NCBI GenBank assembly: GCA_022823765.1
Contig: JAJEHK010000328.1
Location: forward strand, 1 to 41,441
DNA from: Alphaproteobacteria bacterium
GTDB lineage: Bacteria > Pseudomonadota > Alphaproteobacteria > SP197
DNA: 41,441 bases
Direction: 5' to 3'
Below the pieces are notes generated by a model. It worked only from the letters and a program-made list of their open reading frames with translations, had not been told where the DNA came from and searched no databases. Of the stretch, positions 1 to 41,441 are shown in pieces (the first letter of the stretch is position 1; every line of letters starts with the position of its first letter). A program made the position numbers and the translations under genes.

Positions 1-1
1 C

Positions 2-277
2 TTCATCGGCGCCCGCAGCGAGGTCGTCGAAGGGGTCATCGTCGAGAAGGGCTCGGTGCTCTCCATGGGTGTCTTCATCGGCGCCTCCACCCGGATCGTT
101 CATCGCGAAACGGGTGAAGTCGTCACCGGGCGCGTGCCCGCCGGTTCGGTGGTGGTGCCGGGTTCCCTGCCTCCGAAGGTCCCGGGCGGGCCCTCGCTCT
201 ACTGTGCCGTCATCATCAAGGAAGTCGATGAAAGGACGCGCGCCAAGACGTCGATCAACGAACTCCTGAGAGACTGA
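2..277 (+). CDS. dapD: 2,3,4,5-tetrahydropyridine-2,6-dicarboxylate N-succinyltransferase, 3' part (truncated by window start)
   Basis: Frame from nt 2 reads [27 protein letters not shown]...[10 protein letters not shown]...[26 protein letters not shown], the typical DapD C-terminus. Confidence 0.95.
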
Positions 278-284
278 ACGGCCC

Positions 285-1055
285 TCACGAGTCCGTGAAG
301 TCCGGCTGGCGCTTTTCGATGAAGGCGGCCATGCCTTCGCTCTGATCGTCGGTGGCAAAGAGGGACTGGAAGGCGCGCTTCTCGAATGCGAGACCCTCGG
401 CGAGCGAGGTCTCGAAGGCGCGGTTGATCGCCTGCTTGGCCAGACGCGTGGCGATGCGGCCATGCCCGGCAATGGCATGGGCCACCTCGAGGGCCTCGTC
501 GAGCAACCGGTCGGCAGGCACGACACGCGCCACCAGACCCGACCTTTCGGCTTCCTCGGCATCCATCATGCGCCCGGTCAGGATGAGATCGACGGCCTTC
601 GCCTTGCCGACCGCGCGGGCAAGGCGCTGCGTGCCGCCCATGCCCGGAATGACGCCGAGCCGGATTTCCGGCTGGCCGAACTGCGCGCTGTCGGCGGCGA
701 TGATGATGTCGCACATCATCGCGAGTTCGCATCCACCGCCCAGGGCATAGCCGGCAACAGCGGCGATGGTGGGTGTCCTGAGGGTCCCGAGGCGATCCCA
801 CTCGGCGAAGAGGTCCTCGCCGAAGACGGATGCGAAGTCCTTGTCAGCCATTTCCCGGATGTCGGCGCCGGCGGCAAAGGCCTTTTCGGATCCGGTGATG
901 ACCATGGCGCCGATACCGGGGTCGAGATCGGCCTCCGCCATGACGGCGACGACGTCCCTGGCGAGGCCGGTGTTGAGGGCATTGAGCGCCTGGGGCCGGT
1001 TGAGGCGGAGAAGAAGGACCTTCCCGTCGCGCTCGACGATGACGTGTTCGGACAT
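285..1055 (-). CDS. Enoyl-CoA hydratase (crotonase family)
   Basis: [53 protein letters not shown]; both catalytic Glu present. Confidence 0.93.
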
Positions 1056-1062
1056 TCCTGGA

Positions 1063-1950
1063 TCACTCCCTCATCAGTGAGCGGACATGCCGGATGACGG
1101 CCGAAAAGTCGAGATGGCCGCTGCCCGACGCCACCATGGCCTCATAGACGGAGGCTGCCATCGCTCCCATCGGGGTGGCGACATCCACCGAAGCGGCCGC
1201 CTGCTGGCTCAACCCGAGGTCCTTCGACATGAGGGCGGCCGTAAATCCCGGGGCATAGTCGTGATCGGCCGGACTCTCGGGCCCGACGCCCGGAAGGGGA
1301 CAATAGTCGTTCATCGCCCAGCACGATCCCGATGAGGTCGAGACGACATCGAACACCCGTCCGGGATCGAGATCGAGTTTGCGTGCAAGGACGAGCGCCT
1401 CGGCGACGCCGATCATCGAGACTCCGAGAATCATGTTGTTGCAAATCTTGACGGCCTGGCCGCATCCCGGGCCGCCGCACCGCACGATCGTACGGCCCAT
1501 GATGTCGAGCAGCGGACGCACGGCCTCGCAGGCGGACACGTCTCCGCCGACCATGAAGGTCAGGGTTCCGGCCTCGGCGCCGGCAATGCCTCCGGAGACC
1601 GGCGCGTCGACCGACGGCAGGTTTCGTTCCGCCGCCATGTCATGGGCCTGCCTCGCCGAGGCGATGTCGACCGTCGAACAGTCCATCAGGATCGTGTTCG
1701 CACGCAGGTCCGCCACGATCGTGCGGTAGACCGCGAGGAGGGCGGCGCCGTCCGGAAGCATGGTGATCACGACATCGTGGTCTGCGGTTGCGGCGGCCGC
1801 GCTGTCGGCGATGGCGAGACCCTTCGCACGGGCTGCCGCGCGGGCTCTCTCCGCCACGTCGTGGCCGGTGACATCGAGTCCCGCTGCCACCAGATTGCCT
1901 GCCATGGGCGCCCCCATGTTGCCAAGGCCGATGAATCCGACTGACGTCAT
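1063..1950 (-). CDS. mmsB: 3-hydroxyisobutyrate dehydrogenase
   Basis: Start ATG 1950 ([17 protein letters not shown]) overlaps upstream stop; [24 protein letters not shown] motifs; valine catabolism context. Confidence 0.92.
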
Positions 1951-2996
1951 GCTTCTCCATCTCCTTCCAGGTCGAGTTCCTCGTCGCCGAGGTGCGCGAA
2001 AAGGGCGGCGACCTCGGCGGGTGTGACATCCTCGAGACGGGCATGGCGCCAGCGCGGGCGGCGATCCCTGTCGATGATCGTCGCGCGGATGCCCTCGAGG
2101 AAGTCCGTCTGCTGCGTCGCCCGCCAGGCAAAGCGAAATTCCATGGCAAGGCAACTTTCGAGATCTGCATGGCGGCGCGCCCGGCGCACGGCCTCGAGTG
2201 CACAGGCGACCGACAGCGGCGAGTGACGCCGGATGGCGCCCAGAGCCTCGAGAGCCCATGGCGAGGACGATCTTTCCAGCCGGGCAACGATGGCCGGGCC
2301 GTCGGCCTCGGAGAACGCTTCGTCGATCTCGTCGAGGCGCGGGGCGAGGACGCCGGCGGGCGGCGTGCCGGCGAGGCCGTCGATGGCGCCGGTTCCCCGG
2401 GTCTCCAGGCCTCTTGCCAGCTCCGGGAGGCGATCTGACGGCATGAAGCGGTCGGCAAAGCCGGCAGCGATGGCGTCCGCCGGACCCATGCGCGTGGCCG
2501 TCATGGCGAGATACTCGCCCAGTCTCCCGGGCGCGCGGGACAGGATCCAGGTGCCGCCGACATCGGGGAGGAATCCGATGGACACCTCCGGCATGGCCAC
2601 CACGGTTCGTTCGGTGACGATGCGATGTGATCCGTGGGCCGACACGCCCACGCCGCCACCCATCACGATGCCGTCCATGAGCGCGACAAAGGGCTTGGGA
2701 TAACGTGCGATCATCCGGTCGAGCCGGTATTCATCGCGCCAGAAGGCGCGTCCGAAGGCGTGATCCCCACCCTTGCCGTGTTCCCACAGACCGAGAATGT
2801 CGCCGCCCGCCGAGAAGGCCCTGTCACCGCGTCCCTCGATGACGACGCCGGTGACGTCGCCGGCATCTCGCCATGTCCTGAGCACCTCGAGGAGCTCTCT
2901 CACCATGGCGTGGGTGAGGGCATTGAGAGACCCGGGCCGGTCCAGCACGAGGCGGCCGAGGCCTCCCTCGCACCATGCCTGGAGATCCTCGGTCAC
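1947..2996 (-). CDS. 3-hydroxyisobutyryl-CoA hydrolase (enoyl-CoA hydratase/isomerase family)
   Basis: GTG 2996 in a GTGA overlap with the acyl-CoA dehydrogenase stop; AFSAGGDI, MDGIVMGGGVG, MPEVSIGFLPDVGG, DFLEGIRA..IDRDRRPRW. Confidence 0.88.
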   Translation of the reverse strand: MTEDLQAWCEGGLGRLVLDRPGSLNALTHAMVRELLEVLRTWRDAGDVTGVVIEGRGDRAFSAGGDILGLWEHGKGGDHAFGRAFWRDEYRLDRMIARYPKPFVALMDGIVMGGGVGVSAHGSHRIVTERTVVAMPEVSIGFLPDVGGTWILSRAPGRLGEYLAMTATRMGPADAIAAGFADRFMPSDRLPELARGLETRGTGAIDGLAGTPPAGVLAPRLDEIDEAFSEADGPAIVARLERSSSPWALEALGAIRRHSPLSVACALEAVRRARRHADLESCLAMEFRFAWRATQQTDFLEGIRATIIDRDRRPRWRHARLEDVTPAEVAALFAHLGDEELDLEGDGEA

Positions 2997-4138
2997 GTAT
3001 CCCGGCCGGTCAGCGCGCGGCCGATGATGAGGCGCATGATCTCGTTGGTGCCCTCGAGTATCTGGTGCACCCTGAGGTCGCGCACGATCTTCTCGATGCC
3101 GTAGTCCGCGAGATAGCCGTAGCCTCCGTGGAGTTGCAGGGCGTCGTTGGCCACGCGAAACGCGGTGTCGGTGACGAAACGCTTGGCCATGGCGCACTGC
3201 ACCGTGGCATCGCCGGCGCCGTGATCGAGCTTCCACGCGGCCTGACGCAACAGGCTGCGTGACGCCTCGAGTTCCGTCGCCATGTCGGCCAGCCGAAATT
3301 GCAGGGCCTGAAACCGGTCGAGGGTCGTGCCGAAGGCGCGGCGCTCGCTCATGTAGGCGATGCTGCGGTCAAGGGCTTCCTGGGCCGCGCCAAGGGAGAC
3401 GGCGGCAATGTTGAGACGGCCGCCGTCGAGACCCGCCATCGCCTGGTGGAAGCCGGCGCCGGTCCCGCCCACGAGGTTGCCGGCCGCGACGCAGCATTCG
3501 TCCATGATCACGTCGGCCGTGGGCTGTGCCCGCCATCCCATCTTCTCTTCCAGCGCACCGAATTCGAGGCCGGGCGTGCCGGCCTCGACGACGATGCACG
3601 AGATGCCTCGCGGTCCCGCGTCGCCGGTGCGCGCCATGACGAGATAGAGATCGGCCAGTCCGGCTCCGGAGATGAAGCTCTTGGTGCCGTTGAGCACGAG
3701 AGAATCGCCGTCGTCGCGGGCGCTCGTAAGAAGTGCGGCGGCATCGGACCCGCTGCCGGGTTCGGTCAGGCAATAGGCGGCGACGAGGTCCAGCGTCACG
3801 AGTCCGGGGAGCCAGCGCGCGCGCTGGGCCGGTGATCCGTACTGGTCGATCATGGCCGCGCACATGTTGTGGATGGAGACGTAGGCCGCGATCGAGGGAC
3901 ACCCGGCGGCCAGGGCCTCGAACACGAAGGTGCCGTCGAGCCGGGAAAGGCCTGCGCCTCCGAATTCCCCGGCGACAAACAGTCCTCCCAGGCCGAGCTC
4001 TCCGGCCTCGCGAAGCAGGGACCTTGGTATGGTCCCGGCTTCCTCGAGATCCCGGGCCACGGGTGCAAGACGGTCACGTGCGAAGGCCCGGGCCATGTCG
4101 AACATGGCCAACTGTTCCGCACTCGGCTCAAGATTCAT
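2993..4138 (-). CDS. Acyl-CoA dehydrogenase, probably isobutyryl-CoA dehydrogenase
   Basis: SIHNMCA, YCLTEPGSGSDAAAL, KMGWRAQPT, GLDGGRLNI, LHGGYGYL, RVHQILEGTNEIMR. Confidence 0.9.
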   Translation of the reverse strand: MNLEPSAEQLAMFDMARAFARDRLAPVARDLEEAGTIPRSLLREAGELGLGGLFVAGEFGGAGLSRLDGTFVFEALAAGCPSIAAYVSIHNMCAAMIDQYGSPAQRARWLPGLVTLDLVAAYCLTEPGSGSDAAALLTSARDDGDSLVLNGTKSFISGAGLADLYLVMARTGDAGPRGISCIVVEAGTPGLEFGALEEKMGWRAQPTADVIMDECCVAAGNLVGGTGAGFHQAMAGLDGGRLNIAAVSLGAAQEALDRSIAYMSERRAFGTTLDRFQALQFRLADMATELEASRSLLRQAAWKLDHGAGDATVQCAMAKRFVTDTAFRVANDALQLHGGYGYLADYGIEKIVRDLRVHQILEGTNEIMRLIIGRALTGRDT

Positions 4139-4335
4139 GCGACGTCATTTCCGGCCGCGCCAGCGTCGATAGCTCCGGTGGTGGCCAGCACACTATTTCC
4201 CGCTCTCGATGCCGTCCACCGCAAGAGGGAGGATCGATGACCGGAACGGCTCTCTGCCTCATCGCCGCCCTTCGGCAGGCTTGCGGGCCGCTCGTTCAAC
4301 GATCCTGATCGCAGGAAGGGCGCAACCGCGCCTGG

Positions 4336-5019
4336 TTATCCGTCACCGGATCCCCTGGATGGAGCGCCGGATGACGGACCGTGACTGAACACCCCGGCGG
4401 CGGGCTGGATGGCGAGGTCGAGCGCGGTCAGAAAGGTCCGGCCGATCAGTTCCAGCTTGCGCACCAGACCGATGCGTTCGGCGATCCCGGCCAGTTCGTC
4501 GGCGGACAGGACATGGCCGATCAGCCCGCAGCCGTCTGCCAGCGTGACGATCACGATATCCCTCGGCTCGGGAATCGTGTCGGTCAGGAGCACGTCCCGG
4601 ATTCGTCCGAACAGCTCGCGCTCGACACTTGCATCGGCGAGGGCATAGTGCCGTGTGCCGAATATCCTGAGGAAGCGGTCATCGCTGACATCGAGGATGC
4701 CGTTGTCGACCAGGCGCGCCAGTGCGGTTTCGCGAATTGCGTCGGCGTGGTGGGTCGCATGCTCCACCCAGTAGAGCGCGTCGCGGGTCTGGTCGGATTG
4801 CGCAATCTCGACGAGTATCGGATCAAGCAGGGGATCGCCAACCGGCGCCGCGTCGATGAGGAACAGCCGCTCGGCATCGGTGTCGATGCGATTCTCCAAT
4901 GCGAGGTCCATCAGGACTGCCCCGCCCAGCGCGTAGCGGACCAGCCATTCCGGGGCCCGCGACAGCGCCCCGTCCTCGTCGCGGAGCAGGAGAAGGAACT
5001 CCTCGGCGAGCCTCATCAT
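4336..5019 (-). CDS. GOLPH3/Vps74 (GPP34)-like protein
   Basis: ATG 5019 overlaps the pit stop (ATGA); LAEEFLLLL, ALGGAVLMDLALENRI, GDPLLD..L..I, LARLVDNGIL....RFLRIFGTRHY resemble bacterial GPP34 family proteins. Confidence 0.75.
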   Translation of the reverse strand: MMRLAEEFLLLLRDEDGALSRAPEWLVRYALGGAVLMDLALENRIDTDAERLFLIDAAPVGDPLLDPILVEIAQSDQTRDALYWVEHATHHADAIRETALARLVDNGILDVSDDRFLRIFGTRHYALADASVERELFGRIRDVLLTDTIPEPRDIVIVTLADGCGLIGHVLSADELAGIAERIGLVRKLELIGRTFLTALDLAIQPAAGVFSHGPSSGAPSRGSGDG

Positions 5020-6284
5020 CCGGCCCCCTGAAGGAATACCGCAGACAGGACGAAGTAGAACGCAACCGCGAGCGCCGCTCCGACGGGAAGCGTCACCACC
5101 CACGATACGAAGATGTTGCGGACCACGCCCAGGTCGAGGGCGCCCACCCCACGCGCGAGACCCACCCCCAGCACGGCGCCCACCAGAGTCTGGGTGGTCG
5201 ATACCGGAAGTCCCGTGCCGCTCGCCACGACGACCGTCGACGCTGCGGCAAACTCGGCGGCAAATCCGCGGCTCGGCGTGAGCTCGGTGATTCTCCTCCC
5301 GATGGTCGCCATGACCCGGTAACCGAATGTCGCCAGGCCGACCACGATTCCGGCTGCGCCGACCAGCAGCACCCAGACCGGAACCGCCGACTTGGCGGCG
5401 ACCCCTCCGGTCGACACCACGCCCACGATCGCCGCGACAGGCCCGATCGCGTTGGCGACGTCATTGGAGCCGTGCGCGAAGGCCATGCCCGACGCGGTCA
5501 CGATCATGAGGATGCCGAACACCTTCTCGACGTCGTTGAACCGCGATTGCCCCCCTGTGGGAGATTCGAGGCTCTGGAAGCGCAATCTGTTGATGACCAG
5601 TCGGAAGATGATGGCGACGATGCCGGCCAGGAGCACCGAATACAGGATCGCCATCGGCATGCTGAGATCCAGGCCGACATGCTTGAGGCCCTTGACGAAG
5701 GTCACGGTGGCGGTCACGAGCACAGCCGCGAAGACGTAGACGGGCACATACCTTCGGGCCTGGATGGCCGGATTGTCCTTGTCGAAGATCAGCCACTGCA
5801 CGCTCAGCACCAGGAGAAACGCGATCAGTCCGGCGATCACCGGGGTGACCACCCAGCTTGCCGCGATCGTTGCCACGTCCCACCAGTGGACGGCCTCGAT
5901 GCCGATTGCGACCACGGCGAACCCGATGATGGCTCCGACGATCGAGTGCGTGGTCGATACGGGCCAGCCGAACCTGGAGGCGACCGTCAGCCAGGCGGCA
6001 GCCGCCAGAAGCGCCGACAGCATGCCGACGACCAGCAGATCGGGATCGTGCTCGAGAGCCTCGGCGTCGATGATGCCCTTGCGGATCGTCGAGGTGACCT
6101 CTCCGCCGGCAAGAAAGGCCCCGAGGAACTCGAATGTTCCGGCGATCACGATGGCGCCGCCGACCGTGATCGCGCCTGAACCAACCGACGTTCCCATCGA
6201 GTTGGCCACGTCGTTGGCGCCGATCGCCCAGGCCATGTAGAGACCGGCGGCGATTGCCGCGATCAGGATGATGGTCAGGCTCAT
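5016..6284 (-). CDS. pit: Inorganic phosphate transporter, PiT family
   Basis: Two PiT signatures GANDVANSMGT and HGSNDVANAIGP; PVSTTH and PVSTTQ; many hydrophobic segments. Confidence 0.93.
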   Translation of the reverse strand: MSLTIILIAAIAAGLYMAWAIGANDVANSMGTSVGSGAITVGGAIVIAGTFEFLGAFLAGGEVTSTIRKGIIDAEALEHDPDLLVVGMLSALLAAAAWLTVASRFGWPVSTTHSIVGAIIGFAVVAIGIEAVHWWDVATIAASWVVTPVIAGLIAFLLVLSVQWLIFDKDNPAIQARRYVPVYVFAAVLVTATVTFVKGLKHVGLDLSMPMAILYSVLLAGIVAIIFRLVINRLRFQSLESPTGGQSRFNDVEKVFGILMIVTASGMAFAHGSNDVANAIGPVAAIVGVVSTGGVAAKSAVPVWVLLVGAAGIVVGLATFGYRVMATIGRRITELTPSRGFAAEFAAASTVVVASGTGLPVSTTQTLVGAVLGVGLARGVGALDLGVVRNIFVSWVVTLPVGAALAVAFYFVLSAVFLQGAG

Positions 6285-6865
6285 GTCCACGGAGTAAGGC
6301 TCCCGGCTCCATCGCCGTTCGGCATGGGCATTCCAACGCACATCCGGTTCGAGTTCAACGTGCGCTTGCGCAACAGGGAAACACACCTTGCGGTCATCGG
6401 TCCCGGTCAGTCAGCCGCCCGTGCGACCGTTTCCCGGAATTCCTGGACGGCGCCGGCTCCCTTCCTGGATCACCACGCGAGGTTCCTGCCGGAAACCGCG
6501 CACGTCGTCCGTGACGTGATGCGTCAACCGGAGCCTCGTTCGCCATGGCGCCTTGTGCCGCATGTCCGCCGACCCGGTTCCACGCAAGACCGGGTGCGTC
6601 CTGCGCGGGACCCTTGCCTCACGTCCCGGGGGTGTTGCACGAAGCACCCCGTCCACTATCCTGTGATCTTGATGGATGCGTGAACTGCACCACAGGCATC
6701 AGGATATCAGCATGGCCCCATGTCCACGCTGAGATGCGGGCCTGGATGGATGACGCCCGCGACGGGTCCTGTGAGTTCCGACCCGCAAGGGGGAAGCCTG
6801 AGGGGCGGAGATAGCCAGACGAACCTGCAGGGCCTTCGCCCTGTTGTTCAAACCGGAGACATATC

Positions 6866-7858
6866 ATGCAGAGTATCATGAACCTCTTGTATTCAGCGCG
6901 ATCGCTGACCGTGCGAAAGGGTCCGGTCGGTGCCGCCCTTTGCGGCCTTGCCTTCGTTTTCGTGCCCCATGCGCAGGCCACGGAAGTCATGGTGAGCATC
7001 AAGCCAGTCCATTCCCTCGTCTCCGGCGTGATGGGAGAGACCGGAGAACCCGGGCTGATGGTCACGGGCGCCGCGTCGCCCCATACCTACCAGATGCGCC
7101 CGTCCGAGGCACAGGCACTGAACTCGGCGGACCTCATAGTGTGGATCGGCGAGAACATGGAGATGTTTCTCGAGCGTCCCATCGAGAACCTCGGAGCCGA
7201 TGCCGAGGTCGTCACCCTGCACGAGGTGGCAAGGATGGAATTGCTGGAGACCCGCGAGGGCGGGCTGTGGCCCGACGAGCACGACGAGGACAAGGAAATG
7301 CACGTCGACGAGCATGACGATCACGGTCACGAGCACGGCGAGTTCGACATGCACATCTGGCTCGATCCGGGAAATGCCGGCCGGATTGTCGAAGTCTCCG
7401 CCGACGCGCTCAGTCGCACCGATCCTGACAATGCCGAGATCTATCGCGCCAACGCCGATGCGATGCTGGAGCGCATCGATGCGCTGGAATCGTCGCTCGT
7501 TGAGCAGCTTGAGCCGGTAAGGCAGCGTGCATTCGTCGTGTTCCACGACGGTTACCAGTATTTCGAACATGCATTCGGTCTCAACACCATCGGCGCCGTC
7601 GCCGTCGATCCGGGCCGCCCGCCCGGCACGAAGCGGATCGTCGAACTGCGCGCCGCCCTTGTCGAGCACGATGTCCAGTGCGTCTTCATCGAGCCCCAGT
7701 TTCCACCGGACCTTGTAGAGACCCTGATCGAGGGAACGGCCGTGCGGACCGCGGAACTCGACCCGATCGGTGTCGATTTCGAAGCCGGTCCGGACGCATG
7801 GTTCGAGACGATGCGCGCCATCGGCGACGCCATTGCCGGATGCGTGGGCGACCAGTGA
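6866..7858 (+). CDS. znuA: Zinc ABC transporter substrate-binding protein
   Basis: Signal peptide, VSIKPVHSLV, ASPHTYQMRPS, acidic His-rich loop, DMHIWLDP, VFHDGYQYFE; GGAG RBS. Confidence 0.9.
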   Translation: MQSIMNLLYSARSLTVRKGPVGAALCGLAFVFVPHAQATEVMVSIKPVHSLVSGVMGETGEPGLMVTGAASPHTYQMRPSEAQALNSADLIVWIGENMEMFLERPIENLGADAEVVTLHEVARMELLETREGGLWPDEHDEDKEMHVDEHDDHGHEHGEFDMHIWLDPGNAGRIVEVSADALSRTDPDNAEIYRANADAMLERIDALESSLVEQLEPVRQRAFVVFHDGYQYFEHAFGLNTIGAVAVDPGRPPGTKRIVELRAALVEHDVQCVFIEPQFPPDLVETLIEGTAVRTAELDPIGVDFEAGPDAWFETMRAIGDAIAGCVGDQ

Positions 7859-7995
7859 ACCAGGTGGAGTGCACACCTGACATTCGACTTGCGGGAGGAT
7901 CACCTGCGGTCCCCAGAATTTGGTAGGGCTGCATCGACATCTCCAGTGCCATCGCATACCTTGTGGCACCGGGCCCCGCTGGATGAAGCGCTGTC

Positions 7996-10284
7996 ATGGA
8001 TCAACTGACGCTGTTCTTCGATTTCCTGTGGTCGTCGTTTCTCGTTCTGGCGCCCATGCTTCTCCTCGGCCTTTTCCTGGCCGGGCTGATCCATGTGTTC
8101 ATATCGCGTGAGGCCGTTCTGAAGTGGCTGAAGCAGGACAGCCTCAAGTCGGTCTCTTCCAGCGCGGCCATCGGTGTTCCCATGCCGCTCTGCAGTTGTT
8201 CGGTGGTGCCGGTCGTGGCCGAGATGCGCCGCAAGGGAGCGTCCCGATCGTCCTGCATGTCCTTCCTGATTACCGCTCCGGAGACCGGAGTGGACTCGAT
8301 TCTGGTCACCCAGGCGTTCTTCGGCTTCATTCCCGCAATCGTGAGACCCGTCGTCAGCTTCATCACGGGCGTGGTGGCGGGCATCTTCTGTATCGGGTTG
8401 ATCCGCGGTCGCGACTCGTTCGATGCGGTCGCGGAAGACGAGGACCATGATCTCCACGATCACGATCACGATCACGGTCACGGCCACTCCCACGGTCACG
8501 GTCACTCCCACAGCCATGAACCGCTTATTCCGGGTGCTGACGACTGCTATGTGAGCGGGCGCGAACTCAAGGGCTTCTTCCTGGTCTGGCTTCGCCGCCT
8601 CAGCGAGAACGTGGGGAGGATCCGGACCACGACATGGATCAAGCCGGAGTTCTACCGCGCGTACCTCGAGCCTGCCAGGGAGACGCCGTCCACGAGTTCC
8701 GAGTCGGAACGGAATCTTGGTGGCGTCACCTTCGCGACCGTCTGTCGACACATCCTGCGTTACGGCTTCGTCGACGTCGCCGACGATATCCTGTTCGCCC
8801 TGCTGGTGGGTGTCGCGCTCGGCGGCGTCATCTATCTTGCGATACCCAGCGACCTCATGGCTTACGAGTACGCGCGCTGGATCTCGTATCCCGTCATGGT
8901 CCTGGTGGGTATCCCGCTCTATATCTGCGCCTCCGCCAGCACGCCGATCGCGGCGGCCCTGGTCGCCAAGGGATTCAGTCCCGGCGCGGCGCTCATCTTC
9001 CTGATGACCGGTCCTGCCACCAACACCGGGACGATCGCCATCATCGTGAGCCAGTTCGGCGCGCGCTTTGCCTCCGTCTACGTCGGCTCCGTGGTGGCCG
9101 TGACGATGGTTCTGGGCATCGCCATCGATCTCCTCATGATCGCATTCGGGCTCTCGCTTGCCGTCAACCTGGACGCTTCCGACTCACCGGCGATCATGAT
9201 CGTCCAGTGGGGCGGCGCCATCGGGCTCATCGCGCTCATCATCTGGCGGTTCCGTGCCGGAGCGTTGAAGAGCGGATACCACGATCTGCTTTCGAACATG
9301 CGCCCGGTTTCCGTGCCGTTCAAGGCATGGTGGTCCCGCGTGACCCGCAGTGCATCGGTGACGGGGACCATCAACCCGCGCACGCCGGCCGGAAGGGCCG
9401 TCTGGCTGGCACTCGTCGCCGCATTCCTGCTGAGCGGTTTCACGGTCGTGAAGCCCGGCGAAGTCGGCTACGGACGCCTTTTCGGCGCGGTCGTGTGGAA
9501 GGACCTGCCGCCGGGCCTGCACTACCTTGCGCCCAGCCCCTTCGTCAGCGCCGACAAGTGGCCGGTCAGCGAAGTGAAATCCGTCAACAGCGGAGGCAGC
9601 TACGAGTACCTCACCGGCGATGTCAATCTCATGTCCATGTCGGTGAACGTGCAGTACCGGGTCAGCGATCCCTACTCCTATCACTATCGGACCGCGAACC
9701 CTGAACAGGCCATCGTCGACAATGTGCGCAAGGAACTCCGCAAGTTCGTGGCCGGGCGGTCCCTGGACGACCTGCTGAACGTCGAACGCGCGGCCCTGCA
9801 AACCCACATTGAAGATGTCTTCGAGGATCGTGTTCCGGGCGGCGACAACGAAGTGCTCGACACCATCGAACTCGTCAAGGTGAACCTGCTTTCCGCGAAG
9901 CCCATCGATGCAACGATGAGCGCCTTCAGGGAGGTCTCGAGCTCCCAGGACGACAGGGAACGCATCATCGTCAATGCCCAGCGCCTGCTGGTCATGGTGA
10001 TACCCCGGGCGCATGGCAATGCGGCCTACGAACTCGAGCAGGCCAAAGGGGAAGCGGCAAGGAGGACGATCACCTCCGGGGCGGAGAGCGAAGCCATTCG
10101 CCTGATCGCCGGCGTGGTTCGCCTGACACCCGAAGTCCTTCGCAACATGCTCTGGAGGGAGAAGCTGGAGGTCTCTCTCGCCGGCAGGAGCAAGATCATC
10201 GTCCCGAGCGAGGAAACCCTGAACAGGGTAGCCTTGTGGAAATCATCGAACGGCGGCGCCATGCCCATGGCGCCCCACCACTGA
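7996..10284 (+). CDS. ArsP/DUF318 (SO_0444-like) metal permease with His-rich loop, fused to C-terminal HflK-like SPFH domain
   Basis: PLCSCSVVP, ITAPETGVDS, GIPLYICASASTPIAA, FLMTGPATN permease motifs; after a TM helix (~9400) FTVVKPGEVG...PGLHY...YLTGDVNL..V.VQYRV.DP and AFREVSSSQDDRERII..A...IPRAHG.A (HflK-like); one uninterrupted 762-aa ORF. Confidence 0.82.
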   Translation: MDQLTLFFDFLWSSFLVLAPMLLLGLFLAGLIHVFISREAVLKWLKQDSLKSVSSSAAIGVPMPLCSCSVVPVVAEMRRKGASRSSCMSFLITAPETGVDSILVTQAFFGFIPAIVRPVVSFITGVVAGIFCIGLIRGRDSFDAVAEDEDHDLHDHDHDHGHGHSHGHGHSHSHEPLIPGADDCYVSGRELKGFFLVWLRRLSENVGRIRTTTWIKPEFYRAYLEPARETPSTSSESERNLGGVTFATVCRHILRYGFVDVADDILFALLVGVALGGVIYLAIPSDLMAYEYARWISYPVMVLVGIPLYICASASTPIAAALVAKGFSPGAALIFLMTGPATNTGTIAIIVSQFGARFASVYVGSVVAVTMVLGIAIDLLMIAFGLSLAVNLDASDSPAIMIVQWGGAIGLIALIIWRFRAGALKSGYHDLLSNMRPVSVPFKAWWSRVTRSASVTGTINPRTPAGRAVWLALVAAFLLSGFTVVKPGEVGYGRLFGAVVWKDLPPGLHYLAPSPFVSADKWPVSEVKSVNSGGSYEYLTGDVNLMSMSVNVQYRVSDPYSYHYRTANPEQAIVDNVRKELRKFVAGRSLDDLLNVERAALQTHIEDVFEDRVPGGDNEVLDTIELVKVNLLSAKPIDATMSAFREVSSSQDDRERIIVNAQRLLVMVIPRAHGNAAYELEQAKGEAARRTITSGAESEAIRLIAGVVRLTPEVLRNMLWREKLEVSLAGRSKIIVPSEETLNRVALWKSSNGGAMPMAPHH
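8445..8517 (+). repeat. Low-complexity (CAC-GAT/CAC-GGT)n tract encoding the His-rich loop HDLHDHDHDHGHGHSHGHGHSHSH
   Basis: Imperfect 6-nt tandem units directly visible inside the permease ORF. Confidence 0.8.
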
Positions 10285-10294
10285 GACGATCACC

Positions 10295-10320
10295 CGGGCG
10301 CCTCCGTGGAGACGCGCCCG
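10295..10320 (+). other. Intergenic stem-loop between fusion gene and hflC-like gene
   Basis: CGGGCGC-CTCC-GT-GGAG-AC-GCGCCCG; no U tract, so more likely an mRNA stability/processing element than a terminator. Confidence 0.4.
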
Positions 10321-10345
10321 CTACCGGAGCCGTAGGAGACTCGCC

Positions 10346-11245
10346 ATGACCAGAGGCAAACGGATTGCAGCCGTCATCGCAGTCCTGCTACTCGCCATCC
10401 TTGCCTGGGACAGCATCTACACCATTGATGAATCGCAGCAGGGCGTCCTCACCAATTTCGGCAAGATTGCAGCACCGGTGAAGGAACCGGGCCTGCATTT
10501 CAAGTTCCCCTGGCCCGTCTCGAAGGTCTACAAGGTTGACCGGCGCATCCATCCGCTCACGAACCTCAGTCAGGAGCTCATTACCGAGGACCAGAAGAAC
10601 GTCCTGGTCGACGGCTACCTGTTGTGGCGCGTCACGGACCCGATTCGCTACGTGGAATCGATCAGAACCGAGGCCAGGGCCGTCGAGCGGCTCAGCGATC
10701 TCTATCGATCAAGCGCCGGAATCGTGGTCAGCAACAAGCCCCGTGAAGTGTTCGTGAGCCTCGGCCTGGAACATCGGGACGTCTCCCTGATCTCCGGCGA
10801 GGTCCTTGATCTCGTCAAGCCGATTGCCGGGGACTATGGCATAGACGTCATGAAGATCGGCATCGTCGAGTACACCCTGCCGGCGGAAAACCGTCCCAGT
10901 GTCATTCAGCGGATGATCTCCGAACGCGCCCGAATTGCCGCACGTTACCGCAGCGAGGGAGAGGAAGCGGCCATACGCATCGAGGCCTATGCCATCCACG
11001 AGCACGAAAAGCTCATGGCCACCGCCCATGCCGAAGCCACCACCATTCTCGGAGAAGCCGAAGCCGAGGCGATGACCACGCTGGCCGCCGCGTACAGTGA
11101 AGACCCTGAATTCTACAAGTTCATCCGGGCACTCGACAGCTACGATGCGATCATCGACAAGAACACGACGCTGATACTCCCCGCCGACAGCGAACTGTTC
11201 AGGTATCTTGACGGCGACGGGATGTTGCCACCGGCACCGGAGTAG
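10346..11245 (+). CDS. hflC: HflC-like SPFH (band 7) protein
   Basis: N-terminal TM, EPGLHFKFPWP, LITEDQKNVLVDGYLLWRVTDP, RMISERARIAARYRSEGEE.A, AYSEDPEFYKFIRALDSY; AGGAG RBS. Confidence 0.85.
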   Translation: MTRGKRIAAVIAVLLLAILAWDSIYTIDESQQGVLTNFGKIAAPVKEPGLHFKFPWPVSKVYKVDRRIHPLTNLSQELITEDQKNVLVDGYLLWRVTDPIRYVESIRTEARAVERLSDLYRSSAGIVVSNKPREVFVSLGLEHRDVSLISGEVLDLVKPIAGDYGIDVMKIGIVEYTLPAENRPSVIQRMISERARIAARYRSEGEEAAIRIEAYAIHEHEKLMATAHAEATTILGEAEAEAMTTLAAAYSEDPEFYKFIRALDSYDAIIDKNTTLILPADSELFRYLDGDGMLPPAPE

Positions 11246-11257
11246 CGGTTCGAACTC

Positions 11258-12646
11258 ATGTCTGACACCTCTGCCGAACAACTCCCCTGGAGCACGCGCC
11301 TCATCTACTCAAGCTTTGACTGGGTGCGTGAACGCCGTCTGCTTCTGTCCCTGTCACTCGTGATCCTTGTTGTGTTCGTCGTGCTGGCCAACGGCCTCTA
11401 CGTCGTGAAAAAGGAGGAGCAGGCGGTCGTCACGCGTTTCGGCAAGGTGGTGGAGACCGACGTCCAGCCCGGCCTTCACTACGTGTTCCCGCTGATTGAA
11501 CAGGCCCACGTGCGGAAAGTCATGCGCGTGACCCGGCGAAACGTGGCAACTCAGGATGCGGACGGTAATGTCTATTTTTCGATCCTTTCGGGCGACACCA
11601 ACCTCTTCGAGGTGGATGTGGCGCTGCAGTACAGGATCGGGAATCTGAGGAACTATCTCTACGCGACTGCCGACCCGCATGCTGTGCTCGCTCTCGTCGT
11701 GCGCGAACGCCTGGTCGGCAACATGAGCAACAGCTTCATCGATCTCATATTCACCAACAACCGCGACATCATTCAAAGGCGTCTGTTCGAGGAAACCGAG
11801 GACTTTCTGGACGCCAACGACATCGGCGTCGAGTTGCTGGCGCTCAATATCGTGGGCCTGCGCCCCATCGATGAAACCGTGGCCGCTTTCCGCGATGTGA
11901 GCGATGCCATCGCCGAGAGCATCGAGACCGTGAGCGAGGCCAACAAGCGGGCGGAACGGCTCCTGGCCCGCAGCAGGGGCCAGGCTGAAGCAGTGGTGCT
12001 GAACGCCCGGGCCAGGGCGAGAGAACGCCGGGTGCAGTCCGCGAGCAGCGCGCAGGCCTTTCTGGACCTGCTGGACGCCTATCGAAACGAGCCCTCCTCG
12101 GTATCCACGACACGCTACTGGCAGAGAATGCGTGAAGTCTTCCGGGAGGCGACCCTGGCAAAGGTCAATCCGGACGACACCTCGACCATCGACATCAACA
12201 TGATCGAGAGTTTCGTGCCTGGTGTTGGCAAATTGCCCGCCGTGACCGCAGCCGCTGCGGCGCCCCTGGGGAGCATCGCCGGCGCCGCGTCCTCGATCAC
12301 GCTCGCAAGCGAGAGAGGAGCACACGGTCTCGAGGCGGTGCAGTCGGATCGTTTCCTCCTGGACGGACGGTTCCATTCTCCCATGAGCGAGCGCCATCAT
12401 CTTGGCGCTGCCGAACTGCGTTCCCTGATCTTCGACGATCTTTCCATCTTCTCTCATCGCCATGTCGCACCGACACCTGTCTGGACTGCGGTGGAGCAGA
12501 CCGAACAGCCGATGGTCGAGTCGACGGTCATCGACACGAGCGAAGAGGTCCAGAAGGGGCGGGAAACCTCGACGGCGACGACAACCGACTCATCGGAAGG
12601 GCAACACGCGTCGGCAGAAGAGAAACAAGATGGCGGCAACCATTAG
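11258..12646 (+). CDS. hflK: HflK-like SPFH protein with long C-terminal extension
   Basis: TM helix, EQAVVTRFGK, PGLHYVFP, ILSGDTNL, LQYRI, AAFRDVSDA, ARSRGQA; ~130-aa tail with scattered His. Confidence 0.78.
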   Translation: MSDTSAEQLPWSTRLIYSSFDWVRERRLLLSLSLVILVVFVVLANGLYVVKKEEQAVVTRFGKVVETDVQPGLHYVFPLIEQAHVRKVMRVTRRNVATQDADGNVYFSILSGDTNLFEVDVALQYRIGNLRNYLYATADPHAVLALVVRERLVGNMSNSFIDLIFTNNRDIIQRRLFEETEDFLDANDIGVELLALNIVGLRPIDETVAAFRDVSDAIAESIETVSEANKRAERLLARSRGQAEAVVLNARARARERRVQSASSAQAFLDLLDAYRNEPSSVSTTRYWQRMREVFREATLAKVNPDDTSTIDINMIESFVPGVGKLPAVTAAAAAPLGSIAGAASSITLASERGAHGLEAVQSDRFLLDGRFHSPMSERHHLGAAELRSLIFDDLSIFSHRHVAPTPVWTAVEQTEQPMVESTVIDTSEEVQKGRETSTATTTDSSEGQHASAEEKQDGGNH

Positions 12647-13811
12647 CCGTGTTGCCGCCCTCTTCATTGTGCTGACGGCGAGAGCCGCCTTCGACGCGTC
12701 GGCAGCGGCGCCGGGCGTCACCGAGAACTCCATCGTCTTCGGACAGAGCGGTTGCTTCAGCGGCTCCTGCGGGTATGCGGGCAACCAGTACCGCGGTGGC
12801 ATACTGACCGCGTTCCATGAATCCAACAGCGCCGGCGGCATCAACGGCAGGCAACTGGTACTCCTGGCGCTGGACGACGGCTACGATCCGGACCGGGCGG
12901 CAGCCAACGCGGACAGGTTCGTCGCCGACGACGAAGTGTTTGCCGTCGTGGGCGGTGTCGGCACGCCGACGACGGAACGCATGGCATCTATCTTCAGGGA
13001 GGAGATGATCCCCTTCGTCGGCCACCTCACGGGGGCCGAGTTCCTGAGAGAAGTCCGCAGGTATCCCAACGTGGTGAACCTGCGCGCCGGGTATTCCGAG
13101 GAAACAAGGCGCCTGGTCGAGCACTTCGTCGAGAACCTGAATGCCCGCCGGTTCGGTATCATTCATCAGGACGACTCGTTCGGTCGCACCGTGATCACCA
13201 GCTACGAGGATGCCTTGAGAGCCTTCGATCTCTCGATCCTTGCCAAGGCGGCCTATTCGCGGCACTCCCACGCCGTGCACTCGACCGTGTTCGTCATGGA
13301 AAAGGCGGATCTGGACGTCGTGTTGCTGGCCACGACTCTCGGGCCGGCCGCCGAGGTGATCAACACGTCGCGATCCCTTGGCAACGACTATGCCTTCGGC
13401 CTCCTGTCCTTTGTGGACACCGGGCTCCTCGAGGCATCGCTGGACTTCTCGGACGAACGGATCTTCCTGACCAGAGTCATCCCGGACTTCGCCAACGAGA
13501 GCAACGCGTTGGTGAGACGTTTCCGTCTCGCCCTCGACGACTACCGGAACACCGATCCGGAGGTCGTGGAGGATGTCGTGAGCCTGTTCAGCCTGGAAGG
13601 CTACATCGTGGGTCGATTCATCGTCGAAGTTCTCAAGCGCATGCCGAACGAAATGAGTCGGGAGGTCTTTCTGACAACGGCACTGTCGCGGGATCCCGTC
13701 CATATCGACGACTGGGTCATCGCCTTCGACGAGGGCAGCAATGCCGGTTCGGACTACGTGCGAATCGTCGATCTTTCCGGCTACTATTCTGAAAGGGAGG
13801 CCGCCGAGTGA
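12630..13811 (+). CDS. Periplasmic binding protein, LivK/branched-chain amino acid (type 1) family
   Basis: ATG 12630 overlaps hflK end; signal peptide; PGVTENSIVFGQS, GGINGRQL, LDDGYDP, GVGTPT, NLRAGYSEET, QDDSFG, SLEGYIVGR. Confidence 0.8.
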   Translation: MAATISRVAALFIVLTARAAFDASAAAPGVTENSIVFGQSGCFSGSCGYAGNQYRGGILTAFHESNSAGGINGRQLVLLALDDGYDPDRAAANADRFVADDEVFAVVGGVGTPTTERMASIFREEMIPFVGHLTGAEFLREVRRYPNVVNLRAGYSEETRRLVEHFVENLNARRFGIIHQDDSFGRTVITSYEDALRAFDLSILAKAAYSRHSHAVHSTVFVMEKADLDVVLLATTLGPAAEVINTSRSLGNDYAFGLLSFVDTGLLEASLDFSDERIFLTRVIPDFANESNALVRRFRLALDDYRNTDPEVVEDVVSLFSLEGYIVGRFIVEVLKRMPNEMSREVFLTTALSRDPVHIDDWVIAFDEGSNAGSDYVRIVDLSGYYSEREAAE

Positions 13812-14296
13812 AGAAACTCCATGACTTTTCCCTTGAAGAGACCGGCCAGGAGTGGCTCCGGGAGGGATACAAGGTCGTTGCGATGCGCCGCAACGTCATG
13901 TTCCGGATGCTCCTCGAGTCGGTTCGTCTTCTCCTCTTCGGCAATGCCGGAGGCGCTGCCCTCATTATCGGTTTCATGAGCGCCACCACGGGTGAGAACG
14001 AGGGGGCCTTCCACTGGTTTGCGCTTGCGACGGTGCTGGTCTTCGGTCTGGGCACGCTGACATCGGCGCTGAGCATGATTCTCGTCACCCTGGTTTCCAT
14101 CAAGGAGGCACACGGTGCCGAAACCGCCCTGAAACGTTTCGCCGACGGCGACGACAACAATTTCCAGGTCATGTTCAATATCGAAGGCCAGACCTGGCGC
14201 CTTGCCGACTGGAGCACGCTCACCGGTATCGTCAGCGCCGCTACCTTCATCGTGGGCGGATTGGCCGGTGTCGCGCTGCTGGTGGTGTTCTTCTGA
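13808..14296 (+). CDS. Hypothetical membrane protein (about 3 TM helices)
   Basis: GTGA overlap with upstream stop, GGGAGG RBS, three hydrophobic stretches. Confidence 0.7.
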   Translation: MKKLHDFSLEETGQEWLREGYKVVAMRRNVMFRMLLESVRLLLFGNAGGAALIIGFMSATTGENEGAFHWFALATVLVFGLGTLTSALSMILVTLVSIKEAHGAETALKRFADGDDNNFQVMFNIEGQTWRLADWSTLTGIVSAATFIVGGLAGVALLVVFF

Positions 14297-14557
14297 AGAC
14301 CTCCACCGGTCTTCCGATTCGGATGCATGCCGCACCCGATCAGCCCAAGACTGGAAGCGTTGCGGCATTCTCCCCGACCGCAGCTTCGGATGGCTTTCCC
14401 GAGCATGAGTCCGGCCCGGCGCGCCGTGTCCTGATGGAGACGAACTGGCCGGTTCGGCAGTCTCCGATCGGGTCATCCCCTCGGGAGGGGCCACCAATGA
14501 ACGAAGTAGCAGGTCCTGTCGGGCCGCGGAATCCACCTGGCTCCGGGTGCGCGAACG

Positions 14558-15361
14558 ATGGCCGGTGACGTCTCACGGACACGACCGCTGATCGAGGCGC
14601 GGGGCGTAAGCGTGAATTTCGGGCGGCGCAATGTGCTGGACAAGGTGGACATTGCCGTCCATGCCGGGGAAATCGTGACCCTGGTCGGTCTCAACGGTGC
14701 GGGCAAGTCAACGCTGATACGCGTGTTGTTCGGTATCGTCCGTCCCGACCTCGGCACGGTCGCGCGAACCCCGGGACTGCGCATCGGCTATTCGCCCCAG
14801 CACGTACACCGCGATCCGATTCTTCCGATGACCGTCCGCGGATTCCTCACTCTGGGCGCGCCGGCGCCACGTGACAGACTCGAGAACGTGCTCTCTGAAG
14901 TCGGCGCCGGCGCGATTCTCAACCACCCCCTGTCCGAAGTTTCAGGTGGAGAGCTTCATCGCGTGCTTCTTGCGCGAGCCCTGTTGCGCGAGCCCGGCCT
15001 GCTCGTGCTCGACGAACCGCTTGCGGGAGTCGATGTTGCCAGCCAGGGCGAACTCTACCAGTTGATCGCGACCATTCGGGACCGCTATGGCTGCGGTGTG
15101 CTTCTCGTCTCGCACGATCTGCACATGGTCATGGCCGCAACGGACACCGTGGTATGCCTCAACCGGCATGTGTGCTGCACCGGCCATCCGAGAACGATCA
15201 CGCGCCACCCGGAATTCGTCTCCCTGTTCGGACCGCATGTGGCGAACGCGATTGCGGTCTACCCGCACCGGCACGACCATCGCCATGACGAGCATGGCAA
15301 TCCGGTGCCGATCGATGGCGACGGTCCGACAGGGCCTGACACGTTCGGCGGACGGCGATGA
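14558..15361 (+). CDS. znuC: Zinc ABC transporter ATP-binding protein
   Basis: Walker A GLNGAGKST, VSGGELHRVLLARAL, LVLDEP, SHDL, CLNRHVCCTGHP and His-rich C-terminus. Confidence 0.9.
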   Translation: MAGDVSRTRPLIEARGVSVNFGRRNVLDKVDIAVHAGEIVTLVGLNGAGKSTLIRVLFGIVRPDLGTVARTPGLRIGYSPQHVHRDPILPMTVRGFLTLGAPAPRDRLENVLSEVGAGAILNHPLSEVSGGELHRVLLARALLREPGLLVLDEPLAGVDVASQGELYQLIATIRDRYGCGVLLVSHDLHMVMAATDTVVCLNRHVCCTGHPRTITRHPEFVSLFGPHVANAIAVYPHRHDHRHDEHGNPVPIDGDGPTGPDTFGGRR

Positions 15362-16164
15362 CGGAAGATTTCGTTCTGCGCGCGCTCGCGGGCGGAATCG
15401 GCGCGGCGCTCGCGGCGGGCCCCGTCGGCTGCTTTGTCATCTGGAGACGCATGGCCTACTTCGGCACGGCGCTTGCCCATGCGGTGCTTCTCGGAATCGC
15501 TCTGGGCTTTCTCCTGGAACTGGAGCCGTTCGCCGGGGTCTTCGCCATGTGCTTCATCCTCGCGGGATGCCTGATTCTTCTGGAACGCCAGCGTCTCGTT
15601 TCTCTCGACGCCCTGCTCGGGGTGCTGGCCCACGCGGTGTTCGCGGCGGGCCTCGTCGTCATCGCGTTCATGGAACGCCTGAGGGTCGACCTTGTCGGCT
15701 ACCTCTTCGGCGACATCCTCTCCGTCGGCGCGGTCGACCTGTGGCTCATCTACACCACCGCGGCCGTTTCGATAGCCGCGCTTGTCTGGCAGTGGCGCAA
15801 CCTTCTCTCCGTGACCGTCAACCGGGACCTCGCCGCAGTGGAGGGAGTGCCCGTGGAACGCGTGCGGTTCCTGCTCCTGCTCCTGCTCGCCGGAGTGATC
15901 GCGGTGGGGATGAAGATCGTCGGAATGCTTCTCGTCGTGGCGCTGGTGATCATTCCCGCCGCCGCTGCGCGCCGCGTGTCGGCAACACCCGAACAGATGG
16001 CCGTTGCATCATCGATCATCGGAATCGTCGCGGTCGTCGCTGGTCTCTTCGGTTCGCTGGAGTGGGACGTTCCGGCCGGGCCGGCCATCGTGCTCGTCGC
16101 AAGCCTGGCCTTCGCCGCGAGCCTGCTCATCCCGAGCCGCAGCCGGCAGGGCCGCGAAGACTGA
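15358..16164 (+). CDS. znuB: Zinc ABC transporter permease
   Basis: ATGA overlap; GCFVIWRRMAYFG.ALAH, YLFGDIL, MKIVG.LLV.AL.IIPAAAAR, TPEQMA. Confidence 0.92.
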   Translation: MTEDFVLRALAGGIGAALAAGPVGCFVIWRRMAYFGTALAHAVLLGIALGFLLELEPFAGVFAMCFILAGCLILLERQRLVSLDALLGVLAHAVFAAGLVVIAFMERLRVDLVGYLFGDILSVGAVDLWLIYTTAAVSIAALVWQWRNLLSVTVNRDLAAVEGVPVERVRFLLLLLLAGVIAVGMKIVGMLLVVALVIIPAAAARRVSATPEQMAVASSIIGIVAVVAGLFGSLEWDVPAGPAIVLVASLAFAASLLIPSRSRQGRED

Positions 16165-16285
16165 TTCCCGGAACGCCCGTTGCAGGCGGCGGCCGTCCCG
16201 TCCGTTCCCCGGCGAACGTTCCTTGCCGGATGGTGACGGACAGGGCATAACCGGTCGGAACTGTCATCTTCGGGACATCAGGATC

Positions 16286-16810
16286 ATGGACATGAAGCTG
16301 CTTCACCGGGCGATCGGCGCCCTCGTCTTTCTGATCATCGCCTCTGGCGCCTCGGCGGCCGACATGGCCTCAGCACGAATCATCAATGCAGACGGGCTGG
16401 AGGTTGGCAGCGTGACATTCCAGCAGGCTCCCACCGGCGTGTTGGTGTCGGTTGACGTCACGGGATTGCCACCTGGCGGCCATGGTATTCATCTCCATGG
16501 CGTCGGATCCTGCTCCCCCGACTTCAAGGCGTCCGGAGGCCACATCAATCCTGAAGGCGTCCCGCACGGCCTGCTCAATCCCGGGGGCGGCGACAATGGC
16601 GACCTGCCCAATCTCTATGCGGCGGCGGATGGTTCCGCACGGGCCGAGTTCTTCACCACGCGCGTGTCGCTGAAAGGCGGCGATCTGCCCGCGCTGCTCG
16701 ACACGGACGGTTCGGCTGTCATCATCCACGCCAGCCCGGATGACCACATGTCTCAGCCTATCGGCGGCTCCGGCGGGCGTATTGCTTGCGGCTTGATCGA
16801 AGGCATGTAG
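16286..16810 (+). CDS. sodC: Periplasmic Cu/Zn superoxide dismutase family protein
   Basis: Signal peptide; HGIHLH, GGHINP, HG, GDLPNL, IIHA..DD, GGRIACG; start 16286 or 16292. Confidence 0.88.
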   Translation: MDMKLLHRAIGALVFLIIASGASAADMASARIINADGLEVGSVTFQQAPTGVLVSVDVTGLPPGGHGIHLHGVGSCSPDFKASGGHINPEGVPHGLLNPGGGDNGDLPNLYAAADGSARAEFFTTRVSLKGGDLPALLDTDGSAVIIHASPDDHMSQPIGGSGGRIACGLIEGM

Positions 16811-16880
16811 TTCCGGCCGTTCCGGGTGTGGCCGATGAGGCATTCCACCACTTTGGACCGGTAACCGAGACCGATCCGGA

Positions 16881-18290
16881 TCACCCTGCGGGCGGTCGCC
16901 TGCCCGTGAAGGGAGAGGCCTCTTCGAATGCCCTCGCGGCGCGCAGCACCAGGGCATCCCCGCCTCGAGGACCGACGATCTGCAGGCCCACCGGGGCGCC
17001 GTCTTTCGTGAAGCCGCAGGGAAGGGAGATGGAGGGCTGTCCGGTGAGATCGAACGGAAACGTGGTCGCCATCCAACCCGCCCCGCTCTGACGTTGCGTC
17101 CGCTCCCACCCATCGGGCTCCGAGCGCTCGGCGGGAAAGGGTGTCGTTCCCAGGGTGGGGAGAACGAGGAGATCATGCCGGCTCATGAGCGCTTCGAGGC
17201 GGCGGGTAAGGTCGCGGCGGCCGGCCTCGGCTTGAAGGAGATCAAGGGCGCTCAGGCGGTTGCCGCGGTCCGCCGCGGCGATGAGCACGGGTTCGTCCGG
17301 TCGCCGGGGGGCGAGGCGCCTTGCCACGGCGGCGGCGAGGGAATCGGAAAGAACGTCGGCCATTCTTGACGGATCGCCGATGTCAGCCCTGATTCGGGTG
17401 ACCCTGGCTCCGAGCGCGGTGAAGACCTCGCGGGCAGCCTTGCCGACAATGCGCCGGACTACGGGATCGACTGTGGCAAAGCCGAGATCCGCTGACCAGG
17501 CGACGCGCATGTCCCTGACACCGCGTTCGAGTCCGGTGAGCACGTCAGGCGCCGGTCCGGTGAGCGCATAGCCGTCGCGCGGATCGTGACCCGCCATCAC
17601 CGTCAGCGCCAGGGCTGCGTCGTGCACCGTGCGGGTGATCGGGCCGATGTGTTCGAGAGTCATCATCGGGCTCGCCGGCCACACGGGCACCCTGCCGAAA
17701 CTCGGCTTGAACCCGACGACGCTGCAGAAACTGGCCGGTCCGCGGATGGAGCCTCCGGAATCGGTGCCCGTGGCGATGGCGACCATGCCGGAAGCGACGG
17801 CGGCGGCCGAACCGCCGCTCGAGCCGCACGGAGTCCAGTCCGGATTCCACGGATTGCGGGTAATCCCGTGAAGCCTGCTGTCGGTGGTTCCCTTCCAGGC
17901 GAACTCGGGCGTCGTGGTCTTGCCGACGATGACGGCCCCGTGAGACCGCAGGCGTTCCACCACGATCGCATCGTCCGGCCACGGCCCTTCGGGAGAAATG
18001 GCGAGCGAACCGTTGAGTGTCGGCCAGCCCCGGGTCTCGGTGACGTCTTTGATGGCAACCGGGACGCCGTCCAGGATTCCGGCGGGCTCTCCCGCCGCCC
18101 ATCGCCTTGCCGAGGCCCGGGCGTCGCGTCTGGCGGCCCGGGCATCCACCAGCTGCCAGGCATTGAGGCGAGGCTCCTGCGCCTCGATGCGGCCGAGCGT
18201 GGCGTCGAGAACGTCCAGGGGAGTGAAGCGCTTGCTGCGGTAGCCCGATACCAGGGCCGCCGCGCTCATGTAGACGAGATCATCCGACAT
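16881..18290 (-). CDS. Amidase signature family protein
   Basis: GVPVAIKD, GKTTTPEF, TRNPW, GSSGGSAAAVA, GTDSGGSIRGPA (Lys-cisSer-Ser triad); GGAG RBS before ATG 18290. Confidence 0.88.
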   Translation of the reverse strand: MSDDLVYMSAAALVSGYRSKRFTPLDVLDATLGRIEAQEPRLNAWQLVDARAARRDARASARRWAAGEPAGILDGVPVAIKDVTETRGWPTLNGSLAISPEGPWPDDAIVVERLRSHGAVIVGKTTTPEFAWKGTTDSRLHGITRNPWNPDWTPCGSSGGSAAAVASGMVAIATGTDSGGSIRGPASFCSVVGFKPSFGRVPVWPASPMMTLEHIGPITRTVHDAALALTVMAGHDPRDGYALTGPAPDVLTGLERGVRDMRVAWSADLGFATVDPVVRRIVGKAAREVFTALGARVTRIRADIGDPSRMADVLSDSLAAAVARRLAPRRPDEPVLIAAADRGNRLSALDLLQAEAGRRDLTRRLEALMSRHDLLVLPTLGTTPFPAERSEPDGWERTQRQSGAGWMATTFPFDLTGQPSISLPCGFTKDGAPVGLQIVGPRGGDALVLRAARAFEEASPFTGRRPPAG

Positions 18291-18317
18291 CGCTTCTCCA
18301 GATGACGGCAACGGGGC

Positions 18318-20066
18318 CTAGTCGACGCCCTCCCGCTTCATGATGAACCATTGCTGGGCGATGGAGAGCAGGTTGTTCCACGTCCAGTAGATCACCAGTC
18401 CCGCCGGGAAGGTGGCGAAGATGAAGAGGAAGATAAGAGGCAGGAACATGAAGATCTTTGCCTGGGTGGGGTCCGGCGGCTGCGGACTGATCCTCTGCTG
18501 CAGCCACATGGTCGAAGACATCAGCAGCGGCCAGGCGCCGATCATCAGGAAGGGAGGCAGGAAGACACCGGGATCGAAGGGTAGCAGTCCGAAGATATTC
18601 CAGATTACCGTCGGATCGGGCTCGGAGAGATCCTCGATCCAGCCGTAGAAAGGTGCGTGGCGCATCTCGATGGTGACGAACAGCACCTTGTAGAGAGCAA
18701 AGAAGACCGGAATCTGCACCAGGATCGGCAGGCAGCCCGAGGCCGGGTTGACCTTCTCCTGGCGGTAGAGGGCCATCAGTTCCTGCTGCATCTTCTGCTT
18801 GTCGTCGCCGAAACGTTCGCGCAGCTCCTTCATCTTCGGCGCCAGCTTGCGCATCTTGCTCATCGAGCGATACGACTTGTTGGCCAGGGGGAAGAAGATG
18901 ATCTTGATGATGACGGTGAGCGCCAGGATGGCGAGACCGAAGTTCCCGATCGTATTCTTGAGCCACAGCAGGACGAAGAAGATGGGTTTCGTGAGGAAGT
19001 AGAACCAGCCGAAGTCCACCGCCCGGTCGAAGAGCGGGATGTTGAAGGCCTCGGCATAGTCGTCGAGCTGGGTCACGACCTTGGCGCCCGCGAACAGGCG
19101 ATCCTCGGCGGTGACCGTCGCGCCCGGAGCCACGCTGAGTGCGCTGCGGTAGAAGTCCGCCTGGTAGGTGTCCGTCGTTCCTCCCTGAAGGTGATGCAGG
19201 AAGCGGCCACGGAACGGATCGCTCTGGTCGGGTATCAATGCCACGAGCCAGTACTTGTCGGTGATGCCGAGCCATCCGTTCGGGCTGTCGAACGAGATTT
19301 CCTCCGGGTCGTCAGGGTCCGACAGATCGTCGTAGTCGATTTCCTCGAGGGTCTCGTTGAGGACCCCGATCAGCCCCTCGTGCAGGATATAGAATCCCAG
19401 CGTCGGTGGTGTCCCGTACCGCTTGATCCGGCCGTAGGGAAGAAGCGAAACCGTGTTCCCGCCCTGGTTGGTGACACTCTGGGTCACGGTGAACATGGAG
19501 TGCTCGTCGATCGCGAAGGTGCGCTCGAAGAGCAGGCCCTCCCCGTTGTTCCAGGAAATCGTGACGGGTGTCTCGGGCGTCAGCGCGACATCGCCTGCCT
19601 GCCACCTCGAGGTCGAATCCGGCAGGGTCGCACCGGAGCCCCCGTCGAGCCAGCCGAACTCGGTGAAGTAGGAGGACGGGCCTCCCACCGGCGACAGCAG
19701 GATGACGTCCGGCGAGTCCGGTCCGACCTCCATGCGGTAGTCGAGGAGTGTCAGATCGTCGATGCGCCCGCCAACAAGGGCGATGGAGCCACTCAGACTC
19801 GGTGTCCGGATGGCAATGCGGGGCGACTCCGCCAGAGCTTCGGCCCGGGTGAGTTCCCGGACGACGGGTTCCTCCACGCCGACCGAGGACGTGGAGACCT
19901 GGGGCAGGGTGGAATCGTCCTCGGTGGCGGCAAGTTCCTGCTGGCGCTCGAGGGCCTGCTGTTCCCGCTGGATTCTCGGAAGTTCGTAGAAGAACTGCCA
20001 GGCAATGAACATCAGGAGGATGATTGCCGTGGCCAGCCACACGTTCCTCTGTTCCTGGGGCATCAT
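18318..20066 (-). CDS. yidC: Membrane protein insertase YidC
   Basis: [63 protein letters not shown]; ATGA overlap with yidD. Confidence 0.97.
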
Positions 20067-20302
20067 CGCTCGTTCGCTCTCTCGGGAACCGGATCGTAGC
20101 CGCTTCCGGCAAGGGGATGGCACCGCGCGATGCGACGGAGCGCCAGCCAGGTGCCTCTCAGTGGACCGTGCCGGCGGACCGCTTCACTGGCATAGGCGGA
20201 ACAGGTCGGCAGATAGCGGCATGACGCCGGTGTCCAGGGCGATATGCCATACCGGTAGATCAGGATGAAAGCCTGAAGCACGGATGAGGCGGCGCTTCTC
20301 AT
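20063..20302 (-). CDS. yidD: Membrane protein insertion efficiency factor YidD
   Basis: YRYGISP...[13 protein letters not shown]...HG...RIARCHP...GYDPVP. Confidence 0.95.
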
Positions 20303-20649
20303 GACCGTGGCACGGCGTTCCCAAGGCGCGTCAGCGCCTTTTCGAGGTCGCCAACAAGATTGGCGAAGGGACGATCGACGGTTTCACGGCGGGCGATCAG
20401 GACATAGTCCGTTGCCCTGCGCCCGGATCGGGCGAGAACCGGCGGGGCGAGGGCTTTCAGCCGGCGCCGCGCCCGGTTGCGCAGGACGGCATTGCCGACC
20501 CTGCGGCTCGCCGTATATCCGACACCGATTGCATCGTCTTCCCGGGGCGCTGCCTGGACGATGATTCCCGGAGTGACCGCCTTCAGTCGCGTTGCCGCCA
20601 CGCGAAGATAGTCGCTTCTCCGTCTGAGGCGCACGACATCGACAGGCAT
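20299..20649 (-). CDS. rnpA: Ribonuclease P protein component
   Basis: [38 protein letters not shown]; between rpmH and yidD. Confidence 0.92.
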
Positions 20650-20653
20650 GAAA

Positions 20654-20788
20654 TCAGGCTGACAGGCGCTTGCGGCCTTTCGCACGCCGGCGCGCGAGCA
20701 CGGCACGTCCGCCAACGGTCTTCATGCGGGCACGAAAGCCATGACGTCGTTTCCGGACGATACGGCTGGGCTGGAATGTGCGTTTCAC
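20654..20788 (-). CDS. rpmH: 50S ribosomal protein L34 (absent from ORF track)
   Basis: Hand translation from GTG 20788: [44 protein letters not shown]; GGAG RBS. Confidence 0.97.
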
Positions 20789-20810
20789 CGTCAGGACTCC
20801 AGGCATCGGC

Positions 20811-20830
20811 CGCGCCCCGGACGGGGCGCG
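20811..20830. other. Perfect GC stem-loop in rpmH 5' leader
   Basis: CGCGCCCC-GGAC-GGGGCGCG between the predicted promoter and RBS. Confidence 0.55.
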
Positions 20831-20841
20831 AGCGGCGGTGC

Positions 20842-20870
20842 TGTATAGGTGAGGGGCCGGTTGAAGTCAA
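20842..20870 (-). promoter_or_regulatory. Sigma70-type promoter for rpmH operon
   Basis: Minus strand TTGACT-N17-TATACA. Confidence 0.6.
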
Positions 20871-20938
20871 TGATGACATTTCCTCTCACCTGCCATGCCG
20901 CTAGTGTGTCATGTCGATGGCTGAAGCGGGGGCGTGTA

Positions 20939-21667
20939 ATGGTTCAGCAATCAACGACCGTGCGACGGCTCAGGCGACTGATCCCGGTTCTGGTGGTGGT
21001 TGCACTGCTGATTGTCCTCTTTGCCAGCGGGCTTCACAGGGAGATCAGTTTCGAGACCCTCAAGGCGCATCATGCCGAACTGAGCGCCTTCGTGGAGGGC
21101 AACCTGGTGCTGGCGGTGGTGGTCTACGTCCTGGCCTATGCCTTTCTGACAGGCATCTCGTTTCCCGCCGCCTCCCTTGTCACCCTGCTTGGCGGCTTTC
21201 TCTTCGGCTGGGTCCTTGGAACTGTCCTCACCGTTGTCGCGGCAACGGCGGGCGCGACGGCGGTGTTCCTCGTGGCCCGCACATCCATCGGCGAGGCCCT
21301 GTGGGAGCGCGTCAAGCCGTTTGCCGGCCGCATGGAGGAGGGATTTCGCGACGGCGAGTTCAACTACCTTCTCTTCTTGAGACTGCTGCCCGTCTTTCCG
21401 TTCTGGGTGGTCAATCTCCTGCCGGCCTTTCTCGGCGTGAAGACCCGCATGTACGTCATGACAACCTTCATCGGCATCATTCCCGGCACCACGGTCTACA
21501 ACGTGATCGGCGACGGTTTGAGCGAGGTGTTCGAGACCGGGGCCGAGTTCTCCCTGGAGAACGCCGTGTCGACCGAGATCGTCGTTGGCCTGGCCGGCCT
21601 GGCCGTGATCGCCCTGTTGCCTGTGGTGGTCAGGAAGATCAGGGCCCGGCGACAGGATTCCGGATGA
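20939..21667 (+). CDS. TVP38/TMEM64 (DedA/VTT) family membrane protein
   Basis: LLGGFLFG, ATAGAT..FLVAR, YLLFLRLLPVFPFWVVNL, TTFIGIIPGT; start uncertain. Confidence 0.85.
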   Translation: MVQQSTTVRRLRRLIPVLVVVALLIVLFASGLHREISFETLKAHHAELSAFVEGNLVLAVVVYVLAYAFLTGISFPAASLVTLLGGFLFGWVLGTVLTVVAATAGATAVFLVARTSIGEALWERVKPFAGRMEEGFRDGEFNYLLFLRLLPVFPFWVVNLLPAFLGVKTRMYVMTTFIGIIPGTTVYNVIGDGLSEVFETGAEFSLENAVSTEIVVGLAGLAVIALLPVVVRKIRARRQDSG

Positions 21668-23091
21668 CGACGGACCGCGACAGCGTCGACATCTGCGTCA
21701 TCGGGGCGGGTTCAGGAGGGCTCGTTACGGCTTATGCAGCATCCCACATGGGCCGCAGAACGGTGCTCATCGAGGGCATGCGGATGGGGGGCGACTGCCT
21801 CAATTTCGGCTGCGTGCCGTCCAAGGCCCTGCTTGCCGCAGGCAAGGCCGCCCACGCGATGCGCCATACGCAGTGCTTCGGGATCACGCCCCATGAGCCG
21901 GAGATCGATTTTGCGGCGGTCAACCGGCACGTGCACGACGTCATCGCCACCATCGAGCCCAACGATTCCGTGGAGCGTTACCAGAGTTTCGGCGTCGATG
22001 TCATTACCGGTCACGCCCGGTTTGTCTCGCCCAGGTCCCTGGAGGTGGAGGGGCGGACGATCCGCGCCCGCCGTTTTGTCATCGCCACGGGATCAAGGGC
22101 GGTCATTCCTCCCATCCCCGGTCTCGATTCCGTGCCCCTGTTCACCAACGAGACGCTGTTCGACAACCAGGTGCTCCCGGAGCACCTGATTGTCATCGGC
22201 GGCGGTCCGATCGGTTCCGAGATGGCCCAGGCCCATCGCCGCCTGGGCAGTCGCGTGACGGTCCTCGACATGGGCCCCCTGCTGCCCCATGACGATCCCG
22301 AACTCACCGCTGTCGTGAAGGAGAGCATGACGGAAGATGGCATCGAGATCATCGAGCACGTCGCCGTCCGGGAGGTGTCGGGAGAGGTCGGCAGGATCAC
22401 GGTTTCCTGTGAACGGAACGGCGAGGCGCTCGTCTTCGAGGGAACCCATCTCCTGGTGGCGGCCGGGCGGCGCCCCAACACCGCCGATCTCGGCCTCGAT
22501 GCGGCCGGTATCGCGCATGACCGGAGCGGCATCCGGGTGGACCGCCGGTTGCGCACCACCAACCGGCGGGTCTTTGCCATCGGCGACTGTGCGGGAGGCT
22601 TCCAGTTCACCCACCTGGCCAGCTATCACGCAGGCATCGTTATCAGGAATGCCCTGTTGCGCTTTCCGGCGAAGGTGAATCTCGGTGCCTTTCCGTGGGT
22701 GACCTACACGGATCCGGAACTGGCCCATGTCGGTCTGACCGAAGACGCGGCACGCAAGCGGCACGGGACGGTCACCGTCTTGCGGTTCCCCTGTGCCGAA
22801 AACGACCGCGCCATTGCCGAGCGCAGGACCGGAGGACTCATCAAGGTCGTGACCACACCTCGTGGCCGGATCCTGGGAGCGACCATCGTTGCCGCTCATG
22901 CCGGGGAATTGATCGCGCCCTGGGTCCTGGCGATGGGATCGGGGTTGAAGGTCGGCGCCGTGGCGGGGATGATCGCGCCTTATCCGACCTTCGGCGAGAT
23001 CAGCAAGCGGGCGGCGGGTTCCTTCTATACGCCGCGGGTGTTCGGCAAGGGCATGAAGCGCCTGGCGGGCTTCCTCGCCCGCTTCGGTTGA
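21664..23091 (+). CDS. FAD-dependent pyridine nucleotide-disulfide oxidoreductase (LpdA/MerA-like)
   Basis: ATGA overlap; IGAGSGG, GGDCLNFGCVPSK redox disulfide, IGGGPIG.E, PYPT in place of LpdA HPT, no MerA C-terminal Cys pair. Confidence 0.88.
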   Translation: MTTDRDSVDICVIGAGSGGLVTAYAASHMGRRTVLIEGMRMGGDCLNFGCVPSKALLAAGKAAHAMRHTQCFGITPHEPEIDFAAVNRHVHDVIATIEPNDSVERYQSFGVDVITGHARFVSPRSLEVEGRTIRARRFVIATGSRAVIPPIPGLDSVPLFTNETLFDNQVLPEHLIVIGGGPIGSEMAQAHRRLGSRVTVLDMGPLLPHDDPELTAVVKESMTEDGIEIIEHVAVREVSGEVGRITVSCERNGEALVFEGTHLLVAAGRRPNTADLGLDAAGIAHDRSGIRVDRRLRTTNRRVFAIGDCAGGFQFTHLASYHAGIVIRNALLRFPAKVNLGAFPWVTYTDPELAHVGLTEDAARKRHGTVTVLRFPCAENDRAIAERRTGGLIKVVTTPRGRILGATIVAAHAGELIAPWVLAMGSGLKVGAVAGMIAPYPTFGEISKRAAGSFYTPRVFGKGMKRLAGFLARFG

Positions 23092-23110
23092 CAAGGGAGA
23101 GGCAGGTTCC

Positions 23111-23410
23111 ATGCAGTCCATCTTCTGGCTTGCTGACACCCTTCTCAGCATCTACTTCTGGATTCTCATCCTGCACGTCATCCTGAGTTGGCTGGTTGCC
23201 TTCAACGTCATCAACGCCCGCCAGCCATTCGTCGGCCAGATCGGCCGTTTCCTGTGGCAGGTCACCGAGCCCGTCCTGGCTCCCATACGGCAGATCCTGC
23301 GCCGCCTGTTCGGCGAACTCGGCGGCATCGACCTCTCACCGCTGATCGCCCTCGTCCTGGTCGGCTTCCTGCGCCGCCTGCTGGTGGAGATGGCGGTCTC
23401 GATTCGCTAG
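23111..23410 (+). CDS. yggT: YggT family membrane protein
   Basis: VILSWLVAFNVIN, TEPVLAPIR, GGIDLSPLI. Confidence 0.9.
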   Translation: MQSIFWLADTLLSIYFWILILHVILSWLVAFNVINARQPFVGQIGRFLWQVTEPVLAPIRQILRRLFGELGGIDLSPLIALVLVGFLRRLLVEMAVSIR

Positions 23411-23513
23411 CCGGGTATCCGCTTCGAGTTTCGCGAAGACGACAATCTGCCTTCAGACCCACGGGAGGAGGCTGATGCCGGTCGTCTTCACAAGACGGCC
23501 CGCATGGGTAGCC

Positions 23514-25184
23514 TCAATGCCCGGCGGGCGTCCCCTCGGTGAAGTGGAACGTCGCATGGAAGGGCTCGAGCTGCTCCTTGCCGCGGATGAAGTCGGCGGC
23601 GCGGGCGGCGATCATCTGGGTCGGCGCATTCAGGTTCGCACAGGTGATCCTGGGCATGACCGAGGCGTCGACGACACGCAGGCCCTCGATGCCGTGAACC
23701 CGCATTTCCTGATCCACCACGGCGTCGGCATCGTTGCCCATGCGGCAGGTGCATGACGGGTGATAGTCGGTTTCCAGCAGGCTCCTGATGTAATCGAGAA
23801 TGTCCTTGTCGGTCGTTGCATCCGGGCCGGGACGAATCTCCTCGCCGCGATAGGGATCGAATGCCTCCTGCGCGATGAGTTCCCTCGCCTTGCGAACACC
23901 CCGCACGAACCGCCGGCAGTCGTCCTCGGTCGACAGGTAGTTGAAGTGAAGCTTCGGCTTGTCTGCCGGATTGGCGGATCGCAGATCGATGTGCCCGACA
24001 CTTGTCGGACGGGACTGGTCGACATGCAGCGAGAACGCCTGATCGAGCGCGATGCTGCCGTCGTTGCGAAAGTTCACGCCGGCCGGGCCGAAGTGATACT
24101 CGACGTCCGGGTAGTCCATGTCGTCACCGCTGCGGACGAGGCCGCCTGCCTCCCAGAAATTGGATGCAGCGGGCCCGCGCCGCGTCAGGATCCACTGAAT
24201 GCCGGCCGTCAGCTGGTTGACCGGATAGAGCGCCCTGGGGATCGTCATCGGCCTTGTGCAGGCGTACTTGACGATGACCGTCGGATGGTCCTGCAGGTTG
24301 CGGCCCACACCCGGCAGATCCAGTTTCACGTTGATCCCGTGCCGGCGCAGTTGATCGGCCGGGCCGATGCCTGAAAGCATGAGCGTCTGCGGCGAGTTGA
24401 TGGCGCCTCCCGAGAGGATGACCTCGCGTTCCGCTGCGACCGTCCGGCGTTCGCCGCGATACATGAACTCGACCCCCGACGCGCGGTTGCCCTCGATCAC
24501 CATCTTGTGGACCATGGCGCCGGTCAGCAGCGTGCAGTTGTTTCGCTGAAGAGCGGGCCTCAAGTGGGCCACGGCGGCGCTGCAGCGTCGGCCGTTGCGC
24601 GTGGTGCTGTCGAAGCGGGCAATGCCCTCCGGTTTGTAGGCGTTCAGGTCATCGGAGTAACCCTGATCCGACTGCCTGCCGGCTTCAAGAAAGACGTCGA
24701 AGAGAGGACTGTCGAGTTTGCCGCGCGTCGTGTTGAGCGGCCCCGATCCGCCGCGCCAGTCGCTTGCGCCCCGGTCGCTCGTTTCGCCGGCCTTGAAGTA
24801 GGGCAGGCATTGGGCGTAGCTCCATCTTGGCAGATTGAAGTCCTCGCCCCAGCGGTCGTAGTCGCGGGGATGACCGCGCATGTAGACCATGGAATTGATC
24901 GACGAGGATCCGCCGACGACCTTGCCCCGCGGCGTCTCGATGTTGCGGTCGAACGCTTCAGGCTCGTCCTCGGTGACGTAGCCCCAGTTGATCTTCGGGT
25001 CCTTGTAGACCTTGTGAACGCCCGCAGGGACATGGATCATCAAGCTGCGGTCCGGAGGCCCGGCCTCAAGGAGCAGGACCGAGTGCCGGCCGTCTTCGCT
25101 CAGGCGGTTGGCCAGGACGCAACCGGCAGATCCGGCGCCGATGATGATGTAGTCCCAGGTCGGGATGTCTGCAGGCTTCGCCAA
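23514..25184 (-). CDS. GMC oxidoreductase, choline dehydrogenase-like
   Basis: DYIIIGAGSAGCVLANRLSE, RGKVVGGSSSINSMVYMRG, GRNLQDH, YHPSCTCRMG, LRVVDASVMP, NLNAP; TTG 25184 has a GGAGG RBS (alternative start 25217). Confidence 0.88.
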   Translation of the reverse strand: MAKPADIPTWDYIIIGAGSAGCVLANRLSEDGRHSVLLLEAGPPDRSLMIHVPAGVHKVYKDPKINWGYVTEDEPEAFDRNIETPRGKVVGGSSSINSMVYMRGHPRDYDRWGEDFNLPRWSYAQCLPYFKAGETSDRGASDWRGGSGPLNTTRGKLDSPLFDVFLEAGRQSDQGYSDDLNAYKPEGIARFDSTTRNGRRCSAAVAHLRPALQRNNCTLLTGAMVHKMVIEGNRASGVEFMYRGERRTVAAEREVILSGGAINSPQTLMLSGIGPADQLRRHGINVKLDLPGVGRNLQDHPTVIVKYACTRPMTIPRALYPVNQLTAGIQWILTRRGPAASNFWEAGGLVRSGDDMDYPDVEYHFGPAGVNFRNDGSIALDQAFSLHVDQSRPTSVGHIDLRSANPADKPKLHFNYLSTEDDCRRFVRGVRKARELIAQEAFDPYRGEEIRPGPDATTDKDILDYIRSLLETDYHPSCTCRMGNDADAVVDQEMRVHGIEGLRVVDASVMPRITCANLNAPTQMIAARAADFIRGKEQLEPFHATFHFTEGTPAGH

Positions 25185-25603
25185 GTGAGGTTCCTCCAGG
25201 GTGCTGGCTGTCCTCATGCGCCCGGTGCATGTGCCACTGGCGATGCCGAATGCATTTGGTCGCTTCGGGCGTGCCGTCGTGAAAGGAACCTAACCACGAG
25301 TCCCTCAGTGTCTCCACAGTACCATGGTTGCATTCGAAACAGCGGCGGTGGAACTGGCGGAAGGAATCCCGGAGTTGTGACGAGGTGGTGCAGGTTAGGT
25401 GAATGGCACCTTGTCCCGGGCAGGGTCGTCGAGTTGTTCGACAGGCACCAGGAACCTCTGCAACCGGACGTGCCGGTCATGAACTTGCCCTGGGGTTCGG
25501 CTACGGGTTTCGATTGTGCGGACCGCGAGACAGGGCCTATGGTTGGAGAAGGACCAGTTCGCTGTCGCGTGCGACACCTTCAGTCCGGAAGGGAACACCC
25601 GTC

Positions 25604-26083
25604 ATGATTCGAACGATTTCCCTGGTGGCCGTGCTCCTTCTCAGCTTCGCAGTGCCGGCGTCCGCCGACGAAGAAGCGGACTTGAGAGCAATCTCCGAGG
25701 CATACATTCAGCACCCGGTCATGCAGCAGATGCTGGACGGGCTGCTGTCCGACGAGACCATGCGTTCCATGGCGGCCGCCCAGACACAGGGCCTTGAAGA
25801 TGTGCTGAGCGAAGACGAGATCGAAGCGATACTCACCATAGTCCTCGAGGAGATGACACGGATGCGACCGAAGATGGAGGCCCTCATGGTCGCCGCCGCG
25901 ACGCAGACCTTCGAATTGGACGAGATTCAGGCGCTCAAGAATTTCCTCGATACGGACGCTGGCGCGCGTGCGATGCTGAAGTCCGCAGCATTCACACAGG
26001 CCGTCTATGCCAATGCGGGAAGCATGTTCCAGGAACTGTCCGGGCGGATCTCGACTCGCGTCGAGGCGGTACTTCTGAAGTAG
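25604..26083 (+). CDS. Exported protein, DUF2059-like
   Basis: Signal peptide ending AVPASA; TFELDEIQALKNFLDTDAG resembles the F(T/S).DE..AL..FY.TP.G motif. Confidence 0.6.
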   Translation: MIRTISLVAVLLLSFAVPASADEEADLRAISEAYIQHPVMQQMLDGLLSDETMRSMAAAQTQGLEDVLSEDEIEAILTIVLEEMTRMRPKMEALMVAAATQTFELDEIQALKNFLDTDAGARAMLKSAAFTQAVYANAGSMFQELSGRISTRVEAVLLK

Positions 26084-26358
26084 CGTCGCATAACAGCCGT
26101 CCTGGCCTCCCAACTCCATCCCTCGCTCACGTCTTCATGCGCGCTCGGTTGACCCGCCAGGCAACCGGCGGGCTGTCAGCGATCAGGCGCATGAACCCCG
26201 TCATGATCGCGGATCCGGTCGAACGCCGAGGCCGGGAACTGGCGGGCTTCGTCGGTCACTGGGTGACTGTTGCCTGATCGCGCGATCCGTCCTTGACGGC
26301 GCGGCGCGCGGTTCATTATGGGTGCCCCTCATGGAAGACAGGGAGCGGAGCGGTAGTC

Positions 26359-27252
26359 ATGGGTGAGGCAATGGTCATTGACGGCAAGGCAGTCGCCCTG
26401 AAGGTGCGCCAGGATGTGGCGGCCCGGGTGGCGCGGCTGACGGCCACCACAGGGGTGAAGCCCGGACTTGCCGTCGTGCTCGTCGGCGAGGACCCGGCCA
26501 GCGACGTCTATGTCCGGAGCAAGGGCAAGGCGACCCGGGAAGCAGGCATGGAGAGTTTCGAGTTCCGCATGCCGGCGTCTTCGACGGCCGAGGAGGTGCT
26601 CGCCAGGGTTGACGAACTCAATGCGTCCGATGAGGTCAACGGAATCCTCGTCCAGCTGCCCTTGCCCGATCAGGTCGACGAACACCAGGTCATCGATTCC
26701 ATCGACCCCCTCAAGGACGTTGACGGTTTCCATGCCATCAACACCGGCCGCCTGTCGTCAGGTCAGGATGCCATGGTTCCCTGCACGCCGCTGGGCTGCC
26801 AGATCCTGTTGCGCGAGACTCTCGGGATGGACGGCCTGAAGGGCGCCAACGCGGTGATCGTCGGCCGCTCGAACATCGTCGGCAAGCCCATGGCGCAGCT
26901 GCTTCTCCAGGATCACTGCACGGTGACGGTCGCCCACTCGCGCACCCGCGACCTGCCGGACGTGGTGCGCCGGGCCGATATCGTGGTGGCCGCTGTCGGC
27001 CGTCCCGAGATGGTGCGCGGCGACTGGATCAGGCCGGGCGCCACGGTCATCGATGTTGGCGTCAACCGCCTGGCCCGCGAGGGTGGCGGGACGCGGCTCG
27101 TCGGTGATGTCTGTTTCAGGGAAGCGGTCGACGTTGCAGGCGCCATCACGCCGGTTCCGTGCGGCGTCGGACCGATGACCATCGCCTGCCTGCTGGTCAA
27201 CACGCTTCACGCAGCGTGCCGGCAGAACCAGGTCGAGGTGCCCGAAGGATGA
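26359..27252 (+). CDS. folD: Bifunctional methylenetetrahydrofolate dehydrogenase/cyclohydrolase
   Basis: [62 protein letters not shown]. Confidence 0.96.
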
Positions 27253-27256
27253 TGGC

Positions 27257-28462
27257 TCAGCGGCGTTTGCTGGCGAGGGCAAGGCGCAGCGCATTGAGGC
27301 GGATGAACCCCTCGGCGTCGCGCTGATTGTAGACGGCATCCTCCTCGAAGGTGACGTGGGCCAGACTGTAGAGAGAATGCGGTGACTGGCGTCCGGTGAC
27401 CGTGACATTTCCCTTGTAGAGTGTCAGGCGCACCGTGCCGGAGACATGTTCCTGGCTGCGATCGATCAGCGCCTGGAGCATCTCGCGTTCCGGAGAGAAC
27501 CAGAAACCGTTGTAGATGAGTTCCGCGTACCGCGGCATGAGCTCATCCTTGAGATGGGCGGCACCCCTGTCGAGCGTCACCGACTCCATGGCCCGGTGGG
27601 CGGCGATCAGGATGGTGCCCCCCGGAGTCTCGTAGACGCCCCGGCTCTTCATCCCGATGAAACGGTTCTCCACCATGTCGACACGGCCTATGCCGTTGGC
27701 GCCGCCGAGTTCGTTGAGGCGGGCGAGCAGGTTCGCCGGCGACAGGTCCGCGCCGTCGATGGCCACGGCATCGCCCCTTTCGAAGCCGATTTCCACTTCC
27801 GTGGGAACATCCGGAGCGTCCTGAGGGGAAACCGTCCGCGACCAGACGTGATCCGGCGGGGCCGATGCCGGATCCTCCAGGACCTTTCCCTCGGCCGATA
27901 TGTGGAGGAGATTGGCGTCGACGGAGAAGGGGGCCTCACCCTGGCTGTCACGGGGAATGGGAATCTGCCGGCTCTCGGCATAGGCGATCAGCTTCGTCCG
28001 CGAGGCGAGGTCCCATTCCCGCCACGGGGCGATCACCCTGATGTCGGGGTCGAGCGCCTGGTAGCCGAGTTCGAACCGGACCTGGTCGTTGCCCTTGCCC
28101 GTTGCGCCATGGGCCACGGCATCGGCGCCGGTCTCATGGGCGATGGCGATCTGGCGCATGGCGATGAGCGGCCGGGCGATCGCCGTGCCGAGGAGGTAGA
28201 CGCCCTCGTAGAGAGCGTTGGCCCGGAACATCGGCCACACGAAGTTTGCGGCAAACTCCTCGCGCAAATCCTCGATGAAGATCTCGTTGACGCCCATCAT
28301 GGCCGCCTTGGCGCGCGCGGGCTCGAGATCCTCGCCCTGCCCGAGGTCCGCCGTGAACGTCACCACCTCGCACTTCCAGGTGTCCTGGAGCCAGCGCAGG
28401 ATGACCGACGTGTCGAGTCCTCCCGAATAGGCGAGGACGACTTTCCTGACGTCGCTCATCAT
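27257..28462 (-). CDS. argG: Argininosuccinate synthase
   Basis: [44 protein letters not shown]. Confidence 0.98.
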
Positions 28463-29685
28463 GATTCCTTCATGGCGAAGACATCGATCTCGATCACCAT
28501 GGAATCATAGGCCAGGACCGGGAGCGGCACGCCGGTGGAGGCGGGGCCGGGGTCATGGAAATAGGAGGAGCGGATGGGCAGGTTGTCGTTGAGAGCCTCG
28601 GCGCCGCAATCGCCCTTGTAGACCGTGGTCACCTTGCACACGTCATCATAGCCGGCCCCGAGGGCCTCGAGAATGGTGCCGATATGGATCATCGCCTGGT
28701 GCGTCTGGCGCGAGAGATCGTCCGGGTGAACCGCCTTGCCCTTCCGGTCGAGGGAGACCTGGCCTCCAAGGAAGATCATGTCCCGGCATTTCAACCCGTG
28801 CTTGTAGGGGAGATGGACATGCCAGTCCCACAGGCTGTCGGGCCACACGTGGGTGCGTTCGAGACGCTCGCCGTTCTCGCCAAGCATGGCGACCATGGAA
28901 ATCTTGATAAGGACATCGCCGTCGGCATGGCGCGGGATGGGGACGCCGGTGGCGGCCGGTCCGGGCTCCTGGAAATGTGCCGCGCAGGCAAGGGCGGCTG
29001 CCTCGAAATCGGCAACGCCGGAGCCGCCGGCATACCAGCGGTTGATCTTGACGGCATCGTCATATCCGGCACCGAAGTGGCCGAGGACATGACCAACGCG
29101 CTCCATGACCAGCCGTGTCTGGGCGACGATGTCGCCCTTTGCCGCGACATGGCCATCGTCGTCCAAAGGATACTGTGCCGACACGAAGATCATGCTGTCG
29201 GACCGCAATCCCTCCACCCAGGGTGCGGCCAGAGGAGAGCCCGACCGCCCCGGAGCGATGTCCCTGCGTGTTGGCGTGCCGTCCTTGCGTCGCATGGCAT
29301 AGCCCTCGATCTCGATCGTGAGACCCTCGAAGGCGAGCCAGGGAACCGGAACGGCATTGACGGTGAGACGGCAGTCATCCGGGAGATGGCGCGCCACCAT
29401 GGCGAGCACGTCCGGCTCGTCGAGGGAGCCATCGTTGACGTAGAAAATGAGAAGCGTGACGAGGTCCTGCGGCACGCAGTCGAGGTCCTCGAGGACCCGG
29501 ACGAGGTAGGCCATCGCATTGCCGGTCTGGGTCTCGATGTCCCCGGGATTGCGGACCGCTCCATCGGGGGTGAGATCGACCTGGCCTCCCAGCCAGATCA
29601 TCGAACCACAGCGCACACCGTGCTTGTGGTTGATGGTGATCGGCCAGTTCCAGTGGTGGTCGGGCCAGCTGTGACGCTTGTCCAT
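28459..29685 (-). CDS. Protein with three tandem RidA/YjgF domains
   Basis: Three repeats of G.(R/K)..MI(W/F)..(G/A)Q...D...QT...L......D.V...(V)P...I(E/K)I...AM. Confidence 0.8.
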
Positions 29686-29692
29686 CGGTTCC

Positions 29693-30796
29693 TCACGAAG
29701 CAGGGGGCGGGGCGGATGTCATGGCGCTGCGCGCCATCTTGACGGTGTCGGACTTGAGTTGTCCGCAGGCGGCCATGATGTCCCGGCCGCGCGGACGCCG
29801 GACGGGAGCGGAGTAGCCGCCGTCGTTGACGATTCCGGCGAAGGAGGCAATCCGCCGGGCCGGGGAACATTCGAAGGGTGCTCCGGGCCAGGCATTGAAC
29901 GGAATGAGGTTGACCTTGGCCGGGATTCCCTTGAGCAGGCGAACCAGTTCGCGGGCATCTGCATCCGAATCGTTGACGTCCTTGAGCATGACGTACTCGA
30001 AGGTGATGCGTCGCGCATTGCCGGCTCCGGGGTAGGCGCGGCAGGCATCGAGAAGATCACCGATCGGGTACTTCCTGTTGAGGGGGACGAGGCGGGTTCG
30101 GACGTCGTCGTTGACCGCATGCAGGGAGACGGCAAGATCGACCCCGAGTTCCTCGCCGCATCGCTTCATCATCGGCACCACGCCCGCGGTCGACAGCGTG
30201 ATGCGCCGGCGCGACAGTGCAATGCCCTCCGGATCCATGATGATGGAAAGGGCTGTCTTGACGTTGTCGAAGTTGTAGAGCGGCTCTCCCATACCCATCA
30301 TGACGATGTTGGAGAGCATCCGTCTGCCGTCCACCGGCGCCGGCCACTCGTCGAGGGTGTCGCGGGCGAGCATGAACTGGCCGACGATCTCTCCGGGTTC
30401 AAGGTTGCGCACGAGACGCTGCGTTCCGGTGTGGCAGAACCTGCAGGTCAGCGTGCAGCCGACCTGGGATGACATGCAGAGCGCTCCGCGATCGTCCTGC
30501 GGGATGTAGACACTCTCGACGAGGTGACGCTGGTCCATGCCGAGCAGCCACTTCATGGTCCCGTCGGCGCTCTTCTGGTGGCGCACCACGCCGGGCCAGT
30601 CGAGATTGAAGGACGCCGCAAGTTTCTCGCGCAGGGCTCCCGACAGGGAGGTCATGTTCGCGAAATCGGTGACCCCGCGGAAGTAGATCCAGTGCCAGAG
30701 CTGCTTGACGCGGAACGGGGCCTCACCGAGACCGGCGACGATGTCAGCGAGTTCGTTCCGGTCCAGCCCGATGAGATTCCCTGGCGCACCTGTCAT
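29693..30796 (-). CDS. rlmN: 23S rRNA/tRNA adenine C2-methyltransferase (radical SAM)
   Basis: [49 protein letters not shown]. Confidence 0.97.
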
Positions 30797-31314
30797 TCGG
30801 CGCAGGTCTGGCTGATGGCGCCATAGGCGGCCGTGAAGCCAAGCAGCGAATAGGTGTCGGTGGTCACGGTGCCCCGCCAGGAGCGCCCTTCGATGACCAT
30901 GCTGACACCGGCCTTCATGGCGGTCACGAGGTCCCTGTCATCATGGCGGGTGAATGCCCAGGCGCTCTCGCCCTCGCCGAACAGGGTGAAGGTCTCGTTC
31001 CCGATCATCACCGTGACCGGCGCATTCTCCATGTAGTTGTAGCCCGTCCGGACCTGGACGACATCCCGTTCGCCCTCCGGAGAACGATGCGTGACGAGTA
31101 TCCAGATGTCGCCACGCTGGGTGTAGTTGCCTTCCGCCTTCGTCGGCTGGCTGGCGATGAAGCAGACCAGCGTGTCGCCATCGTTGTAGCCGAAGGCCGA
31201 CCAGTCCCGGAAGGTTCCCAGGGATCTCGGTTCCTCGGCCCCGGCTTCCGGCCCCGGCACGAGGATCGCGAGAACCAGCAGAAAGCTGGTGAAGATGCGC
31301 GAACTCAGGTTCAT
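30793..31314 (-). CDS. Invasion-associated locus B (IalB) family protein
   Basis: Signal peptide, F.DWSAF, CFIASQP, AMKAG..M...[17 protein letters not shown]...I...C; upstream of rlmN; start 31314 or 31323. Confidence 0.82.
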
Positions 31315-31452
31315 GACAGCCATTCCGTCCCGTGTCGTGGTTGTGGGTGTCGTCGCCCGGCGAAATCCATAGCACAGATCATCCCGCCGATTCACGTCCG
31401 CCCCTGCCATACTCATCTCTGTCACATTCCGCGAGGCAATGTGTGGCGAATT

Positions 31453-33405
31453 TCAGTCCTTCAGCGCCTCCAGGTTTTCGAAGAGGCTCAGGGATTCGGG
31501 ATTTGCGAGGGCTTCGGTGTTGGCCACCGGCCGCCCGTGAATGACGTGACGCACGGCAAGTTCGCTGATCTTGTTGGACCGGGTGCGCGGGATGTCGGCC
31601 ACCGCGATGATTCGTGCCGGCGTGTGGCGGGGAGAGGCGTGGGTGCGGATTCGCTGGCGAATCCTGGAGACAAGATCCTCGTCGAGTTCATGGCCCGGTC
31701 GCATGACCACGAAGAGAATGATGCGAACGTCGCCGGCAAAGTCCTGGCCGACGGCGAGGCTCTCCTGGATTTCCTCGAAGATGTCCACCTGGCGGTAGAT
31801 CTCGGCCGTGCCGATGCGCACGCCGCCGGGATTGAGCACGGTGTCGGAACGCCCGTGTATGACGGTGCCGCCGGCAGCCGTGATCTCGGCCCAGTCTCCG
31901 TGCCGCCAGACGTTGTCGAAGGTGTCGAAGTAGGCCTGGTGGTAGAGGCTGCCGTCGTCGTCGTTCCAGAATCCCACCGGCATGGAGGGGAACGGCCGCG
32001 TGCACACGAGTTCACCCGCCTTGCCGGCGGGCAGGCTGTTGCCGCGTTCATCGAAGATGTCGACGGCCATGCCGAGACCGCGCGCCTGGATTTCCCCGCG
32101 GCGCACGGCACCCTCGGGGTTGCCGAGAACGAAGCAGGAGATGATGTCCGTTCCGCCGGAGATCGACGCCAGCTGAACATCCTCCTTCACGTCTCGATAG
32201 ACGTAGTCGAAGCTCCCTGGCGCCAGGGGGGAGCCCGTGGAGAGAACGAGACGGAGATCCTCGAGATCGTGGCTCGCCGCCGGCCGGATTCCCTCCTTCT
32301 CGATGGCCGCGAAGTACTTTGCCGAAGCGCCGAATGCGGTGAACCTCTCTTCCTGGCAGAAGTCCCACAGGACGTTGCCGTCCGGCGATGCCGGATGGCC
32401 CTCGTAGATCGCCAGGGTGGCCCCCGTTGCCAGGGCGCTCACCTGCCAGTTCCACATCATCCAGCCGCAGGTCGAGAAATAGAACAGCCGGTCTCCGTCG
32501 CCGAGATCGCAATGCAGCTGATGTTCCTTGAGATGCTGGAGAAGAGTGCCTCCATGGCCGTGGACGATGCACTTGGGTGCACCTGTGGTGCCTGAGGAAT
32601 AGAGAATGGCAAGAGGATGATCGAACGGCACCTGCTCGAAGTCGATGCCGTCGTGGGGTGTCGCCATCACCTCCTGCCAGGTCACGGCATCCCGCAGACC
32701 CCCACTGTCGCAGACCGGGTCCACCCAGGGAACGACGACAACGTGTTCAATGCCGGGCATGGCCTCCAGAATCTCCGCCACCCTGGGCCTGCTGTCGAAG
32801 TGGCGGCCGCCATAGGAATAGCCATCGGCGGTGATCAGCACCTTCGGATCGATCTGGCCGAAGCGGTCGAGGACACCCCTGGTTCCGAAATCCGGTGAAG
32901 AAGACGACCACACCGCGCCCAGACTGGCCGTCGCCAGCTTGGTGACAATCGTCTCGGGCAGGTTGGGGAGATATCCCGCGACACGGTCGCCACGGCGGAT
33001 CCCCCGATTGACAAGCCAGGCACTCATGGCCGCGACGGCGTCATGGAGTTCGCGGAAGGTCAGGGCGCGCCGGCGACCGCCTTCTCCGCGGCACACGATG
33101 GCCATGGTGTTGTCGCGCTTCCGGAGAAGGTTCTCGGCATAGTTGAGGCGGGCTCCGGTGAACCAGCGGGCCCCGGGCATGGCATCGCCATTGTCGAGAA
33201 TCGTCTCCCATGTCCGGGAGGACCTGACACCGGCGAATTTCCAGAACAGCGACCAGAAGGCGGCCCGGTCATCGATGGACCAGCGCCACAGCGACTCGTA
33301 GTCCGGAATTGTCCGGCCGCATGCCTCTTCGGCCAGGCGCCGGAACTGCCTCAAGGCCGTTGCCTCCCGGCCCTCTTCGCCAGGAGACCAGAGAACGTCG
33401 TTCAT
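31453..33405 (-). CDS. Acetoacetate-CoA ligase
   Basis: WFTGARLNYAENLL, YSSGTTGAPKCIVHG.GG, TCGWMMWNW, SISGGTDI, GRSD.VLNPGGVRIGTAEIY; TGATG coupling with upstream gene. Confidence 0.93.
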   Translation of the reverse strand: MNDVLWSPGEEGREATALRQFRRLAEEACGRTIPDYESLWRWSIDDRAAFWSLFWKFAGVRSSRTWETILDNGDAMPGARWFTGARLNYAENLLRKRDNTMAIVCRGEGGRRRALTFRELHDAVAAMSAWLVNRGIRRGDRVAGYLPNLPETIVTKLATASLGAVWSSSSPDFGTRGVLDRFGQIDPKVLITADGYSYGGRHFDSRPRVAEILEAMPGIEHVVVVPWVDPVCDSGGLRDAVTWQEVMATPHDGIDFEQVPFDHPLAILYSSGTTGAPKCIVHGHGGTLLQHLKEHQLHCDLGDGDRLFYFSTCGWMMWNWQVSALATGATLAIYEGHPASPDGNVLWDFCQEERFTAFGASAKYFAAIEKEGIRPAASHDLEDLRLVLSTGSPLAPGSFDYVYRDVKEDVQLASISGGTDIISCFVLGNPEGAVRRGEIQARGLGMAVDIFDERGNSLPAGKAGELVCTRPFPSMPVGFWNDDDGSLYHQAYFDTFDNVWRHGDWAEITAAGGTVIHGRSDTVLNPGGVRIGTAEIYRQVDIFEEIQESLAVGQDFAGDVRIILFVVMRPGHELDEDLVSRIRQRIRTHASPRHTPARIIAVADIPRTRSNKISELAVRHVIHGRPVANTEALANPESLSLFENLEALKD

Positions 33406-33716
33406 CAACTCGCGGGCGCTCCCGATTTCCTGGCCGCACGGTCCATGAAGCGGGCCATCGCGATGTCGCGGCGCGTGATGCCGCCGGCATCGTGGCTCGT
33501 CAGGGTGACGTCGACCCGGTTGTAGACATTGAACCACTCGGGGTGGTGATCGACGACATCGGCGTAGACTGCGACGCGGCCCATGAAGCCGATCGCCGTC
33601 ATGAAATCACTGAAGCGGAAGGTCCTTTCCAGCGCGTCCCCGCCCTCGGACATGGTCCAGTCCTCCAGGGAGGCGAGCGCCTCGGCAAGCGCTGCCTGCG
33701 AAAGTGTGTCTGCCAT
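33405..33716 (-). CDS. phhB: Pterin-4-alpha-carbinolamine dehydratase
   Basis: F.FSDF..A.GFM.RVA..A...[13 protein letters not shown]...L.SHDAGG.T..D. Confidence 0.93.
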
Positions 33717-33794
33717 CGAACGTGTCCTCACCTTTCGAACCGGATTGTCCGGCGAGTTGGCCGTTTCGGCAAGAGAGGCTATGGTCCGGGCTCC

Positions 33795-34193
33795 ATGACG
33801 CGACGTTTCGGTCCAGCTCCCGACGCCGAGGAGATTGCGGCGATCGCCAGTGATGCGATCGCCATGATTCCTGACAACCTGAAGGCCCGCATCGAAGGCA
33901 TCGCCATTCTCGTGACCGAGTTCCCCGAGGCCGAAGTCCTGGACTCACTTGGCATCGACAGCGAGTTCGGTCTCCTCGGTCTCTACCAGGGAATTTCCCT
34001 CGACCAGGCCTCCGGCCACGATGTGATGGACGACCTCAACCGCATCTATCTCTACCGGCGTCCGCTCCTCGATGCCTGGGCCGAAGGCGACGACTCCCTC
34101 GAGGATCTCGTGCACAACACGATCATCCACGAGATCGGCCACCACTTCGGGTTGTCGGACGACGACATGGAACGCCTCGAAAGCGAGGGATGA
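33795..34193 (+). CDS. Zincin-like metallopeptidase family protein (DUF1025/Zincin_1)
   Basis: [30 protein letters not shown]. Confidence 0.85.
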
Positions 34194-34397
34194 TGCCGCC
34201 CCTTTCCGTTCACCCGGCTCAACGGGCAACTCCGACCCTTGCAGGGGTGTTGATGACCGGAACAGGTGGATGCCTTGGGTGGAGATGTCTAAAGTAACCT
34301 CGATCTGCCTTCGCACCAGGGATTCCGGACCGGTTGATGCAGCCGACGGGAACCGGTGGCCGTTCAGGAGAATGACTTCCGAATTCGACATGGTCAG

Positions 34398-34718
34398 ATG
34401 ACAGTGCCAGGTGTGAACCCACAATTGTCGATCCCGAAAGCGGAGCTCGCTTCCTTCTGCCGGCTACATGATATCCGTTGGCTTGCACTATTCGGTTCGG
34501 CACTGCGGACGGACTTTGGTCCCGACAGTGACATTGACGTGCTGGTCGAGTTCATGGAGGGACGATCACCAGGCCTGCTCGGCATCGCCGGACTGGAAAT
34601 CGAACTGTCCGCTCTGTTCGGCGGGCGGAAAGTGGACCTGCGAACGCCCCAGGATCTGAGCCGCTATTTCCGTCAGGATGTCCTTGACAAGGCAGTTGTC
34701 CAGTATGCACGACGATGA
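34398..34718 (+). CDS. MNT nucleotidyltransferase antitoxin (MntA-like)
   Basis: [22 protein letters not shown] (GSx10DxD), RKVDL.TP..LS.YFR..V; start 34398 or 34413. Confidence 0.88.
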
Positions 34719-35026
34719 CGCGATTCGATTGCGAAGCGCTGTCCTTCGTCCAACAACGGACGCGTACTGATCTGGACACGGACCGGCAGCTGGTCCTCTC
34801 ATTGGTGAAGGACATCGAGATCATCGGTGAAGCTGCAAACGGGATTGCGGAATCGACACGTCATTCCTTTCCGGACGTACCATGGAAACAGATCATCGGT
34901 ATGCGGCATCGGCTGGTTCATGCGTACTTTGACATCAACCTCGATATCCTCTGGAGAACGGCACGGGAAGAGCTGCCGATGTTGATTGCTCACCTTGAAT
35001 CGATAGTGTCAACGGGCACGGAGTAG
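34705..35026 (+). pseudogene. HepT/DUF86 HEPN RNase toxin with frameshift near 5' end
   Basis: ATG 34705 gives [10 protein letters not shown] then stops at 34770; the body (EALSFV...IEIIGEAA...PWKQIIGMRHRLVHAYFDINLDILW) is in another frame (ORF 34715-35026). Confidence 0.7.
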
Positions 35027-35270
35027 TGGCCCTGCGGGAACATTCAGCCATATGTCCAGTCGTGACAGTTCAGGACAAATCAGGTGTTCCGCGTCTTGAT
35101 CCCCAAGGTCCCCTTTTTGCCTTCCTTGGTTGCGCAGTTTTGTGCCCTAAGAGCCTCCGGGCTGGATCGATGGTGGAGCGGTCGATTGTCGCCTCTGAAC
35201 CTGTGTCGGGTATGGCAGAAAGACTGCACCGCCCTGCCAGTACATGAGTGGGCCGCAGCGCGCGGCTGAT

Positions 35271-36641
35271 TCAAAAGGCATCCTCGGCGCGCAGCATGCG
35301 GACCGCATCACGGACCGCTTCCACCGTCACGTCGACATCGGAACTCTCCATGACGCCCGACACGTAGCCGCCGGGCGTTCCCCCCATGGTGACGCCGCCC
35401 AGCATCATGGCGAGATCGAACCGTGTGGCGAGGGGTTTCGGCAGGTGCAGCAGGTCGTCGGGCGACACGCTGGAACCGTCGAAGGAGCCCGGCACCACGT
35501 CGAGGCGCCGGGGATTGAGAAAGATGTGGAAGGACGAATGGGTTCCATAGGCGGCCCATGAGACACCGGCCTCGCTGACGACGCGGTTGATGCCGTCCCG
35601 GAGTGCGGCTGCCGAGGCGCTGGCACGCGCGCAGATGGTGCCGTCGGCGATCTGGCCCAGGGCGGCGATGCCTGCTGCGGCCGACAGAGGATTGGCGTTG
35701 AAGGTGCCGAAGTGATCGACCTTGATGCGGCCATCCCGTCGTGTGGCCTCGAAATCGAGCATGTCCATGACGTCCCGGCGCCCGGCCACAGCGCCGCCGG
35801 GAAGGCCGCCAGCCAGGATCTTTGCCAGGGCCGTGAGATCGGGCGTGATCCCGAGCGCCTTCTGGGCACCGCCCGGTGAGACGCGAAATCCGGTCACCAC
35901 TTCATCGAGGATAAGGAGCGCTCCGTGACGTTCCGTCTCGTCACGCAGGAGCCGGACGAAATCCGGATCGACCGGAACCCGGCTGAACGTGGCGCCCGTC
36001 GGTTCGATGATGGCAGCGGCGATGTCGTCGTGGGTTCGGAACGCCTCCCGCAGCGCGGTGTGATCACCGGCCTCGACGACGACGAGATCCTCCTCGATTC
36101 CCGGGACGACGCCCGCTGCATTGGCGCCGCCGCTCGAGACCCGGGCCGAGGCGACATGGTCGTGCCAGCCATGAAAATGATGGGTGAAGCGGAGTATCTT
36201 GCGCCTGCCCGTGAACGCGCGGGCGAGGCGCAGGCACATCAGGGTTGCCTCGGTGCCCGAGGAGACGAACCGCACGCGTTCCGCCGAGGGCACGAGGTCG
36301 CAGACCAGGCGGCCCCAGCGCACTTCCGCCCTGTGACCTGCGCCAAAATGGGTGCCCTCGCCAACGGCCTGCCTCACCGCCTCGACGACAGCCGGATTGC
36401 CGTGTCCAAGGATGAGCGAGCCGTGGCCACCAAAGAAGTCGACATACTCGTTGCCGTCAACATCCCACTTGCGGCTCCCCCGGGCATGATCGACGTAGAG
36501 TCCGTATGGCTCCCGGTACCGGGAATCGTGCGTCACGCCACTGGGAAAGATCCCGCCGGCCTCGCCCGCGAGTTCGCGTGAGCCCCTGGTTTTCTCGAGC
36601 CAGGAGGCGACAATCGGTGAATTGGTCTGCATGTCGGGCAT
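35271..36641 (-). CDS. Class III PLP aminotransferase (glutamate-1-semialdehyde aminomutase-like)
   Basis: WDVDGNEYVD, VRFVSSGTEAT, FHGWHD, LILDEVVTGFR, TALAKILAGGLP, GTFNANPLS; start 36641 or 36632. Confidence 0.85.
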   Translation of the reverse strand: MPDMQTNSPIVASWLEKTRGSRELAGEAGGIFPSGVTHDSRYREPYGLYVDHARGSRKWDVDGNEYVDFFGGHGSLILGHGNPAVVEAVRQAVGEGTHFGAGHRAEVRWGRLVCDLVPSAERVRFVSSGTEATLMCLRLARAFTGRRKILRFTHHFHGWHDHVASARVSSGGANAAGVVPGIEEDLVVVEAGDHTALREAFRTHDDIAAAIIEPTGATFSRVPVDPDFVRLLRDETERHGALLILDEVVTGFRVSPGGAQKALGITPDLTALAKILAGGLPGGAVAGRRDVMDMLDFEATRRDGRIKVDHFGTFNANPLSAAAGIAALGQIADGTICARASASAAALRDGINRVVSEAGVSWAAYGTHSSFHIFLNPRRLDVVPGSFDGSSVSPDDLLHLPKPLATRFDLAMMLGGVTMGGTPGGYVSGVMESSDVDVTVEAVRDAVRMLRAEDAF

Positions 36642-36766
36642 CGGGTTCACACGTCTCTGATCCCGGTCATGGTATCGCCAGGCCGGCACCCATAGAACAC
36701 CTCATGGCGGATTTCAGCTCCTTGTCAGCGGCCACGACTGGCTTCTTCAAAACGGTGCCATCGCAA

Positions 36767-36883
36767 ACGTCATGACCGAGAGGATCGGAGCAGTGGTTCA
36801 CAGCTCCGGCAGAACAACAACCTGACGTCCGGACTATTTGTTGTGTGTGGCCGATCGCCTTGGCACAGGACCGCGATATGCCG
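36767..36883. repeat. Diverged direct repeat, copy A
   Basis: Ungapped alignment to 37832-37948, 79/117 identical by hand count. Confidence 0.75.
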
Positions 36884-37014
36884 CTTGTCGTCATGGTCAC
36901 CGCAGAACCCGTGGAGTGGATACCGGCCATGTTGATGAGCATGAGGCCCTGACGTGCATGCGCTCGTCAACGACACCATGAACTGATTGATGTGCCTCCG
37001 TCATGTCATCACAC

Positions 37015-37062
37015 TTGTCACACCACCTCTCATGATGTATCTTACTCTCGACTTACTTGTCA
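37015..37062 (+). promoter_or_regulatory. Sigma70-type promoter and candidate operator of vapBC
   Basis: TTGTCA-N17-TATCTT (37015-37043); CTTACT repeated at 37041 and 37052; ACTTGTCA repeated at 37013 and 37055. Confidence 0.55.
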
Positions 37063-37081
37063 GTGGTCCGAGGAGATTAAC

Positions 37082-37357
37082 ATGGCTGTGCTTGACAAGC
37101 TCACCACCACCGTCTCGACGAAGGGTCAGGTCATTCTGCCCAAGGCGGTCCGCCAAGCGCTCCGCTGGCACGCCGGAACCCGACTGACGGTCGAGAACAC
37201 CGCCGACGGTGTGCTGCTCAGGCCCGAGCCCGCGTTTGCTGCAACCCGACCTGAGGATGTCTTCGGATGCTTGGCCGGCGATGTTGTCCCCAGATCCCTC
37301 GCTGACATGGAGGCGGGTATTCTGGAAGAGGCACGGCGTCGCCATGCGCGCAGTTGA
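37082..37357 (+). CDS. vapB: AbrB/MazE/SpoVT-family antitoxin
   Basis: TTVSTKGQVILPKAVRQAL.W..GT.L.VE...DGVLLRP; GAGGAG RBS. Confidence 0.88.
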   Translation: MAVLDKLTTTVSTKGQVILPKAVRQALRWHAGTRLTVENTADGVLLRPEPAFAATRPEDVFGCLAGDVVPRSLADMEAGILEEARRRHARS

Positions 37358-37730
37358 TACCAACGTCGTTGTCAGATACCTGACCGGCGACGATCCTGAC
37401 CAGGCTGCCAGAGCGAGAGCGGCAATCGGTGCGGGAGATATCTTTGTGAGTACGACCGTCCTGCTCGAGAGTGAGTGGGTACTGCGCAGTGTCTACGGAT
37501 TCGACGGTAGGAAGGTCGCAGCGGCTCTGCGCGCCTTCTTGGGGCTTCCGGGTGTTACGGTTGAGAGCCCAGTTCTTCTGGCCGAAGCCCTTGCCAGAAC
37601 TGAAACCGGAATGGACTTCGCTGATGCGCTTCACCTCGGCGCAGCCGCCCATTGCGAGACAATTCTCACGTTCGACCGCAAGTTCATCGAGTCCGCAAGC
37701 GGTTTGTCCGTCAGGGTATCGGAACCCTGA
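37344..37730 (+). CDS. vapC: PIN-domain toxin
   Basis: MRAVDTNVVVRYL..DD, VLLESEWVL, MDFADALH, TFDRKF; overlaps the antitoxin gene. Confidence 0.9.
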   Translation: MRAVDTNVVVRYLTGDDPDQAARARAAIGAGDIFVSTTVLLESEWVLRSVYGFDGRKVAAALRAFLGLPGVTVESPVLLAEALARTETGMDFADALHLGAAAHCETILTFDRKFIESASGLSVRVSEP

Positions 37731-37831
37731 GTCCCGTTCGGTCTGCCGAAACGCCCGAGCCGCATTCGACAAGTTGACATCCCGATTGACACGTCACATG
37801 TCGTGCGCCCGTGTCTTCCGTGATCAACACC

Positions 37832-37948
37832 ACGTCATGATCGGGCGGGATGGGGCCGCGGCCCACGGTGGCCGTAGAACAACAGCCCGACCTTCGGGCT
37901 GCTCATCATGTGTGGCCGGTCGGGGTAGCACAGGGTGGCGGTGTGCCG
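37832..37948. repeat. Diverged direct repeat, copy B
   Basis: Shares ACGTCATGA, AGAACAACA, TGTGTGGCCG, GCACAGG, TGCCG with copy A at a constant 1065-nt offset. Confidence 0.75.
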
Positions 37949-38069
37949 ACCTTCGGAAACCATGAGAGATCCCGGGGCGATGGGGATCGTCGCGATATGG
38001 AAGTGGTTGCTGGTAGGGATGTGTCCCAGACCCTTGTGGGCGTTGACATCCGCCGCTTGAGGTATCGAG

Positions 38070-38612
38070 TCAGGGGTACAGCAGATACTCCTGGATCATG
38101 CGGTAATGGGAACCGTCGCTGCGCCGATGGCTCTCGTGAAGGGCGAAGGAGCGGATCTCGAATGGCGGAGATTCAAGCAGGTTGTTGGCGGCCACGAAGT
38201 CACCGACGTGGCGGGGCGAGGCGCCCTTGAGACGGGCGAGGGTGATGTGAGGATGGTACTTGCGTTCCCGCGGCGGAACGCGCAGCTGCGCCAGCAGGCC
38301 TTCCACCCTGTGGTGCAGCGCCACCAGGTCGTCGTGCGGACGGACTCCGGCATAGAGAAGGCGGGGATCGCGCCGCTTGCCGAAGAAGCCGACCCCCGAC
38401 ACGCAGAGCGTGAACGCAGGATGACTGACAGTGGCAAGGGACTCGCAGATCTCGTCGGCCAGCATGGCTTCGATCTCGCCCAGGTAGCGCAGCGTGATGT
38501 GCATGTTCTCTGCCGGCACCTGCCGCCCGCCCGGGATTCCGCCACCCAGTGCCGCCAGTCTTTCGGCAATGGTCGAAGGCACAGAGACGGCAATGAAGAG
38601 AGGCGGCGTCAT
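38070..38612 (-). CDS. thpR: RNA 2',3'-cyclic phosphodiesterase (2H family)
   Basis: LFIAV, two HxT motifs MHITLRYLG and YHPHITLAR. Confidence 0.9.
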   Translation of the reverse strand: MTPPLFIAVSVPSTIAERLAALGGGIPGGRQVPAENMHITLRYLGEIEAMLADEICESLATVSHPAFTLCVSGVGFFGKRRDPRLLYAGVRPHDDLVALHHRVEGLLAQLRVPPRERKYHPHITLARLKGASPRHVGDFVAANNLLESPPFEIRSFALHESHRRSDGSHYRMIQEYLLYP

Positions 38613-39241
38613 GGTCCGGCAGTTGCACGTTCGAGAAGCCGGATTACATATGGCACCATTCTCTCGACAATCACCTCAACGCCCCGGGCGTTGGGGTGGA
38701 TGCCGTCATCCTGGTTGAGTGACGGGACCATCGCCACACCATCGAGGAAGAACGGATAGAGAATGACTCCATGCTGATCGGCGAGTTCAGGGTAGATGGC
38801 ATCGAAGGCGGCGACGTAGTCGGCGCCGAGGTTGCGCGGTGCGGCCATGCCGGCCAGCAGCACCGGAATGTTCCGCTGTCCGAGAACCGAGAGGATGTGG
38901 TCGAGGTTTGCCCGGCTGACGCCCGGATCGATACCCCTCAGGGCATCGTTGGAGCCCAGGGCCACGATCGCCGCGTCCGCACCGCCGGCAAGGGCCCATT
39001 CCAGGCGTGCCAGCCCACCGGTCGTGGTGTCTCCGGACACACCCGCATCGATGAACCGGACGTCTCGTTCCAGCAGGTCCAGGGCGGCGCCGAGACGGGC
39101 GACAAAGCCGTCGGCGGCGGGAAGGCCGTAGCCCGCCGTCAGACTGTCGCCGAGCGCCAGGATACGGATTTCGGCACTTGTCGCGGGGGCGCTCGCCAGG
39201 AGGCCCGCGACCAGAATCACCATGCGGCCAACGTGTCTCAT
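38609..39241 (-). CDS. tesA: GDSL arylesterase / thioesterase I
   Basis: Signal peptide, LGDSLTAGYG, AGVSGDTT, LGSNDALRG, LYPFFL, DGIHPN. Confidence 0.9.
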   Translation of the reverse strand: MRHVGRMVILVAGLLASAPATSAEIRILALGDSLTAGYGLPAADGFVARLGAALDLLERDVRFIDAGVSGDTTTGGLARLEWALAGGADAAIVALGSNDALRGIDPGVSRANLDHILSVLGQRNIPVLLAGMAAPRNLGADYVAAFDAIYPELADQHGVILYPFFLDGVAMVPSLNQDDGIHPNARGVEVIVERMVPYVIRLLERATAGP

Positions 39242-39246
39242 CCGCG

Positions 39247-39920
<674 letters not shown>

Positions 39921-39924
<4 letters not shown>

Positions 39925-41441
39925 TCACCCTGGCCTGGACCATCGCCCGGCGAAATCTCAAAGGCGGCAGGAGGAGGTTCCTTCTGGCCGTCTTCGCCCT
40001 TGCTCTCGGGGTGACGACCATTGCGGGCGTCGGCAGTTTCGGCGCTGGGCTCGTGGAGAGCCTGCGCGAGAACGGGCGTGTCATCCTGGGCGGCGACATT
40101 GCGTTGCGCACGACGTTCACACCGCCAGACGAAGTTGAGATCCGGTGGCTGGAAGCGCGTGGCGCGCTGTCGCGGTCAGCCGATCTCTTCGCCATGGCGC
40201 GACCATCGGAAGGCGAACCTCTTCTGGTGAACCTGCGGGCCGTCGATGACAGCTGGCCACTCTACGGCGAGGCGCTCATCGATCCCCCGAACCCGCTCGA
40301 CCATGCCCTTGCGGAGGGCGCCATCGTCGACAGGGATTTTCTCGAGAACACCGGCCTTGACGTCGGCTCGTCGTTTTCCCTGGGGGAGACTGAGGTTCCC
40401 ATCGTGGCAACCCTTGTCGACGAGCCTGATAGGGCGAGTGCTCCCTTCCGTCTCGGCCCACGGGTCATCCTGTCGCTGGACCGGCTGGATGCTGCGGGTA
40501 TCGCCGGCACGGGCAGCCTCGTGCGTCACCTCGTGCGCATCAGGCTCGATGATGTCGGCAATGTGTCCGGGATCATCGCCGACCTGCGGCAGACCTTTCC
40601 GGACGCGACCTGGCGCATACGCAGTGCCGATGACGCCAATCCGTCGCTGCGCCGGTTTCTCGAGCGTCTTTCCCTCTTCATTACCCTGGTCGGCCTGACG
40701 GCCCTCCTGATCGGGGGTATCGGCATGTCCAGTGCCGTCACCACCTATCTCGCGCGCCAGGTGCCGGCTATCGCCACCCTGAAGTCCCTGGGCGCCTCGC
40801 AGAGGCTGGTTCTCACGAGCTATCTCCTCGAGATCGCCATCATGGCCGGATTCGGCATCGCCGCCGGGTTGATCGCGGGGGCTGTCCTTCCGGTCCTGGC
40901 AGCCGGACTGGCGGGCGAGGCGCTGCCCGTCTCCATCGCTGCGGACATACACCCAGGACCACTTCTCATTGCCGCGGCCTGCGGCATCCTCATCACACTG
41001 GTCTTCGCATTGCCACCACTCCTTCGCACGAGGGAAATCTCTCCGGCCAGTCTGTTTCGTGTCACCGGGCTTCCAGGCACGCCGCTCCGCCCGCGCGACA
41101 GGCTGATGATCGTTCTCCTGGCTGCCGCCGTGGTGGCAATTGCCATCATTGCCGGCAACGAGCGTCTCTTCGCTGCCCTCTTTTGTGCCGCCATCCTTGC
41201 CGTTCTCGTGCTGTTCCGTCTTGTCGGCCAGGGACTGTCCCGACTGGCGCGATTCGCCGGCAGGCCGCGCCTTGTGGCCTTGCGTCTGGCACTCGCCAAT
41301 CTCCATCGTCCGGGAGCGGGGACGGTTCCGGTGTCCGTGGCGCTCGGAACCGGGCTTGCCGTTCTCGCGGTCATCGCCGGTGTCGAGGCGAATCTTGCGA
41401 GAGAGCTCGAGGTCGCCTCCTCCCGCAAGGTTCCGGCCTTC
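39921..41441 (+). CDS. FtsX-like ABC permease (YbbP-like), truncated by window end
   Basis: GTG 39921 overlapping ATPase stop; ITLAWTIARRNLKGG.RRF...LALGV..IAGV, ILGGD, LLIGGIG, IATLKSLGA, LALANLHRPG; frame open to the end. Confidence 0.85.

Follow-up and report, generated by a model that had tools for sequence, protein, structure and literature searches.

In E. coli, HflK and HflC form a cage around FtsH, in which two types of subunits with N-terminal anchors have periplasmic SPFH and coiled-coil regions. In the stomatin/QmcA-NfeD systems, a dedicated membrane partner is encoded in the operon of an SPFH oligomer, and QmcA cages reportedly face the cytoplasm (PMC13086221). Tripartite transporters of the TRAP and TTT types combine a binding protein with a small and a large membrane subunit. 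Permeases of the SO_0444 family, founded on Shewanella oneidensis SO_0444, combine paired P-x-C-S-C and I-C-A-S-A motifs with a central loop rich in His and are modelled as stand-alone proteins by NF033936 (351 positions). In the cited part of one report, SO_0444 mutants are described as Zn/Cu-sensitive and the gene as accompanied by a ZntR-like regulator (PMC3219624); in that of another, Cd and Cu induce a family member in Nitratiruptor (PMC10092412). By analogy, the closest experimental parallel to the locus described here is the Zur-controlled operon PA2439-PA2434 of P. aeruginosa, in which three SPFH genes lie beside the gene for the Zn/Cu importer HmtA. According to the cited parts of the respective reports, its expression rises 9-14-fold in a znuA mutant (PMC4542158, Table 2), its proteins increase under Zn depletion (PMC11761036), and binding of Zur to its promoter depends on Zn (PMC8531726). 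As far as the descriptions in these sources go, the likeness consists of three tandem HflK/HflC-family genes and a Zn/Cu transporter in one operon within a zinc-homeostasis network, but HmtA is a separate P-type ATPase, whereas here an ArsP_1 permease is fused to an SPFH domain.

In the window, the whole 41,441-nt stretch of alphaproteobacterial DNA analysed, profile searches with Pfam and NCBIfam confirmed the nine co-oriented genes reported in the earlier note, all of them on the plus strand (Table 1). Two starts were revised: the binding protein most likely begins at ATG 12630, where a signal peptide is found, instead of 12462, and sodC at ATG 16286 instead of 16004. From znuA through sodC the successive spacings are 137, 61, 12, -17, -4, 261, -4, and 121 nt, the negative values within the cassette denoting overlaps of the binding-protein start with the hflK2 stop (17 nt) and of the GTG start of the 3-TM gene with the binding-protein stop (4 nt). 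Within the five-gene cassette, and between znuC and znuB, the genes are thus closely packed, while gaps able to hold promoters set znuA, znuCB, and sodC apart from the cassette. The ascription of His/Cys clusters to most of the genes holds only in part: clear clusters are present in ZnuA (the His/Asp loop), the fusion, HflK2, and ZnuC (HRHDHRHDEH at the C-terminus); the HflC-like protein, ZnuB, and the 3-TM protein have none.

Table 1. Features of the zinc-related locus in the window
Feature	Position	Strand	Profile matches	Remarks
GPP34-domain protein	4336..5103	-	PF05719 129.3 bits	overlaps PiT gene end; extended island member
PiT/PHO4-family transporter	5016..6386	-	PF01384 391.7 bits	divergent from znuA
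Imperfect inverted repeat GGGGGTGTTGCACGAAGCACCCC	6628..6650	+		PiT-znuA intergenic; candidate operator
ZnuA-type zinc-binding protein	6866..7858	+	PF01297 226.9 bits; NF007091 239.3 bits	His/Asp-rich loop
Permease-SPFH fusion	7996..10284	+	ArsP_1 154.1 bits; Band_7 41.4 bits; NF033936 321.7 bits	762 aa
HflC-like SPFH protein	10346..11245	+	TIGR01932 171.9 bits	N-terminal TM anchor
Second HflK-like SPFH protein (HflK2)	11258..12646	+	TIGR01933 129.8 bits
Orphan LivK-like type-I periplasmic binding protein	12630..13811	+	Peripla_BP_6 149 bits	signal peptide
Family-less 3-TM protein	13808..14296	+	no Pfam or NCBIfam match
ZnuC-type ATPase	14558..15361	+	NF007090 297.6 bits	His-rich C-terminus
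ZnuB-type permease	15358..16164	+	PF00950 231.4 bits; NF007089 276.9 bits
Periplasmic Cu/Zn superoxide dismutase (sodC)	16286..16810	+	PF00080 (Sod_Cu) 133.2 bits

The central feature is a single polypeptide in which a permease is connected to an HflK-like SPFH domain by a basic linker and one TM helix. The SO_0444/ArsP_1 permease comprises residues ~1-420, with a CSC motif at 66-68 and a His/Asp loop, (H/D)n, at 148-175. It is followed by the linker (420-463; seven K/R versus one D/E), the anchor helix (464-488), and the SPFH and coiled-coil part (472-741), which is predicted to be periplasmic. Residues 12-416 align to positions 2-348 of NF033936, a profile for Cu/Zn efflux proteins of the SO_0444 family, and the equivalog cut-off of 300 bits is passed. 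The paired motifs and the His-rich loop of that family are also present, but the fusion, with 762 aa and a C-terminal Band_7/HflK-like part, departs from the stand-alone format of ~350 residues and is fixed in a five-gene cassette. Its SPFH part matches HflK (7vhp_E) with E = 2.5e-23, while the HflK score (TIGR01933, 119.8 bits) is below the cut-off of 159.4. Both Pfam domains, ArsP_1 and Band_7, occur in 117 of the 120 best database relatives, and a literature search found no paper on such a permease-SPFH fusion. Comparison of the permeases also revealed unfused members nested in fused clades; the permease is thus evidently able to work without a ring, a point against the assembly proposed below.

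Downstream of the fusion there are invariably an HflC-type paralogue, a further HflK-type paralogue, an orphan binding protein, and a small 3-TM protein. To assess conservation, 50 metagenome loci were grouped into 34 lineages at a nucleotide identity of at least 97%, and 23 of these carry the fusion. All 18 fused lineages for which enough sequence downstream is available have the five genes in an identical order, with which the five truncated lineages are consistent. A complete chromosome of the same genus holds the same locus including its flanks. In a search of 400 genomes of the class of genome G412, matches to the HflC-like query were at only 31-38% identity. The neighbourhood search called for in the earlier note also placed the cassette beside metal genes: zinc importer genes, znuABC or ZIP, are neighbours in 14 of the 18 lineages, and the zinc association extends to locus L009 outside this set. 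Genes for znuABC (at least 40% identity) adjoin the cassette in six lineages in four different arrangements. In eight, a ZIP gene lies directly 3' of the 3-TM gene, co-directionally in five of them, and in a distant Planctomycetota trio (28-41% identity) ZIP is directly upstream.

The SPFH genes had been proposed to be dedicated to the cassette and distinct from housekeeping hflKC, and both checks suggested for this bear it out. A canonical, adjacent hflK-hflC pair is present elsewhere in the genome on contig C211 (TIGR01933 260.9 bits, TIGR01932 194.9 bits). In a quick IQ-TREE phylogeny including 20 housekeeping HflK and 20 housekeeping HflC sequences, the cassette proteins form one HflC-type and two HflK-type clades apart from the housekeeping sequences (support 98-100), the former within the HflC-type group and the HflK-like parts on long branches. 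The HflC-like protein passes the TIGR01932 cut-off of 134.4 bits and matches 7vhp_G with E = 1.7e-37. HflK2 remains below the TIGR01933 cut-off and matches 7vhp_E with E = 8.6e-41 over profile positions 25-326. Its C-terminal extension of ~130 residues contains a conserved His/Asp/Glu motif at 356-402 (12323-12463 in the window), with H356, D364, H373, E378, R379, D393, and H400 invariant in 19 sequences. Both stand-alone SPFH proteins have basic N-termini, and hydropathy and the positive-inside rule, only a weak test, predict for all three SPFH proteins a single N-in anchor and a periplasmic SPFH domain.

The best sequence matches of the cassette SPFH parts are to chains of the E. coli HflK/HflC cage, with which they share HflC-type and HflK-type partners, N-terminal anchors, and the predicted periplasmic SPFH/coiled-coil. 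They differ by a third subunit type, one of the three carrying its client covalently, by the His-motif tail of HflK2, and by the canonical pair retained in the genome. Similarity to QmcA (PDB 8z5g) is far weaker (E = 1.7e-6 to 3.9e-8), and no NfeD is present here. As the matched HflK/HflC structures contain FtsH (7vhp, 7wi3, 9cz1, 9cz2), the paralogues might recruit the single FtsH of the genome as canonical HflK/HflC does, the tether offering the permease for fast, metal-dependent degradation, so that the assembly would be a turnover switch instead of a passive scaffold. The HflC-like protein, being above the HflC equivalog cut-off, fits such a role. The two HflK-like parts, with scores below the HflK cut-off and long branches, speak against it, and this reading leaves the binding protein and 3-TM protein unexplained. 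The single ftsH maps to contig C115 and the Fur-family genes to C226 and C85. The window itself contains neither, in line with the reported lack of ftsH and zur, and in none of the cassette loci examined does an ftsH copy travel with the cassette. Proteolytic control of this kind is considered improbable.

The binding protein was modelled by AF2 with a pLDDT of 87.1, and its best structural matches are 4kv7 (TM 0.81, 30% identity), 3lop, and 4m88. No Liv-type ABC genes were found near its gene, nor are ABC partner genes among the recurrent neighbours of the cassette. The 3-TM protein is well conserved (72% mean column identity in 20 sequences), strongly so in its cytoplasmic segments. A search of 1.84 billion proteins yielded only 40 representatives of its family with E <= 0.001, and Pseudomonas is absent among the named members listed. 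A binding protein encoded together with a small membrane protein and a large permease of the secondary type makes the cassette analogous to TRAP and TTT transporters, but the families (Peripla_BP_6, the unnamed 3-TM protein, and ArsP_1) are unrelated to these, and the likeness is confined to the parts list. Periplasmic binding proteins serve in uptake and sensing and are not known to take part in efflux.

The genes around the cassette are more variable. ZnuA, the only PF01297 match in the assembly, and ZnuB clearly contain the Pfam ZnuA and ABC-3 domains, respectively, and the best NCBIfam matches of ZnuA, ZnuC, and ZnuB are just below the cut-offs of 268, 306, and 284 bits, respectively. The picture of a Znu transporter split by the cassette turned out to describe the arrangement in one lineage; elsewhere znuABC is on the other strand, upstream, or replaced by ZIP. 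The suggested role in SodC metallation found no comparative support. Only the window and the sister genome G410 (85% identity) have sodC next to the island; no other locus does, and the gene does not follow znuB even in locus L047/L048, which is 88% identical. The score of the product for NF047632 (189.1 bits) is below the cut-off of 250; in the long ORF a hydrophobic N-terminus follows M95, and the Sod_Cu domain is accompanied by a signal peptide. sodC is an incidental, lineage-specific neighbour outside the conserved system.

A divergent PiT(PHO4)-GPP34 pair missing from the earlier note (4336-6386) accompanies the island. PiT is 97% identical in G410 and 80-91% identical in four of the 18 cassette lineages; its NCBIfam matches, CysP and PitA, are both sub-threshold. 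GPP34 homologues adjoin the cassette in L047/48, L050/70, L051/52, and L072/73/92/96, and are also found near the unfused permeases L079 and L007.

In another reading, the nine genes form no single system. The cassette could be a mobile insertion that came to lie in the znu locus by chance, with znuA, cassette, znuCB, and sodC each working and regulated separately. The 137-, 261-, and 121-nt gaps between these modules, the lineage-dependent arrangement with its unconserved sodC, and a TrwC relaxase gene within 3 kb in two of 18 lineages are in agreement with this. On the other hand, the zinc association survives rearrangement and large distances in the 14 lineages and L009, and the ZnuABC of the island goes along with the cassette: ZnuA shares 93% identity with its G410 counterpart, whereas the best matches in other genomes of the genus reach only 37-44%. 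A chance insertion is regarded as very improbable.

Candidate regulatory sequences were also compared. The repeat GGGGGTGTTGCACGAAGCACCCC holds the only GTGTTRCA in the 41-kb window and is conserved in G410; the word GGTGTTRCA occurs 86-180 nt upstream of the first gene of the operon in L056, L063, L072/73, and L009. Neither the window nor the G410 locus contains a match to the E. coli Zur motif or to the palindrome CAACGTTATAACGTTG, which precedes the zur-like gene of G410 itself (three mismatches allowed in both cases), and a search of this assembly yielded no Zur-like gene. With the same tolerance, the E. coli motif is matched a short distance 5' of the cassette in L070/L050 and L054; in L072/L073, the match falls at the promoter of znuA/znuCB. 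Zur-like matches at cassette or znu promoters were detected in only four of 21 representative loci, against a chance expectation of ~0.1 per locus and with AT-rich stretches inflating matches.

A rival reading concerns the direction of transport. Like stand-alone SO_0444, the fused permease might export Zn or Cu (and Cd), the ring merely stabilising or gating it and the binding protein sensing a periplasmic metal or ligand. Such a system would be induced by metal excess, or would export metals mis-imported by the neighbouring importers. The NF033936 score, the lack of a Zur-type box in the window, and Czc/Cus-type RND or MFP efflux genes next to the cassette in nine of 18 lineages are consistent with detoxification, as are the efflux phenotypes and metal induction described for the family in the cited parts of the reports (PMC3219624, PMC10092412). 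Efflux is the only experimental precedent for this permease family, which counts against an uptake reading. However, importer genes are on the same strand at short gaps (ZIP in five lineages; znuA here, in L047/48, and in L072/73), and co-transcription of importer and exporter for the same metal would result in a futile cycle. Zur-like boxes upstream in three lineages and the presence of a binding protein also argue against export, which appears unlikely, though it is a serious alternative.

The evidence leans towards a horizontally spread zinc-homeostasis island, the core of which is a self-contained five-gene module with a permease tethered in an SPFH assembly. A role in zinc shortage is suggested by the obligatory presence of the binding protein, by the neighbouring importers, and by Zur-like boxes in other lineages. 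Acquisition or allocation of zinc beside ZnuABC (here) or ZIP (elsewhere) is at best slightly favoured over bulk detoxification. The three SPFH proteins may co-assemble into a ring or cage, the HflC-type alternating with the HflK-type subunits as in E. coli HflK/HflC, and the tethered permease would be kept at or inside it. Binding protein, small membrane protein, and large permease may cooperate in a manner resembling the binding-protein-dependent secondary uptake of TRAP and TTT systems, and the conserved His motif in the HflK2 tail could be a periplasmic metal site. A full-length AF2 model was unusable (pLDDT 45.8).

A more specific version, to which we assign little probability, is that the SPFH trio forms a closed chamber on the periplasmic side of an inner-membrane patch, enclosing the permease, the 3-TM protein, and the binding protein. 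Permease, binding protein, and His-motif tails would hand zinc or a zinc chelate to one another, out of reach of rival ligands in the periplasm such as ZnuA. If true, this would constitute a private metal-handling compartment, and an HflK/C-type cage would for the first time have a defined client that is not a protease. The covalent fusion and its recurrence in distantly related bacteria make the cassette a natural case for studying what SPFH scaffolds do to a transporter.

The contig C336 of 41,441 bp is completely contained in the window, and the assembly to which it belongs comprises 3.53 Mb in 349 contigs. Nine co-oriented genes were found in the order and at the places stated in the earlier note. 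Two translation starts were corrected. That of the binding-protein gene was moved since a signal peptide begins at the new position and the 56 codons upstream represent an Arg-rich alternative frame of the gene for HflK2, the second HflK-like protein. The spacing along the nine genes is, in order, 137, 61, 12, -17, -4, 261, -4, and 121 nt. The row is flanked by ordinary chromosome, on the left by genes for an acyl-CoA dehydrogenase and an enoyl-CoA hydratase, followed by GPP34 and PiT, and on the right by an amidase gene, yidC, folD, argG, and rlmN.

Features of the region and their positions in the window
Feature	Position	Strand	Observations
PiT/PHO4-family gene and GPP34-domain gene	4336-6386	-	overlapping genes
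GGTGTTRCA word with partial inverted partner	6628-6650		
Row of nine genes	6866-16810	+	
ZnuA	gene 1 of nine	+	
Permease-SPFH fusion, 762 residues	gene 2	+	ArsP_1 permease (NF033936, 'SO_0444 family Cu/Zn efflux transporter', 321.7 bits, cut-off 300), then Band_7/HflK-like part
HflC-like protein	gene 3	+	TIGR01932, 171.9 bits (cut-off 134.4)
HflK-like protein (HflK2)	gene 4	+	TIGR01933, 129.8 bits (below cut-off of 159.4)
His/Asp/Glu motif of HflK2	12323-12463		residues 356-402
Peripla_BP_6 binding protein	gene 5	+	start corrected to ATG at 12630, onset of signal peptide
3-TM protein, 162 residues	gene 6	+	three hydrophobic helices, no family
23-codon ORF	14497-14568		overlaps the znuC start
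ZnuC	gene 7	+	
ZnuB	gene 8	+	
Cu/Zn SodC	gene 9	+	start corrected to about 16286

No Rfam matches were obtained within positions 4000-18500 at E <= 0.1, no tRNA genes were found in the window, and a scan for promoters and terminators gave a signal close to shuffle expectation. The 23-codon ORF is preceded by a strong GGGAGGG sequence resembling a ribosome-binding site, which is kept, together with the first codons, in locus L048 and in G410, a complete chromosome from the same genus. Coding upstream of this ORF is disfavoured because indels there are not multiples of three. The ORF could encode a leader peptide, or the segment could be regulatory.

Six Band_7 matches are present in the genome: three on C336, an adjacent pair on contig C211, and a flotillin-like ORF of 565 residues on C254. 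Both members of the C211 pair score well above cut-off (HflK, 260.9 bits; HflC, 194.9 bits), and a single copy of FtsH is encoded on C115. For phylogenetic analysis, 81 sequences were used, consisting of the three SPFH parts from 12 cassette loci, 20 housekeeping HflK and 20 HflC sequences drawn from the source genome and genomes belonging to two classes, as well as SPFH parts from two distant fused loci; the duplicate locus L124 was left out. The resulting tree, a quick IQ-TREE search whose deeper joins are open to long-branch effects, is divided into an HflC-type and an HflK-type half (support 100). Separate clades are formed by the HflC-like proteins of the cassette (98), by HflK2 and its counterparts (99), and by the SPFH parts of the fusions (100), all of which are long-stemmed and placed outside the housekeeping clades (96-97). 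With a canonical hflK-hflC pair on C211 and separate clades in the tree, the cassette SPFH genes are distinct from the housekeeping pair of the genome, in line with the dedicated role proposed for them in the earlier note. Among solved structures, the best relative of the HflC-like protein is E. coli HflC (7vhp_G, E = 1.7e-37), and that of HflK2 and the fused SPFH part is E. coli HflK (8.6e-41 and 2.5e-23, respectively). The permease part has no relative among solved structures.

The fusion protein is frequent in public data: of 8,000 candidates that were scored, 747 reached E <= 0.001. Identity is 59-90% across almost the entire length in the best 120, 117 of which contain both Pfam domains. 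Named relatives are few and come from MAGs labelled Gammaproteobacteria, Defluviicoccus, Gemmatimonadota, and Opitutae. For one relative of 796 residues, P0055, the annotation gives a Zip domain (PF02535) besides ArsP_1 and Band_7, so that this protein may be fused to a ZIP transporter as well. In metagenome contigs, a scan yielded 50 loci representing 34 lineages, if loci with at least 97% nucleotide identity are grouped: 23 fused, three ended by the contig edge, and eight with unfused permeases. The five genes from the fusion to the 3-TM protein are found in one order and orientation in all 18 fused lineages with sufficient downstream DNA, and the remaining five, shorter fused lineages agree as far as their sequences extend. 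A separate single-protein contig scan with unspecific patterns gave 16 loci, the useful ones being L007, L008, and L009. A second match in another genome, G590, was rejected as a cassette copy, as it is an ordinary HflK/HflC pair.

The genes next to the cassette are more variable. In the 18 complete lineages, znuABC is located beside it in six, with 40-94% identity and in four different arrangements (L051/L052 contain znuCB only), and a ZIP gene directly follows the 3-TM gene in eight, in the same direction in five of these. Genes for Czc/Cus-type MFP and/or AcrB-type RND proteins were detected in nine lineages. Neither znu nor ZIP genes were seen in four, three of which have a flank of less than 2.4 kb. 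The PiT-GPP34 pair is present in four lineages and is 80-91% conserved, exceeding the cassette itself; GPP34 homologues are also found near the unfused permeases of L079 and L007. To our knowledge, no role has been assigned to bacterial GPP34 proteins. Between the MFP gene and the cassette, L056, L057, and L065 share two ORFs of about 190 and 317 residues that have no Pfam or NCBIfam match. The cassette is thus kept next to metal genes elsewhere. The other elements of the row fared differently: sodC, regarded before as part of the system, adjoins only in the window and in G410 and is absent after znuB in L047/L048, the fusion of which is 88% identical, and the 'split Znu' is probably not a design feature, since the placement of znu varies among the six lineages. 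From these varying neighbours it follows that the row of nine genes consists of separable modules, arranged in this way in a single lineage. What stays constant is the cassette of five genes, and what recurs around it is zinc transport.

The distribution of the cassette among genomes is patchy. G410 (4.13 Mb) contains the whole locus and its flanks with 85-99% protein identity. No full-length match to the fusion was detected among 400 other genomes of the same class, 19 of which matched the permease part alone or the HflK part alone with 25-41% identity, and the 3-TM protein was found in none of 401 genomes of the class of genome G412. In that class, the HflC-like protein matched in 131 of 400 genomes, all with 31-38% identity (G708 and G720, flagged unpublished, included; G660 not scored), and these matches were taken to be canonical HflC. 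ZnuA shows 37-44% identity to its counterparts in the best-matching other genomes of the genus, two of which gave no match. The yidC product is about 71-73% identical to those of same-genus genomes, compared with 79% between the fusion and a protein labelled Gammaproteobacteria. DNA-level synteny with two same-genus genomes (G033 and G210) gave nothing informative beyond yidC. In two of the 18 lineages (L050/L070 and L052), genes for TrwC-type relaxases lie at most 3 kb upstream, which suggests that the cassette is carried there on conjugative or mobilisable elements. Taken together, the rarity in species-representative genomes, the distant ZnuA, the contrast between yidC and the fusion, and the TrwC neighbours point to horizontal spread of the cassette. 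Base composition gave no clear foreign signature (GC of 0.616 in the cassette and 0.637 in the genome), and none of 52 matching plasmid records in PLSDB covers at least 80% of the fusion.

More distant forms were found in L008, from an unclassified MAG, and in L009, from Planctomycetota. Both encode the fusion, the HflC-like, and the HflK-like protein in cassette order with 24-41% identity, and both lack the binding-protein and 3-TM genes; in L009, a ZIP gene is located directly upstream. In a FastTree phylogeny of the permease domain, L008 and L009 are sister to all close forms (support 1.0). The unfused permeases (eight, 410-457 residues) branch at several places among the fused forms, namely L079 and L007 with L063 (1.0), L083 with L060 and L065 (1.0), and L082 with L061 (0.94). 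The simplest reading of this tree would be an old fusion with later, repeated loss of the SPFH part, which would imply that the permease is able to work alone.

Inspection of the cassette proteins gave some indication of their arrangement. Hydropathy and charge place the 44-residue linker that follows the permease (seven K/R, one D/E) in the cytoplasm, so that the fused SPFH part would be in the periplasm. Both stand-alone SPFH proteins have basic N-termini, and their SPFH parts are likewise predicted to be periplasmic. Invariant across 24 fusions are a CSC motif (C66, C68), C87, C184, C311, a number of His residues in the central loop, and much of the SPFH part. An AF2 model of the whole fusion built from 24 similar sequences reached a mean pLDDT of 45.8, too low for the model to be used. 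HflK2 carries a tail of roughly 130 residues which is absent from HflK and contains an invariant pattern (H356, D364, G370, H373, E378, R379, R388-S-L, F392-D393, F398, H400), a candidate periplasmic metal site; no usable match to the tail was obtained in the ESM Atlas. Periplasmic exposure of the 3-TM protein is almost nil, and its cytoplasmic segments are strongly conserved (EE..EEWLRE.YKV..RR, KEAHGAE). The family is tiny, with 40 representatives among 1.84 billion proteins; named members come exclusively from MAGs of four phyla, and ESM Atlas matches are confined to unnamed clusters. A complex prediction for the permease part (residues 1-460) and the 3-TM protein gave a score of 0.01, which speaks neither for nor against contact between them. 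The binding protein was modelled as a two-lobed, LivK-type protein (pLDDT 87.1), and its nearest structures, 4kv7, 3lop, and 4m88, are structural-genomics entries without assigned ligand. Liv-type ABC genes were found neither among the recurrent neighbours of the cassette nor in the window.

Regulation was addressed by searching for the E. coli Zur motif, as quoted in the accessible part of PMC6103462, with up to three mismatches. Matches are confined to the 200-530 nt that precede the cassette in L070/L050 and L054, to the divergent znuA/znuCB promoter of L072/L073, where the cassette follows znuA, and to a single site in L076 that is unrelated. The motif is absent from cassette and znu promoters in 17 of 21 representative loci, and no match was obtained in the window. 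Chance alone would give about 0.1 matches per locus, a value derived from whole-locus shuffling, which overstates significance because the matches are AT-rich stretches in GC-rich DNA. In G410, a zur-like gene (L160, at about 646 kb) is located about 45 kb from the island, at the head of a second znuCBA-like operon. Its product has two CxxC motifs and scores 101.7 bits with NF008646, where the cut-off is 167. The gene is preceded by a perfect 16-bp palindrome, CAACGTTATAACGTTG, which is absent from the window and from the cassette locus of G410. Neither zur nor the second operon was found in the source assembly, and the missing zur may be due to incompleteness of the assembly. Another element accompanies the operon in several independent lineages. 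It consists of the word GGTGTTRCA and an incomplete inverted partner and lies 86-234 nt upstream of the first gene in the window, G410, L056, L063, and L072/L073; it was also noted in L119. In L009, it lies about 180 nt before the ZIP gene and is a perfect palindrome there. The word was defined post hoc from three loci, the window and L009 serving as an informal test afterwards, and GTGTTRCA occurs once in the whole window. The element is a candidate operator for some regulator. A sigma-54 reading of the word GGTGTTGCA, made by eye, was ruled out, the GG/GC spacing being unfit.

From its protein content, the cassette would be classed as a scaffold of the HflK/C type to which a transporter is covalently tethered as client, with two additional dedicated partners. 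The core of the earlier interpretation, namely that a metal permease is tied to an SPFH set of its own and that the context is zinc, is retained; the role of SodC, the independence from FtsH, and the 'split Znu' design are not. The direction of transport could be acquisition or efflux. The joint encoding of a binding protein with one small membrane protein and one large permease of the secondary type is reminiscent of the uptake systems TRAP and TTT, although this is an analogy only. This analogy, the importer genes nearby, and the Zur-like boxes lead us to favour a module that serves zinc acquisition or allocation. Efflux would be in better agreement with the RND neighbours, with the efflux phenotype of SO_0444 (PMC3219624), and with the induction of a family member by Cd/Cu (PMC10092412), as far as the accessible parts of these two papers go.

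The closest experimental parallel to the cassette is the PA2439-PA2434 operon of P. aeruginosa, likened here by description, in which three genes of the HflK/HflC family are combined with the Zn/Cu importer HmtA. According to the accessible parts of the respective papers, its expression is up 9-14-fold in a znuA mutant (PMC4542158), its proteins increase upon zinc depletion (PMC11761036), and Zur binds its promoter only with zinc (PMC8531726); the genes are termed poorly annotated by the authors. In the literature searched, as far as the texts were accessible, these three papers were the only ones treating HflC/HflK together with Zur, and no description of the fusion or the cassette was found in work on SO_0444, SPFH/HflK/HflC and zinc, ZnuABC, or Zur.

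The effect of SPFH/HflK-C cages on the membrane proteins they enclose is debated, and the client in the main bacterial model is a protease. The cassette represents a transporter tied to its own scaffold by evolution, with the set preserved across phyla. Since this tie has been kept intact, the client, its partners, and the physiological context, zinc, are named in advance, which makes genetics, metal assays, and cryo-EM straightforward to design. The cassette also points to a component of bacterial zinc homeostasis not found described in the literature searched, and it may offer an explanation for the SPFH trio of P. aeruginosa that is controlled by Zur and so far unexplained.

Follow-up and report, generated by a model that had tools for sequence, protein, structure and literature searches.

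An SO_0444-family permease fused to an HflK-like SPFH subunit in a conserved gene unit within a zinc-transport locus

A single gene in an alphaproteobacterial genome, here called K1, joins a permease of the SO_0444 family through a linker and one extra transmembrane (TM) helix to an HflK-like SPFH/coiled-coil subunit. The gene was found in a 41,441-nt contig (the window, i.e., the whole stretch of DNA that was analyzed), where it is followed by genes for an HflC-like protein (C) and a second HflK-like protein (K2) and is flanked by zinc-transport genes. We put at roughly 55% the probability of our overall reading, in which K1 would be a metal permease tethered in a K1/C/K2 ring and serving zinc homeostasis.

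Results

One reading frame encodes a permease and an HflK-like subunit

The original prediction, made from the letters of the window, described one 762-aa open reading frame with a permease in its first half and an SPFH plus coiled-coil domain in its second, and family models bore this out. The parts of K1 are the following:

7996..10284, + strand: K1 fusion protein, 762 aa, with SO_0444-family permease, linker, TM helix and HflK-like SPFH/coiled-coil
7996..9255, + strand: permease domain, residues 1-420 (NF033936, 321.7 bits)
8185..8199, + strand: PLCSC motif, residues 64-68, in the loop of the first helix-loop-helix (between helices H50-60 and H67-79)
8404..8520, + strand: His-rich part (residues 137-175) of a long central loop, predicted cytoplasmic
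8914..8931, + strand: PLYICA motif, residues 307-312, in the loop of the second helix-loop-helix
9247..9384, + strand: conserved basic linker, residues 418-463, with a predicted helix at 423-449, probably cytoplasmic
9385..9441, + strand: TM10, residues 464-482, counterpart of the single membrane anchor of HflK
9445..10284, + strand: SPFH domain, coiled-coil helix (638-727) and C-terminal strands, probably periplasmic

The frame is uninterrupted over its 762 codons and the protein ends in ...APHH. Pfam places ArsP_1 (PF03773) at residues 5-377 (154.1 bits, cut-off 32.3) and Band_7 (PF01145) at residues 484-657 (41.4 bits, gathering threshold 23.6), while the NCBIfam model NF033936 (SO_0444 family Cu/Zn efflux transporter) covers residues 12-416 with 321.7 bits against a cut-off of 300 and also scores the distant fusions L002 and L003 (386.1 and 401.3 bits). 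The hflK model TIGR01933 matches residues 484-741 at 119.8 bits; because this score and that of K2 (129.8 bits) do not reach the trusted cut-off of 159.4, both proteins are called HflK-like here and not HflK equivalogs. At the sequence level, residues 66-364 of Escherichia coli HflK (7vhp_E) align with residues 455-756 of K1 (E 5.2e-21), and a Foldseek search with a full-length K1 AF2 model of moderate quality (pLDDT 70.4, pTM 0.47) returned HflK chains as top matches, e.g., 9cz2_XA (E 4.5e-12).

The fusion is genuine and ancient

The source genome is a MAG broken into 349 contigs, and such fragmentation leaves room for two genes wrongly joined through an assembly artefact, a chimera or a pseudogene. 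The junction was checked with contigs from other sequencing runs that span 9250-9450. A contig from run X1, which may be the source sample, covers 8781-9972 with 0 differences (record 5); one from run X2 covers 8757-9673, gap-free, with 9 substitutions (record 12); and one from run X5, which belongs to another study, spans all of 7900-10400 with 64 substitutions (record 17), its sole indel being a 12-nt in-frame gap at 8455, inside the His-rich loop. Contigs of three runs bridge the junction with no frameshift. The combination of ArsP_1 and Band_7 is moreover the common architecture among close relatives: the best 120 of 747 database matches to K1 are all 656-819 aa long, 117 of these 120 have both precomputed Pfam domains, and the remaining three still span 99% of the query. 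Three congeneric genomes, two of them single-contig, carry the fusion at 89-95% identity with internal stops absent, and the linker itself is conserved, with many positions at 90% or above. The bridging contigs, the relatives' architecture and the congeneric genomes refute the artefact explanation for practical purposes and leave it a negligible probability; K1 is a genuine, ancient fusion.

The permease half suggests an elevator-type transporter for soft metals

The permease AF2 model (pLDDT 85.6, pTM 0.82) consists of two repeats and, after them, TM9. In each repeat a TM helix leads into a helix-loop-helix, then a broken helix and a second TM helix. The two motifs named in the original prediction both lie in helix-loop-helix loops and are strongly conserved across 77 fused and unfused relatives: P64, L65, C66, S67 and C68 of PLCSC are all invariant, as are Y309 and C311 of PLYICA, in which P307 and A312 are at least 90% conserved. 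The His-rich loop, likewise expected, is a general property of the fusions, as the central loop (residues 137-261) holds on average 15.9 His and 13.7 K+R in 54 of them; its His-rich part has pLDDT <50 in AF2 models. We infer a Cys-lined permease for soft metals, with Zn(II) most likely and Cu, Cd or Co possible.

When the permease model was compared to known structures with VIA-align, the 13 top matches were all ArsB, DASS, TRAP, CNT or AbgT transporters with Z 8.9-11.9, values in the range (Z below about 13) that, by the note of the tool itself, helical packing is enough to produce, and the next match fell to Z 5.3. The alignments to elevator transporters (ArsB 10tp, VcINDY 4f35, TRAP SiaQM 8b01, CNT 5l24 and YdaH 4r0c) extend over 245-276 residues, and two helix-loop-helix elements and two broken helices, as in these proteins, are predicted in the permease. 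It differs from them in having fewer helices and no significant sequence or Foldseek match: Foldseek gave nothing at E<=0.001 (best E 0.065), and a sequence search for solved structures found none for the permease, HflK alone matching K1. Overall, the model suggests an elevator-type fold for the DUF318/ArsP_1 permeases, which are so far uncharacterised.

The SPFH half probably faces the periplasm

Topology was assessed from hand-set segments and charge counts. Across 54 fusions, mean K+R counts are 0.3 at the N-terminus, 2.9 after TM1, 0.0 after TM5, 0.0 after TM8 and 8.0 in the linker, where they compare to 2.1 D+E. The linker is followed by TM10, which has its hydropathy peak at 468-486 (H=2.01) and a predicted helix at H464-479. 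This charge bias and the homology to HflK argue for an SPFH half that faces the periplasm, as in HflK. The 4+4(+1) TMS topology proposed for the permease family in PMC7176098 conflicts with our hairpin reading; the linker stays on the basic side either way.

K1 heads a conserved five-gene unit

The genes around K1 are listed below:

6866..7858, + strand: ZnuA-like zinc ABC substrate-binding protein, upstream (Pfam ZnuA 226.9 bits; PRK09545 239.3 bits, below its cut-off of 268)
10346..11245, + strand: HflC-like subunit C, 299 aa, one N-terminal TM helix (TIGR01932 171.9 bits, cut-off 134.4)
11258..12646, + strand: K2, second HflK-like subunit, 462 aa, one TM helix and a C-terminal extension of ~140 aa (TIGR01933 129.8 bits, below cut-off)
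12323..12457, + strand: His/Asp/Glu motif in the K2 tail, residues 356-400 (H356, E359, D364, H373, E378, R379, H381, ..., H400)
12630..13811, + strand: secreted type-I periplasmic binding protein (Peripla_BP_6, Pfam 149.6 bits; signal-peptide-like N-terminus)
13808..14296, + strand: 162-aa membrane protein of no known family, at least 3 hydrophobic segments
14558-15361, + strand: ZnuC-like ATPase, downstream (ABC_tran 87.6 bits)
15358-16164, + strand: ZnuB-like permease, downstream (ABC-3 231.4 bits)

From K1 onwards the genes are tightly packed: the HflC-like gene starts 61 nt 3' of K1, the start of the binding-protein gene overlaps the K2 stop by 17 nt, and the 162-aa protein begins with a GTG that overlaps the binding-protein stop. 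Scans for expression signals defined no operon, with one promoter-like site (shuffles average 2.1) and ten terminator-like sites (shuffles average 5.8), none at gene ends. The triad of K-type fusion, C and K-type gene that had been proposed for the window is real and conserved, an HflC-like and then an HflK-like gene following the fusion in 18 of 18 fused loci with enough downstream DNA; in four further loci the contig ends after the HflC-like gene, which hence adjoins the fusion in all 22 fused loci with downstream DNA. Even distant relatives (27-33% identity) keep the order K1-C-K2, namely those in L003, a Planctomycetota MAG, and in L002, the MAG of an unclassified bacterium. Within the window's clade the unit is larger than these three parts, as the binding protein is found in 11 of 11 loci with DNA beyond K2 and the small membrane protein, at 58-93% identity, in eight of eight loci with DNA there; for the latter, a Pfam scan gave no match and all Atlas neighbors were unnamed clusters. 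The motif positions of the K2 tail are conserved in at least 11 of 12 tailed K2 sequences, while seven distant K2 have no tail.

Gene order and homology suggest that the three SPFH proteins assemble with one another. A complex prediction for C, K2 residues 1-325 and K1 residues 460-762, with K1 as the partner, scored 0.45, 0.48 and 0.47; the control in which K2 was replaced scored 0.60, and both controls in which the partner was replaced scored 0.00. These scores count neither for nor against binding.

Metal-transport genes surround the unit, and canonical hflKC lies on another contig

In the window, znuA and znuCB flank the five-gene unit on the same strand. Reading the intergenic DNA at 6380-6880, 7840-8010 and 13790-14570 identified no Zur-type box. 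An open reading frame at 6324-6683 (119 aa) was set aside as spurious: it matched no family, and it is rich in Arg and Pro, as wrong frames typically are. Among other fused loci, a ZIP gene lies directly upstream of the fusion in L003, L044 and L054 and 3' of the unit in L027, L029, L032 and L041; ZnuC lies 3' of the unit in L024 and L025/L026, and a TonB-dependent receptor adjoins L029. Genes for efflux are mixed in with these uptake genes (ZnuABC, ZIP, TonB receptor), namely RND plus HlyD at L027 and, at L041, a CDF and an RND alone, the RND gene being cut by the upstream contig end.

The same genome carries canonical hflK (TIGR01933, 260.9 bits) and hflC (194.7 bits) on a separate contig (C211), which points to K1/C/K2 as a system separate from the housekeeping HflK/C. 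It encodes one FtsH (882.8 bits), and Pfam scans of the neighbors found ftsH in none of the loci examined.

Unfused relatives, phylogeny and distribution

Loci of relatives were gathered by a single-protein scan of genome contigs, which gave 10, and by an alignment-based metagenome scan, which gave far more. No SPFH gene was found in any of 56 unfused permease loci (flanks up to 5 kb, many contigs being shorter). This bears on the earlier claim that the fusion is Rosetta-stone evidence for a transporter, and not a protease, as the SPFH client: the covalent link does show that the SPFH subunit travels with a transporter, but the strict argument fails, since it needs split forms whose parts are still associated. 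Three unfused members of the window's clade (L001, L039 and L043) nest among fused relatives, with SPFH genes absent nearby, and look like secondary losses.

The trees, computed with a "quick" method, contain long branches. The SPFH tree separates a C side from a K side at SH-aLRT 100, with the HflC-like protein of the locus on the C side and K2 on the K side; the 24 permease-fused K1 domains all fall into a single group (SH-aLRT 97), which lies apart from K2. Canonical HflK is represented there by six rows, five of which come from the genome of the window and from four relatives in the same genus or class, while the sixth, labelled canonical as well, is the divergent K-like protein of L010, which groups instead with the K2 of L009. 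In the permease tree, uniting the window's clade with the whole distant fused clade was not rejected (p-AU 0.32), whereas a clade of fused rows alone was (p-AU 0.00017), owing to the unfused L055, which is sister to the fused L061. A very long stem (3.58 changes per column) leads to the permease clade of the window, and its function could have changed along the way.

The locus is accessory: three of 22 other species of the genus carry the fusion, as do none of 400 sampled genomes of the phylum (E<=1e-60) and 13 of 300 other genomes of Planctomycetota, the phylum of L003. A ZIP-permease-SPFH triple fusion, suggested by a precomputed ZIP domain in P0055, was rejected, as the ZIP match fell below threshold on re-scanning (32.2 vs 35.1 bits) and overlaps ArsP_1 at residues 25-205. 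In a second family, from Verrucomicrobiota, the K1-like subunit is joined to another kind of polytopic domain, and C, K and a P-type ATPase come next. For the N-terminal domain of the L009 fusion, CDF is an unconfirmed lead: an Atlas hint of CDF-likeness (score 0.90) and one JGI name that mentions a divalent-cation transporter stand against Cation_efflux in 0 of 31 members (Pfam, E<=1) and BLASTP against the L041 CDF protein at E 1.8.

Discussion

Relation to known systems

K1/C/K2 shares with the E. coli HflK/HflC-FtsH system (PDB 7vhp, 7wi3, 9cz2) the pairing of a K-type with a C-type paralogue, and K1 resembles HflK in its single anchor, SPFH domain, long coiled coil, C-terminal strands and probable periplasmic orientation. 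The two systems differ in the number of SPFH genes, i.e., three here and two in E. coli, and in the presence of a nine-element metal permease where HflK has its cytoplasmic N-terminus. Relative to the SO_0444 family (NF033936; ArsP/DUF318, TC 2.A.119), K1 is above the family cut-off and has the invariant Cys motifs, while the typical members seen are unfused proteins of ~310-450 aa that have neither linker, TM10 nor SPFH half; the window's clade is 30-40% identical to them and separated by the long stem.

Two other SPFH systems offer partial parallels. The stomatin-aquaporin-1 entry 9zd2, of which chain 9zd2_E is among the structural matches to K1, has, as far as the entry's available description goes, an SPFH assembly physically on a transport protein. 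The eukaryotic stomatin association is non-covalent, homo-oligomeric and cytoplasm-facing, whereas that of K1 is covalent, probably hetero-oligomeric and periplasm-facing. SPFH-NfeD operons such as QmcA-YbbJ (PDB 8z5g, whose chain 8z5g_A matches K1 structurally) pair an SPFH protein with a dedicated membrane partner, an arrangement of bacterial SPFH genes covered in PMC2636767. In K1 the partner is instead a transporter fused in cis, and the SPFH part is of the HflK/C type (SPFH3 in the naming used in that paper) and not the stomatin-like SPFH1.

A permease tethered in an SPFH ring, and its alternatives

Our preferred reading is that the permease would be held covalently at a dedicated SPFH microdomain and there be clustered, stabilized or gated for zinc homeostasis. 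The basic linker, in the cytoplasm, and the additional TM helix would connect it to a complete subunit of the HflK type that faces the periplasm. K1 would be the first gene of a tightly packed operon that continues with the HflC paralogue, K2 with its His-bearing periplasmic tail, the binding protein and the small membrane protein, all seated inside a zinc-transport locus between znuA and znuCB. Most likely K1, C and K2 come together in one hetero-oligomeric ring of the HflK/C kind. It would lie against the inner membrane on its periplasmic face and be separate from the canonical HflK/C of the cell. As to the direction of transport, we lean to export by family precedent, with fair rather than strong conviction, though most neighbors are uptake genes. 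The "efflux" label rests on distant unfused relatives (33-36% identity) plus the report on Shew_3410, a relative with a zinc-stress phenotype in 10.1101/072470.

In an alternative reading, for which the long stem leaves room, the fused clade would import metal or aid its acquisition with ZnuABC or ZIP under zinc limitation. The SPFH assembly would then act on the periplasmic side, together with the binding protein and the K2 tail with its His residues. The unit stands on one strand between znuA and znuCB, ZnuC or ZIP genes follow it in six other loci or locus pairs, ZIP precedes the fusion in three, and a TonB-dependent receptor lies beside one. However, the functional anchors seen for ArsP_1-type families are efflux only (the SO_0444 and SaoE names and the Shew_3410 phenotype), L027 and L041 have efflux genes of the RND and CDF kinds beside them, and neither a Zur box nor a regulator was identified in the locus; we regard uptake as possible but doubtful. 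Rather less probable is that K1/C/K2 works with FtsH, so that the permease would be presented to or shielded from it and metal-responsive proteolysis would set its abundance; the client would then be a transporter but the effector still a protease, contrary to the "not a protease" of the earlier claim. K1 does align with the portion of E. coli HflK (66-364) that builds the FtsH-holding cage, the genome has a single FtsH for any such role, and the linker that replaces the cytoplasmic N-terminal region of HflK is strongly conserved. Against this stand the absence of ftsH from the loci examined, the retention of a canonical hflKC pair and the scores of K1 and K2 under the HflK equivalog cut-off.

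We think it improbable that the SPFH half is only a local periplasmic regulatory or oligomerization domain forming small oligomers, with K2 and C in a separate complex. K2 plus C alone would make a standard HflK/HflC-type pair, but these two genes accompany 18 of 18 fused permeases (plus four partial loci) and none of the 56 unfused ones, and K1 has kept the HflK architecture in full, down to the long coiled coil and the strands at the C-terminus. The tethered-permease reading can also be extended, as a speculation to which we give little weight, to a closed periplasmic cage in which K positions would be shared by the permease-bearing K1 and a spacer K2. Up to a dozen tethered permeases might then open into one chamber, also holding the binding protein and the His-rich K2 tails, that buffers zinc or hands it over between the permease and the ZnuA or ZIP routes. 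If that were true, the second family of Verrucomicrobiota would make the cage compartment a general design for metal transport.

Significance

No permease-SPFH fusion is described in the full-text literature searched (supplements aside), including the accessible portions of PMC2636767, PMC7176098 and PMC13086221, and the name "SO_0444" appears in no paper of that literature. Databases label the fusion only as an efflux transporter, and the composite architecture is concealed in hundreds of entries that bear just the name "SO_0444 family Cu/Zn efflux transporter" or "protease modulator HflK".

HflK/C controls FtsH, and the roles of bacterial SPFH cages beyond that are an open question. Clients of such cages are hard to identify because contacts are weak. 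In K1 a peptide bond settles which protein is the client, and an operon conserved in several phyla specifies its partner subunits. K1/C/K2 makes the composition and stoichiometry of the cage, the position of the client (within the ring or outside it) and any effect on transport directly testable, and so offers a ready-made system for how SPFH cages hold a transporter.

The permease–SPFH fusion is genuine

The fusion K1 joins an SO_0444-family permease, a linker and a transmembrane helix (TM10) to an HflK-like SPFH half. As in the original prediction, it is encoded at window 7996-10284 (+) by one uninterrupted ORF of 762 codons with the C-terminal end ...APHH, and the PLCSC and PLYICA motifs and the His-rich loop were found where predicted. 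Residues 5-377 matched Pfam ArsP_1 (PF03773, 154.1 bits), and residues 12-416 passed the family threshold of NCBIfam NF033936, “SO_0444 family Cu/Zn efflux transporter” (321.7 bits; curated cut-off, 300). C66, C68, and C311 were unvarying in an alignment of 77 fused and unfused relatives. The Band_7/SPFH domain (PF01145) predicted for the C-terminal half was placed by HMM at residues 484-657 (41.4 bits; cut-off, 23.6). The HflK equivalog model TIGR01933 scored 119.8 bits on residues 484-741, under its cut-off of 159.4, and K1 is therefore filed as HflK-like. E. coli HflK residues 66-364 aligned with K1 residues 455-756 (E 5.2e-21), and HflK chains were the top structural matches of the full-length K1 AF2 model (9cz2_XA, E 4.5e-12; model mean pLDDT 70.4, pTM 0.47).

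The original prediction had proposed mapping across 9250-9450 as a check for an assembly artefact, and Logan contigs of sponge-metagenome runs span this domain junction without a frameshift. Record 5 of run X1, which may be the source sample, matched window 8781-9972 with 0 differences, record 12 of X2 spanned the junction over 8757-9673, and record 17 of X5, from another study, covered all of 7900-10400 with 64 substitutions and a 12-nt in-frame gap at 8455 (His-rich loop) as its sole indel. The length of this loop (window 8455-8472) differs among strains, with a 12-nt in-frame deletion in the X2 and X5 contigs and compensating 1-nt indels in one X6 contig. A search of a 5.8-billion-protein collection (8000 candidates scored) matched 747 relatives; the best 120, which were listed, all measured 656-819 aa, and 117 of them carried both precomputed PF03773 and PF01145, the very architecture proposed for query, while the remaining 3 cover 99% of the query. 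The chance that K1 is an artefact is negligible.

Where source names were given among the relatives listed, they read just “SO_0444 family Cu/Zn efflux transporter”, under the MAG labels Gammaproteobacteria, Defluviicoccus, Gemmatimonadota, and Opitutae. Both Pfam matches are already in databases, but the proteins are still named plain transporters, and no description of a permease–SPFH fusion was found in the accessible portion of the full-text literature.

Conserved partner genes

In the window, K1 is followed by genes for an HflC-like subunit (C) and a second HflK-like subunit (K2).

Genes around the fusion in the window
5016-6386 (-), PHO4 phosphate transporter
6866-7858 (+), ZnuA-like binding protein
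7996-10284 (+), K1 fusion
10346-11245 (+), HflC-like C (TIGR01932 171.9 bits, above 134.4)
11258-12646 (+), K2, second HflK-like (129.8 bits)
12630-13811 (+), Peripla_BP_6 binding protein, Sec-type; probable start overlaps the K2 stop
13808-14296 (+), 162-aa membrane protein; GTG start overlaps the binding-protein stop
14558-15361 (+), ZnuC-like ATPase
15358-16164 (+), ZnuB-like permease

The znuA gene, the SPFH unit, and znuCB lie on one strand, with the SPFH unit in between. Farther out, window 20849-21667 holds a VTT/DedA-domain ORF followed in a different frame by a pyridine-nucleotide-disulphide oxidoreductase (domains from ~21688) within a 726-aa ORF, 20911-23091, that overlaps the first; 20849-23091 may be two neighboring genes or one frameshifted fusion. 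A PIN-domain protein amid housekeeping genes (37209-37730) may represent the toxin half of a toxin-antitoxin pair.

We searched genome_contigs with the K1 protein, which gave 10 loci, and metagenome_contigs with an alignment of 54 sequences, which confirmed 587 loci, 80 of them kept. Every stop-to-stop ORF in 84 loci was then scored by phmmer with the parts of four triads as queries. A permease relative was present in 83 loci: 23 fused, 4 cut by the contig end, and 56 unfused. HflC-like then HflK-like genes lay directly downstream in 18 of the 23 fused loci; in another four (L028, L061, L069, L084) the HflC-like gene is followed by the contig end or a mere fragment, and downstream DNA was absent in L034, such that none of the 23 retained downstream DNA without C/K2 genes. 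This triad pattern extended to relatives only 27-33% identical (L002, L003 from a Planctomycetota MAG, L044, L054, L061, L068, L069, L084, L101). Architecture, conservation, partners, and context are established. SPFH genes were found near none of the 56 unfused permeases (flanks ≤5 kb, many contigs shorter), and the original Rosetta-stone argument, which calls for separate partners elsewhere, does not hold here. L084 has an additional HflC-like gene (2870-3781) ~1.1 kb upstream of its fusion, which pairs with the downstream copy in the SPFH tree (SH-aLRT 92).

Within the window's clade, the binding-protein gene followed K2 in 11/11 loci having DNA there and the 162-aa protein gene came next in 8/8; in distant fused loci, neither was found at E≤1e-5. 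K2 of this clade carries a presumably periplasmic C-terminal extension of ~140 aa, absent from distant K2 sequences. At least 11 of 12 sequences share the following residues there: H356, E359, D364, H373, E378, R379, H381, R388, S389, L390, F392, D393, S396, I397, F398, and H400. This tail may be where the SPFH assembly itself binds or senses metal.

A Verrucomicrobiota MAG (L009:1329-6556) shows a second arrangement resembling the K1 triad: a 627-aa protein fuses a ~290-aa polytopic N-terminal domain to an HflK-like half, and HflC-like and HflK-like genes and a fragment of a P-type ATPase come after it in that order. The N-terminal domain (7-8 hydrophobic segments) had no Pfam match; Atlas suggested a CDF-like domain (score 0.90), and Pfam Cation_efflux was found in 0/31 members. 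All 120 relatives listed (P0124-P0243) carry or align to this architecture, 118 with 94-100% query coverage and 50-100% identity (the shorter P0162 and P0163 cover 81% and 72%), and are mostly Verrucomicrobiota proteins named just “protease modulator HflK”. The L002 genome, with 9 Band_7 matches altogether, encodes other long SPFH proteins at L104:2124-4202 (-), 693 aa, and L105:2196-4037 (-), 614 aa, whose 250-300-aa N-terminal regions had no Pfam match.

Permease fold and orientation

The AF2 model of the permease part (77-sequence alignment) was confident (pLDDT 85.6, pTM 0.82) and comprised two repeats followed by TM9. Long helices open and close each repeat; between them come, in order, a helix-loop-helix whose loop carries the Cys motif and a helix interrupted at APETG or GPATN.

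Mean charged residues over 54 fusions
N-terminus, K+R 0.3
After TM1, K+R 2.9
Central loop, K+R 13.7, with 15.9 His
After TM5, K+R 0.0
After TM8, K+R 0.0
Linker after TM9, K+R 8.0 vs 2.1 D+E

By the positive-inside rule, these counts would make the linker cytoplasmic, run TM10 from inside to outside, and leave the SPFH half periplasmic, as in HflK. With re-entrant Cys elements, the His loop would be cytoplasmic and the repeats inverted. VIA-align against 48,161 chains is compatible with this hairpin/inverted-repeat reading of the model: the top 13 matches were all hairpin-bearing elevator-type transporters (ArsB, Pho90, INDY, VcINDY, TRAP, DiT1, CNT, YdaH, and NaS1), at Z 8.9-11.9 with 245-276 residues aligned and rmsd 4.5-6.3 Å (next match Z 5.3), on a scale where Z below ~13 can be generic among helical proteins. 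Foldseek with the permease model gave no significant match. The DUF318/ArsP_1 permease model (window 7996-9255) resembles ion-transporter-superfamily proteins, i.e., ArsB, DASS, TRAP, CNT, and AbgT. This elevator-like model is at odds with the 4+4(+1) TMS topology and TOG superfamily given for the family by PMC7176098.

Evolution and distribution

In a quick IQ-TREE permease tree (84 rows), the window's clade comprised 22 rows (SH-aLRT 100, stem 3.58): 15 fused, 4 truncated, and 3 unfused. The unfused permeases L001:5968-7320, L039:320-1606, and L043:4959-6266 (429-450 aa, 52-66% identical to the window's) are nested within fused relatives, with no SPFH genes nearby and, in L001, unrelated genes after the permease. 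Since L001 and L039 are sister to fused L027 and L029, these three are probably natural SPFH-less variants through secondary loss of the SPFH half, C, and K2. Two unfused rows on long branches joined the nine distant fused rows with weak support (SH-aLRT 86). AU tests rejected a clade of fused rows only (p 0.00017), given the firm sister relationship of unfused L055 and fused L061, and did not reject a grouping of the window's clade with the entire distant clade (p 0.32), for groups chosen after the tree was seen and in the presence of long branches. These results therefore fit one ancient fusion with several subsequent losses, short of proof.

The SPFH tree (82 rows) separated C-type from K-type at SH-aLRT 100 and united all 24 permease-fused K1 domains (SH-aLRT 97) apart from K2, itself three groups in a polytomy. 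Of six rows labeled canonical HflK, five (the window's genome plus four relatives in its genus or class) were sister to K1, with support of only 89; the other, a divergent K-like sequence in L010, clustered with the K2 of L009.

Full-length fusions occurred in 3 of 22 other congeneric species (89-95% identity, K2 gene nearby in each). Synteny with the window covers 2365-18384 in G011, one of these genomes, and only 4317-16164 in another, G013; the stretch between the GPP34 gene and znuB, both included, may thus be a mobile block. GPP34 (Golgi phosphoprotein 3-like; window 4336-5103 (-)), an unusual family for bacteria, borders the shared block, and a 39%-identical homologue (L001:10055-11101) lies near L001's unfused permease. 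The fusion was found in 0/400 sampled genomes of the phylum (E≤1e-60, top candidates scored), and among 300 other sampled Planctomycetota genomes 13 had both-half matches and ~57 the permease only. The architecture is therefore rare inside any single group yet scattered over phyla.

A putative dedicated SPFH assembly for a metal permease

Divalent-metal transport genes recur around the fusion. ZIP lies directly upstream in L003 (136.6 bits), L044 (137.9 bits), and L054 (phmmer), and after the 162-aa gene in L027, L029, L032, and L041 (58-68 bits); ZnuC is downstream of the unit in L024 and L025/L026, ZnuA upstream in L024, and ZnuA with ABC-3 upstream in L042. L027 and L041 have an upstream CzcA-type RND pump, accompanied by HlyD in L027 and by an upstream CDF in L041, and a TonB-dependent receptor adjoins L029. 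The association is consistent, but uptake and efflux genes are mixed. Uptake rather than export, a reading that cuts across the others, is thus conceivable, if doubtful, for a permease of a family named for efflux.

The subunit types and predicted orientation of the K1/C/K2 system are like those of HflK/C. An FtsH-adaptor role would build on this likeness, and the window's genome (349 contigs, 98.8% complete) has one FtsH copy (contig C115); its canonical hflK (260.9 bits) and hflC (194.7 bits) lie as a pair on C211, with a DegP-like gene after them, and C147 carries an unfused ArsP_1 paralogue. We consider such a role unlikely. Covalent linkage might instead make the SPFH half a local regulatory domain with no shared ring, which, beside the C and K2 genes that accompany the fusion, seems improbable.

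We favor, at a probability of roughly 0.55, a dedicated ring that holds the permease; assembly, orientation, metal, and transport direction are inferred. The ring, of HflK/C type and composed of K1, C, and K2, would sit on the periplasmic side of the inner membrane with the permease covalently attached, and the binding protein and the 162-aa membrane protein would be accessory parts. Stomatin-channel complexes likewise pair an SPFH assembly with a transporter. Here, the assembly may cluster, stabilize, or gate the permease within zinc homeostasis.
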